Shown here one piece after another: positions 1-64,000 of a DNA stretch of 64,000 nt (position 1 is its first letter; every line of letters starts with the position of its first letter). This stretch comes from Macrostomum lignano (Eukaryota). The notes under the pieces are model-generated. The model had not been told where the DNA came from. It searched no databases and saw nothing but the letters and a program-made list of their open reading frames with translations. The position numbers and the translations under genes were made by a program. The stretch covers positions 124,001-188,000 of the forward strand of contig NIVC01002059.1 in NCBI GenBank assembly GCA_002269645.1, read 5' to 3'.

Positions 1-605
1 TAGTCATGTGCATGTAGAATTCTTGGCTTGCCCCCTCCATCATAAAATCCATGCCGACGTCCCTTGAGATATGAGTATTGGTCTCTTGCTTTCCAGAAGG
101 GATATACATAGGCGCATTTCCCGAGCAAAGTTTCAATTTTAAAGGATAATCTTATTCACTGATCTCTGTTGAGGGATTTTCCCCATACGAGGATAATGAG
201 GTAATCTGGCTACCAATTAGGAAGAACAAACAATATCGAGGGGATGCAAAAACAGGCATTTTATAATCAACTGTAAAAGTACAACCGGTAGCTGGAAATC
301 TGAGATACGCTTACACTCATTATCTGTTACCCAGTATATAATTATCTGTTAACTATCCTAGAATTTGTTCCTTTTAATGTTTAAATATTGTGACATACAT
401 ATATGTACCAAATTGACCTTTAATGTACCTGTGCGTAAGATGTACCTCTCTGATATTTGACTTCTAATCACCTGGTCGCAATCGAATGCAAATATGTATA
501 TATATTTATTGATTTGTGATTACTACTTGATTCTTTCTATACCGTCAACTTTCCGATGTAATTATAGCTGAATACAAAATTGCAAGATAATCTTCTTCGG
601 CCCCA

Positions 606-2279
606 TCAGTCCGACAGGGTCAGCAGGTCGAAGGAGATCTGAGTGGCCAGCCCCAGCAGCCTGTCGTCTTCATCGCCCCGCAGCAGGCGGTCCGGCTGGT
701 TTTTCAGCTGAAAATACTGCAGCATGGTGGGCAGCAGGTTCTCCGTGCCCTGCGGCAGCTGGTTCGCGCGCTCCAGGTACCGCACGATCGACACCGTTGA
801 CTCCGACAGCGGCGTCGCTGACGAAGCAGATGCGGACGACGTCTGCTGCTGGCTGAGACCGAGCCGCAGCGACTCCGTGAAGACGGCCGGCTCCTCCCGG
901 CTGAGCCTCGATCCGAGCAGCGCCCGCAGCAGGTCCAGCAGGCGGTCCTGCAGACCCGCGCCTTTGGCGAAGGCCTCCTGCCGGACGCCGCTGTCGCCGT
1001 AACGCAGCGCCAGCTCGCGCAGCGCCGAGTTGACGCAGAACGACAGATCCGGCTGGCGCCGGTGCTCGCCGGTCATGCTGACGTCCTCGGCCAGGTATTC
1101 GCCGAGCTTCAGCACGAATTTGGCCGCCCGGCACAGCAGTGGCAGCGGGTCGTGGCAGCCGCGGCTGCGGCTCAGCGCCCATCGGCGCTCCTCCAGCGCC
1201 AGCCGGAGCAGCCGCGGCTCTCCGGCGCCCAGCAGGAGGTGGCCGCGCAGCTGCCGCTGCTCCGCCTCGGGCGGCCCGCCGACCATCAACAGCACGGGGA
1301 CGCCGAACCAGACGTTGACGCCGCAGAGGCGGGCGGCGGCATCGTCCGGCCCCCGCCAGGCCAGGTTGAGCCGCAGCCGCTTGGGCTGGGCGGCCTCCGC
1401 AGGCCAGTCCCGTCCGGCCTGGCGCCACCAGCCGAGCTCGCGGCTTGGCGTCAAGCGACTCCGCCAGCCGGCACCGCCGCGCTGCTGTTCGAGCAGGCCG
1501 AGCGCTCGCTGCAGCACGGCGGTTTCGATGGCGGACGCGCAGGCCCGGTGCGGCGCGGATGCTTCAACCAGCTGGGCCGGGCCGGCTGCGCGGTGCCGCA
1601 CGACGACTCCGTTGGCCCGGCCCGGTGCCAGCTGGCACAGGCAGAGGCGGCTGGCGCGGGCCCAGCCGGGCAGGTTGACCACAAAGTCCAGCACGGGGAA
1701 TTCGCTGGTCAGCGCCGTCTCCTGAGCCCAGCCGCCGATTAGGGTGACGGAGGCGTCGCCGAACACTGCGGGCAGCTCGGCGCTCAGCTGACAGCTGACC
1801 AGCTCGCTGAGGAAGCCGGCAACGTCGGCTACAAGACGGCTGGTGGGCTCTGATTGGTCGAAAGTGAGCGAGCCGTTGTCGTTTTGTAGCTCGTCAAAGA
1901 GGCTCTGCAGCACCGGACTGCCCCGCTCAGCTGCCCGAGTCACCGCGCCTGCCCACTCCGATGTGGTCGGGCCGACCTGCGGGCTCAGCCGAACGGACTC
2001 CGGTGGCAGGCGCCACACCAGGTAATGACGGTCCAACTGGTGGCAAATTGAGCACAGTGTATTAGCTTGAGCAGGCTTATTGTTGTTATTTTGAATGAGT
2101 TCGCTGGTCACTGGCTGATGAAGGCGATGATCCAGCTCTGTCAGTCGCTGCCAGGCGTCCTGCTGGCCGGCACCGCTGATGCTATGGCTTTGAGTGCCAG
2201 CGACAGTCAACGGCAGCTCCTCGCACGCCTGGTCCGAGGTGGCCAGACGGAGCACCTGACGCCGCCTGTTGGCCAGCAT
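606..2279 (-). CDS. Single-exon Mab-21/cGAS-like (cGLR) nucleotidyltransferase-fold protein, catalytic residues degenerate
   Basis: 557-aa GC-rich ORF with ATG start. IGGWAQETALTSEFPVLDFVVNL resembles the NTase hG[GS]x-ExD motif. The helical C-half (LCRAAKFVLKL, LSFCVNSALRELAL, LQDRLLDLLRAL) resembles the Mab-21 C-terminal bundle. Recognised by eye only. Confidence 0.5.
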   Translation of the reverse strand: MLANRRRQVLRLATSDQACEELPLTVAGTQSHSISGAGQQDAWQRLTELDHRLHQPVTSELIQNNNNKPAQANTLCSICHQLDRHYLVWRLPPESVRLSPQVGPTTSEWAGAVTRAAERGSPVLQSLFDELQNDNGSLTFDQSEPTSRLVADVAGFLSELVSCQLSAELPAVFGDASVTLIGGWAQETALTSEFPVLDFVVNLPGWARASRLCLCQLAPGRANGVVVRHRAAGPAQLVEASAPHRACASAIETAVLQRALGLLEQQRGGAGWRSRLTPSRELGWWRQAGRDWPAEAAQPKRLRLNLAWRGPDDAAARLCGVNVWFGVPVLLMVGGPPEAEQRQLRGHLLLGAGEPRLLRLALEERRWALSRSRGCHDPLPLLCRAAKFVLKLGEYLAEDVSMTGEHRRQPDLSFCVNSALRELALRYGDSGVRQEAFAKGAGLQDRLLDLLRALLGSRLSREEPAVFTESLRLGLSQQQTSSASASSATPLSESTVSIVRYLERANQLPQGTENLLPTMLQYFQLKNQPDRLLRGDEDDRLLGLATQISFDLLTLSD

Positions 2280-5200
2280 TCGATCAAATTCGACTATTAT
2301 GAAATTAGGTACTGGTTAGCTAAAAAAATCCTATATATTTATCTAGAAAATAGAGCCTTAGACCCTTAGTTTTCGCTGGCTATAATACAAATTTGTAGCT
2401 GACCCTATAAGGCTCTCACGAGCAGAGAAAACTTTCGCAATTGTGATTCGTTTTGCTAATTTTAGCTGAATAGCTGTGCTAATTATTATTTGGCGACTAA
2501 TGCGCACTTATATAATATTATGCGCCAAAATGTCTTAAGCTAAAGCCTCCAACCTCCTCCCCCCGTTAAGTCCTCCAACATGCATGTTGAATCTCGCATT
2601 CGGGCACAGCTGTGTGTCCTAACAAAGCTAGGCGCTTACCTTTTAACGAGCGATAGGGTGTGAAAGAACGAAAAGAAAGGAAGTGTGGGTAGAAGGAAGC
2701 ATATATGTCGTGTGACTTGCTCTTTCCTTTAGTAATCTAAAAACTTTATATATGCACCTGTATGCATATGAGACGTACATAGTAAAAGTTAGTTTATGTA
2801 TTGGTAACAACATGCAAAGCGGCTGATTTTCAAATATTAATATTACGATCTACGTACATCTAAATATACATGTATGTGAGACTGTTTAAAATATTTATCA
2901 TATTCAGCTACATGTTAACAATACATGTACATATACGAGTACATGTATGTACATGATTGCATGATGCATGTACGACCGTAGTGCTACTAATTGGTGCCAA
3001 TGTGTACAAAGCACATTTTTGTGAAATAACCATGCAGATCCACGCGACTGAACAAGCTAGGGCCGGCGTTGGTTTTGTACATGTTTGGCTCGCTCCCTTT
3101 TACATTTATGCATAAATTCATCTCATTCGTGGCTCCAGTACGTGTTTTAAGTCCAGTGCCAGAGGCATGACACCAGTCACCGGAGCAAAATTAAACCAAG
3201 AGATTTTTTTGCAAATAAGACGGGACTCTCAACCTGTTACTATACAGTAAGTCGCTTCGACTTAGGGGACCTAAAGGGTTTATGGTTTCCTCCTCAAATG
3301 GACAGCACGCAAAACTTGGTTACGTGTGAGTCTCTGGCCTTTACGAGCGTAGGATGCAGATCTGATAATTAACTATTAAAATCCCATGTACTACTAAGGT
3401 TAATAAACTTTTAAGAAGTTTTCAGAAGATTGAAACAAAGTAAATTCATGTAAAAGGAAAAAGTGCGCTCCAAAAAGCAATCAATGTACTGGTTGTAAAG
3501 ATCACACATTATACTGAACCTCTTCTCTTCTAAAGCCAAAGCCAAGGACTACTCAGCTACTCTAATTGAGTAGTCCTTGGCTAAAGCAACAACACTTCTC
3601 TCTTGCGGCAGCAAAGACTGCTTAAATAATAATTGTAAATATAATTAAATTGCCTTGAATAAGAACTATCTAAAAACTGCGATGTGGAAAGGTTAAATCG
3701 AATATAGGATACTAAACCACAAGGGGTAGATATACTAACTCGACATGACTGACGGGCGAGGGATGGTTACCCAACAGTGTGCTGCATGTCTAAATTATCC
3801 CTATTATAATTTAGAGAGATTATCTTATCTTATGGGAGATCGGAGGCCATTAGGGTGGAAAGACAGTCGAAAAAATTTCCGGAAAATTTAAGAACGTACT
3901 TACGACTATTTGTAAATACCACGTGCAATAAATACAATCTGGTGATTGTTGTAACATAATTGTTCGATTTCACGCTGATAATTGTAATTTGCCTGGCATC
4001 TACATTGCCTGAAGCATCTGAATCCTGCTAGTGCAAGCTTTCAAAGTATTGTACAGGCTGTATATATTGTACATCTGATCTGTATACATAAAACCAAAAG
4101 TAAGTATTCCATTCTTAACTTATTGGATTGTCTAGATTAAATAAAGTGCAACAAGTCATTTTAGGTTTCTTAGATTAGACATGTGACGATGTGAGATTTC
4201 AATTTTGGTAGTTGACGACTTGAACATTTAGCTCTTTATTAAGGTTGCCTTCCTATTCTAGCTATTCATAGACAGTTTTATTATTATTATATATCAAAAT
4301 TGTTTTTATGTAAATAAAAATTCTATAAATATATTTATTATTAAACTATATTGTACTTTACTATTCTATTATCATGTATTGTGTTGTGTTATTATAAATA
4401 ATAATAAATAGGCCTACTTTTTATGGAATTTTTTTTTATTTAGATATAAAACCCTGCTATTAATCATTAATGTATATAAACATATTATTAGTATTATTAT
4501 TCTAGTGTAAACCCATAGTCAGGATTATGGCATGCCTGTGCCAGAATGAATCCTATCAAAAAAAGTTTGATTGCGCTGTACACCACAACAAATCTTATCA
4601 AAAAACTTTGCTTACACTGTGTGCCAGAACTAGGCCTATTCCTATCAAAAAAGTTTAATTGTGCCATGCAAAAATCAGTTATTTTCTATTTGAAAAATGC
4701 CAGTAAAATTTGTCTATGAACATGTTTGATAGAAAATGTAATGTTAATGTAAATCAATTAAAAAGCTGTCAATACATTAGCAAACAAAAAGTGCTAATTA
4801 TAAGAAATTATAGGCCTACATGCTAATTTTCTATTACAGAAAATATTGTCTCATTGGAAGTTTTTCTTGTACCAAATTATATCAATTTTTTTGTCTTGCA
4901 TTGTACTGCACCAGATTTTCTTCCTTGCTTGTTTTTGCACTGGAATGCACTAGTGCGGCACATGTCCAACCCCTTTTTGCATCAAAATTTTCCATGAAAA
5001 GGCCATCTTCCTGACTATGTCTATGGGTGTAAACTGGTTTTTTGCCAAAGAAAACTTTTTGAAATTATACCTTATGCTCAATTTCAAGGTGCAATTTTAA
5101 AGCTCAAAGTATAATTTATTTTTTTCTTTTTTAAAGCAAATGAGGCAAATGAGACTTCAAAGAAAAAAAAGGTTATGAGACTATACTAAACTGTATTCAC

Positions 5201-6860
5201 TTTTCAATTTCAAGGTGCATTTTTTTAATTTAGGGTACATACATATATTTTGCACTAAAAACCTAGAGTATAACAAATATCTAATTAAATATAAGATTTG
5301 CATGTTGATAGTTGCTTTATATATAAAAACTAGTAATAAACATATTGAACCTTGATTGTGATTGATGACCAACTTGCTAATTATTTGATTTGATTATTTG
5401 TATTTTCTCTCAAATAGATAGTAGTAAATTAGTATATTATTAGATAGTATTATTATATGTATATATAATTAATAAGCAAACAAAGTAATGAATTAGGTTG
5501 GAGTGGCTTTGGAGATTATGATCTTATAAGAAAATATGGTAGGGCCTACTTAGGTTAGATGCAGTTCTAGATCTGGCAGATAGCATTCTTTGATAATGCT
5601 TGTAATAATTAACTTGTTAGCAATAAGACTATTAGCGAAGCTCCCAAAAACTGTCTCCTTTGAAGCCAAAGAATTTAAAATGTCAAATAAAGTATTGCCA
5701 ACCTAGTAAAACAAAGTGTTGCTAACCATTTTCAGCAGACATAAAAATACAACATATTGAAATAATCAAAATATACATTAAAAATTCCTAGCAAATACCA
5801 ACCAAAGAACTAAAGAGACAAAAGAACTATCAATGTCACAATAGTGATTACTATGGCATGTGCAAATTTGTATTAAACATATAAATTCTCTAGATCTTAG
5901 CCTATTTGCATAAGCTTGGAAGATCCCAAAATAAGTTTTTAAAATTTTAAAAATAAAAAATGGCACTTATGTCTTAAAAGATAAATAAATAAAATAATCA
6001 ATCATATTATCAATTCGATAGCATATATATTCTAATTTCAAGTCTAACTAGACCCAATATATATTATAAGTAAATAATAAAGAGCTATTATAAGGTATTA
6101 ATGAATGTTTAAAGGCTATAAATACCCAAGTTTTAATCATTAGTATTGATATATAATAGCCAAGATTATAGACAAAGTAAATTTTGGCTATAATATGATT
6201 ATTATGTAATATCTCATTTAGTATACTCTAGAATTTTATAGTATATAAATCATTTGTGTTACTTCAATATTAAGTCAGTATGTTTGGTTAATATATCTAT
6301 CAAGTTAAGTGGTCTTAATAATTGAATATAAATTGAATTATAAGTATTCAGTAATAAAAGTCTTAGAAAAAATTTAGTTGAAATAAAGATAGTACTGAAA
6401 AAAAATATTACACTTAATTTATTTTTTCTTGTAAGTAGTAAAAGATAATTTTTTGTCACAAGAGATTCCTATTTTGGTATGCCTAAGAATGCCTTAGTGT
6501 TCATTGGTATGTACTTAGCAGTGTTTACCATTAATAATTTAGATATAGTTGTAATACGCATTAAACCCAGTCTAATGGTCAATCGATCAATCCACTCAGC
6601 TTTAGATATAAGAGATTGCCTAAGTCTATCTAGCCTATTTGTCCTACATTTGTCCTATAGATACTATAAAGCTTTAGTAGTACATTGCTTGTATATTAGT
6701 CTAGAGTTATTTTGAATAAAAATTAAGACTTGGAAAGCATTCAGTATGTTGTCTATATGTATATTGTATTGTCATTATTTATTAACTAAACGTTGCCTAT
6801 TAAAAATAACATTGTAGAGTCGCCGAATTCAGCTAAAAACTTCGCAGGCCAGTAAGTAGT

Positions 6861-9800
6861 ATGTCAGACCGCACAGCCTATCTGTCGCGTTCGCAGGACG
6901 ACGCCCAGGTATCGTATCAGTTCCAGCGCCAGCAGCTAGACTCAATCAATGCCTATGTTGATAAACGATGGGCCCAGACAATGGGCTCGAGTTTCTTGGC
7001 GGCGTAGGCGGCGGCGGGGTCGCCGATCTCAGCAGCCGGTTCGACCGGTTCCACCTGACTAGCCAGGATGGAGGCGGCGGCGGCGGCATCTGGGAGGGCC
7101 AGGCCGCCTATCCCTGGGATATTCCAACCTCGGCCGCTGCTGCCAATCGCAATCCGGCAGTTTCATCCGGCTCAAATTCGTCTGGCTGGCCGCCTGCGGT
7201 TTCCGCCGCTGTCGATATTGTCGGCGGCAGCAGCGAGCACGCCGTCTCGCAGCCTATCGACATGTCGACCGGCGTCGGTGGCGGCGGCGGCCAGTTGGCC
7301 CAGCAGCACCGGCACGGCTTGGTGCAGTCGCAGGACCAGGCTCTGTCGCCTAATAGCAAAGATCTCATTGCCATGGGCATGAAGATTGTCGATCAGGTGC
7401 GTTCTGCGGTTCTTCCATCTCCATCTATCCCACTCAGCAATCATCTCCCATCTATCCCACTCAGCAATCATCTCTCATCTATCCCACTCAGCAATCATCC
7501 CTCATCTTTCCCACTCAGCAATCATCCCCCATCTTTCCCACTCAGCAATCATCTCTCATCTATCCCACTCAGCAATCATCTCCCATCTATCCCACTCAGC
7601 AATCATCCCCCATCTTTCCCACTCAGCAATCATCTCTCATCTATCCCACTCAGCAATCATCTCCCATCTATCCCACTCAGCAATCATCTCCCATCTATCC
7701 CACTCAGCAATCATCTCTCATCTATCCCACTCAGCAATCATCTCTCATCTATCCCACTCAGCAATCATCTCCCATCTATCCCACTCAGCAATCATCTCTC
7801 ATCTTTCCCACTCAGCAATCATCTCTCATCTATCCCACTCAGCAATCATCCCCCATCTTTCCCACTCAGCAATCATCTCTCATCTATCCCACTCAGCAAT
7901 CATCCCCCATCTTTCCCACTCAGCAATCATCTCTCATCTATCCCACTCAGCAATCATCCCCCATCTATCCCACTCAGCAATCATCTCCATCTATCCCACT
8001 CAGCAATCATCTCTCATCTATCCCACTCAGCAATCATCCCCCATCTTTCCCACTCAGCAATCATCTCTCATCTATCCCACTCAGCAATCATCTCCCATCT
8101 ATCCCACTCAGCAATCATCCCCCATCTTTCCCACTCAGCAATCATCTCTCATCTATCCCACTCAGCAATCATCTCTCATCTATCCCACTCAGCAATCATC
8201 TCCCATCTATCCCACTCAGCAATCATCTCCCATCTATCCCACTCAGCAATCATCTCTCATCTATCCCACTCAGCAATCATCTCTCATCTATCCCACTCAG
8301 CAATCATCTCCCATCTATCCCACTCAGCAATCATCTCTCATCTTTCCCACTCAGCAATCATCTCTCATCTATCCCACTCAGCAATCATCCCCATCTTTCC
8401 CACTCAGCAATCATCTCTCATCTATCCCACTCAGCAATCATCCCCCATCTTTCCCACTCAGCAATCATCTCTCATCTATCCCACTCAGCAATCATCCCCC
8501 ATCTATCCCACTCAGCAATCATCTCCATCTATCCCACTCAGCAATCATCTCTCATCTATCCCACTCAGCAATCATCTCCCATCTATCCCACTCAGCAATC
8601 ATCTCCATCTATCCCACTCAGCAATCATCTCCCATCTATCCCACTCAGCAATCATCTCCCATCTATCCCACTCAGCAATCATCTCTCATCTATCCCACTC
8701 AGCAATCATCTCCCATCTATCCCACTCAGCAATCATCTCCCATCTATCCCACTCAGCAATCATCTCTCATCTATCCCACTCAGCAATCATCTCTCATCTA
8801 TCCCACTCAGCAATCATCTCTCATCTATCCCACTCAGCAATCATCTCCCATCTATCCCACTCAGCAATCATCTCTCATCTATCCCACTCAGCAATCATCC
8901 CCCATCTTTCCCACTCAGCAATCATCTCTCATCTATCCCACTCAGCAATCATCTCTCATCTATCCCACTCAGCAATCATCTCCCATCTATCCCACTCAGC
9001 AATCATCTCTCATCTATCCCACTCAGCAATCATCTCCCATCTATCCCACTCAGCAATCATCTCCATCTATCCCACTCAGCAATCATCTCCCATCTATCCC
9101 ACTCAGCAATCATCTCCCATCTATCCCACTCAGCAATCATCTCCATCTATCCCACTCAGCAATCATCTCCATCTATCCCACTCAGCAATAATCTCCATCT
9201 ATCCCACTCAGCAATCATCTCCCATCTATCCCACTCAGCAATCATCTCTCATCTATCCCACTCAGCAATCATCTCTCATCTATCCCACTCAGCAATCATC
9301 TCCCATCTATCCCACTCAGCAATCATCTCTCATCTATCCCACTCAGCAATCATCCCCCATCTTTCCCACTCAGCAATCATCTCTCATCTATCCCACTCAG
9401 CAATCATCTCTCATCTATCCCACTCAGCAATCATCTCCCATCTATCCCACTCAGCAATCATCTCCATCTATCCCACTCAGCAATCATCTCCCATCTATCC
9501 CACTCAGCAATCATCTCCCATCTATCCCACTCAGCAATCATCTCTCATCTATCCCACTCAGCAATCATCTCCCATCTATCCCACTCAGCAATCATCTCCC
9601 ATCTATCCCACTCAGCAATCATCTCTCATCTATCCCACTCAGCAATCATCTCTCATCTATCCCACTCAGCAATCATCTCTCATCTATCCCACTCAGCAAT
9701 CATCTCCCATCTATCCCACTCAGCAATCATCTCTCATCTATCCCACTCAGCAATCATCTCTCATCTATCCCACTCAGCAATCATCTCCCATCTATCCCAC

Positions 9801-12800
9801 TCAGCAATCATCTCTCATCTATCCCACTCAGCAATCATCTCTCATCTATCCCACTCAGCAATCATCTCCCATCTATCCCACTCAGCAATCATCTCCCATC
9901 TATCCCACTCAGCAATCATCTCCATCTATCCCACTCAGCAATCATCTCTCATCTATCCCACTCAGCAATCATCTCTCATCTATCCCACTCAGCAATCATC
10001 TCTCATCTATCCCACTCAGCAATCATCTCTCATCTATCCCACTCAGCAATCATCTCCCATCTATCCCACTCAGCAATCATCTCCATCTATCCCACTCAGC
10101 AATCATCTCTCATCTATCCCACTCAGCAATCATCTCTCATCTATCCCACTCAGCAATCATCTCTCATCTATCCCACTCAGCAATCATCTCTCATCTATCC
10201 CACTCAGCAGTCATCTCCCATCTATCCCACTCAGCAATCATCTCCATCTATCCCACACAGCAGTCATCTCCATCTATCCCACTCAGCAATCACCCCCATC
10301 TATCCCACTCAGCAATCATCCCCCATCTTTCCCACTCAGCAATCACCCCCATCTATCCCACTCAGCAATCATCTCCCATCTATCCCACACACCACTCAGC
10401 AATCATCTCCTATCTATCCCACACACCACTCAGCAATCATCTCCCATCTATCCCACACACCACTCAGCAATCATCCCCCATCTATCCCACACACCACTCA
10501 GCAATCATCTCCCATCTATCCCACACACCACTCAGCAATCATCTCCTATCTATCCCACACACCACTCAGCAATCATCTCCTATCTATCCCACACACCACT
10601 CAGCAATCATCTCCAATTTATCCCACACACCATTCAGCAATCATCTCCCATCTATCCCACACACCACTCAGCAATCATCTCCTATCTATCCCACACACCA
10701 TTCAGCAATCATCTCCCATCTATCCCACACACCACTCAGCAATCATCTCCCCTGCTCTAAGCCTATCCCGAATGCAAGCCAGTCTATTAACCAATAACTG
10801 CCAGGTGTTGGACAGCGGTTCGCCCAGCGTCGGCGGTGGCATGATGCTTGGCGGCCCGCAGGACTACAGCAGCGACTACGATCTGCTTCAGCAGCAACAG
10901 CAGCAGCAATTAACTGGCGGCCTAAATTATCGTCAGCAATCGGAGCACCTGCCGGGTCATCAGTTCGGCGGCGGCGCCTTCACTGGAGACGCCTACCAGC
11001 CGGATGACGCCGCGGCGTTGCTGTCTTCAACAAGGGGACAGTCGCCAGCTATGCTGCCGCCTCAGTTCGGCTTCGGTCCCTACATGACTGGCGGTACCGG
11101 CGGAGGAGGCGCTGATTCCTACCAGCAACAGCAGCAGTTGAGCAATATGATGTCTTATGGTTTGCCTTATCACCTGCTGTTTCAGCAGCAGCAGCAGCAG
11201 CAACAGGCGGCCGCTTACAAAGCCGCCGCAGTCGACAACAAAGACTCTGTTGGCTTCGGGTTGTTCCCGCCGATGTTCGGCAATGCTGACGGCGGTAGCG
11301 GCGGCGGAGGCTTTTATGGCTCGTCTCCGCCTTCCAATTCTGTTGGCGGCTTCTTCAACATGCCCGGCCAGCAGCAGCACCCGCGGGGCCACCACAATCA
11401 ACACCCCGCTTATCACCATCATCACCATCAGCAGCAGGCTCAGTCCAAGGATTCAACAGCCGCCGCCAGTCGATCCCGCCTATTGGAAGACTTCCGCCAG
11501 AATCGCCTGCCGAATCTGAGCCTTCAAGACCTCACTGGTCACGTGGTTGAGTTCGCCCAGGACCAGCACGGGTCCAGGTTTATACAGCAGAAGCTGGAGT
11601 CGGCTAATGCCAGTGATAAAACTCTGGTATTCACAGAGATTCTGCAGTCCGCCTATCCGCTCATGACCGACGTGTTTGGCAATTATGTTATCCAAAAACT
11701 GCTCGAATTTGGTACGCCAGAGCAGAAGCAGATTCTTGCGCAACGCCTTCGCGGCCAGGTACTGCCTCTGGCCCTGCAGATGTACGGCTGCCGGGTCATA
11801 CAGAAGGCTCTGGAGTCTGTGCCCACTGATGTGCAGGTTAGTGCTCTCGTGTATAGTCTATAGTATAGTCCAACTGTATAGTCCATAGTATAGTCCAACT
11901 GTATAGTCCATAGTATAGTCCAACTGTATAGTCCATAGTATAGTCCAACTGTATAGTCCATAGTATAGTCCAGCTGTATAGTCCAACTGTATAGTCCATA
12001 GTATAGTCCATAGTATAGTCCAGCTGTATAGTCCAACTGTATAATCCAACTGTATAGTCCATAGTATAGTCCAGCTGTATAGTCCATAGTATAGTCCAAC
12101 TGTATAGTCCATAGTATAGTCCAGCTGTATAGTCCATAGTATAGTCCAGCTGTATAGTCCAACTGTATAGTCCAGCTGTATAGTCCATAGTATAGTCCAG
12201 CTGTATAGTCCAGCTGTATAGTCCATAGTATAGTCCAGCTGTATAGTCCAACTGTATAGTCCATAGTATAGTCCAGCTGTATAGTCCATAGTATAGTCCA
12301 ACTGTATAGTCCATAGTATAGTCCAACTGTATAGTCCATAGTATAGTCCAGCTGTATAGTCCATAGTATAGTCCAACTGTATAGTCCATAGTATAGTCCA
12401 GCTGTATAGTCCATAGTATAGTCCAGCTGTATAGTCCAACTGTATAGTCCAGCTGTATAGTCCATAGTATAGTCCAACTGTATAGTCCATAGTATAGTCC
12501 AGCTGTATAGTCCATAGTATAGTCCAACTGTATAGTCCATAGTATAGTCCAGCTGTATAGTCCATAGTATAGTCCAACTGTATAGTCCATAGTATAGTCC
12601 AGCTGTATAGTCCAACTGTATAGTCCAGCTGTATAGTCCATAGTATAGTCCAGCTGTATAGTCCATAGTATAGTCCAACTGTATAGTCCATAGTATAGTC
12701 CAGCTGTATAGTCCATAGTATAGTCCAGCTGTATAGTCCATAGTATAGTCCAGCTGTATAGTCCAACTGTATAGTCCAGCTGTATAGTCCATAGTATAGT

Positions 12801-15800
12801 CCAGCTGTATAGTCCATAGTATAGTCCAACTGTATAGTCCAACTGTATAGTCCAACTGTATAGTCCATAGTATAGTCCAGCTGTATAGTCCATAGTATAG
12901 TCCAACTGTATAGTCCATAGTATAGTCCAGCTGTATAGTCCAACTGTATAGTCCAGCTGTATAGTCCATAGTATAGTCCAACTGTATAGTCCATAGTATA
13001 GTCCAGCTGTATAGTCCATAGTATAGTCCAGCTGTATAGTCCAACTGTATAGTCCAGCTGTATAGTCCATAGTATAGTCCAACTGTATAGTCCATAGTAT
13101 AGTCCAGCTGTATAGTCCATAGTATAGTCCAACTGTATAGTCCATAGTATAGTCCAGCTGTATAGTCCATAGTATAGTCCAACTGTATAGTCCATAGTAT
13201 AGTCCAGCTGTATAGTCCAACTGTATAGTCCAGCTGTATAGTCCATAGTATAGTCCAGCTGTATAGTCCATAGTATAGTCCAACTGTATAGTCCATAGTA
13301 TAGTCCAGCTGTATAGTCCAACTGTATAGTCCAGCTGTATAGTCCATAGTATAGTCCAACTGTATAGTCCATAGTATAGTCCAGCTGTATAGTCCATAGT
13401 ATAGTCCAGCTGTATAGTCCATAGTATAGTCCAGCTGTATAGTCCAACTGTATAGTCCAGCTGTATAGTCCATAGTATAGTCCAGCTGTATAGTCCATAG
13501 TATAGTCCAACTGTATAGTCCAGCTGTATAGTCCAACTGTATAGTCCAACTGTATAGTCCAGCTGTATAGTCCAACTGTATAGTCCAGCTGTATAGTCCA
13601 TAGTATAGTCCAGCTGTATAGTCCATAGTATAGTCCAGCTGTATATTTCAGCTGTATAGTCCAGCTGTATAGTCCATAGTATAGTCCAGCTGTATAGTCC
13701 AACTCCATAAAGAATCGCCCTTCAATCTCATGGAGAATCGCCCTTCAAGGGGAATCGCCTTCAGTCTCATAGAGAATCGCCCTTCAAGGGGAATCGCCTT
13801 CAGTCTCATAGAGAATCGCCCTTTCAGTCTCATAGAGAATCGCACTTCAGTCTCATAGAGAATCGCACTTCAGTCTCATAGAGAATCGCACTTCAGTCTC
13901 ATAGAGAATCGCCCTTCAATCTCATAGAGAATCGCACTTCAGTCTCATAGAGAATCGCCCTTCAGTCTCATAGAAAATCGCCCTTCAATCTCATAGAGAA
14001 TCGCACTTCAGTCTCATAGAGAATCGCACTTCAGTCTCATAGAGAATCGCCCTTCAATCTCATAGAGAATCGCACTTCAGTCTCATAGAGAATCGCACTT
14101 CAGTCTCATAGAGAATCGCACTTCAGTCTCATAGAGAATCGCACTTCAGTCTCATAGAGAATCGCACTTCAGTCTCATAGAGAATCGCACTTCAGTCTCA
14201 TAGAGAATCGCACTTCAGTCTCATAGAGAATCGCCCTTTCAGTCTCATAGAGAATCGCCCTTTCAGTCTCATAGAGAATCGCCCTTCAGTCTCATAGAGA
14301 ATCACCCTTCAATCCCATGGAGAATCGCCCTTCAGTCTCATAGAGAATCGCCCTTCAATCCCATGGAGAATCGCCCTTCAGTCTCATAGAGAATCGCCCT
14401 TCAGTCTCATAGAGAATCGCCCTTCAGTCTCATAGAGAATCGCCCTTCAATCCCATGGAGAATCGCCCTTCAGTCTCATAGAGAATCGCCCTTCAATCCC
14501 ATGGAGAATCGCCCTTCAGTCTCATAGAGAATCGCCCTTCAGTCTCATAGAGAATCGCCCTTCAGTCTCATAGAGAATCGCCCTTCAATCCCATGGAGAA
14601 TCGCCCTTCAGTCTCATAGAGAATCGCCCTTCAGTCTCATAGAGAATCGCACTTCAGTCTCATAGAGAATCGCCCTTCAATCCCATGGAGAATCGCCCTT
14701 CAGTCTCATAGAGAATCGCCCTTCAGTCTCATAGAGAATCGCCCTTCAGTCTCATAGAGAATCGCCCTTCAGTCTCATAGAGAATCGCCCTTCAGTCTCA
14801 TAGAGAATCGCCCTTCAGTCTCATAGAGAATCGCCCTTCAGTCTCATAGAGAATCGCACTTCAGTCTCATAGAGAATCGCCCTTCAGTCTCATAGAGAAT
14901 CGCCCTTCAGTCTCATAGAGAATCGCCCTTCAGTCTCATAGAGAATCGCCCTTTCAGTCTCATAGAGAATCGCCCTTCAATCCCATAGAGAATCGCCCTT
15001 CAGTCTCATAGAGAATCGCCCTTCAATCCCATGGAGAATCGCCCTTCAGTCTCATAGAGAATCGCCCTTCAGTCTCATAGAGAATCGCCCTTCAGTCTCA
15101 TAGAGAATCGCCCTTCAGTCTCATAGAGAATCGCCCTTCAGTCTCATAGAGAATCGCCCTTCAGTCTCATAGAGAATCGCCCTTCAGTCTCATAGAGAAT
15201 CGCCCTTCAGTCTCATAGAGAATCGCTTTTCAGTCTCATAGAGAAACGCCCTTCAATCCCATAGAGAATCGCCCTTCAATCCTACAAAATTGAAGATCCT
15301 TAAATTTTCATGCCAGCTCATTTTACAGGCGTGTACTGGGCGTGTCGCATTTTGCAATTCTGTATGCTACCCGACACGCCCGTCTGTGATTTCGTAAAAC
15401 GAGAATTTTCGCAAAAGTCTTAATTACTTGTGCAGCTTATGGTTGAGGTTAATCAAACCATCTCTTTTCCATTCCGAATCCACATTCGCAGGTTGAGATT
15501 GTCCGCGAGCTCGACGGTCACGTGTTGAAATGCGTGAAAGATCAGAACGGCAATCACGTTGTGCAGAAATGCATCGAGTGCGTGGACCCTGCTCATCTAG
15601 ACTTTATTATTGAGGCGTTCAAAGATCAGGTGGGCCTTCTACTACTCTTGCTTACTTGCTGTTTTTTATTAGTACTACAGAATTCTACGAAATACCACTA
15701 CTAGCACTGCTACTAGTGCTTTTTTATTAGAGGCAGGGGCCTGTGTGCACCCTGGCGCACTTTAAGCGATATTGTCACAACCGGTGAGAGGCATTGCTGC

Positions 15801-17982
15801 CCATTCCGCCGACTCCCCTGAGCAGGCACACACAAGCGCGCGGATACGTACGCAGTCACACGCACAGGCACACACTCACACAGGAGTGTACAGCGGCCCC
15901 AACTTTATTTATCGTTAGGCATGTACACTTCACTGTGTCGTGGGGGTTGGCCCTCAAGGCGTTAATTGCACAAGCAGAGCCAAGCCGAGATTCCAATTTA
16001 GCCTCAAATTACTGTGACTGCACTCGGAATCGAGCCTGGGCCACTGGCACATCAGAGCGCCGTGCTGGACCACTGGGCTACGGCTACCTACTACTTGCTG
16101 CTATTACTACTCCTACTATTAATACTACTACTATTAATACTACTACCACTACTACTACTACTACACCAACTTGACCTTCAGGTCTTTTCGCTGTCCACCC
16201 ATCCGTACGGCTGCCGGGTCATTCAGCGCATTCTTGAGCACTGCACAGCTACTCAAACGCAGCCAATCTTAGACGAGCTGCATCAATATACTGAGAGGCT
16301 GGTTCAGGATCAATACGGCAACTATGTGGTCCAGGTAGGTTCTTAATGTATTGTTACTAGAGATATGACATCTACATATGAACTATTCTCCACCCAAAAC
16401 TTGCTCTCACTGCATTAATGTGCTTCTTAAATTTATTTTTTGTTAAAATTCCCTAATAAACAATTGGATTCGTATCTGGGACTGGGAATGTAGGCGTGAA
16501 TTTCTACTTTAATCTACTATACGAAAATCTCTTCTTATACACTAGTATTCTACCCTAATGTGCACCGATATTTCTACCCTAATGTACACCGATTTCCTAC
16601 CCCAATGTACACCAATCTTCCTACCCCAATGTACACCGATTTCCTACCCCAATGTACACCAATCTTCCTACCCCAATGTACACCGATTTCCTACCCCAAT
16701 GTACACCAATCTTCTTACCCCAATGTACACCGATTTCTTACCCCAATGTACACCAATCTTCCTACCCCAATGTACACCGATTTCCTACCCCAATGTACAC
16801 CAATCTTCTTACCCCAATGTACACCGATTTCCTACCCCAATGTACACCAATCTTCCTACCCCAATGTACACCGATTTCCTACCCCAATGTACACCAATCT
16901 TCTTACCCCAATGTACATCGATTTCCTACCGCAATGTACATTAATCTTCCTACCCCAATGTACACCAATCTTCCTACCCGAACGTACACCAATCTTCCTA
17001 CCCTAATGTACACCGATTTCCTGCCCCAATGTACACCAATCTTCCCACCCCAATGTACACCAATCTTCCTACCCAACGTACACCAATCTTCCTACCCCAA
17101 TGTACACCAATCTTCCTATCCCAATGTTCACCGATTTCCTACCCCAATGTACACCTATCATCCTACCCCAATGTACACCGATTTCCTACCCCAATGTACA
17201 CCGATTTCCCACCCCAATGTACACCGATTTCCCACCCCAATGTACACCAATCTTCCCACCCCAATGTACACCAATCTTCCTACCCAACGTACACCAATCT
17301 TCCTACCCCAATGTACACCAATCTTCCTATCCCAATGTTCACCGATTTCCTACCCCAATGTACACCTATCATCCTACCCCAATGTACACCGATTTCCTAC
17401 CCCAATGTACACCGATTTCCCACCCCAATGTACACCAACATTCAAACGTACACACTAGTCCATGTACACTAGACAGCCAATGTACACCAACCAACCAACT
17501 TTGACCAGCACGTCCTGGAGCACGGCCGCCCTGACGACAAAGCCCGCATGATCGCTGTACTCCGCGGCAAGCTCATGTCCCTATCTACGCACAAGTTCGC
17601 CAGCAACGTCATCGAGAAGGTAGTTACCCACGCCAGCCGGCAGGAGCGCCAGGCCCTGGTGGCGGAGATCCTAGACGACCCGGATCCGCAGGCGCTGTAC
17701 AATATGATGAAGGACCAATTCGCCAATTACGTTGTCCAACGCATTCTGGACTCGGCTGATGCCCAGCAGCGCAAGGCTATCATGCTGCGGATCCGGCCGC
17801 ACATGGCCTCGCTGAGGAAGTACACCTACGGCAAGCACATCATTGGCAAGATTGAGAAGTACTTTATGAAGGCCGGCGGAGATCTGATGCAGCACCAGTC
17901 GGGCTCGCCGTCGGCTTCCTCTGCCCCGTCATCGCCTGGCGAGGCGGCCGACGCTCGCAGCAGCAACGGTCAGAACAATTGA
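6861..17982 (+). CDS. pum: Pumilio (PUF) RNA-binding protein, 5 exons: 6861..7396 (1-nt frameshift near 6973-6975), 10805..11836, 15492..15629, 16182..16334, 17509..17982
   Basis: Eight PUF repeats (SRFIQ, NYVIQ, CRVIQ, NHVVQ, CRVIQ, NYVVQ, SNVIE, NYVVQ) ending in YTYGKHII. All four introns are GT..AG, phase 0, and keep frame. The conserved N-terminal RSQDDAxVxYxFQR motif is read from ATG 6861. Confidence 0.95.
7415..10750 (+). repeat. Minisatellite, ~27-bp unit CCCACTCAGCAATCATCTCTCATCTAT (longer CACAC-containing variant at the 3' end), filling Pumilio intron 1
   Basis: Direct tandem repeats read from the sequence. Confidence 0.97.
11850..13705 (+). repeat. Minisatellite of 12-13-bp units (CTGTATAGTCCAR / TAGTATAGTCCA), Pumilio intron 2
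   Basis: Tandem repeats starting about 13 bp after the splice donor. Confidence 0.97.
13711..15281 (+). repeat. Minisatellite, 23-bp unit GAGAATCGCCCTTCAGTCTCATA, Pumilio intron 2
   Basis: Tandem repeats directly abutting the previous array. Confidence 0.97.
15724..16087 (-). mobile_element. tRNA-derived SINE-like element in Pumilio intron 3
   Basis: The minus strand begins with a tRNA-like head: A box TAGCCCAGTGG (16080-16070) and B box GGCTCGATTCC (16036-16026). It ends in AATAAAAAA followed by TAG-type repeats. Confidence 0.5.
16085..16165 (+). repeat. (CTA)n microsatellite
   Basis: Imperfect trinucleotide repeat. Confidence 0.85.
16553..17489 (+). repeat. Minisatellite, ~22-23-bp unit CCCCAATGTACACCGATTTCCTA / CCCCAATGTACACCAATCTTCCTA, Pumilio intron 4
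   Basis: Tandem repeats ending about 20 bp before the splice acceptor. Confidence 0.95.
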
Positions 17983-20964
17983 CTCATTGATTTTTAGTAG
18001 ACTAAGGGTTTCTTTCGTCTTCCTGTCCGATCAGACTGACTGAGTCTGGGGATTCTAGTATGTTTCAATTTCTTTTTTGTTTCCTCGATGCTGCTTTCAA
18101 TAATAATGGGCTTTACACTGGATTTGAGCACTGGGGCAGAAATTGCTGTAAAAGAGTGAGAGACAGCATCTGTCCCTGGCTTCTTATATGACCTTCATTT
18201 GTCTGTGAACAAAGCTTATTTCCGAAACTTAAAGTCGGTTAAATTGGGAAGTGTTTTTTGGACTCATTGTTAAACTGTGCTCGATACTTTTTTGTGTTTA
18301 TTGTTTGTTTTATTGCGTTTAGGGCAAAAAATGCTAATTTGCGTGTAAGCTACTTTCAGTAGAAAACTAAATTTTTCTAAACGTATTTTAGCATAAGACT
18401 CTTATCGCCTTTAGAGCCTAATGCTGGTGTAATGTACATTCTCAGCGGAGCTGTGGCCAATGTACATTAACGGCTGAATAAATAGCAAGCTATTTAATTA
18501 CGTCTGCAAGTCGCTCAAACTTACGCATTCTTCCTTGCTACTCAAAGTAGTGAAATTGTTGAAGCATGTTCTCTAGAATGGGAAGCATGGAATTTATTAA
18601 TTGATTATTCTAAAAATTTATTTATATATTTTACCTGGTTCTGGTCTTAATCTTATGTTACAATTTTGCGCATATTTTAATTTTTTGGCTCTATCTATTG
18701 TATCCATTGATGGTTTTGCCGGCTAGTGGTTGAGGACAATGTCCCGCTAAATTTTTGTCGATGCTTTTGAAACTAGAATTAATTAACTAAATTGGCTCTT
18801 ATGCCTTTTTTGATCATATATAAACAGTCTTTTTGTTTTTTTCACTTTCTCTTATTTCTCTTGATTTTTGCCATTTCCTTGAGTGAAAACTGTGCTGTGT
18901 ACTCTTATATTTCTGTACGGTCATCTGCCCTCTCGGCTCGCTCATTACTAACATTACTGTCAACTGTTAGACTGGCTGATTTAGCTGCAAAATAAATAAT
19001 AAATTTTTCATTTATATATATTTTATAATTATAGTATGCATCCCTATTTGATTTGTTAGTTTGCTGTATTATTTTGCTTTACCCTTTTTTGCACCTGATC
19101 GCCTTAGTGTATATTTTTATGCGTTTCTAACTATCCTGTCAGTGATGATCGATGAAACATAAATATTTGGTTTTTAATAAATATTTTTCTCTTTGATTTA
19201 GAATCACCTTGAATAAAAAGTGCTTCACTACCCTGCTACACTACTGCATATTTAGTAGCCAGTTCGGCTTTCATAACACAGCCAATAGACAATGGAGTCC
19301 ATCTTTCACTATTAGAGATTTTGTGTGCGTTAACCCTATGGTATCCAAGATTAACTATTTCAGCACGCCTTGTATTTCATACTGTACTCTTTTCTTTGCC
19401 AGCTATATATGTAAATCATCTTGTCTCCGTTAATTTATGTCTCTCTATTCTGGCGACACTTTTTTAAAAAGCTAACAAAACATTTAATTTAATGCTTGTT
19501 ATTTATATCATTAAAGCTGCTTTGTAACTATTGTAAGTAGTATAAATTGCATGTTTATCTATTGCCTGTGTACAGAGAGAGTTAAAGCCCCCCACGGAGT
19601 CATCCTGTGTAATTTTATTCAATTTATAGCCAGCAATTGTCAAGGTAAGTTTAGTTCGAGGCACAGATACATAAATAACTAGATGGGCCACTCAGGCATA
19701 TATACTTAGTAAATCAGCTTTCTACTTTCAGTTCAGTAGCAAAGAAGAATATATAAGCTATTTTATAAAAATAAAGCCAGCTGAAACGACTTTGATAATT
19801 TTAGAAGCCCAAAGCTTGCAGGCGTAAACAGCTTGCTAATTGGTTCAGCAATAATGTACATTGGCCAGTCCACTGAAATGTACATGGCAGCTACATGGGC
19901 GTGGAGGGTAGTGTGGAAAGGCGCGGTTGGAGGGTTTAAGTTGGGATACTCGTAAGAGCCAATAAATAAGCCTTGGCTTTAAAAATACATTAAAATACTT
20001 CTGTTTAACTTACTACTGAACTGAAAGTAGCTTACATGCAAATGTGCTGAGTTGCCCATCTGGTTATTCTAGCATCTGTGAACGTTCGAGGTAATAATGT
20101 TTAATGAAGAATGGACTGTACATTATAGCCGTTTCATATTGTTATTATAGGCTTTAATGCGTATATCTGTGTAACTTGTGTCTCGTGTTAATTGAGCCTT
20201 ACTAATGTCACCGACTTGTTTTGGGTAATATTTATAAATTGCTATATATGCACATATATACATATATTATAATAAGCTACCATTGTTAATAAATTTCCTT
20301 TCAAAGCCTTTGCCAGATCGCGGAACCGGTCTAATTGTGTATAATTGAAATCGGCCCCCACTAGTAACCCCTCTTATTGAATATATTCTGCGTTTTTAAG
20401 TCAGTTTCTAATGATTTTTAGCGCTAAGTATGTCTGTCAGTTTTTTGGTGCCGAGTTGTCATCAGTTTTCTAATGTATAATTAAAATAATAAAGCGCTTA
20501 ACCTTTAACACCTGTATGTCTGATTGGTGCGCTTGTGGACCTGGGGTAGTCTACTGCTCCAGACAGAAATATTGCTGTATATGCCTGTTTACACCTGTGT
20601 GATTATACAGCAACGCTGTGGACTGATCCTGATTGAAGCCCGCCTCATGGCCGGGACTGAAAGATCATTTATTGATTCTGTTTGGTTGTTATTTGTGGAA
20701 GAAAAAATACTTGTGATTTCTTGTTTTTTGGTCTTGCTTTTTTCTACAATTCAAATCTTTTTTTAGTTTAAAAGCAGAACTGCCTACTCAAAGTAGCGAA
20801 AGCTGTATAAGTTAACTACTTCAGATCTAACTGATTTGATTAGTAATGAATCGCCGTATTTGTTCATTAGCATGGACTTGAGTTCCTGTACGAGCAATCG
20901 ACGTTGATATATAATTCCAGCACTTGTACATAATTCTTGGCATGTAGCAGTTGATGTTTCAGGA

Positions 20965-21850
20965 ACACCAATTGATGATCCCAAGAATAACTGATGATTC
21001 TAGGAACACCGATTAATGATTCCAAGAATAACTGATGATTCTAGGAACACCGATTGATGATTCCAAGAATAACTGATGATTCTAGGAACACCGATTGATG
21101 ATTCCAAGAATAACTGATGATTCTAGGAACACCGATTAATGATTCCAAGAATAACTGATGATTCTAGGAACACCGATTGATGATTCCAAGAATAACTGAT
21201 GATTCTAGGAACACCGATTGATGATTCCAAGAATAACTGATGATTTTAGGAACACCAATTAATGATTCCAAGAATAATTGATGATTCCAAGAATAACTGA
21301 TGATTCCAAGAATAACTGATGACTCCAGGAACACTGATTAATGATTCCAAGAATAACTGATGATTCTAGGAACACCGATTAATGATTCCAAGAATAATTG
21401 ATGATTCCAAGAATAACTGATGATTCCAGGAACACTGATTGATGATTCCAAGAATAACTGATGATTCCAAGAATAACTGATTGATGACTCCAGGAACACA
21501 GCTTGATGACTCCAGGAACACAGCTTGATGACTCCAGGAACACAGCTTGATGACTCCAGGAACACAGCTTGATGACTCCAGGAACACAGCTTGATGACTC
21601 CAGGAACACAGCTTGATGACTCCAGGAACACAGCTTGATGACTCCAGGAACACAGCTTGATGACTCCAGGAACACAGCTTGATGACTCCAGGAACACAGC
21701 TTGATGACTCCAGGAACACAGCTTGATGACTCCAGGAACACAGCTTGATGACTCCAGGAACACAGCTTGATGACTCCAGGAACACAGCTTGATGACTCCA
21801 GGAACACTGATTGTTGATTCCAAGAATAACTGATGATTCCAGGAACACTG
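20965..21850 (+). repeat. Compound minisatellite: alternating GATGATTCTAGGAACACCGATT / GATGATTCCAAGAATAACT units, plus a homogeneous 22-bp TGATGACTCCAGGAACACAGCT block (~21483-21800)
   Basis: Tandem repeats read from the sequence. Confidence 0.93.
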
Positions 21851-22354
21851 ATTGCTACATGATAACTTCCAGAAAGCTATTCATGACAAAATGTTTTCAG
21901 GAAATATTAATGTATCTTAATCTTCCATGCATGCAGAACAATTCCCATGGAAGCAGAATTACTTATTAGCCTCTGCTAAATCAAAGTAAACAACACTGAT
22001 AAACAGTTAAAATGTTGCAATCTCGAAGCACTTTTCCTTAACTTCTGCAGATATGTTTTGTAACGTCTTCACCACTGCAGCCATGCATCCAATGATTTTA
22101 CCATGCATTATCTTGGCTAAGCAGAGCCATGCAATTCATGCAGGAGGACCTCGGAACCTGCTTCTTGTCACTCCCATCAACTCTCTTGCTGTTATCAAAT
22201 GCCTGGCAAGTGGCAGCCAGATCTGCTGCTCCTGGAAGATTTTGCTACTTCTCTCTCTCTCGACTTCTGACTTTGCTTACACAGATACTTCCAATCTGGA
22301 TGAAAACTTTGCTCTGGCGATTATTCGGACTCATAAAATCTAATTCACATGAAT

Positions 22355-22797
22355 TATGAGGCGCCACAATTATTGATAATTAGATCTGCTTTAGATAATT
22401 GATGAGGCGCCACAATTATTGATAATTAGATCTGCTTTAGATAATTGATGAGGCGCCACAATTATTGATAATTAGATCTGCTTTAGGTAATTGATGAGGC
22501 GCCACAATTATTGATAATTAGATCTGCTTTAGGTAATTGATGAGGCGCCACAATTATTGATAATTAGATCTGCTTTAGGTAATTGATGAGGCGCCACAAC
22601 TATTGATAATTGAAACTGCTTTAGATAATTGATGAGGCGCCACAACTATTGATAACTGAAACTGCTTTAGATAATTGATGAGGCGCCACAACTATTGATA
22701 ATTAGATCTGCTTTAGGTAATTGATGAGGCGCCACAATTATTGATAATTGAAACTGCTTTAGATAATTGATGAGGCGCCACAATTATTGATAATTGA
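22355..22797 (+). repeat. Minisatellite, 46-bp unit GATGAGGCGCCACAATTATTGATAATTAGATCTGCTTTAGRTAATT, about 9-10 copies
   Basis: Unit starts at 22401, 22447 and so on, with no unique spacers. Confidence 0.93.
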
Positions 22798-24077
22798 AAA
22801 ACATTTTCAAAGACATTTTGAGACTACGAGGCAATAAACGCACAAAGAGCCGCGCTGGAAAAGCTGTGAGACCCACATGTGATGCATAAAATCAAAGCAA
22901 CAAGATACTCTCTGTCTCAGCCCCGACCTGTCAAAACACTTTGACAGGCGCGCCTCATCAAGCAGTCTCAACAATGGCCGGCCCGCACCCACCCCACCCT
23001 CCCCCACTCCCACGAGTTCGCCTGTCGGCAAAGCTAAAAAGGACTGACGAAAAACTCTTTGGCTCCGTCTGCACGGGCGGAGGCGCGGCGCCACGGGTGG
23101 TCCGCTGAGTTCCCCCCCCCCTGGCCGGCCCTTCTAACGAAGACGATGACCGGCTGAATCCCGATAACCCCCGGGGAGAGGCGACCAGGAAGAAAAAAGC
23201 AGGCAAAAAACCACTTGAGTTTGTGGCTCGGTCTCCTCCCGCGCCACGGAGTTCGAATATTTGCCATTGGAATGGAAATCTCTGCCATCTGACAGAATCC
23301 TATGAGCGAGATCAATCTACCTAGCTTGAGGTCACGGTCAGTGGGGGGAGGTCGGGTGACGTCTCCCCCCGAGAAATTTGTAAAAGGAAGTCATGAGCCT
23401 TTAGGAAATGGGAAAACCATCTATGATGGGGCGCATTTCGGTAGTTTCATACTTCAATTTTATAGGTACAGTGTATTTCGGATCCAGGGGTCAAGAGGGA
23501 CAGCTGACCCCACCCAACCCCATCCGAGAAGCTCGGCTGAGGCATGAAATCCTAGATAATGTAATCCAGACATCTATTATCGAGATTTCTGTGTCCGCAC
23601 ACCATATTTAGAACAGTGCACGGACTCTTACCTACTCGAAAGTTCGCAGTCTTTGTTGTTGACTATCACTGCTCATTGGTTCTCATTTTGATTCAACTTG
23701 CCCAGAACCACCGCATCGAATAGCTAACTAAATGGTTCTCCATCTGAGGAGGCCTTTTTTAACCGTCTTTCGTTGCCCCCCTCTCCGCATTGGCACCGCA
23801 AGGGGATGGTTCCGATCCGAATTCCAATTAAAGCTTAGCAGTGCTTTTTTATACCGCCTTCTTTGCTTGCTGCATCCAAAACGCGGCCTCATTGTCTCAC
23901 TTTGTCTGTCTGACAGGCTGGCTGCCTGCGCTGACTGGCTGAGAAGTTGCCGCGCAGACAGTCGGCAACTGGAGAGGAGACAGGTGGCTGCCTGCCCACC
24001 ACATAGGTGGGCTTCGGGTGGCCCAGGATGATGCTCTCAAGTGGCTCTGGGATGCTGCAGCTATCGATAAAAAATAA

Positions 24078-25276
<1,199 letters not shown>

Positions 25277-25812
25277 TTCCCAAAGCCGCCATTGACCCCC
25301 TCCGCGCTCAGCAGAAAACTGGACTATTTCCATTTTCTGAGACCGCAGCGATGAGAACAGGATTTGACAGTTCTGATAGCCCTCGCAAATAGATAATGCT
25401 AATTATGCCATTCAGCCAGTCAGCCAGCGGCTGAATTGGCACTTTTCTGGCTAACTAAGTTGCTCACAATAGGCAGAACAATGGGCAATTCACTGATGGA
25501 GCAGGCTGGCCCAATGGCATTGTGTCCCGAGTCGGTGATTAATTCACACCAACGATAGCTTAATTAAACTGATTGAGAGCTGAGCTATTCTCATCGTGAG
25601 CAGGTATCATTATTTATTAAGAGTATATTATAATTGACAGGTAAAATTTGAGTAACTATGTGAGTACATCTGGTCAGGCGCAGCATTAAATTAAGCAAAT
25701 TTTGCACAGGAAACATAAAAAGCTCGAAAAAAGGCAGCAGAACAGACGCAAGAAATCAAGCAAAAGTGTTGCCACATGATGCAGACTCTATGGATATTAT
25801 AAGTTAGAGTTT

Positions 25813-26706
25813 TCAAAATCCAGTTGCGACAGTCAGCTCAGCTGTGCAGTCGGCATAGTGCGGGTAGCCGTAGGAGCAGCAGTAGTTGCCATAGAAGTCT
25901 GCGGCTGGGGCAACCTGCGGCTGGCAGGCTCCGCAGCAGCAGCCGCCGTACACCAACTGCTGCTGCTGCTGCTGCTGCTGCTGGTACCCCGGCTGCAGCC
26001 ACGAGGAACTCTGAGGCGACTCCATATTTTCCATCAACGGCGCGTTGGTTGGTGTCCGAGTTTGTCCGAATGTGTCCGGAACTAGAGTCTGAGGCTGTCC
26101 GGCCGATGTCGCGGTAAATTCGGCAGCAGCATCGCCATGGAATAGATCGAAGCTGTCCGACTTGTTTTCGACGTGTCCGAACATGTCCGAAAATTGTCCG
26201 GATTCGTTCGAATTCGGCTGGAAGCTCGGCAGCGAGGTCCGAGGAGCCGTTGACTGTCGGAATATGTCCGAATGCTTCTCCTCGGAGTGTCCGGACGCAG
26301 TCGACAGGGTCTCGAAAATTTCTGACGGCTTTGCCGGCGTGTCCGAACGATCCTTGGCCTTGTGGGGGTCGCGGAAGCGCCGCTGCCGCCGCAGGTAACA
26401 GCCGTTCTCGAACATGTTCCCGCTGTCCGGATGCAGCGTCCAATAAGCGCCTTTGCCACCTCCGCCTCCTTCGGCGGCCGGCGAGCGGCCAACCCGGACG
26501 AAGCAGTCGTTGAATGACAGCGAATGACGGATGGAGTTCTGCCAGCGCCGCCGCCCAGCCTCCTGTCGATAATAGGGGAAATTGCCGGACACGAACTGGT
26601 AGATTTCGGCCAGAGTGACCATTCTGCCTGGCGACCGTTCGATGGCCATGCAGATCAGGCTGATGTAGCTGTAGGGAGGCTTGGCCGGTGCTGCAGACAA
26701 TGACAT
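25813..26706 (-). CDS. foxA: Forkhead transcription factor, FoxA-type domain, intronless
   Basis: [25 protein letters not shown] and [28 protein letters not shown] are FoxA-class signatures. Q-rich C-terminus. Confidence 0.88.
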
Positions 26707-26790
26707 GCTGAGCTTTGGTTAAAACTAGAATGTAATGACAGTCAATAAGTATCCGAGAAGCTTTGACAGCTGTGCTTTTGAGCGGCTTTC

Positions 26791-26878
26791 TATTTATAGT
26801 GGCCCCCGACAGCTGCATGGCACCGGGACCTACCTCAGGCTGACTCTCCCTAGAGAACGCTAACTCGCTTCTCATTGG
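26791..26878 (-). promoter_or_regulatory. Putative core promoter of the forkhead gene: TATA box (26798-26791) and CCAAT box (26878-26874)
   Basis: TATAAATA on the minus strand ~85 bp upstream of the ATG, with CCAAT ~80 bp further upstream. Confidence 0.5.
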
Positions 26879-26975
26879 CTGGCCGCATTGGATGAGGCCG
26901 AGATCTTGGACTGTTAGAGTCTGGGCTGCTTGAACCCTCCCAAGTATCTTTACACATGAAAAGGCCTCTCTCTCA

Positions 26976-27605
26976 CTTACAGGCCTCAGTTACAGGCCTC
27001 AGTTACAGTCCTCAGTTACAGGCCTCAGTTACAGGCCTCAGTTACAGGCCTCAGTGTTATAGGCCTCAGTTACAGGCCTCAGTGTTACAGGCCTCAGTTA
27101 CAGTCCTCAGTGTTACAGGCCTCAGTTACAGTCCTCAGTGTTACAGGCCTCAGTGTTACAGGCCTCAGTTACAGACCTCAATTACAGGCCTTAGTTACAG
27201 ACCTCAGTTACAGGCCTTAGTTACAGGCCTCAGTGTTATAGGCCTCAGTTACAGGCCTCAGTGTTACAGGCCTCAGTTACAGTCCTCAGTGTTACAGGCC
27301 TCAGTGTTACAGGCCTCAGTTACAGACCTCAATTACAGGCCTTAGTTACAGACCTCAGTTACAGGCCTTAGTTACAGGCCTCAGTGTTATAGGCCTCAGT
27401 TACAGGCCTCAGTGTTACAGGCCTCAGTTACAGTCCTCAGTGTTACAGGCCTCAGTGTTACAGGCCTCAGTGTTACAGGCCTCAGTGTTACAGGCCTCAG
27501 TTACAGACCTCAATTACAGTCCTCAGTGTTACAGGCCTCAGTTACAGTCCTCAGTGTTACAGGCCTCAGTGTTACAGGCCTCAGTTACAGGCCTCAATTA
27601 CAGGC
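26976..27605 (+). repeat. Minisatellite, 13/15-bp units CAGGCCTCAGTTA / CAGGCCTCAGTGTTA
   Basis: Tandem repeats. Confidence 0.95.
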
Positions 27606-27895
27606 CTTGTTTTAATTTGTATTTATATGTAAAAAATAGCGCTGTTTATTCAGCATTAATTTAAAATAACGTCTGAATCAACTACTAGCAGTATGAAATA
27701 AGTTGAGACGGAAAAATTTCTGATTTAATTTGATTCTATTTGGATATTAATAACTCCACAGCTCTCTGTGTTGTTTTTAAGTATGTTATTTTTACTTGAA
27801 GTTACTACTACATACTTCTATATTACTAAATAGTAGTTCTCACTACATATTTTTTTGTACTCGGATACCATCGATAAATTGACAAGCAGACAGCT

Positions 27896-30593
27896 CACAC
27901 AAGGATTAGGGGGAAAGTGGACACAAAGATTGGCGGGGAGGTAGACACAAGGATTGGAGAGGAGGTGGACACAATGATTAGGGGGAAAGTGGACACAATG
28001 ATTGGACGGGAGGTGGACACAATGATTGGAGGGAAGGTGGACACAATGATTGGAGGGATGGTGGACACAAAGATTGGCGGGGAGGTGGACACAAGGATTG
28101 GAGAGGAGGTGGACACAATGATTGGAGGGGAGGTAGACACAAAGATTGGCGGGATGGTGGACGCAAGGATTGGAGGAAAGGTGGACACAAGGATGGTCGG
28201 TCGGTAGACACAAGGATGGACGGTCGGTGGACACAAGGATGGCCGGTAGGTGGACACAAGGATGGTCGGTAGGTGGACACAAGGATGGCCGGTAGGTGGA
28301 CACAAGAATGGTCGGTAGGTGGACACAAGGATGGACGGTCGGTGGACACAAGGATGGCCAGTAGGTGGACACAAGGATGGTCGGTAGGTGGACACAAGGA
28401 TAGTCGGTAGGTGGACACAAGGATAGTCGGTAGGTGGACACAAGGATGGTCGGTAGGTGGACACAAAGATAGTCGGTAGGTGGACACAAGGATAGTCGGT
28501 AGGTGGACACAAGGATGGTCGGTAGGTGGACACAAGGATAGTCGGTAGGTGGACACAAGGATGGTCGGTAGGTGGACACAAGGATAGTCGGTAGGTGGAC
28601 ACAAGGATGGTCGGTAGGTGGACACAAGGATAGTCGGTAGGTGGACACAAGAATGGTCGGTAGGTGGACACAAGGATAGTCGGTAGGTGGACACAAGGAT
28701 GGACGGTCGGTGGACACAAGGATGGCCAGTAGGTGGACACAAGGATGGTCGGTAGGTGGACACAAGGATAGTCGGTAGGTGGACACAAGGATAGTCGGTA
28801 GGTGGACACAAGGATAGTCGGTAGGTGGACACAAGGATGGTCGGTAGGTGGACACAAAGATAGTCGGTAGGTGGACACAAGGATAGTCGGTAGGTGGACA
28901 CAAGGATGGTCGGTAGGTGGACACAAGGATAGCCGGTAGGTGGACACAAGGATGGTCGGTAGGTGGACACAAGGATAGTCGGTAGGTGGACACAAGAATG
29001 GTCGGTAGGTGGACACAAGGATAGTCGGTAGATGGACAAAAGGATGGACGGTCGGTGGACACAAGGATGGCCAGTAGGTGGACACAAGGATGGTCGGTAG
29101 GTGGACACAAGGATAGTCGGTAGGTGGACACAAGGATAGTCGGTAGGTGGACACAAGGATAGTCGGTAGGTGGACACAAGGATGGTCGGTAGGTGGACAC
29201 AAAGATAGTCGGTAGGTGGACACAAGGATGGTCGGTAGGTGGACACAAGGATAGTCGGTAGGTGGACACAAGGATGGTCGGTAGGTGGACACAAGGATGG
29301 CCGGTAGGTGGACACAAGGATGGTCGGTAGGTGGACACAAGGATAGTCGGTAGGTGGACACAAGAATGGTCGGTAGGTGGACACAAGGATAGTCGGTAGG
29401 TGGACACAAGAATGGTCGGTAGGTGGACACAAGGATAGTCGGTAGGTGGACACAAGGATGGCTAGTAGGTTGACACAAGGATGGTCGGTAGGTGGACACA
29501 AGGATAGTCGGTAGGTGGACACAAAGATAGTCGGTAGGTGGACACAAGGATGGTCGGTAGGTGGACACAAGTATGGTCGGTAGGTGGACACAAGGATAGT
29601 CGGTAGGTGGACACAAGGATGGACGGTCGGTGGACACAAGGATGGCCAGTAGGTGGACACAAGGATGGTCGGTAGGTGGACACAAGGATAGTCGGTAGGT
29701 GGACACAAGGATGGTCGGTAGGTGGACACAAGGATGGTCGGTAGGTGGACACAAGGATAGTCGGTAGGTGGACACAAGGATGGTCGGTAGGTGGACACAA
29801 GGATGGTCGGTAGGTGGACACAAGGATAGTCGGTAGGTGGACACAAGGATGGTCGGTAGGTGGACACAAGGATGGTCGGTAGGTGGACACAAGGATGGTC
29901 GGTAGGTGGACACAAGGATGGCCGGTAGGTGGACACAAGGATGGTCGGTAGGTGGACACAAGGATAGTCGGTAGGTGGACACAAGGATGGTCGGTAGGTG
30001 GACACAAAGATAGTCGGTAGGTGGACACAAGGATGGTCGGTAGGTGGACACAAGGATGGTCGGTAGGTGGACACAAGGATAGTCGGTAGGTTGACACAAG
30101 GATGGTCGGTAGGTAGACACAAGGATGGACGGTCGGTGGACACAAGGATGGCCAGTAGGTGGACACAAGGATGGTCGGTAGGTGGACACAAGGATAGTCG
30201 GTAGGTGGACACAAGGATGGCCGGTAGGTGGACACAAGGATGGCCGGTAGGTGGACACAAGGATGGTCGGTAGGTGGACACAAGGATAGGCGGGATGGTG
30301 GACACAAGGATAGGCGGGATGGTGGACACAAGGATAGGCGGGATGGTGGACACAAGGATGGTCGGTAGGTGGACACAAGGATAGGCGGGATGGTGGACAC
30401 AAGGATAGGCGGGATGATGGACACAAGGATAGGTGGGATGGTGGACACAAGGATAGGCGGGATGGTGGACATAAGGATTGGAGGAAAGGTGGACACAAGG
30501 ATGGTCGGTCGGTAGACACAAGGATGGACGGTCGGTGGACACAAGGATGGTCGGTAGGTGGACACAAGGATGGTCGGTAGGTGGACACAAGGA
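27896..30593 (+). repeat. Minisatellite, 23-bp unit GGTGGACACAAGGATRGTCGGTA
   Basis: Tandem repeats, with diverged units at both edges. Confidence 0.97.
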
Positions 30594-30690
30594 CAACTAG
30601 ACAAGGATTTGCACTACTATTAGAAGCCAGCAGAGAGTCCGCTACAAGTGTCCAAGAACAGTAAGCTCAGACTCCAGAGACAAACGCTCG

Positions 30691-31306
30691 TCAACTCTTG
30701 ACCACGACTCTTTCTCCACCGCCATCGACTCTATTGATGAGGAACTCGTATCGGCAGTACAGCAACCACACCTCGTACATGGCGAAGACCACCAGGATGA
30801 GGCAGCCAGCCGCCACCATGCCGCAGTTGACCAGGCGAGCGCGGCCCTCGATAGGGTGCAGCATCGACCAGAGGCCGAAGCCCAGCAGGGCGCCGGCCGT
30901 GACGCCAGCCAGCAGTAGGTGCCGACTGAACGACGTGCAGGCGACGCTGTCGCAGGAGCGCCGGCCTCGATGGTGCGTCACGACGAACCTCTCGGCGCAG
31001 ACGGCGCACTGAATGTTCAACCGGCGTCGGCCGCGCGAATAGACGGCCTCGTCGAAGAATGCGCTGGTCAGGCAGGTCACGTGCAGGTAGCGGTCCGGGC
31101 AGCGGCAGGGCAGCTTCCGCCAGCGGATGACGCCAGGCCGGTCATCAAGCTGCAGGCCGACGCCGGAGTCGGTAGCGGCGCCGCTGCTGTCCAGGTTGAG
31201 GTGGCCGGACCTGAAGGTCTTGCACAGCTGGCAGAGGTCCTCGCCCCACGGTCCCTGAATCGCTGGGGAGGCCGGGGCGTCCACTACCGGTTCGGAACTC
31301 TGCTGG
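30691..31306 (-). CDS. Terminal exon of a RING-CH (MARCH-type) membrane E3 ubiquitin ligase
   Basis: CQLC...PCRCPDRYLHVTC...CAVC (C4HC3) followed by two hydrophobic segments. Stop at 30691-30693. CAG acceptors near 31299-31307, so the exon start is approximate. Confidence 0.75.
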
Positions 31307-31369
31307 CTGCCGGCAGGAGGGGTTCGGGTTAGGGTTAGAGTAGGGTTAGCTTTAGGTTCGGGTCTTAAA

Positions 31370-31987
31370 GACTTCCTAAACATTTCCTAAAGAATTCTTA
31401 GAGATTTCCTAAAGATTTCCTAAAGACTTCCTAAAGATTTCCTAAAGATTTCCTAAACATTTCCTAAACATTTCCTAAACATTTCCTAAACATTTCCTAA
31501 AGGTTTCCTAAAGACTTCCTAAAGATTTCCTAAAGATTTCCTAAACATTTCCTAAAGACTTCCTAAAGATTTCCTAAACATTTCCTAAACATTTCCTAAA
31601 GATTTCCTAAACATTTCCTAAACATTTCCTAAACATTTCCTAAAGACTTCCTAAAGATTTCCTAAACATTTCCTAAACATTTCCTAAAGATTTCCTAAAC
31701 ATTTCCTAAACATTTCCTAAACATTTCCTAAACATTTCCTAAAGATTTCCTAAAGACTTCCTAAAGATTTCCTAAAGATTTCCTAAACATTTCCTAAAGA
31801 CTTCCTAAAGATTTCCTAAAGATTTCCTAAACATTTCCTAAAGATTTCCTAAAGATTTCCTAAAGACTTCCTAAAGATTTCCTAAACATTTCCTAAACAT
31901 TTCCTAAACATTTCCTAAACATTTCCTAAACATTTCCTAAACATTTCCTAAACATTTCCTAAAGGTTTCCTAAAGATTACCTAAAGA
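31370..31987 (+). repeat. Minisatellite, 11-bp unit (G/C)A(T/C)TTCCTAAA
   Basis: Tandem repeats in the presumed intron of the RING-CH gene. Confidence 0.95.
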
Positions 31988-33040
31988 TCTGCTGTTCTGC
32001 CGGGCGCTGACTGGGGTTTGGCCATAGACAAATCCGTCCAGACAAAACACTGCAGAGACAGGAGCAGCTGCAATTTCGCCGCAACTTTGCTTGCTTGCCG
32101 GTCTCCGGCAGCAGTTCATGAAAAAAACAGCTTGATAAACTTGTGAGCGCAGCTCGGACAAAACACCTGCTGGCTGCATTGGCTAAAAATCTAAACTTCT
32201 CCAAGAAACAAACTTTCCTGTCCATCTATACTTCTAGAGGTTCGAATTGGCACAACTTTGAACGAAAAAAATATCGTGCCCAGGAAGTCATTACGAAATC
32301 TTTTATCTTAGATAGAGTTCAAGCTAACGCTTAGCTGGCACAATAAGAGAAAATTTTTGTTTAAATCAGAAATAAACGATTCCAGCGCTGAATTTCACCG
32401 CTTTGCAGAAACGCTTCTGCATAATAAATTCTGTCAAAGCAAAGCAGCTATCCACAAACTTCCACACAACACCCGGGGGTGTCAGTCATTCATTACATTA
32501 ATACTCTGTCCGTACTTGCATAATGAATACATTTGCCAAACTTCTGCCTAGACATTTGTATGGCTTATAAGCCTCTAAAACGCTTAGCTGGCATTTCCTG
32601 TACAAAGAGAAAAGTTTTATGGCTTCCTACCATTGCAAAGGAATTGCAATAATATGCTGCAGTATACTTGCTTCGCTCTGTATATGCATTGGGCATTGGG
32701 CTCCACTAACCTACGCTCGTATAGGCAGGCCTTTTTGGGAGCCTCTGGAGATGACCGCCATTAATTGAACACCTGCAGCTCATTTTTGCTGGTACCCTGC
32801 ACTACCCCACCTGTAGGGCGTAGGCAGTGCGCTGCACTCTCTGCCCCACATTATTATTCATGACTCATTCTCTCGCCTAAACTTGTTTACCAATTCTCGA
32901 CCAATCGCGCATCGCTTAACCCCACCCCACAATATTGACTAATAAATATATTGAGTAAACAGAGCCTTACAGAGGCCACCTTTTTCGGCACGCAAACCTA
33001 GACTTCACACCACCCACTACCCAAAAGATGTTATTTACAT

Positions 33041-33241
33041 TACTACCCTACCCACTACCCACCCAATAACCCACCCACTGCCCAACCCACTCCCCCATCT
33101 ACTACCCTACCCACTACCTCACCTACTAGCCCACCCACTATTCACTACCCCACCCGCTACCCCACCCGCTACCCCACCCACTACCCCACCCCTACCCCAC
33201 CCCCTACCCCACCCCCTACCCCACCCACTACCCCACCCACT
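33041..33241 (-). repeat. G-rich GGGGTAGGGGT/GGGTGGGGT repeat with G-quadruplex potential
   Basis: Many closely spaced G3-G4 runs on the minus strand. Confidence 0.8.
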
Positions 33242-33249
33242 AACAGCAC

Positions 33250-33628
33250 AAATCCGGTCACTCAACTCAAACCGCAGTGTGGGCGCGGCAGCAGCAGCGG
33301 CAGCAGCGATCGACTCCCTTGAGCGACTCTCCTGCGTTTCCTGCAGCTGCTTAAGCCGCCTGGCACAACGCAGGTTCGAGTCCGAGTGCGGCTGCTTGAG
33401 CCGGTAGAGACTCCGAGCTGCTGTCACCGCGGCTCCGCTGACCGGTGGCTCCCGCGGATCGATCACGTCGAATCTGGTGATGCGCTTCTCCCTGGCTTGA
33501 GCGCCGGCGCTACCAGACCGACTCGGCGCCGTCATCCCTAGTGGCGCCAACTGGAGTAGCCGGTCGGCTTCGCCTTCTTCGTCGGCCTCGTCCGACATCA
33601 TCGCCATTTCTCTGTCTTCGTCGGACAT
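33250..33628 (-). CDS. Probable upstream coding exon of the RING-CH gene (acidic N-terminus, poly-Ala); 3' boundary uncertain
   Basis: GC-rich open frame from ATG 33628 with host-like composition, on the same strand and upstream of the RING-CH exon. Splice donor not fixed. Confidence 0.45.
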
Positions 33629-33734
33629 TCTGCTGCTCTGCTGAATCGTTGTTAATGATTTACAATGCTTATCATCTCAATAATGCAGCATTTATCCTGC
33701 TTGTTGGTGTACATGCGTGCAGACCGACTGTCGC

Positions 33735-34900
33735 TTCCCTTCCGGCGCTCCTTCCCTTCTGGCTCTCCTTCCCTTATGGCTCTCCTTCCCTTTTGGCTCT
33801 CCTTCCCTTTTGGCTCTCCTTCCCTTTTGGCTCTCCTTCCCTTTTGGCTCTCCTTCCCTTTTGGCTCTCCTTCCCTTTTGGCTCTCCTTCCCTTTTGGCT
33901 CTCCTTCCCTTTTGGCTCTCCTTCCCTTTTGGCTCTCCTTCCCTTTTGGCTCTCCTTCCCTTTTGGCTCTCCTTCCCTTTTGGCTCTCCTTCCTTTCTGG
34001 CTCTCCTTCCCTTTTGGCTCTCCTTCCCTTTTGGCTCTCCTTCCCTTTTGGCTCTACTTCCCTTTTGGCTCTCCTTCCCTTTTGGCTCTCCTTCCCTTTT
34101 GGCTCTCCTTCCCTTTTGGCTCTCCTTCCCTTTTGGCTCTCCTTCCCTTTTGGCTCTCCTTCCCTTTTGGCTCTCCTTCCCTTTTGGCTCTCCTTCCCTT
34201 TTGGCTCTCCTTCCCTTTTGGCTCTCCTTCCCTTTTGGCTCTCCTTCCCTTTTGGCTCTCCTTCCCTTTTGGCTCTCCTTCCCTTTTGGCTCTCCTTCCC
34301 TTTTGGCTCTCCTTCCCTTTTGGCTCTCCTTCCCTTTTGGCTCTCCTTCCCTTTTGGCTCTCCTTCCCTTTTGGCTCTCCTTCCCTTTTGGCTCTCCTTC
34401 CCTTTTGGCTCTCCTTCCCTTTTGGCTCTCCTTCCCTTTTGGCTCTCCTTCCCTTTTGGCTCTCCTTCCCTTTTGGCTCTCCTTCCCTTTTGGCTCTCCT
34501 TCCCTTTTGGCTCTCCTTCCCTTTTGGCTCTCCTTCCCTTTTGGCTCTCCTTCCCTTTTGGCTCTCCTTCCCTTTTGGCTCTCCTTCCCTTTTGGCTCTC
34601 CTTCCCTTTTGGCTCTCCTTCCCTTATGGCTCTCCTTCCTTATGGCTCTCCTTCCCTTTTGGCTCTCCTTCCCTTTTGGCTCTCCTTCCCTTTTGGCTCT
34701 CCTTCCCTTTTGGCTCTCCTTCCCTTTTGGCTCTCCTTCCCTCCCGGCGCCCCTTCCCCTCTGGTGCCCCTTCCCTTCCGACGCCCTTCGGCACCCCTTC
34801 ACTTCCGGCAACCCTTCCCTTCCGGCGCCCCTTCCCTTCCGGCACCCCTTCCCTTCCGGCGCCCCTTCCCTTCTGGCGCCCCTTCCCTTCCGACACCCTA
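33735..34900 (+). repeat. Minisatellite, 17-bp unit GGCTCTCCTTCCCTTTT (pyrimidine-rich)
   Basis: Highly homogeneous tandem repeats. Confidence 0.97.
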
Positions 34901-36800
34901 CGGCGCCCCTTCCACTGCAGCTCCGCTGCTTCTGCAAGAAGTTAGGAACTTGTAGCGATAACTTACAAAAAGTGGAAAATGAAGTAACCAATATTGAGCT
35001 GATCTTTAAAATTTCAATCCTATTTAGACACGTCATGCAATATTTAACTCTTCCATTGTACTATAAGAGAGTTTATGTCAAGCCTCTGGCCCCCTAGCTT
35101 GATCGCCAATATACTCACCCGGAACCTCCGCAGATCCGTAAAAATCCCTCTAGTTTTTCTGTTTAGAGAATTGGGCCGGGCTCTCCGCGAGTTAACGAGT
35201 TCAATACACTTGCATGTGTTTTGTATTCTCTGGACACTCAAGGCGTTGGATCGACACGACAGAGCACGAAAGCAAAGCCCTATATTAAGCTAAGCGAAAT
35301 GCTTTCACCCCCACCACCCCTGAATGACCATGGGCTCCTCAAATTCGACTCTGCGACAGGACAGCAGGGGGTGAGAAAAAGTAAGTTTCTCTTTGCCTCA
35401 GTTTGGAGAGCTGATCAGGTCCTTTAGTATAAACAATTCTTTTCTTCGCCTTAATGCGACTTTTAACGTGCAAAATTATTTAGGCTCTCAATTACAAGTA
35501 GTTTTTAGCATATATTCGAAAATTAGTTCGAATTTAATAATGAGCGAGTGCACAGGTGCGCGCAGAGAATAAGAGCTGTTATATGAATTAAACCAATTTG
35601 TACGTAGCTAATGCATGGATTTACTGTACATTAGTACATACAATCGGGTAACGTAATTGCATGATGACATCGCCAGCGGTCTTAATCCATGCCTATTAAT
35701 TATGACTTTATAGAGATTTCATTTGATGTATGTAGGCCGGTTACATTATTCTTTTTGTTAAAAGAACATTAACAAATTATAAACTAGCAATTTATCCAAT
35801 CGCGAGAAATGCCGTGTATAAGTAAATGAATCTAAACCAAGTCCCCCCCCCCTAGTAAGTAGCCGAAGTAAACTTAAACATGTGAAAATGATCGCCCTCT
35901 TAGTTTATCAGTGTAAAATATCAGTGTATACCACTGTCCTTGCATGCGTACTGTATATTTTCTCTAACTTGTCCAGACTCACGGCACGGTCTTTGTTTCT
36001 CATACTATATAAATGTAAGCTTAAATGTCACTCGTCATGTTTAACACAGTACGTTCTCAAAAAATTAATACAGTGACAGTAGTCTTGCAACGCCTCGCTT
36101 GACAAGACTTTATTAGTTAGAAAAATTCATTGAAGCAATGCTAACGGGTTAAACGAATTAAGTTTGTGCTTTTACGCAACCTCCAGTGTTATATACGTTA
36201 ATACATCTTTTTATAACTAGGCCAAATGCAGTTAAATAGACTCCTAAAGTCATTGCGAAAATAATTACATAAATACAGTTAAAATGTAAAATGGCACGCA
36301 TTTAAACTGTGCTTATGTGGCAAAATCGCGCCTTGGCATTTAGCATTAATCAGATTGCTTCCGTACACGTCCGTCGTCCTCAAGCGTAAAAGCTATTGTA
36401 GTATAACTTTTTGAAGAAGTAAAGCATAGAACACTGACAAAATTTTCAACAGTAGTCAATACCATGACGATTCATAGTTTTAATATAGCCTTGGCTTGAT
36501 TGACTTGACATACAGAGTTCAATCCAGCCATCCAGGTAGATGGATCGCCATGGCCAGATGGCCTTAGCCTTAGGCTATAAAATAAAAAGATGGTTTTGTC
36601 TCCGACTTAAGCTTTTTTGTTATTAGTAACTATTTTGCCACTAAACAAGCAATAAACTTACTGATAGATAACAATATTAGGCCCACAATATTCTTTTATC
36701 TTTGGGATGATTCTATCTTTATTTTCAAAATTCAATGCTCACAATATTGCTAAAATTTCTTACATTAGGCCTAAATAAAATTGATTAAGCCTATACTATG

Positions 36801-36990
36801 CAGGCGCCATGGAACAGGGGGCAGCTGCCCCCTGACATTGAGTTGGGGGGGGTATTGCCCCCCCCCCTCAAATACCGTTCAACAGCATAATTTTGCTCAA
36901 ATTTTTGGTCATTGTCCAAGACAGGGTCTGGGCTTGAGTTTCGGAAACTTGGTCCTGCCCCCCTGGCAAAAACTTGTTCTGCGGTGCCTG
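36801..36990. mobile_element. 190-bp hAT-type MITE
   Basis: Imperfect TIRs CAGGCGCCATGGAAC / GTTCTGCGGTGCCTG. Perfect 8-bp TSD ATACTATG at 36793-36800 and 36991-36998. Confidence 0.8.
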
Positions 36991-38323
36991 ATACTATGTC
37001 AATAACAATATAACATTTTTTCATGATCCACTTGACTAACTAAACTAGATTTAAAACGTACCTTTTTCTTACTTTTTGAACATTAAAAAGTCCATTGAAT
37101 ACCAAGCCAAGGGGCATCATAAAATGAAATAGACAAAGCTTTGGTATTATATAAAAAATTCCCTATGCTCTTGTTTATTGTTTTATCTAGCTAAGGGCCT
37201 AGTAAAAATGAATTTTAGTTAGGGTCTTATAACTAGCCAATATGCATACAAAAGACAATTTTAAATTAAAAAATAAGTTTCTTTGACTTTGCAAATAAAT
37301 AATAGCACTACAACATAAGAAAATTGCATAAAATAAGCAAATATTTAAAAGAAAAGGAAATTAATTTTTCAAAGAAAGAAATAAAATTGGGCTATATATA
37401 AAATAAGCCCTTTTTACTTTTCATAGATCTAAAAAGATTGATTTTTATAGATCACAATCCAGCAATCAAAGCAGCAATAGACAATCTGGAAATATATTTT
37501 ATGATTAAAAGTCTTTTTAACAATATTTGAGAATCCAATATTTAAAAAATTGCTGGTTGCATTACAACTTCTATGTATATATATAGTCTATAAAATATAG
37601 AAGGCAACATATAGTCAACTATTCTATTTAGTTTAACAATTCTATATAGATAAACATTTGAAAAATTAAATAATATTTAAAAAATAATAGTATAGCTCTA
37701 ATAATCTAGGGTATGAATGCTAAATAGTTGATTAGATAGGTAATTAAATAGCTTTTACTTATACTATACCTTCTTGCTACATTGACATCGCCAAATTGAC
37801 TATTGCTAGATTATCTTACTACCAGATTCATTGGATATCCTATATACTAAAAATGAGTTGTCTGTATGTATGTATGTGGGTAGGTATGCGATAGATTTCA
37901 GAAAAATTGGCTCAACTGATTTTCTTCAAACTTGCACCATTCAATCAGAAATTTTCCTGGGACGGTACATGCATCTTGGCTAAGAAATTGCTCAATGTTA
38001 AAGGGATTAAATATTCGAAAAACATGCTTTTTTGCAAAGGTCAAGCAAAATTTTCGACTTGAGTTGCATTGTAAGAATGCTAGAGAAAAAACTGACTGGC
38101 TGAATTTCAATTCTGATAAAGATTGCATCACAACAAGGTGAAAACAGTGCCACAGAAATGCACACAAGACTTGATTGAAATTGCGTAACCATATTGCTAA
38201 CTTAAATTAAGACTGATACTGTCTGACTGAGAAATTGATTATGTCATAACTTTTTGCTCCAATTGACTTGCTGTAAGTATTGAATTATAAGGGCCACAGT
38301 TCATGTGCTCCAATTGAAAAAAG

Positions 38324-38387
38324 ATAGCCTAGATGCGAACAGACTGGACTGCTAAAGTAGCGACCTGGGTTCGAATCTTGGTAGCGC
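38324..38387 (+). other. Degenerate tRNA-like / SINE head
   Basis: A-box-like TAGCCTAGATG and B box GGGTTCGAATC; no convincing cloverleaf. Confidence 0.3.
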
Positions 38388-38439
38388 AAAATGATTTTTT
38401 TATTAAAACACCTTAAAAACAAAAAACTGCTAAACATAA

Positions 38440-39935
38440 AAGAAGTGCAATGTCAAACATACAAGAGCCACCATGTCAAACATTAAAGAGCCACCATGTC
38501 GAAACATTAAAGAGCCACCATGTCAAACATAAAACAGACACCATTAAGAACATTAAAGAGCCACCATGTCAAACATTAAAAAGCCACAATGTCAAACATT
38601 AAAGAGCCACCATTTCAAACCTAAAAGAGCCACCATGTCGAACATTAAAGAGCCACCATGTCGAACATAAAAGAGCCACCATATCAAACATAAAAGAGTT
38701 ACCATGTCAAACATTAAAGAGCCACCATGTCGAACATTAAAGAGCCGCCATGTCAAACATAAAACAGACACCATTAAGAACATTAAAGAGCCACCATGTC
38801 GAACATTAAGGAGCCACCATGTCAAACATTAAAGAGCCACCATGTCGAACATAAAAGAGCCACCATGTAGAACATTAAAGAGCCACCATGTCGAACATAA
38901 AAGAGGTACCATGTCAAACATTAAAGACCCACCAGGTCAAACAGGAAAGTGCCACCATGTAAAACATTAAAGAGCCACCATGTAAAACATATACGTGACT
39001 CCATGTTAGACATTAAAGAGCCACCATGTTGAACATTAAAGAGCCAACATGTTAAAAATACAAGAGCCACCATGTCAAACATATACATGACTCCATGTCA
39101 AACATTGAAGAGCCACCATGTCGAACATAAAAGAGCCATCATGTCAAATATTATAGAGCCACCATGTAAAACATTAAAGAGCCACCAGGTCAAACATGAA
39201 AGTGCCACCATGTCAAACATTAAAGAGCCACCCTGTCGAACATTTAAGAACCACCATGTCAAACATAAAATAGCCACCATGTGAAACATATACATGACTC
39301 CATGTCAAACATTGAAGAGCCACCATGTCAAACATAAAAGAGCCATCATGTCAAATATTATAGAGCCACCATGTCGAACATAAAAGAGCCACCATGTCAA
39401 ACATAAAAGAGCCACCATGTCTAACATATACGTAACTCCATGTCAAACATTGAAGCGACACCATGTCGAACATAAAAGAGCCACCATGTCGAACATTAAA
39501 GAGCCACCATGTCGAACATAAAAGAGCCACCATGTCAAAAATTAAAGAGCCACCATGTCTAACATTAAAGAGCCACCATGTCAAACATTAAAGAGCCACC
39601 ATGTCAAACATAAAAGAGCCACCTTTTGAACATTAAGGAGCCACCATTTTGAACATTAAAGAGCCACCATGTCAAACATAATAGAGCCACCATGTCAAAC
39701 ATTAAAAAGCCACTTTGTCAAACATAGAAGAGCCCCCATGTCAAACATAGAAGAGCCCCCATGTCAAACATAGAAGAGCCGTATGTCAAACATAGAATAG
39801 CCCCTATGTCAAATATAGAAGAGCCACCATGTCAGACAATGAAAAGCCACCGTATCAAACATAAAAGAGTTACCATGTACAAGCGTAGAACAAGAAGGAG
39901 CCACAATGTATAACATAAAAGAGCCACCCTGTTAA
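38440..39935 (+). repeat. Diverged minisatellite, ~23-bp unit AAAGAGCCACCATGTCAAACAT(T/A)
   Basis: Tandem repeats with recurring variant units. Confidence 0.92.
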
Positions 39936-40035
39936 ACATAAAAGATAAACAATTTCAAACGTAACAGTAAGCGAATTTTAAAGGAGCCGCTATAATGCTA
40001 AGGAAATTGTCGCACTAGCTACTTATTGTCTGGTG

Positions 40036-40512
40036 GATGCTTGCTATTTGGGGATGCTATCTATCTTGGGGATGCTTGCTATCTGGGGGATGCTTGCTAT
40101 CTGGGGGATGCTTGCCATCTGAGGGATGCTTGCTATCTTGGGGATGCTTGCTATCTGAGGGATGCTTGCTATCTTGGGGATGCTTGCTATCTGGGGGATG
40201 CTTGCTATCTGGAGGATGCTTGCTATCTGGGGGATGCTTGCTATCTGGGGGATGCTTGCTATCTGGGAGATGCTTGCTATCTGGGGGATGCTTGCTATCT
40301 GGGGGATGCTTGCTATCTGGGGGATGCTTGCTATCTGGGGGATGCTTGCTATCTGGGGGATGCTTGCTATCTGGAGGATGCTTGCTATCTTGAAGATGCT
40401 TGCTATCTGGGGGATGCTTGCTATCTGGGGGATGCTTGCTATCTTGGGGATGCTTGCAATCTGGGGGATGCTTGCTATCTTGAGGATGCTTGCTATCTGG
40501 GGGATGCTTGTG
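40036..40512 (+). repeat. Minisatellite, 18-bp unit GGGGATGCTTGCTATCTG
   Basis: Tandem repeats. Confidence 0.95.
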
Positions 40513-41408
40513 GTCTTGGGATGATTTCTTTTTGCAATGCACTTCATTTGAGCAGTTTGTCTATTGTCTTTGTGAAGGATTTTTTGGCTGTCTTTTTGTT
40601 ACTTGTAGAGAACAGAGATTCTATCCAGATGTCTCCCCCATCGGGGGGCGAAGATTGCTAGTATTATACTAATTATAGGCATGACCATTATGATAAACTT
40701 TGTTATCTTTTTTATAGTAATGACTTGTTTAAATTCTAGAATTCATAGAAAATGAAAGCAAGTGGTCTATATTATAAAAGATATAATACATACGTAAATA
40801 CTAGAAAATAATTGCATCTATAAGCTTTAGCTAGAATGATTAGGAGAATTAGGAAATTTAACTTTTTAGCAAAAATCATTAGTATACAATTCTTAGCTAT
40901 ACTTGTTATAGCTTGTGGCTGGCATACAATAGCATTGAAATCTATGGCATTATTGTATAAAATATGCAAAATAATTACTTTGTTTTGGTCATGTTTATTT
41001 TAAAGTTGACAATAATTTGGTTTTGTCAAGTAATATACTAAAATGTTTTATAATTAGTAGTGAAATGTTTTGAAATCACTAATAATATATGCTGTTTTAT
41101 TAATACTAATTCTCTAAAGCTATTTTTAAAAAGAAGAGGGCTTTTTTGATTATTGTTTATATTGGCTATACTATTACACTTTATATTGGTTACTTAATTT
41201 AGTAGCAAACATGTCAGACCAGTAGACAATTTATTTAGTTCTTCTTAGCTCTTGGTCATAGGACATCCAAAAGAATTATTTCTTATTAGGAATCAGATTT
41301 GCATTTTACTTTGTGTTTGGTTGCAGCACAATTGATAAGCATTAATCCCTTAATTAGTCATGAATAGACAGTCTTTATTCGAATGCATTCTCTCCAATGC
41401 CATCATTG

Positions 41409-44400
41409 ATGGTGCTCCTAGCCGCCGCCGTGTGCAACAAGTCGGGCAAGACGCTCATCTCCCGCCAGTTCGTGGAGATGACGCGCTCCCGCATTGAAGG
41501 CCTGTTAGCCGCCTTCCCCAAGCTGATGTCAACAGACAAGCAGCACACTTTCATCGAGACTGAGAGCGTGCGCTACGTCTATCAGCCATTGGAGAAGCTC
41601 TACGTATTGCTTCTAACCACTAAGGCTAGCAACATACTGGAGGATCTGGAGACTCTTCGCCTATTCGCCAGAGTAATTCCCGAATACTCGTCCGGTATGG
41701 AGGAGAAAGATCTGCTGGACAACGCCTTCCAGCTGATATTTGCATTCGACGAAATTGTCGCTCTGGGCTATCGGGAGAGCGTCAATCTGGCCCAGATTAA
41801 GACCTTCACTGAGATGGACTCGCACGAAGAGAAAGTGTTCCTGGCAGTTCGGGTTGCTCAGGAGAAGGAGGCCAAAGCCGCTATGCGGGCGAAGGCTAAG
41901 GAGCTCACGCTGAAGAACAAGGAGATGCGCCGGGCTGGTGGCGGCGGCGGCGGTGGTCGGATGGCCGCTTTCGGCGGCGGCGGTGGCATGGGCGGCGGCA
42001 GCGGAGTCGGCGGCGGAGGATACGTCGACACGACGCCGACGCTGACGTCGACGATGCCGGAGCCGAATCGGGCCAGGCCGGCTGCCCAGGCGGCTGGCGG
42101 CGGCAAGGCAATGAAATTGGGCAGCCGAGCCAAGCAGGTGGACTATTTTGTTGATCAGCTCAAGGAGGAAGGCGAACAGGTTTGTTGCATATTTTCTTAT
42201 TTGTGTTTAATTTTTAGTTAGCAGTCACCCAGTTAAGCAGAGTTGGTCGCGGTTAGTATGCAGCTTAATTATCGGCTTGCGTGTTGCGTCACAGCCACTC
42301 ACCTTTAAAGCAAAATCAAGTTAAGCTACAGTTCATCCTGCTCCGGTCAGGCTTATTAGAGATCTCCTACTAACGAGTAGCTATAATGGAATGTTATAAG
42401 AATATTTTACAGTGTGTTAAAAAAGTTGCGCAATGATAGTTGAAAGAATTTCAAAAACGCGTGTGTCAGCAGGCTATATCGCTAAAAGAAGATGCTGTCC
42501 TTCAGCGATATAGTCTGCCTTGCTGCAATCAGACTAATAATTCACTAGATTTGTTTACAGATGATATAACAACTGAATGTGTCACTTGCAATTAAAGTTG
42601 TGAAATAGTGGAGCTTCTATTCTTTTTTAGTAGTTTGTCTGCGCATTGTCACTTCAGTTTAATGTGAAAGCTAACATTTCCTTTCCTTCCTCTGAGTTTG
42701 CGGCCTCAGGAGCCTATGGGGTTGAGAATCAACATCAAGCATTTAACTCGGTGTACACAAGTGAACGCAAGACGGAGGAAACAGCCCAAGAGGCCGGCCA
42801 ATCTAGCTCAGCCAATGAGAGAGCAGTAAGGAGAGAGGTCAAAGTCAGACGGACAAAACTCACCCTAGGGGGAGGCCCAATCTAGCTCAGCCAATGAGAG
42901 AGCAGTAAGGAGAGAGGTCAAAGTCAGACGGACAAAACTCACCCTAGGGGGAGGCCCAATCTGGCTCAGCCAATGAGAGAGCAGTAAGGAGAGAGGTCAA
43001 AGTCAGACACAAGCGGGCAAGAGGAAAGCCAAACTGTTTATCGGGCTGGGGTGCCAGGTCTCTCTTGCTCGCTGTGCACACGCACTGGATTTGGGTGCAG
43101 CTTCAAACGGGGAGAAGATGCTAATTTGATTGTTCTGCTTGGTAAACAGCCAGTGGCGATTGTTGCAGCTTCGAATACATTAATTATCCTGTAAATGTTA
43201 ATTCGTGTTTCCTTTACATGTGTCCTACATGTATTTTAATTTTTTCCTTTTTAAAAAAATAGTTGGTGGACACACCAGCTGGCGGCCTCGGCGCCGGCAG
43301 GGCAGGCAGTTCCGCCGCAGCGGCTGCAGCGGCCGCGATGCCCGCTGCTCAACGAGAGGCTGTCCACCTTCGCCTGGAGGAGAAATTCAACTGCGAGGCC
43401 GGTCGCGGCGGCGGTGTGAGCAATCTTGAACTAACTGGACTGCTGCACATCACCTGCGCTAATGAGGACGCTGTTCGGCTGCACCTGGTGCAGGCTAGCG
43501 GGCCGAGGGCCAGAGCTGTGCAAGTGCAGACTCACCCAAATATCGATAAGAAAGTGTTCCAGACTAACAGCTGGATTCAGATGAAGGCGGCTGGTGAGTG
43601 TTTTCCCTTTTGCAGCCTTTACAGACTTACTGACAGGCAGACAGAAAGAGACAGGATTCAAGCAAGCCGACATACAGAAAGAAAGACAGACAGACAGATG
43701 GACAATCCCATCCCATCTGTCAGACAAAAGTGAGAAGTTATAGTTTTTTAAATTAAAAAAATGGCAGCAGTGGACCTCTGCGTTAACGTTAATCTTGTAT
43801 TGGTAGAATAAAGATCTGATGAAATCAAGAGGACCGCGTATATACACAAATATATAAATATTTACAATTTGCGAGACAATTGGCATGTATACATATACAA
43901 TATAAACAGGATTATATGCGCAATACTTACTCATTAATACTTTTCAGTAGTAATTACAGTGTGTTCAAACTGATATTAAACAATTGAAATCGATTGCTCC
44001 CGATCCCCATCGTTACAGGCCGCGGCTTCCCAGTCAACCAGGAGGCCAACGTTGTCAAATGGCGCATGGCTGGCGACGACGAAGCCCTGCTGCCACTGAC
44101 TATCAACTGCTGGCCGAATCAGGCGCCGTCTGGCAGCTACGAGGTGACGGTGGAGTACGAGCTGACTCCTGGCACGCCTCGGTTGGAGAATGTTCTGATC
44201 AGCATTCCCCTGCCGCAGGGCGCGCAGACCAAGGTATACCCATCGCTGATCAAATATTTTACTTGATCGGTTAATTCCCAGTGTCTTTGATGTGCCGCCA
44301 CTGTCCCCCCTCCAGTGTCTTTGATGTGCCGCCACTGTTCCTCCCCAGTGTCTTTGATGTCCCGCCACTGTCCTCCCTCCAGTGTCTTTGATGTGCCGCC

Positions 44401-45396
44401 ACTGTCCCTCCCCAGTGTCTTTGATATCCCGCCACTGTCCTCCCTCCAGTGTCTTTGATGTGCCGCCACTGTTCCTCCCCAGTGTCTTTGATGTCCCGCC
44501 ACTGTCCTCCCTCCAGTGTCTTTGATGTGCCGCCACTGTCCCTCCCCAGTGTTTTGTATGTGCCGCCACTGTCCCTCCCCAGTGTCTTTGATGTTCCGCC
44601 ACTGTCCCTCCCCAGTGTCTTTGATGTGCCGCCACTGTTCCTCCCCAGTGTCTTTGATGTGCCGCCACTGTCCCTCCCCAGTGTTTTGTATGTGCCGCCA
44701 CTGTCCCTCCCCAGTGTCTTTGATGTTCCGCCACTGTCCCTCCCCAGTGTCTTTGATGTGCCGCCACTGTTCCTCCCCAGTGTCTTTCATGTGCCGCCAC
44801 TGTCCCTCCCCAGTGTCTTTGATGTGCCGCCACTGTCCCTCCCCAGTGTCTTTGATGTGCCGCCACGGTTCCTCCCCAGTGTCTTTGATGTGCCGCCACT
44901 GTCCCTCCTCAGTGTCTTTGATGTGCCGCCACTGTCCCTCCCCAGTGTCTTTGCTGTGCCGCCACGGTTCCTCCCCAGCGTCTTTGATGTGCCGCCACTG
45001 TCCCTCCCCAGTGTCTTTGCTGTGCCGCCACGGTTCCTCCCCAGCGTCTTTGATGTGCCGCCACTGTCCCTCCCCAATGTCTTTGATGTGCCGCCACTGT
45101 CTCCCACCCAGGTGAACCAGTGCGACGGGGACTACCGCGTGGATGCCCGCAAGAGCCTGTTGGAATGGTCGCTGCCGCTCATTGACCCGGAGGAGAATCC
45201 TACAGGCAATTTGGACTTGCTGGTTGGCGGCGGCGGTGCCAGCGAGGACAGCTTCTTCCCTGTCGGCGTGATGTTCACTTCGCAGCAGAGTTTAGTTGGC
45301 ATCGATGTTGACAAAGTGGTTCGGCTTGAAGGCGATTCGCCTGTAAAATTCTCAGTAGATCGCCGTCTGGTCGCCGATAACTTCAGGGTGGTTTGA
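41409..45396 (+). CDS. ARCN1: Coatomer subunit delta (COPI), 4 exons: 41409..42179, 43263..43593, 44019..44233, 45112..45396
   Basis: Canonical MVLLAAAVCNKSGKTLISRQFVEMTRSRIEGLLAAFPKL start, longin domain and C-terminal mu-homology domain. GT..AG introns with consistent phases (0, 1, 0). Confidence 0.96.
42795..43008 (+). repeat. 79-bp tandem repeat (~2.7 copies) in coatomer delta intron 1
   Basis: Unit starts at 42799, 42878 and 42957. Confidence 0.9.
44276..45105 (+). repeat. Minisatellite, 33-bp unit CAGTGTCTTTGATGTGCCGCCACTGTCCCTCCC, filling coatomer delta intron 3
   Basis: Tandem repeats running up to the splice acceptor at 45110-45111. Confidence 0.96.
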
Positions 45397-46238
45397 TCCG
45401 AGCTGAGGCTGACTTAGTTTAATCCAGACTGGCTGACTAGATTTAGCAGTCCTTAATAAATTACTACTGTTTCAACTATTTACTGTTAGTAGTGTGCTGC
45501 GGGCTATAAACTATAACAATAAATAAGTTTGCCCGCTTTGAAAGTAAAAAATAATAGGTTTGGCAATGCTTATATTTGTTTTAATGCTTTTTTCGTCATA
45601 ATATACCAATATCTGTTGTTTGTCCTCTCTCTCTCTCTCTCTCTGTCTCTCTGGTTTGCGGTTATAAATGCATAATGGTATCCCCTCACTCACCCAAGAG
45701 CGATTCCACAATGAACTAGATCTAATGAGTTGTTTCATTGATTTATTATTAAAGCTATTGTTTAAATTTGTCTGAATTTACGTTGAAGTTTAAGAACGGC
45801 TCTCCCATTGTTTTGTGTCTGTCAAAAACTAAATTAATAAAACATTTGCTGATCATTTGGCTACAGTTTTTAAACACCTGTCAATCGGATAATTTAATTA
45901 GGCTTTTGGACTTTATTGTCAATTTCTTTACTAATTACTACTTACTTGTGCGTTGTTGAGTAGTAAAGAAAGTTACTGGTGTACTTCTCAATGCGACAGT
46001 CGACGCGAAGCCAGCGATTGGGCGAGCAGTGCCTGCCAAAGTTTGCGAAGTGATTTATTGTCTGTAGAGATCGAAATCTGAAACAATGGCCTACACGTAC
46101 GAGCTACAAAACATTAAAAATGTAAAAGAATTAATTGAACTATGAAACAATAACTGAAAGTACGGAGGCATACAGATAGAAACAACCAACAAGAAATGTA
46201 TGCAGTGCGCACTCATATGCAGCCGAAAAGAACCGAAC

Positions 46239-47012
46239 TAGGGATGTCGACCCGGGGAGCTTGTCGGGGAATACTCCCCGGGGAATTGGACCGAGGACCC
46301 CGGGGAGAAAATTTTTTTTAAAAATGCATTAATAACTTTTGCCATTTAAATAAGAAAATCATTTACAGAAAGCTGATTGAAAATTCTGTCTATGCTTTTT
46401 TACGGCAAAACTGCTTATTTCAATGTATTATTTCAAACACAACACACGTTTAAATGTTTTTTCACTATTAGTCTTTCAATCAAGCAAATTGCACGTAGAA
46501 ACCCGTCAGGAAAAAGAAGCCTTACTGACTATTGTGTTGGTCTGCGTTGACGGCTTGACGCATTTGACAGGCACAGCGCTGCGTCCTGCGTCAGTCACTG
46601 ACGCATAGGGGGTGTCATACAATAACAAAATACTCCGTATTAGAAAAGGACAAAATGGTGATTTATCTGCAAGAAATAAAAATTCCGATTATAAAAATAG
46701 TCTCATTCATTAATTATCCTCCCACGAGCGTAGCAGCTGCTGAGCATGCATTTTCCGTCTCCGGAGTCTGGACTCTTTCTGGTGCGCGCACGATTTGGTG
46801 ATGCTACGTTGTCAAATACAGTTTTAAATAAACATTGTTTAAATTTTTTATGCCTTGAACATGTAGTCTAAAGCAAAGTGGCAAAGTAAAAAAATGCCAC
46901 TTTAGATCTAAGTTATCCGCCGTTTTTTACTTATTTTTTTCTTTTCCCCGGGGAATGACAGTAAATTCCCCGGGTCCCCGATAAAAAATTCCCCGGGGAA
47001 TCGACATCCCTA
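46239..47012. mobile_element. 774-bp non-autonomous hAT-type element
   Basis: 12-bp perfect TIRs TAGGGATGTCGA / TCGACATCCCTA, with subterminal CCCCGGGG repeats at both ends. 8-bp TSD AACCGAAC / AACTGAAC (7 of 8 match). Confidence 0.85.
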
Positions 47013-47555
47013 AACTGAACCATGAGCTAAAATAGCTTGCTCTTTGATCAAACAACTCCTAAGCGTAAAAGTTTGAACAATAATTAAAAAATTAAATTTG
47101 AGACCTCCAGCTTTTGTTAAACCAGTATCAAAGAATTTTTGATTCTTTAATTGTCGTACTCCCGCCTAGAGCAGAGGGAGGGGGTTGGCGGCAGCGGGTC
47201 AGATAACAAGAGTCAACAAGGCAGGGCAGGGGTGAGGAGGGGAGAGAGGCGGTGGTATGAAAACGGATCGATAATGACTTAGGCGGACACCAGCATGTAC
47301 ATTGCCGGGGGTAGAAGGAAAAGACAGAACGGGAGGGAGAGTGCGCAGGCACTGCCTTATCTTCAAGGGGCTATACAGTATAGCCTGGGCCCATTTCTGG
47401 AATCCAATACAGTTTTCGGCCAGATAAAATTTACAGATGGTCTCTCCTCTTTGATACGCAGTGCAGCCTTGGAGTGCCGATCAGGTAGGACTGGTAAGCA
47501 GTCATGGTTGAATTGGTATAGGCTTCTCTGGACACCGTTGTGTTAGGGGTACTAC

Positions 47556-47720
47556 TAGGGTTTGAAATTCCGGGATTAGGGGCCAAATTCCGGGATTCGA
47601 ATCCCGGGATTAAAATTTGTCGGGATTGATAGTCCCGTTCCGGGATTACAAATTGCTGGGATTCGGAAGCCCGTGTTAAAGATCTATGAATTCTGGGATT
47701 TTTCGGGATTTAGGAGAACT
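47556..47720. mobile_element. One end of a hAT-like element (partner end not in window)
   Basis: Starts TAGGGTTTGAAA followed by clustered CGGGAT subterminal repeats. No matching TTTCAAACCCTA seen downstream. Confidence 0.45.
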
Positions 47721-48444
47721 TAAGTTCTTAAGAAAACGAAAGAAAAAAACTACATTTTCATAATTTATTTTTCACTTTCACTTTACCATACAAAATATTC
47801 CATCTTCCATGTGATTATTTTTTAGAATTTATTTTATGATTCATATTTTTTCCGAATACCGAATACTAGTTCCATCTCTTCTAAATGCCCTTGACTTTTT
47901 GTTCCTAATTCTGAGCTGCAGTACGATTATGAGCAAAAGTATTTGACTAACGTTGCCATTTAGCCCTTTAGCAAAATCCTATTGTTCTGTGTCCTCTCCT
48001 CTTTCTCTTCTTTAAGTTCTTTCTCCTCACCTCCCATAGTGTGGATCATGCTAAGTGCACGCGAGAAACGGCCCAAAGCTAATTCCCAAAAGCACGCCGA
48101 CGACAAGCGAATGCACGCCGATGCATGCCAATAAATTAAAATTCTAATTGAAGACAAAAAACGTATTTTAAATTGCATTGTGTAAAACAAAGCAACAAAC
48201 GATGTACAAAAGAAATGATATATCTTTAAAAACGTGTATTTTTCATACATTAATTTATTTAACAGTCTTATACACTGTTTATTTACAATAGTTTTTTTTC
48301 AAAAGTTAAATACAATAATACGTATTTTATGTCTGCTTACTTACCATTGCATTGGCAGCTTTGCCACATCAGGTGCCAGGCACGCAGCACGCGGCGCATG
48401 AGTAGAATGCATGAGGGGGCTTCTGGGACAAAATTTTTCACCTC

Positions 48445-48660
48445 CTCCATAATCCACCTAAATCCATCTATATTATCCCTGACAGAATCAGAAAAAAAGG
48501 GGGGTCGCACTCGCTCACAAAACGTCCTCCATAATCCCATTAAATCCATCCATATTATCCCTGACAGAATCATGAAAAAGGGGAGGGGCCGCACTTGCTC
48601 CGAAAACTTCGAACATAATCCTATTAAATCCATCCATTACTATCCCTGACAGAATCAGTG
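48445..48660 (+). repeat. Three ~82-85-bp imperfect direct repeats (core ATTATCCCTGACAGAATCA)
   Basis: TATCCCTGAC recurs at 48474, 48556 and 48641. Confidence 0.85.
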
Positions 48661-48852
48661 CATAACAGATGTCCACTAACACCTGTTATGCTCATTGACA
48701 CCGACATCCACCCATAGCATCTTCGAAACAATCAGAAAATAATCTGCATTCTTCTCCCCACATTCAATCCGCAACATGAAACCAGATCCCAAAGACTTTA
48801 AATCATCAGCGCAGGGTCCTTACCCTTTAAAAAAAATCTAAATTTTTAATAA

Positions 48853-48888
48853 AAATGTTTCCAGTTGTCTCTCCAGGTTCTTATTATA
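48853..48888 (+). repeat. Inner end of the left terminal inverted repeat
   Basis: 36 bp identical to the reverse complement of 63965-64000. Confidence 0.85.
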
Positions 48889-49094
48889 CTCAGCCTAATC
48901 CATTGTACAAATCCAAGTACCGATGCAAACTTGAATGCAGCGAGTACATGAGAAAATATTGGCCCGATGTTGATATCAATGTCCCTAATATTAATCTAGC
49001 TCTTCAAAGACACTGGTTTCATAAGTACGGAGTAACCTACGTAAAAGATTACGACAGCTACTATAACTTTGCAGAAATCATTAGGCAATTGTGA
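48855..49094 (+). CDS. Small viral ORF, unknown function (79 aa)
   Basis: AAAAATG start context shared with the other viral genes; ends tail-to-tail with the minor capsid gene. Confidence 0.6.
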   Translation: MFPVVSPGSYYTQPNPLYKSKYRCKLECSEYMRKYWPDVDINVPNINLALQRHWFHKYGVTYVKDYDSYYNFAEIIRQL

Positions 49095-49098
49095 TTTC

Positions 49099-49962
49099 TT
49101 ACATTCTCTCAATGATTAACGTCAATACAAACTCTTCACCGTTGAAATCAACACCCATCCCATCTTCAGTCTCAAACTGTAGCACAATCTCGTGAATCTC
49201 CTTATTACTCAATACAACTCTTTTCACTGGATTTGGTTTCTCTACCACCATCTGTCCTCCAGCAACAGAGTTGGAGATGTTGTACAAAATATTCGTTCGC
49301 TTTCCCTTAAATACCCAATCAAGACTGAGATTGCTTCTGATTAGAATATTCAAACCCTTTACAATGTCTGCAATATTGGGTGCTAAGAACAAACCGCTTA
49401 CATTTTCCCGGGCCATTTTAACGGTCCCCGATGCTTGAGTGGCGGTCCGCGCCGCGGATTCTGCCTTATTAACTTTCTTCTCGAATCCCAGTTCCCTATA
49501 CCAAGTGTCATCTTTAAACTCAACCTCCGCATCTTTGTGAACTTGCATGACCACTCTCATTACAGTGAGATCATAGGATAGTTTGACAGGGAACAGTTTC
49601 TTCTCTGGCTTACTCGCATCAGGTGTCTCAAAATGACCTCTCTTAGTAAAGACATTTTCTAGAAAGTTATTGTAGGTATCCACACTCTGCGTGCTCACAT
49701 GGAATACCACAGGGTCTGCTGCTGCACCTTTCCATTTGTAATAAAACTTATTATTTGCTGCCATCACATTGGGAACGTTTGACCAACCAGTGAAGTCGTT
49801 AAGATAGACATGGTAATTAGCACCTGGATCCAGGCTAATCGCCTGCTCTAATTTTTCAACAAACATCCCGTTTGAGTCATTAATTCGCCCAGTTATTGTA
49901 ATAGGAATGCTCTCCTTAGAGTGTGAAACAATGTTGTTTAGTCTTTCAGCAATCGCTTCCAT
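49099..49962 (-). CDS. Minor capsid protein (penton-like, single jelly roll)
   Basis: C-terminal IHEIVLQFETEDGMGVDFNGEEFVLTLII motif typical of Polinton minor capsid proteins. Adjacent to the major capsid gene. ATG at 49962 preferred over GTG at 49971. Confidence 0.8.
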   Translation of the reverse strand: MEAIAERLNNIVSHSKESIPITITGRINDSNGMFVEKLEQAISLDPGANYHVYLNDFTGWSNVPNVMAANNKFYYKWKGAAADPVVFHVSTQSVDTYNNFLENVFTKRGHFETPDASKPEKKLFPVKLSYDLTVMRVVMQVHKDAEVEFKDDTWYRELGFEKKVNKAESAARTATQASGTVKMARENVSGLFLAPNIADIVKGLNILIRSNLSLDWVFKGKRTNILYNISNSVAGGQMVVEKPNPVKRVVLSNKEIHEIVLQFETEDGMGVDFNGEEFVLTLIIERM

Positions 49963-49983
49963 TTTTTTCACATAAAAAAATAT

Positions 49984-51270
49984 TTAAACTTTACTGGATG
50001 AATTGTTGATCATGTTAAGCTTCACCTTCCTCTCAAATGCATAGATAATGTACAAGTCCACGGGTGTTGCGGCAGTCCTCTCAATGTTAGTCACGATATT
50101 CACAGGGCTGTTATCAGTAGGCATTTGTCTGGCAGACACATCAGCGCCAAACATCGGATATAGAGTTCCATATTGAAGAGCAGTGATAGCAATTCCATTG
50201 TTCTCTTTCACAGCCAAGTCGACCAACTCGCTGTAAAATTTGCTAATCTTGTTCTGACTGAAATCTCCATTTTGTGGCAGTGCAGGGTAAAGATTATCAC
50301 TGATTTCATGCTGAATGGACCGCACGTCTCCATGCATGTAGCGTATAATGCTATTTGGGTTTCTCATGTTAATAATAATATACCTTGGATTGCTGCATGA
50401 TCCCTCTTTAATGCAGATGTTTGTTCTAGTTTCGTTTCGCTCATCTCTACACATGTAGGCTGTGTATGCAACATCAATGTCCTTCTCTATTGCCTTGAGA
50501 TAATCCGCTTTTAGTGCAGTCTTTGGCTCAATGACTTCCAAATACAGCTCGATTCCGGTTAGCTTCACCTCCATCCTTGTGTGGTCCGCCCCAGTCCACA
50601 ACACTCTACTGCGATCATCTCTAGTCAGTCTAAATGTGTAGCTAAAGTTACTAGTCAGTCGATTAAATGTATTACAGAATCCACTCATGAATCTCAATGG
50701 TACAAATACATCAACAGACCGATACAGCGGGTTCTTAGCAGCATCATCTGCACCTTGCAATGCATAGTTGTATCTCTTCTTCCTATTTTTATAACCACTG
50801 TCATTGATATCTCCTTCTTTTTCGTCTGCAATAAAACCCGCACCACTTCCCAATTGAATAAAATCAGGATTCTCGATCAAACAATGAGCGTCATAGACAA
50901 TTCCAAAGTTGGCGATTCGCTCCAACTCAGTGCTCCCATTCGATACACTAAACTCCTTGAACATGTACGCCCAAAAGTTACTGATCAGAGCCACATCCGC
51001 ATCATGCTTGTCAACGTTAGCACGAGCCGCATCCGCACCACCCTTTGTCTTGAATTGAAATGTCATATGGAAGCCGCTCTTAAGACTGTGCACACTAACC
51101 AAAGACGAACATCCATTGTATGTAAATGTCAGTGTTTGACCAGGACCAAGATTAGTTTCATTCTGATTTTCCTGACTGGGAACTCTTACCTGAGTCGCTT
51201 TGATTGTGCTATCATCACTCAAAATAGGCTTGTTAATCTTGTAGAAAACTGGTGTCAGTGGGTCGTTCAT
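49984..51270 (-). CDS. Major capsid protein (double jelly roll, hexon-like)
   Basis: 428 aa, beta-rich. N-terminal DDSTIKATQ...NLG...TLTFT pattern, SVDVFVPLRFMSGF and C-terminal LYPMFGADVS match the Polinton MCP layout. Confidence 0.85.
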   Translation of the reverse strand: MNDPLTPVFYKINKPILSDDSTIKATQVRVPSQENQNETNLGPGQTLTFTYNGCSSLVSVHSLKSGFHMTFQFKTKGGADAARANVDKHDADVALISNFWAYMFKEFSVSNGSTELERIANFGIVYDAHCLIENPDFIQLGSGAGFIADEKEGDINDSGYKNRKKRYNYALQGADDAAKNPLYRSVDVFVPLRFMSGFCNTFNRLTSNFSYTFRLTRDDRSRVLWTGADHTRMEVKLTGIELYLEVIEPKTALKADYLKAIEKDIDVAYTAYMCRDERNETRTNICIKEGSCSNPRYIIINMRNPNSIIRYMHGDVRSIQHEISDNLYPALPQNGDFSQNKISKFYSELVDLAVKENNGIAITALQYGTLYPMFGADVSARQMPTDNSPVNIVTNIERTAATPVDLYIIYAFERKVKLNMINNSSSKV

Positions 51271-51300
51271 TTTTTAACTAAAAATAAAATAAAATAAGAA

Positions 51301-52503
51301 ATGAAGCGAAAAAGTACACAGCAGATATCTGAATTGGAGAAGCTAGCACAAGCAGAGAAACGAGTTACCGGGCTAATAAATAAGGAGCAACAATCCTACA
51401 ATGAGTTTGTCCAAGCAGCCACAGAGTTTCATAAACCCGGGTATGGAGAAGCTAAGAAAAATATTGATCAGGTCAAAGAAACTATCGACGACATACAGGA
51501 AACCCAGGTGCAAAAGGCTTTGGGCAAAATTCCAGAAGCACCACAGATACAGCCGCAACCACAACAACCACAACCACAACCACATCAATCACAACTAAAA
51601 GTGACAGATAACATTTTTGGACCAGTAGAGCGTGTCGAACATGATGGGAAATATGTATTTGGAATAAGTATGTGGAGAAAAAACATTTATAATGAACCAG
51701 TGGAATATTATATCGACCTAAATAAGAAACATATTTCTGTTGTTAAAGGCTCGGAAACTAAGAGCATTCCTTTCACAGAAACCTTACTGAATTTTATGAC
51801 CAAGAACCAAGAGAGAATCTCGGACAAACAGCTAAATAACTATAGAGATCTAGTGACTTTTGCTCTTGCTAGAGATATAGAAATATTAAAGGCCCCAGAA
51901 GTCCTGAGACTTATGTATGATAACGGTGTCAACCTGACTAGATTCAAAAAGTACAAGTACTTTAAACAATGGTTCGATTTGCCAGATCAGGCGGAAGTCA
52001 TAAAATATCTAGAACAACAACAACAACAGCAACAACAACCACAACCACAGCAGCAGCAACATTTCACAGAAGTACTCAGGCAACTGGAAAATGCAGATCC
52101 GACTCAAGTAGCTGAATATAAGAAACAAAACCCAACAGATTGGCAACACTTAGAACAACACTCTCCAGATCGAATGAACAGAATCAAGCAAAGAGTTTTC
52201 ACACCTCAACAAAGACAGGCACCACATGACAGTTCCATCTCTGAAAGTGAGCAGTCTTTTGCATCACCTCCCCAGCAGCCACAAGCCCAACCAACTCCAC
52301 AACCTCAAGACCAACCGCCCTCAACTGGAAAAGGAATTTCTGAAATCTACAAGCGAGTAGCGGTTCTTCTAGGAGCGGCAAAGACCGGAATGAAAGACGA
52401 GAATAGAAAAGAATTTGTCAACATCCTCAATAAAATGCTTGAGAGAAAATACATCGATAAGAGGGCGAGAGAGCTTCTGCTTTCACGGTTTAACAAAAAA
52501 TAA
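51301..52503 (+). CDS. Polinton-associated protein with Q-rich linkers and a C-terminal helical motif (KRVAVLLGAAKTG...EFVNILNKML)
   Basis: Intact 400-aa ORF. TDNIFG motif and C-terminal motif resemble a recurrent Polinton core gene (recalled, not searched). Confidence 0.65.
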   Translation: MKRKSTQQISELEKLAQAEKRVTGLINKEQQSYNEFVQAATEFHKPGYGEAKKNIDQVKETIDDIQETQVQKALGKIPEAPQIQPQPQQPQPQPHQSQLKVTDNIFGPVERVEHDGKYVFGISMWRKNIYNEPVEYYIDLNKKHISVVKGSETKSIPFTETLLNFMTKNQERISDKQLNNYRDLVTFALARDIEILKAPEVLRLMYDNGVNLTRFKKYKYFKQWFDLPDQAEVIKYLEQQQQQQQQPQPQQQQHFTEVLRQLENADPTQVAEYKKQNPTDWQHLEQHSPDRMNRIKQRVFTPQQRQAPHDSSISESEQSFASPPQQPQAQPTPQPQDQPPSTGKGISEIYKRVAVLLGAAKTGMKDENRKEFVNILNKMLERKYIDKRARELLLSRFNKK

Positions 52504-52519
52504 ATTTCTATTTAAAAAG

Positions 52520-52900
52520 ATGCCAATTATTTTCGAAAAAGACATTGACAAATACTATGACAAAGAGGAACTTAATCTCATTAAACGCGGATCTGGACTT
52601 TTCCCTGCAGGCCACTATCCAAGGAAAGAACGCTCAGGGAACGGTCTTGCCGATTTGATCGCTCAGGGGGCTAAGATTTTTAAGGTCATTGGAGAGAACA
52701 AAGAGAACATCAAGAACGTTGCCGAAGCGGCTGGCAGTGTAGCCACAGCAGCCAAAAAGATAAAGGATACGGTTAATGAAACCCGGAAATCAATACCAGA
52801 TATTCAACCCCTTGCACCGAGTGCAGATAGTGTCGATCCAGCCATCTACGCAAAGATGAGAGCTGAATATAAGAAAGGAGGCGGTTTTAAATTTGACTAA
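52520..52900 (+). CDS. Small basic virion core-like protein with putative protease cleavage sites
   Basis: ATG 52520 in AAAAAGATG context. Contains KRGSG, RSGNG and a terminal KKGGGF. Confidence 0.6.
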   Translation: MPIIFEKDIDKYYDKEELNLIKRGSGLFPAGHYPRKERSGNGLADLIAQGAKIFKVIGENKENIKNVAEAAGSVATAAKKIKDTVNETRKSIPDIQPLAPSADSVDPAIYAKMRAEYKKGGGFKFD

Positions 52901-53119
52901 TTTGGTGCACCCTGACGGTAAAAGAGGTGTGAGGGTGTAGGACTAGTCGGATGTAGGACTAGTCAAAAAAAGACACACACAACCCGAAAAAAAAGACACA
53001 CAACCCGAAAAAAAAAACACACACATCCCGCAAAGAGACACACACATACACATCCCGAAAAAAGACACACGCGTCTTAAATACACAAGTTTAAAAAGAAA
53101 AAGTTTTTTTACATAAAAA

Positions 53120-53920
53120 ATGGACTTCACAAACGACTTTCATCCCCACTGGACACGCAATCAGATAAAATTTGCTCACAACGAGATAATTCCAGGGCAC
53201 TTCCGATGCATTGTTGTTGGCTCATCTGGGTCAGGGAAAACCTTCAGAGTTTTTAACATGCTCCTCAGACCTGGATTCCTCGATTATGACACACTACATA
53301 TCTATTCACCCACTCTGTATCAAGATGAGTATAAAATGCTAGTAGCGGGCCTACAGAACAAACTCAACAAGGAAGATATTATTCAAAGTTTTAGACATCA
53401 AAAAGACCTCAACAGCAACCCGGAAGTTGTAGCCACTGAATACGCAAAGCACATCCCAGACAATGAAAAATGGCAAAACATTAAAGTTTTCACTTATGGA
53501 GATCCACAGATAGATCCTAAAACTAAACTCTTACCTCAACCTGATGAACTAGAAAAGGGGAGAAAGCACCTGATTGTCTTTGATGACTGCATGACCGGTC
53601 CCCAGAAACAGATAGAAAATTATTTCACCCGGGGTAGACATAATAATTGCAATGTTATTTACATTGCCCAAAACTGGTTTGAACTGCCAAATAAAACAAT
53701 TAGAGGTAACTGTAATTTGATTCTCCTTTTCCCAACCATACCACAGGATCGACTGAAACGATTTTATAATGAGGTCATTGCCCCAGCTCACATTACATAT
53801 CCAGCTAAGAACTCTAACAGAACAATATCACAGGAGGAATTTGTTAACATATGCTATGAAAAGTGGAACCAACCCTATCAGTTTGTCATGATTAATAAGG
53901 AGAAAAGAATTTTACTTTAA
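53120..53920 (+). CDS. A32/FtsK-like genome packaging ATPase
   Basis: Walker A GSSGSGKT, Walker B LIVFDD, RGRHNNCNVIYIAQ motif. Confidence 0.95.
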   Translation: MDFTNDFHPHWTRNQIKFAHNEIIPGHFRCIVVGSSGSGKTFRVFNMLLRPGFLDYDTLHIYSPTLYQDEYKMLVAGLQNKLNKEDIIQSFRHQKDLNSNPEVVATEYAKHIPDNEKWQNIKVFTYGDPQIDPKTKLLPQPDELEKGRKHLIVFDDCMTGPQKQIENYFTRGRHNNCNVIYIAQNWFELPNKTIRGNCNLILLFPTIPQDRLKRFYNEVIAPAHITYPAKNSNRTISQEEFVNICYEKWNQPYQFVMINKEKRILL

Positions 53921-53936
53921 TTTTTCATTTAAAAAA

Positions 53937-54815
53937 ATGTCAATAAATTTTGCAGGTGAGTCAACTACAGGCAACAGCACTCTCACAACTTCCTTCCTTG
54001 ACAAGCGCTACATTAACATTGATGAAGAGATCCCAGAGATCAAACTGAATAAAAACAGACTGAAAGCCCTGGAGCGCTCCATGCACCAGTTGCAAATCAA
54101 CATGGAAGATCTCAGGCTTAAAGTAGCTAGGCAGAAGTTTGAAAGTGATAAGCTTTATGCGCCGTTGTTAAACGCAACTAATGAACTAAGGTCAGAAATA
54201 ACTTCGATAGTCTCGCTAATCAACGGCTTGAGATCATCAGTTAATCTTCTGGGAAATTCCACTGATAGACGAATGCGTATTCTCGAAGGAGGAGTTTTCA
54301 CAAACACAGCTAAAGTGAATAATTTAGAAGAGTTCATGAACCAGTCAACAGCGTTGCATGATAGAATTAAAGAAAACGTCGCAACCAACACAGTTAAAGT
54401 CAATAATTTAGAAGAGTTCATGACTCAGTCAACATCGTTGCATGATAGAATTAAAGAAAACGTCGCAACCAACACAGTTAAAGTCAATAATTTAGAAGAG
54501 TTCATGACTCAGTCAACATCGTTGCATGATAGAATTAAAGAAAGACTTGATGCAATTAAAGTCTATTTAGATTTAATTTTTACCGAATGGCAGAAATCGT
54601 TGAGAAGAATCAGTCGTCTTGAGGGAGTACACAATCTTCCTGATATTGATACTGTTGAAGAGGCACCACAGACCACAAGGGAAATAAGTGATCCAACCGA
54701 CTTGACCACTGACCACAAATTTCGTGAGCCAACCAGTTTGACCACTAACCCAAAATTTCGTGAGCCAACCGGTTTGTTTGAGATCAAGTGTAGAATGGAG
54801 CGCATAGACAAATAA
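53937..54815 (+). CDS. Coiled-coil protein with 28-aa repeats, possible fibre/spike stalk
   Basis: Heptad pattern, with three 84-bp repeats starting at 54303, 54387 and 54471. Confidence 0.6.
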   Translation: MSINFAGESTTGNSTLTTSFLDKRYINIDEEIPEIKLNKNRLKALERSMHQLQINMEDLRLKVARQKFESDKLYAPLLNATNELRSEITSIVSLINGLRSSVNLLGNSTDRRMRILEGGVFTNTAKVNNLEEFMNQSTALHDRIKENVATNTVKVNNLEEFMTQSTSLHDRIKENVATNTVKVNNLEEFMTQSTSLHDRIKERLDAIKVYLDLIFTEWQKSLRRISRLEGVHNLPDIDTVEEAPQTTREISDPTDLTTDHKFREPTSLTTNPKFREPTGLFEIKCRMERIDK

Positions 54816-54928
54816 ATAGGTAGATTCGAAGAGACCTGCTGGCGCCAACTGCAGACGAAACAATCAAACGTAAAACAAATCTAACCACCACCAACGAGTT
54901 GTCAATTTTTTTAAAAAATTCTCTAAAA

Positions 54929-55648
54929 ATGGATGCTCAAAATTCTCTTTATGATCCGAATGCTCCCACAACACCTAGTGCACCTAGTGCACCCCAATAT
55001 GAGCAACAAAAACTCTACCCCGTCATTACTTGTAACTCTCAACAGTTTCGACTGGTGGAGATTCAAAAAATGCGAGATGATCTTGAAAAAAATATTTTCC
55101 ACAACACAAAGAAAATTAAGCGCTATGACAACCACTGTAAATTTTTCGACTACAGCAATATGATTCTAGGATCTGTGTCTGTTCTAACTGGATCTGCTGC
55201 GGCTGTCTCAGTGTTGCCAGCCATCACAGTCCCAATCGCAATTCCACTTGGTTCAGTAGGTGCTGCATGTGGACTTATTTCAGCAATTACTGGAGCAGTA
55301 GCGCGAAACAGGCGAAAAAAACTAAAGCAGCTACAGGAGAAGCAAGTAAAAGAGAAAGGAGTGCACACTTCAATCATAGGGTACATTTCAAGGGCAATCG
55401 AGGATAAGTTCATTTCAGAGGATGAGTTCAAAACCATTCAGGATCTTTATGAACAATCAATTCGAATGAACTTGAACATGGTCGGTACTGATGACATGAG
55501 TCAGCTGAAAAATGAACTCGAGAAAGTTTTTTCAACATTATGTGGAAAGAAAGTCGGCGAAAAATTCGGCAAGAAATTCGGCAAGAAGGACGACGAGGAA
55601 TGCACAATGAACCCTTATGAAACACAGCCAAGAATAATTTCCTTGTAG
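54929..55648 (+). CDS. Two-TM membrane protein of the type annotated as GasderminX-like in adintoviruses
   Basis: FRLVEIQKMRDDLE helix, glycine/alanine-rich hydrophobic hairpin, basic patch, then SRAIEDKFISEDEF. Confidence 0.6.
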   Translation: MDAQNSLYDPNAPTTPSAPSAPQYEQQKLYPVITCNSQQFRLVEIQKMRDDLEKNIFHNTKKIKRYDNHCKFFDYSNMILGSVSVLTGSAAAVSVLPAITVPIAIPLGSVGAACGLISAITGAVARNRRKKLKQLQEKQVKEKGVHTSIIGYISRAIEDKFISEDEFKTIQDLYEQSIRMNLNMVGTDDMSQLKNELEKVFSTLCGKKVGEKFGKKFGKKDDEECTMNPYETQPRIISL

Positions 55649-56017
55649 GTCTTTCGTGTTTTGGTCATTGCATACAAAACAGTCATGCACAGCTCACCGC
55701 AAATATCACTGCTAAGACCTTGGAGAATAAAGTCTGAGCGATAAATTTTTTGGATTATTTTTCCCCTTCATATAATTTCTTAGCTCTTCTGGTACTGCCG
55801 TCCCATAGCTATCGAAGTAATAACACTTGTGCTTGCGATCGGGATCAATCACCCAGCAAACCCAATGAGATCCTGGCTTATCGGTGGTGTCAAAGTTCAT
55901 GATGCCACATTCTTTTCTTAGAGGAAAATCAGGCAGAGTGTCCCTCATAAATATTCCTCTAAAGTTTGGGATTTCCAGTTCGTTAGCCAAATCTTCAAGA
56001 AAGTTATTTGTCATCAT
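55615..56017 (-). CDS. Adenain/Ulp1-like maturation cysteine protease, frameshifted at 55746-55751
   Basis: GSHWVC and YFDSYG lie in the first frame. IYRSDFILQGLSSDICGELC lies in the +1 frame, ending TAA at 55617-55615. Removing one base gives a 133-aa protein. Confidence 0.88.
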
Positions 56018-56089
56018 TTTTATGAGTTTTATTAAACTTTCTCTTAAACCTAAACCCAACCTCAACCTCCTAAACCCAACCTCAACCTC

Positions 56090-59000
56090 CTAAACCCAAT
56101 CTCCTAAACCTAATCTCCAGTGCCCGAACGGTAGACTGTTAATATTGTCATCAAAAATGAATCTCTTGTTATCTGCACCTGACAGTCCAATCTTCTTTTG
56201 CTGAATTGTGTGAATAATATGGTTTTTAGATTGTAGCTTTGAGAACTCATGTGATGTCTTTTTGTTACAATTCAAGGCGTCTCTGTATTCAGCTTCATTA
56301 AGTTCCTTCCTAACCACACGTTTCGGAATTCCCTTTGATTTTTTAATTGGGCCTGACGACTCACATTTTACAAAATAGGACTTTGCTCTCAACCCAATGA
56401 ATTCAGTGATTATGTCACCAGCAATCTCGTCCTTCATTTTCCCAATCACTTTCTTGTTAGTAGCGTCAAACACTTGATCGCCATTCTGTGTCCTGAAAGA
56501 TTCATCATACTCAGACAAGTCAAACAACTCTTTTTGCTGCAGCATGTCCTGATAAATGTCTTCTGTTTGAATATCCATAATAAAACTGTCTGTGTCAGTG
56601 TACAAGAGTTTCATTTTATCCTTGTACTGCTGCTTCATGCCATAGAAGAACTGGTACATCAGACGTTTTGATTCGTCGAGAACAGTGACACCTGTATAGA
56701 TCGGCTTGCGCAGCGTCACCTTGGTTTTGTAAAATATGATCACACCTAAGTAGCTATTAAAGATATGGAGTTCTTTGAATGTTGGCTTTGACATATTTGC
56801 CTGAATAACAGCAGGCTCTGATGAGGTAACAAGTTTCAGGTTTGTTCTTTTCCGCTCATTCTCAAGAGTCTTGCCATAGACAGAGTTGTTGGCTAACTTA
56901 AAGAGGTTCTTGTCAAAGTCGTTGGTTGCTTTGGTCCTAAACTGGGTGTTCTTATCAATGTAGGGTTTCATCCACGCTTCCTCTGTAAATGTAAGAGCCC
57001 TGTGAACTTTGGTGACCCTGCAACCAAGTGAGATAAAATACTGAAGCAGTTTGTAATGGATTTTGTAACGTGTCTTGTTGTTTAGATTCTGTGTTAGTTT
57101 CTCTGTATGTTCTTTTTCTGTTCCTGACAGGTGCCAAGTTCCATTATTATCATTGGGAGTTTCGATTATTTTCGGGCACTTGATGTTCTCTGGGAAGGGT
57201 GGAAAGTCAGAGAAATAGTCGTGAAGCTCTGGTGGAATGTAAACATCAACTCATAAATGGCAGCCAATGAAAAGTCCTGTTTGAATTCTGATGAGGGTAG
57301 CCATCGAAAATCTCTAACTGGAAGATCTTGACTCATCGCCCACCCGTAGAGATTATTAGCGTCCAAGTAAGTAATGTAGTTTGAGGGCTGCTCCTTATTG
57401 TAAGATTCAATGTAGGGATTGTTTGCTTTTGCATATGTGCAAATTGAGATCCCCCTCGCTTTGACGATTCGACAAAATTGTACATGTCAATGTCTGTAAG
57501 AAGTTCAATGTACCAATCTGGATCTTGATCCCATTTCATTTTAAGCAAAGATTCCCAGCTAGTGGCAGGCAGAGACACATAATGTGCTGGATCGAGGCCA
57601 TATGCTGTGTACCAGGTGTATCTGAAGGTTTCAAACACATCAGCCAGCAGAAACACATCTGTGTAGAGGTAAAGCAGGTGATACTGGAAGAAGTTTTGAC
57701 AATTAAAGTAATTATAGACATGCTTCGCGTGCTCATAGTCTTTGTCAGAGATTCCAGAGTCTGTTAGCTTTGAAAAGAACTTCTCCTGTGGTGGTAAACC
57801 TTCTTCAAATACGTGATACCCAGTAATATTTTCATAGGGGTAGAAGCCTTTGGTTCTCAGGAGTTTAAATGATTCATCACTGTTGTTAATTTTACTTGCA
57901 AACATCTTTGTATATGTACATTGTTCATCTTTTAGATTCTTGCTTAGTTCGTCTAGACTGGCAGCTAGAAATTGATATGAATCCTTCAGTCTTATTTTAC
58001 CTTTACCCGAATTATCCTGTTTAATATCAACACACTTAAACTTCTCCTTGTTCTCTGCGATGCAGTCAAGGTGTATGTCTGGAATCATGCCGATTTTTTC
58101 AACTATTAAATGCATGTCATAGTTCTTTGCGTTGTGACAAAATATCGTTAGATCATGAATGTTCGATTTTAGCTTTAGATTACAGGTGTTATGCGCTGCA
58201 CCTCTAAATTTCCCAGTAAAGTGGCAGTGGTCCCTAACGGTGGGGTTTTTAATATTAGTGCAAGTTAACTGTTTCCTGCAGATGTGGCAATGAGTTGCTG
58301 ATAGGAAATTACTTTCATCCTCCTCAGTCATCATTATTGGAACAGGTTGAAGGGTGCTAATCACTTTTGCAACTCTAACATTCTGGCAATAAACTGCTCC
58401 ACACACTGCTCTCCAAAGAAATAATTATACTCAACAAGTCCTTTTGTATTAATAAAGGCATATGCTACTGAATTGGGGACATGTTTTCGAGTTGGAGTTT
58501 GTTTTTGTGTTTGAGTTTGTTTTTGAGTTTCTGGCATGATTGAGCATTCGAAATCAGCATATACAACAAATGGGAGCTTCTCCATCTTGTGATAGTTCTT
58601 AAACCGGAGATACTTCTCTTCAGCTGAAGGAAGAGAGCAGTTTGTTGGGTGATCCTCGCATGATAATTCATGCTCTGCTAGTTTTTCAAAGCGTTCAGGT
58701 CCACTGTAATGCTTAAGGCACAAGCGGCAGATGGCAACAGCCTCGTGATGATTATTCAACTGCTTGTGAATGAGTCTTGAAAGATCTTTAATCCAAACAT
58801 AGTGAGCCTCCTCTAGTAAATTACCAATCACTAGAAGATCCACTTCAGTCCGCCTTTTCCCCTCAGGATCTAAAACGTCTTTGCTACATCTGACCGGTTG
58901 AACTTCTCAGTTTTTTCACTCCACTCAAAGACTGTGATTCTAATTTTGTTATTAAACACTTCTTCTAGCTTTGGGATCTGAGAGATCGCCAAGCCTCCTT

Positions 59001-59931
59001 TTTCAAACCTGATTCCCTTTTTTCGCATTCGATGAGATAGTAGTTGAAATAATTTTGATAATTTGAGGTTCTTTCGGGGTGGTGAGGGACACTATCATGA
59101 AGAAGTGCAGAAAGAACTGCCCATAGAGCACAGCAATTGTCTTTATTTTTAACATTTATGCAAGCTTTTTTGCCGGCTAGCTTATGCGGGAGCTCTATAT
59201 AAGAGGAGGCTTTAAGTGGGTCATATTTCATGACCATGACAGTCGCTCTTTGAATCCCTCCCACGACCCATCCGGAACCTCTGGATGTAAACGCTTCAAT
59301 TTTCTTAGTGACATCTTGAAGGAAAGGATCCAGTGTGTCAGTAGGGGTGAATGGCTTCGATTTTGTTGTCATGTAATACTCGAGATGCTCAGTGGGTTTT
59401 GCAGGCATATAAAACGCAATCTTGAATGATATCTGTAGTTTAAAGGTCTTGCGTGTTTTGAGTGTGTGATCAACAACTGATTGGATGCTGTCTTTATAGT
59501 CGTAGATGTTTGCGGTGGTATCCTTAATTGGGATTGTGTACTCTATGTAATGTTCTGTAAACTTCCTCTGTGCAAAATTAATCTCTTCAATGGCAAGCTC
59601 CGACTCTTTTAAATGGATTAATTGCTCTAATTTCTCTTGTTCCTGCTTATTTTGTGGGTACTTTGCTTTTTCACCAGTGAGAGTTTCGTATTTGTTAACT
59701 AAGTTGCGACTCCTCTCTTGGTGTTCCTTTGCAGATTTTTTATAGGCGCATACTGGTTGGATTCTAATTGATTGATGATTTCCAACTGTTTTTCATAGCT
59801 TCCCAGGTGACCAGGGTCGTGTTAAACGTTTGTTTACATGCTTCTCTTAGTAAATTACTTTTGTCTTGAAATGAGACGCCTTTTGAAAAATATTTGTTGA
59901 CTAAATCTCTTGCTGGATTGGCTTTTGGCAT
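56090..59931 (-). CDS. polB: Protein-primed family B DNA polymerase with inserted EndoVII-like domain, split by at least 6 single-base frameshifts (~1280 aa reconstructed)
   Basis: Motifs in order: SGW, SYIELP, HYVWIK, YADFE (ExoI), RDHCHFTGKFRGAAHNTCN, HNAKNYD (ExoII), YTDVFLL (ExoIII), DANNLYG, NSVYGK, YTDTDS. Confidence 0.93.
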
Positions 59932-60055
59932 TTTTTTCTCTAAAATAAAAAAAAATTTTGAGGGTGACCACCCTGATAGAAAAGTTGAACTGTTTCTACA
60001 TCCTATCAGTAGTATTAGGTTTATGAAGCTGGATAAAGTGGGGTTTTAAACCTCA

Positions 60056-60512
60056 TCACATGCGCATTATTGTAAACCCAGCATTGTGCAGTGTCATGAT
60101 GGCTTTGACAATGTCAGACTTGCTTACAGAATTTTCATGCTCAAAATCATCACGATCGGGCAGCCCTCAGGGCAACCATCTCCTGCCTTAATTGTTATAC
60201 CTTTATCTCTTGCAATCTTTTGCAATTCTAGCTGGTGGGCTCTATCATTCCCAGCTTTAACAGCAGTTGCTACACCTCCAGCTACACCACCTGCGGCACT
60301 TACAGCGCCTGCAATGATCGGAATAAGAGCTGCTAATGGTAGGATTCCTCCTGACTTTTCATCTGTGATACTGTGTCTTTGCTCATTACACTCAACTATT
60401 TGCTGTGTGGGATCAACCTTACTTTGATACCTTTAATTGAAATAAGACCTGGTTTCTTTGATTCAATGATTTTATTGAGTTTATTGATGGTTCTGGTTTC
60501 AATCTTTGTCAT
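60056..60512 (-). CDS. Adenovirus pX/mu-precursor-like (cupiennin-like) virion protein, two frameshifts, absent from the ORF track
   Basis: KSGGILPLAALIPIIAGAVSAAGGVAGGVATAVKAGNDRAHQLELQK. Adding one base near 60420 and one near 60159 gives a 152-aa ORF from AAAAAATG to TGA. Confidence 0.75.
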
Positions 60513-60528
60513 TTTTTATTTTAATATT

Positions 60529-61566
60529 TTAATTAATTTCCGTGTCAGCTGGTATCACTAAGAGTTCAGCTCTAGTGAATGACCGTGTGGGGGATTTAGT
60601 GTTAAAGGCCTGAGATAAAAAGTAATAGTCACCGGAGTCGGAGGTAAAATGTCTGTCTATTTTATGTACATCAAGGCTGAAGAATGGATCTGTAGCTCTT
60701 CTTTTAGTGTCCTTCTCTAGCTCTCCAGGTAGATATAAAAAGCGTAGAAACTCAGAGTTTGTCAGTATGTATGGTGATTCAACTCCTGGAAGCTTAGGGT
60801 AGTTCGAGGTGTGTTTTGTGTTGTGTGTGTTGTGTGGGGTTGTCGTGTTGTTGTCTGTTTTATGAGATGACTTAAGTTCGACAGTGTCTTGTTTAATTGC
60901 ATGGGACGGTTTCAATCCAGTCATACGTGTGACTTCATTGTTCAGTTGCTCTATAACAGTGGGGAGCCGGTCTGTCCATTTTGAATAGTACTGACCACTT
61001 TTTAGTTTCAGCTCCTCAGCTGTCTGCTTAGTGAATAGCCTCTTGGCTAGAGTTAGATTGAATCTCTCAACGTACGCTTGGTCTCTGTGCAAGTTTGTTC
61101 TGCCATAGCGAATCTCTGTATTGTGCTTTTCCATAAGGGATTTCACTGCACCCATGAATTCCTTACCCGGGTCGGTCATGAACATTTCAGGGTAACTAAG
61201 GGGTGAGTTTTTATAAATATCTTGCAGTGCGCTGGCAACAACCTCTGACTTCTTCGTCTTGAGTGGGCGAGCTTCCTTATATCTGGAAGCAACGTCTGTA
61301 ATTGTGAGAGCATACTTGTAGCCCGAGTCATTGGGGAGAAACAAAAGATCTGCTTGGTGCGCCTCATTAGGTTTATAAATACTGAAATGGGGCCTTTCAA
61401 ATTTTACTGGTGGGAAATAGACTTGAAAGACAGCCTGCTTAGAGAGCCACTTTTCTACTTTAGCTTTTGGTTCCTTACTTAGTTCTGCGAGTTTGGTGAC
61501 TGCATTTTTTCCTACAAAGAATCCTTTGTCGCTGTAGTAGAGTTTTTTAAGTTTCTGATCTGTCAT
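60529..61566 (-). CDS. Retroviral-type (rve) DDE integrase
   Basis: QADL, TDPGKEF and VERFNLTL catalytic motifs; intact 345-aa ORF. Confidence 0.95.
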   Translation of the reverse strand: MTDQKLKKLYYSDKGFFVGKNAVTKLAELSKEPKAKVEKWLSKQAVFQVYFPPVKFERPHFSIYKPNEAHQADLLFLPNDSGYKYALTITDVASRYKEARPLKTKKSEVVASALQDIYKNSPLSYPEMFMTDPGKEFMGAVKSLMEKHNTEIRYGRTNLHRDQAYVERFNLTLAKRLFTKQTAEELKLKSGQYYSKWTDRLPTVIEQLNNEVTRMTGLKPSHAIKQDTVELKSSHKTDNNTTTPHNTHNTKHTSNYPKLPGVESPYILTNSEFLRFLYLPGELEKDTKRRATDPFFSLDVHKIDRHFTSDSGDYYFLSQAFNTKSPTRSFTRAELLVIPADTEIN

Positions 61567-61596
61567 TTATTTAAAAAGAAAATTTTAAATAAAATA

Positions 61597-62046
61597 ATGC
61601 AACACTATGGTGGTAAGTTAGATTCACATGGACTGATAGAAAAGCTTCCTCATCCAAACAAAGGCTGGACACTTCCCGGCTATAAATATTGCGGGCCTTT
61701 GAATCCACTTGAAATACAGTTAGATACAAACGATAATCCAAATCCTGGGCATGAGCCTGTGAACGAGCTAGACTCTGTCTGCATGTGGCACGACGTTAAA
61801 TATAGAGATTTTCCTGAGGAGAAGAATCGCTGGGACAAAGAAATGCTTAGGAGACTCGACAATATGGGGATTTCAAGCGGATTTCGTGAGTCGATTGCTC
61901 GGAAATTAGTCAAGGCGGTTATTTTTTGTAAGAAAAAGCTGGGGTTGGGGATCGACGGCGAGGGTGGGGTGGGCTTTGCATTGCATGCGCCAAGTAAAGA
62001 ACTAGGAATACTGCTGAAAGAGCTGGGGGTTGAGAGAGCAGAATGA
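61597..62046 (+). CDS. Parvovirus VP1u-type phospholipase A2 (PLA2X-like)
   Basis: LPGYKYCGPLN calcium-binding loop, LDSVCMWHDVKY catalytic HD, and downstream D in RWDKEM. Confidence 0.9.
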   Translation: MQHYGGKLDSHGLIEKLPHPNKGWTLPGYKYCGPLNPLEIQLDTNDNPNPGHEPVNELDSVCMWHDVKYRDFPEEKNRWDKEMLRRLDNMGISSGFRESIARKLVKAVIFCKKKLGLGIDGEGGVGFALHAPSKELGILLKELGVERAE

Positions 62047-62104
62047 TTCAAGCAAGAAAATTCAAGAGAAACTTTTTAAGAAAATAACAGCAAAAGAAAA
62101 ATAA

Positions 62105-62228
62105 ATGGATGACATGATATACTTTTGAGCAGCAGTTAGTTTCCCAAATTTGGTACTCACACAGGCTGCCACTCGAAGGCCGCTGCTACAGCCCGCGCAT
62201 CTTTAAAAGAAGAAAAAAAGTAACTTGA
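62105..62228 (+). CDS. Possible ~40-aa viral ORF with one frameshift
   Basis: AAATAAATG start; MDDMI then, after a shift, TFEQQLVSQIWYSHRLPLEGRCYSPRIFKRRKKVT*. Confidence 0.2.
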
Positions 62229-62456
62229 TATTAGCAATCTCCTTACTTTCTTTTTCCTTTTAAAGATGGAAAAAAATTAACTTGTCTGAAACAAGAAAGA
62301 GAAGATTTAGAGAAGAAGAGAAGAGAAGAGAGGAGAAGAAGAAGAAGAAGAAGAAGAAGAAGAAGATTTAGAGAAGATGAGAATTATCTTCTTATTATTA
62401 AGAAGATAAAGAAAAGAAAAGTTATATTTATGTACTATTTTTACTATTTTTATTTA

Positions 62457-63224
62457 CTATTCTTTTTTTATTTGAATAACACCCATGCTCCAATAGGTTT
62501 TATATTTATTTGAACACATTAACATGTCTTCAATATCATTTTTTAAGGTGTAAAGTTCCTCAAATGTTATATTTAGCTTAAAAAAACGAGGATAATCATG
62601 TAATGTTTTACTAAGAGACAACATTTTTCTAATAGTGCTTTTAGCATATGTTATCCCATGTCGTTGCAAAAACTCCAAAACCTGATCATCACAACTTTTA
62701 CATTTAACAGTTTCTTCAGGATGTTCTATTCTATGTTTCGCTGCGTTGTGGTTAAGCCATACACCACAGATGTATGTGGCAATGAGCATACGATTATTAC
62801 ATCTTTTTAAACTTGTGACTGCCGTCTGTAGTTGTTCTTCTACAGATAACGGCTTATTCGTATCAACAATAGAATAGGGGTGATTAAATTCATCGACCCC
62901 TTCAAATTCAAATACTTTTTCGCAAAGATATTGATGAAGCGTCTCACCAGTTGTCCGTAGTTTTTGCTTCTTTACTTTTACTTTCTTTCTTGCTGGTTGA
63001 TCTTGATCCTCATCTACATCCATGCGCTCTTCATTTAATTTTTTTGATCGATCTTCTAAATTGCCACAACTAGGTACTAAGGGGCAATCTAATGTAACTT
63101 TTAAATGAATTAAATCATCTTCAGATAAGAGTAGTTCGTGTTTATTGTTATCTTTTGCTAACTCATTTAGCTGTAAAATTTTAGAGAAGAGAGATAGATC
63201 TGGTGTGACAGACAAGTCAGACAT
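62457..63224 (-). CDS. Viral ORF of unknown function (255 aa), basic NLS-like patch, helical C-terminal domain
   Basis: Intact ORF with AAAAATG start; RKKVKVKKQK; CKSC motif. Confidence 0.7.
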   Translation of the reverse strand: MSDLSVTPDLSLFSKILQLNELAKDNNKHELLLSEDDLIHLKVTLDCPLVPSCGNLEDRSKKLNEERMDVDEDQDQPARKKVKVKKQKLRTTGETLHQYLCEKVFEFEGVDEFNHPYSIVDTNKPLSVEEQLQTAVTSLKRCNNRMLIATYICGVWLNHNAAKHRIEHPEETVKCKSCDDQVLEFLQRHGITYAKSTIRKMLSLSKTLHDYPRFFKLNITFEELYTLKNDIEDMLMCSNKYKTYWSMGVIQIKKE

Positions 63225-63644
63225 TTTTAACCGAGTAACTCTTCAAAAGTAGTTGTATAAATAAGCTTTCTTCCTTACCCGACAGACTTTGAGGGGGGGG
63301 GGGTGTCCGCCTGATAGCGGCGAGACGACTTGGCTTTGGGGATAAGGGGAGAGAATTGAGTAGACTGAGAAGAGCTGTGGGACGAGGGACAATGGAGGAT
63401 CGGGGGGTATGGTTTTGGTTGGCCATACGTATGCCATACGTAGCATACACGTGCTGCGGGATTGACTGTAGGTAGAGAAGTGGAAAGAGAGAGAACTTGC
63501 TATGTAGAAATAAATGCTCGCGGTGAGGAGACGCTTTTGCATAGGAAGAGAGGTTCTCTCTGTATACGGGGCCTGCGTACTCTGAGTTAGTGAGGGCATG
63601 AAGCTTTTGCATGGGGGAAGAGATATTTGCTCTGTACATGTTCG

Positions 63645-63805
63645 GCGGCGGAACATTTGTTGGGCTGAGGAACAAATGTTCGGCTGAGGAACATTTGTTC
63701 GGCTGAGGAACATTTGTTCGGCGACAGAACATTTGTTCGGCTGAGCAACATTTGTTCGGCTGAGGAACATTTGTTAGGCGACAGAACATTTGTTCGGCTG
63801 AGGAA
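63645..63805 (+). repeat. 19-bp tandem repeat ACATTTGTTCGGCTGAGGA near the right end of the virus
   Basis: About 8 imperfect copies. Confidence 0.9.
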
Positions 63806-63964
63806 TATTTGTAGCTGGCTCTGTAGCTGGTGCCCTAGAGGGTAGTTTTACATTTTCCCTTAGATAAATAGTTGCAAGCGTTGATTTTAGATGTAAGAGC
63901 ATTGTGTATGAATAGATCTTAGTAGACATTAACAAGCCTGGCAGAACTGTTCAGTGTGAGTTCC

Positions 63965-64000
63965 TATAATAAGAACCTGGAGAGACAACTGGAAACATTT
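63965..64000 (-). repeat. Inner end of the right terminal inverted repeat (continues beyond the window)
   Basis: Exact reverse complement of 48853-48888. Confidence 0.85.

Follow-up and report, generated by a model that had tools for sequence, protein, structure and literature searches.

An endogenous Polinton/Maverick with an unnamed capsid clade and three genes broken as assembled

The right-hand part of the 64,000-nt window analysed here (coordinates are positions in this window, which ends at 64000) raises the question of whether an endogenous virus lying there could still be active or is the recent relic of one. The region from about 48401 to 64000 is an endogenous Polinton/Maverick (polintovirus) of ~16 kb, a well-known kind of endogenous DNA virus. 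The protein-primed PolB (pPolB), rve integrase, double-jelly-roll major capsid protein (MCP), A32 ATPase and adenain-like protease on which a preliminary description had based this identification are all present. Intronless ORFs are packed tightly across 48855-63224, where 14 gene slots were counted, in agreement with the earlier estimate of about 15.

Setting and ends of the element

The sequence is continuous, without N, from host-type DNA into the element. The flanks hold Pumilio and delta-COP-like genes with introns, as well as a FoxA-type forkhead. The forkhead matches one unnamed gene model (P0130) at 99%, and its named matches are animal, mixed and mostly over the forkhead domain; these host genes indicate an animal host, a feature expected of adintoviruses/Eupolintoviridae. 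GC3 in the element is 0.25-0.46 vs 0.71-0.84 for host ORFs, and the element is therefore foreign and has not been ameliorated. No Rfam family was found in the window.

The probable left terminal inverted repeat (TIR; 48401..48888, + strand) has a matched inner edge at 48888 and a guessed outer edge at 48401, and holds 82-bp subterminal tandem repeats at 48443-48658. The inner 36 nt of the right TIR (63965..64000, - strand) are cut by the window end. The two arms are identical at 36 of 36 positions between 48853-48888 and 63965-64000 (chance E 1e-12), so that the perfect inverted repeat described earlier as joining both ends holds for the 36 nt in view; of the ~50-1500 bp expected of a Polinton TIR, these match and then the window ends. 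As the right arm runs off the window, both termini and the target-site duplication (TSD; 5-8 bp, usually 6 bp, in Polintons) are out of sight. On the left, AGTAGA at 48401 is the sole AGTAG word between 45960 and 48860 and is one base off AGTAGT, a likeness that could be due to chance; vertebrate Maverick end motifs are AGTAGT/AGAGAG (PMC8097293). The left end more likely lies near 48401 than at the originally proposed 48337, judging from these sequence features. The latter position belongs to a 98-aa ORF (48337-48633) that overlies the 82-bp tandem repeat, has no Pfam match and is probably not a gene. Near the right end lies a 19-bp tandem repeat of 9.2 copies (63639..63812, no strand assigned), and the long ORFs at 63217-63789 that overlie it are probably spurious.

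Virion, packaging and integration genes

The MCP gene (49984..51270, - strand; 428 aa, PF21738) is uninterrupted. The protein matches the Pfam double-jelly-roll-like family at E 2e-5, below the curated cutoff, and its relatives carry PF21738. Its structural model, with a pLDDT of only 54, matches the capsids of PBCV-1 (Vp54), Sputnik and mavirus (Foldseek E 4.5e-10 to 4.5e-9), and among the fold matches listed all are double-jelly-roll capsids. The closest relatives are encoded on unnamed contigs (P0001-P0006 and P0009, 71-78% identity), followed by P0007, P0008 and P0250 at 42-44% and then by proteins at 27% or less. Together with these unnamed contig capsids the MCP forms a supported clade (SH-aLRT 100 for 6 rows, 99 for 9 rows), and the P0001-P0009 capsids sit on short unannotated contigs of 0.9-3.7 kb. 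Informative names were found for none of 9 capsid matches and none of 10 more distant representatives, and an MCP alignment scan of a prokaryotic genome collection confirmed 0 of 38 pattern matches. Of 244 clade-invariant columns the MCP departs at 15, compared with 5-18 in its relatives, and is thus no more deviant than they are.

Adjoining the MCP, as expected for PX, the single-jelly-roll minor capsid protein of Polintons (PMC4028283), is an uninterrupted 287-aa ORF (49099..49962, - strand) that is probably the penton or minor capsid protein. In the Atlas its look-alikes, at 0.98, are viral proteins without names, and the recognition value falls just short of the 2300 mark. Searches of Pfam, NCBIfam, PHROG and PDB sequences gave no match, a single-sequence model (pLDDT 35.7) gave no fold match, and DUF5901 did not occur in the literature searched. 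The minor capsid protein named in the preliminary description was therefore not recovered by sequence or fold; location and viral look-alikes are what point to it.

The A32/FtsK-type genome-packaging ATPase (53120..53920, + strand; 266 aa) shows Walker A and Walker B motifs and matches Pox_A32 (PF04665) at E 7e-7, above cutoff, and a PHROG terminase at E 2e-7. The rve (retroviral-like) integrase (60529..61566, - strand; 345 aa) shows its DDE residues and matches PF00665 at E 2e-9, above cutoff. Both frames are uninterrupted, which together with the MCP bears out the earlier statement that capsid, ATPase and integrase ORFs are intact. Neither the whole integrase nor its last 123 aa gave a Chromo match at E<=10, a search limited by HMMER filters that drop most matches above about 0.1, and the next gene starts 21 nt past the integrase stop. 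A scan of the prokaryotic genome collection with the integrase confirmed 0 of 44 pattern matches. A parvovirus-type phospholipase A2 (PLA2; 61597..62046, + strand; 149 aa) is recognised by Phospholip_A2_4 at E 2e-13, with no PDB sequence match at E<=0.01.

The remaining genes are less easily named. A possible small gene of 79 aa (48855..49094, + strand) starts inside the TIR and is preceded by the T-run/A-rich ATG context common to other element genes. A Q/P-rich protein of 400 aa (51301..52503, + strand), possibly PZ-like, has no above-cutoff family. A 126-aa protein (52520..52900, + strand), possibly core or membrane-active, has as a lead a Colicin Pfam match at E 0.019, below cutoff. The 292-aa coiled-coil protein (53937..54815, + strand) contains internal repeats of 84 nt and 36 nt and has only SMC-type coiled-coil matches, below cutoff; it may serve as a fibre or tape measure. 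A 239-aa protein (54929..55648, + strand), which may be PW/GasderminX/SLATT-like, has a hydrophobic hairpin (hydropathy peak 1.89), with SLATT_1 at E 0.014 and two weak membrane-type Pfam matches, all below cutoff. This ORF and the 126-aa ORF are the membrane-type candidates, and no above-cutoff gasdermin or cupiennin match was found. Finally, a 255-aa accessory protein without family match (62457..63224, - strand) has a GC3 of 0.25, below the 0.36-0.46 of the core genes, and Atlas look-alikes at 0.93-0.95 in unnamed eukaryotic clusters, most commonly Mucoromycota, which with their low recognition value are weak leads.

Breaks in the replication and maturation genes

The pPolB gene (56090..59931, - strand) is spread over six collinear frame pieces separated by five frame changes, located within about 58992-59031, 58861-58909, 58367-58370, 57447-57453 and 57250-57280; a further break may lie near 59780. 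Its content is complete, the pieces tiling profile positions 56-1238 of 1240 with scores of 81-420 bits for five and 5.6 bits for one. DNA_pol_B_2 is matched at E 5e-10 on one piece, PF03175 and PF02945 are matched as well, and 1688 of 3078 candidates were retrieved at E<=1e-20. The best relatives are 44-48% identical, with none above 48% among the 120 matches listed. The N-terminal pieces align to relatives, with no Pfam match to the N-terminal OTU-like domain expected of an adintovirus PolB; Cys and His motifs visible there by eye are presumably those of the OTU-like pattern.

In the adenain-like maturation protease (55615..56017, - strand) the break falls between about 55725 and 55767. The first frame contains His51 and Asp69 and ends without any catalytic Cys after the Asp; a Gln-x6-Cys motif, presumably with the Gln-to-Cys spacing of adenain, lies in an overlapping frame. 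The matches to Peptidase_C5 (E 0.004, below cutoff) and to adenain 1AVP (E 0.043) are weak and concordant. The adenovirus pX/mu-like core protein gene (60050..60508, - strand; Adeno_PX E 2e-7, above cutoff) is also broken: its domain frame (60124-60432) has no Met before residue 95 and no in-frame start, and a second break near 60160 was seen by eye only.

Of the full virion, replication and integration modules of the preliminary description, those for replication and for virion maturation are thus not full as assembled. As assembled, the copy would be unable to replicate or mature on its own. Under the definition of an intact Maverick (Barreat and Katzourakis 2021), which asks for uninterrupted core ORFs together with TIRs and a TSD, it does not count as intact, its pPolB and protease being broken. 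The suggestion that it may still make particles does not hold for this copy as assembled, with pPolB, maturation protease and pX-like core gene all broken; it would hold only with a helper copy, or if sequencing errors account for the breaks.

Age of the copy and origin of the breaks

No in-frame stop occurs in 11,406 coding nt, a count that left out the junction edges and limits substitution divergence to 0.54% at the 95% level. This makes the copy young, as had been proposed from the TIRs, the 36 identical bases of which bound divergence only at <8%. The breaks reflect either errors of assembly or decay that set in recently. Out of 13.1 kb of coding sequence, a single block of 3.2-4.5 kb holds the 6-7 supported breaks (P 0.004-0.008 if breaks are placed uniformly; P 0.001 and 0.014 in an earlier test with 9 or 5 rough positions). 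Runs of at least five identical bases occur in 4 of 6 junction intervals vs 1.18 expected (P 0.014), where the intervals were profile-defined and both intervals and run threshold were chosen after seeing the data; an earlier check at rough junction midpoints found such runs at only 2 of 9 positions, and 45 homopolymer runs within intact genes are unaffected. Real slippage mutations also favour homopolymer runs. Lesions that are all frameshifts have a P of 0.009-0.27 under neutral decay, across assumed ratios and for 6-7 breaks, and such a pattern is therefore not rare if indels are frequent.

On balance we lean slightly towards a recently integrated ~16-kb Polinton/Maverick in an invertebrate chromosome, in which most breaks come from a stretch of the assembly that was poorly corrected. 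The underlying copy, or the family that it represents, would therefore probably be coding-complete or nearly so. A stronger form of this reading seems to us rather unlikely: the breaks would be assembly errors, and the element a coding-complete polintovirus, still mobile today, from a clade without a name. The unusual gene mix of such a member would be a divergent (Beta-type) PolB with an EndoVII-like insert, PLA2 and pX as separate genes, and an integrase lacking the chromodomain. Its host would be a laboratory-reared invertebrate, possibly a flatworm of Macrostomum type.

Somewhat short of an even chance, and still a substantial one, is that the breaks are real and the copy young, already dead and non-autonomous, to be mobilised or packaged only via a helper copy. 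At least six breaks in three genes speak for it, as does the fragmented pPolB, a common state in Mavericks (PMC8097293), where 96% of vertebrate loci are degraded. Bordering the last PolB junction is a stop, present in 4 of the 6 tblastn alignments shown, that may be a true nonsense codon. Recombination or gene conversion with an older copy possibly supplied the damaged block, and this mosaic origin would account for the clustering of the breaks. An old donor block should hold internal stops, however, and none occurs inside the six PolB pieces. The pieces deviate at 31 of 205 near-invariant columns vs a median of 1 for the column-defining relatives, a decay test confounded by lineage distance, and the non-gap differences lean conservative, with 12 of 25 positive in BLOSUM vs 32% for random missense.

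Two further explanations are far less probable. Early domestication, in which selection in the host would preserve capsid, ATPase, integrase and PLA2 and leave the replication genes to decay, is highly improbable: the supported breaks do all lie in the protease, pPolB and pX-like genes, with none in the 8.4 kb of the other ten, but the broken genes are contiguous, so that position explains the pattern equally well as function. Moreover, since the protease and pX serve virion maturation, a retained capsid would have to do without this step, and GC3 shows no shift towards the host. More improbable still is that the contig was wrongly joined to a free viral genome or to a copy belonging to a different locus or organism. 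The TSD out of sight and the right end outside the window would allow this, and Starrett et al. reported adintoviruses from contaminating organisms; against it, N-free sequence runs from host-type DNA into a plausible TIR that has subterminal repeats, and the integrase of the element is intact.

Relation to known polintoviruses

With Polintons/Mavericks (Polintoviricetes) the element shares pPolB, rve integrase, A32 ATPase, adenain-like protease, double-jelly-roll MCP, intronless genes, probable TIRs and a size within 13-25 kb (PMC4028283; bioRxiv 2023.08.22.554363). It differs in that its MCP belongs to a small unnamed clade and three genes are broken as assembled. Unlike in the vertebrate two-module plan (PMC8097293), pPolB, protease, pX-like gene and integrase lie side by side on the same strand.

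The adintoviruses (Starrett 2021, PMC8502044) have been renamed Eupolintoviridae (PMC12451622). Those with Beta-type PolB share with the element an animal host, an adenovirus-like protease and a pX-like gene, and the weak match of its PolB to PF03175 (39 bits for one piece and no match for the C-terminal one) is likewise shared with the Beta class. The adintovirus integrase, however, requires a C-terminal chromodomain (PMC11071296), which the element lacks, and on this one definition strict adintovirus membership fails; of the original label Polinton/adintovirus, Polinton/Maverick remains. The element further differs in its PLA2, a gene held to be characteristic of the virion modules of Alpha types and absent from the Beta virion module (GasderminX and Cupiennin, no PLA2X), and in having pX as a separate gene. 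No named adintovirus hexon was among the capsid matches; an adintovirus hexon is expected to be recognised reciprocally in BLASTp with the Mayetiola or Terrapene references. Mixed Alpha/Beta pairings have already been published.

The PolBs of cnidarian polintoviruses (Oculina patagonica, Hydractinia symbiolongicarpus; P0019, P0085, P0099, P0118) are 39-44% identical to that of the element, and these two cnidarians are the only source-named organisms among the 120 PolB matches listed, most of which share the EndoVII-like insert. From this cluster of cnidarian PolBs, to which coral polintoviruses (PMC11131425) are also compared, the element PolB diverges at conserved columns. The undescribed lineage proposed earlier can be upheld in a narrow sense, with none of 8 element proteins matched exactly in the collection (nor either of 2 host proteins) and no informative capsid names, but an unnamed state is usual for Polintons. 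No description of such an element was found among the papers listed on Macrostomum Maverick/Polinton or flatworm Polintons, nor a match in three supplements of PMC5730564 or in the portion covered of the PMC8502044 supplement, of which Table S1 and the protein files may bear on novelty.

Significance and proposed life cycle

Capsid-bearing Polintons are common in animal genomes, by the thousand in corals (PMC11131425) and with 134 intact Mavericks in 17 vertebrate species (PMC8097293), and one additional element leaves this picture unchanged. Its contribution is a capsid clade without a name, together with a set of accessory genes that blurs the division into Alpha and Beta. The element would gain in importance if reads proved the copy intact and the host were an animal easily studied in the laboratory. 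As of 2021, particles of Mavericks were unobserved (PMC8097293), and a narrow literature search found no later animal virion work. If the element were coding-complete and mobile, the infectious-particle question for animal Polintons could be examined directly in a natural host.

The gene identities of this element, combined with literature on the family, suggest the following cycle. The rve integrase would join TIR-bounded linear DNA into the host genome, and the protein-primed PolB would copy the extrachromosomal form, starting at its ends. The A32 ATPase would fill a capsid of double-jelly-roll proteins, with pentons at its vertices, by pumping in the DNA. The adenain-like protease would mature core proteins, namely the pX-like protein and probably neighbouring small proteins too. 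PLA2 and the hydrophobic-hairpin protein could assist the particle in crossing membranes. In a motif scan, PLA2 itself carries a protease-type cleavage motif near residue 119.

Gene content and classification

The insertion at the right end of the window is a young Polinton belonging to an unnamed capsid clade; as assembled, it carries broken genes for replication and maturation. Fourteen gene slots were counted between 48855 and 63224. A Pfam scan of 24 pieces gave matches above cutoff for the ATPase (Pox_A32), the integrase (rve), PLA2, the pX-like piece (Adeno_PX) and one piece of the protein-primed DNA polymerase (pPolB; DNA_pol_B_2 and Endonuclease_7), and below cutoff for the major capsid protein (MCP; DJR-like) and the protease (Peptidase_C5), which also matched adenain weakly (E 0.043). 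A predicted MCP model (pLDDT 54) resembles the capsids of PBCV-1, Sputnik, iridovirus and mavirus. Adjoining MCP is a 287-aa ORF at the position where a penton is expected according to a description in PMC4028283; its look-alikes in the Atlas are viral proteins without names, and sequence and fold searches gave no confirmation of penton identity. The 400-, 126-, 292-, 239-, 255- and 79-aa ORFs received no reliable assignment. PZ (400 aa) and PW (239 aa) are no more than tentative labels.

Polintons are defined by pPolB plus an rve integrase, commonly accompanied by this virion module (PMC4028283; PMC8502044; bioRxiv 2023.08.22.554363; PMC10748475); the pPolB layout outlined in PMC11161782 is TP-vOTU-exonuclease-palm. 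Since the element resembles Polintons and carries their testable core features, we classify it as a Polinton/Maverick. Adintoviruses are now named Eupolintoviridae (PMC12451622), and the feature list in PMC11071296 includes an integrase C-terminal chromodomain. Because a domain search found no chromodomain on the element integrase, we withhold the strict adintovirus label and retain only the Polinton half of the identity proposed in the preliminary description. A weak PF03175 match, likewise seen in Beta-type PolB, suggests a polymerase of that type, whereas PLA2 is described as a trait of the Alpha module. Such Alpha/Beta mixtures have already been reported (PMC8502044; PMC11071296), as have endonuclease inserts in pPolB, for another PolB class (bioRxiv 2023.08.22.554363).

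By eye, nearly all element genes (48855-63224) start in the same context: a T-run, then A-rich sequence, then the ATG. Among ATGs, a simple version of this rule fits 22 of the element's 574 vs 20 of 1720 in host DNA, and the context may act as a common signal for transcription (a promoter) or for translation. The 255-aa accessory gene (62457-63224, minus strand) has a GC3 of 0.25, below that of the core genes. Its Atlas look-alikes are weak and come most commonly from Mucoromycota, and it may be a later acquisition. The stretch separating it from the convergent PLA2 gene, at 62198-62450, contains an inverted repeat of 26 nt as well as a purine-rich tract, (AGA)n.

Relatives of the capsid and polymerase

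Nine MCP relatives emerged from 4158 candidates, some 71-78% and the others 43-44% identical; every one lies on an unannotated contig no longer than 3.7 kb. A midpoint-rooted tree without named references was built from those of the 158 stored relatives that are 380-520 aa long (95 proteins). In it the window MCP joins five rows (SH-aLRT 100) nested in nine (99); other BLAST hits, among the matches listed, were at most 27% identical. A profile search recovered 498 representatives at E<=0.001, and none of the ten looked up had an informative name. The closest PolB relatives, among the matches listed, are 44-48% identical; most of the listed PolB matches carry PF02945, and those with an organism name are all cnidarian. 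The lineage therefore appears unnamed within the proteins covered by our searches. Polintons as a type are known and abundant (reported in PMC8097293 and PMC11131425), and this one adds a capsid clade that appears unnamed.

Broken replication and maturation genes

The preliminary description of a near-complete element with full virion, replication and integration modules is partly confirmed, and its interpretation partly supported; it omitted that the frames of pPolB (56090-59931), protease (55615-56017) and the pX-like gene (60050-60508), all on the minus strand, are broken. In tblastn, PolB relatives fall on five segments, with the frame changing between them. A profile of 76 relatives of at least 1150 aa (from 120 among the matches listed) aligns six of 77 scanned stop-free pieces, five at 81-420 bits and one at 5.6 bits, across positions 56-1238 of 1240. 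As these pieces tile the profile, pPolB is complete in content yet has five frame changes, and we infer a sixth at the N-terminus. The protease has His51 and Asp69 in one frame with no Cys further on, its Gln-x6-Cys motif sitting in an overlapping frame, and the pX-domain frame has no Met ahead of residue 95 of 102. Read as assembled, this copy is predicted to be incapable of self-sufficient replication or particle maturation.

Assembly error is somewhat the likelier source of the breaks. Across 11,406 coding nt without an internal stop, substitution divergence is at most 0.54% (95% bound; junction edges excluded), and the six to seven supported breaks cluster in a block of 3.2-4.5 kb out of 13.1 kb (P 0.004-0.008). 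Runs of at least five identical bases occur in four of six junction intervals against 1.18 expected (P 0.014). Of 244 clade-invariant columns, MCP deviates at 15, a number inside the 5-18 spread of its relatives. All four observations favour error or at least youth. Against error, real indels also favour homopolymer runs, and a rougher test found runs at only two of nine positions.

Alternatively, the breaks could reflect real recent decay, a reading we consider plausible though short of an even chance. In four of six alignments displayed, the last PolB junction has a stop at its edge that may be a true nonsense codon, and neutral decay would leave a frameshift-only pattern with a probability of 0.009-0.27, the value varying with the indel rate assumed. 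Of 205 near-invariant columns PolB deviates at 31, the median being 1 for the relatives that define them, a comparison confounded by lineage distance; of the 25 differences that are not gaps, 12 are conservative, vs 32% for random missense. The boldest reading, an intact, mobile polintovirus in a tractable invertebrate, is unlikely.

Ends of the element

The inverted repeat previously called perfect is identical at 36 of 36 positions (48853-48888 and 63965-64000), but only these 36 nt are visible, since the window halts there, and they bound divergence only at 8%. The word AGTAG occurs once, at ~48401, in the 2.9 kb preceding the repeat's inner part, and the left terminal inverted repeat (TIR) probably extends across 82-bp repeats to this point. 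With this end, the TIR would measure ~490 bp and the whole element ~16 kb, within the size range stated in PMC8097293. The inner TIR end holds a start codon (48855, plus strand; 63998, minus strand), so that the first 11 codons are common to both arms; beyond them the left arm continues as the 79-aa ORF, while the reading frame of the right arm ends at 15 codons.

Host setting

Animal host DNA fills the window up to about 48 kb and contains numerous minisatellite arrays, a FoxA-type forkhead gene and intron-containing Pumilio (PUF) and delta-COP-like genes; GC3 is 0.71-0.84 in host ORFs vs 0.25-0.46 in those of the element. Simple and tandem repeats are put at 15% in M. lignano in PMC5730564, a figure compatible with a Macrostomum-type flatworm host but no proof of one. 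The introns of the Pumilio (6965-17982) and delta-COP-like (41364-45396) genes, both on the plus strand, are packed with kilobase-long minisatellites of 23-47 nt periods, which account for long spurious ORFs there. Three of the window's ORFs are matched at 98-100% by an unnamed gene model, P0130, and the host locus is thus already present in a public protein set. Spanning 25813-33676 on the minus strand, P0130 merges ORFs 33358-33245, 31299-30718 and 26712-25828, joining a Cys/His-rich membrane protein to the FoxA-type forkhead, and is probably an annotation fusion. The membrane protein, which gave no Pfam match, resembles a RING-CH ligase. A single-exon, GC-rich ORF of 557 aa (606-2279, minus strand) is a predicted host gene without a match in Pfam and NCBIfam searches. 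At 47557-47710, six CGGGAT/ATCCCG words are clustered, accompanied by a short inverted repeat, and resemble one terminus of a cut-and-paste DNA transposon; as no partner end lies within the window, the Polinton may sit inside another element. Imperfect nested inverted repeats at 18337-20043, with arms of 37-43 nt separated by 1.3-1.6 kb, point to a non-autonomous DNA transposon.
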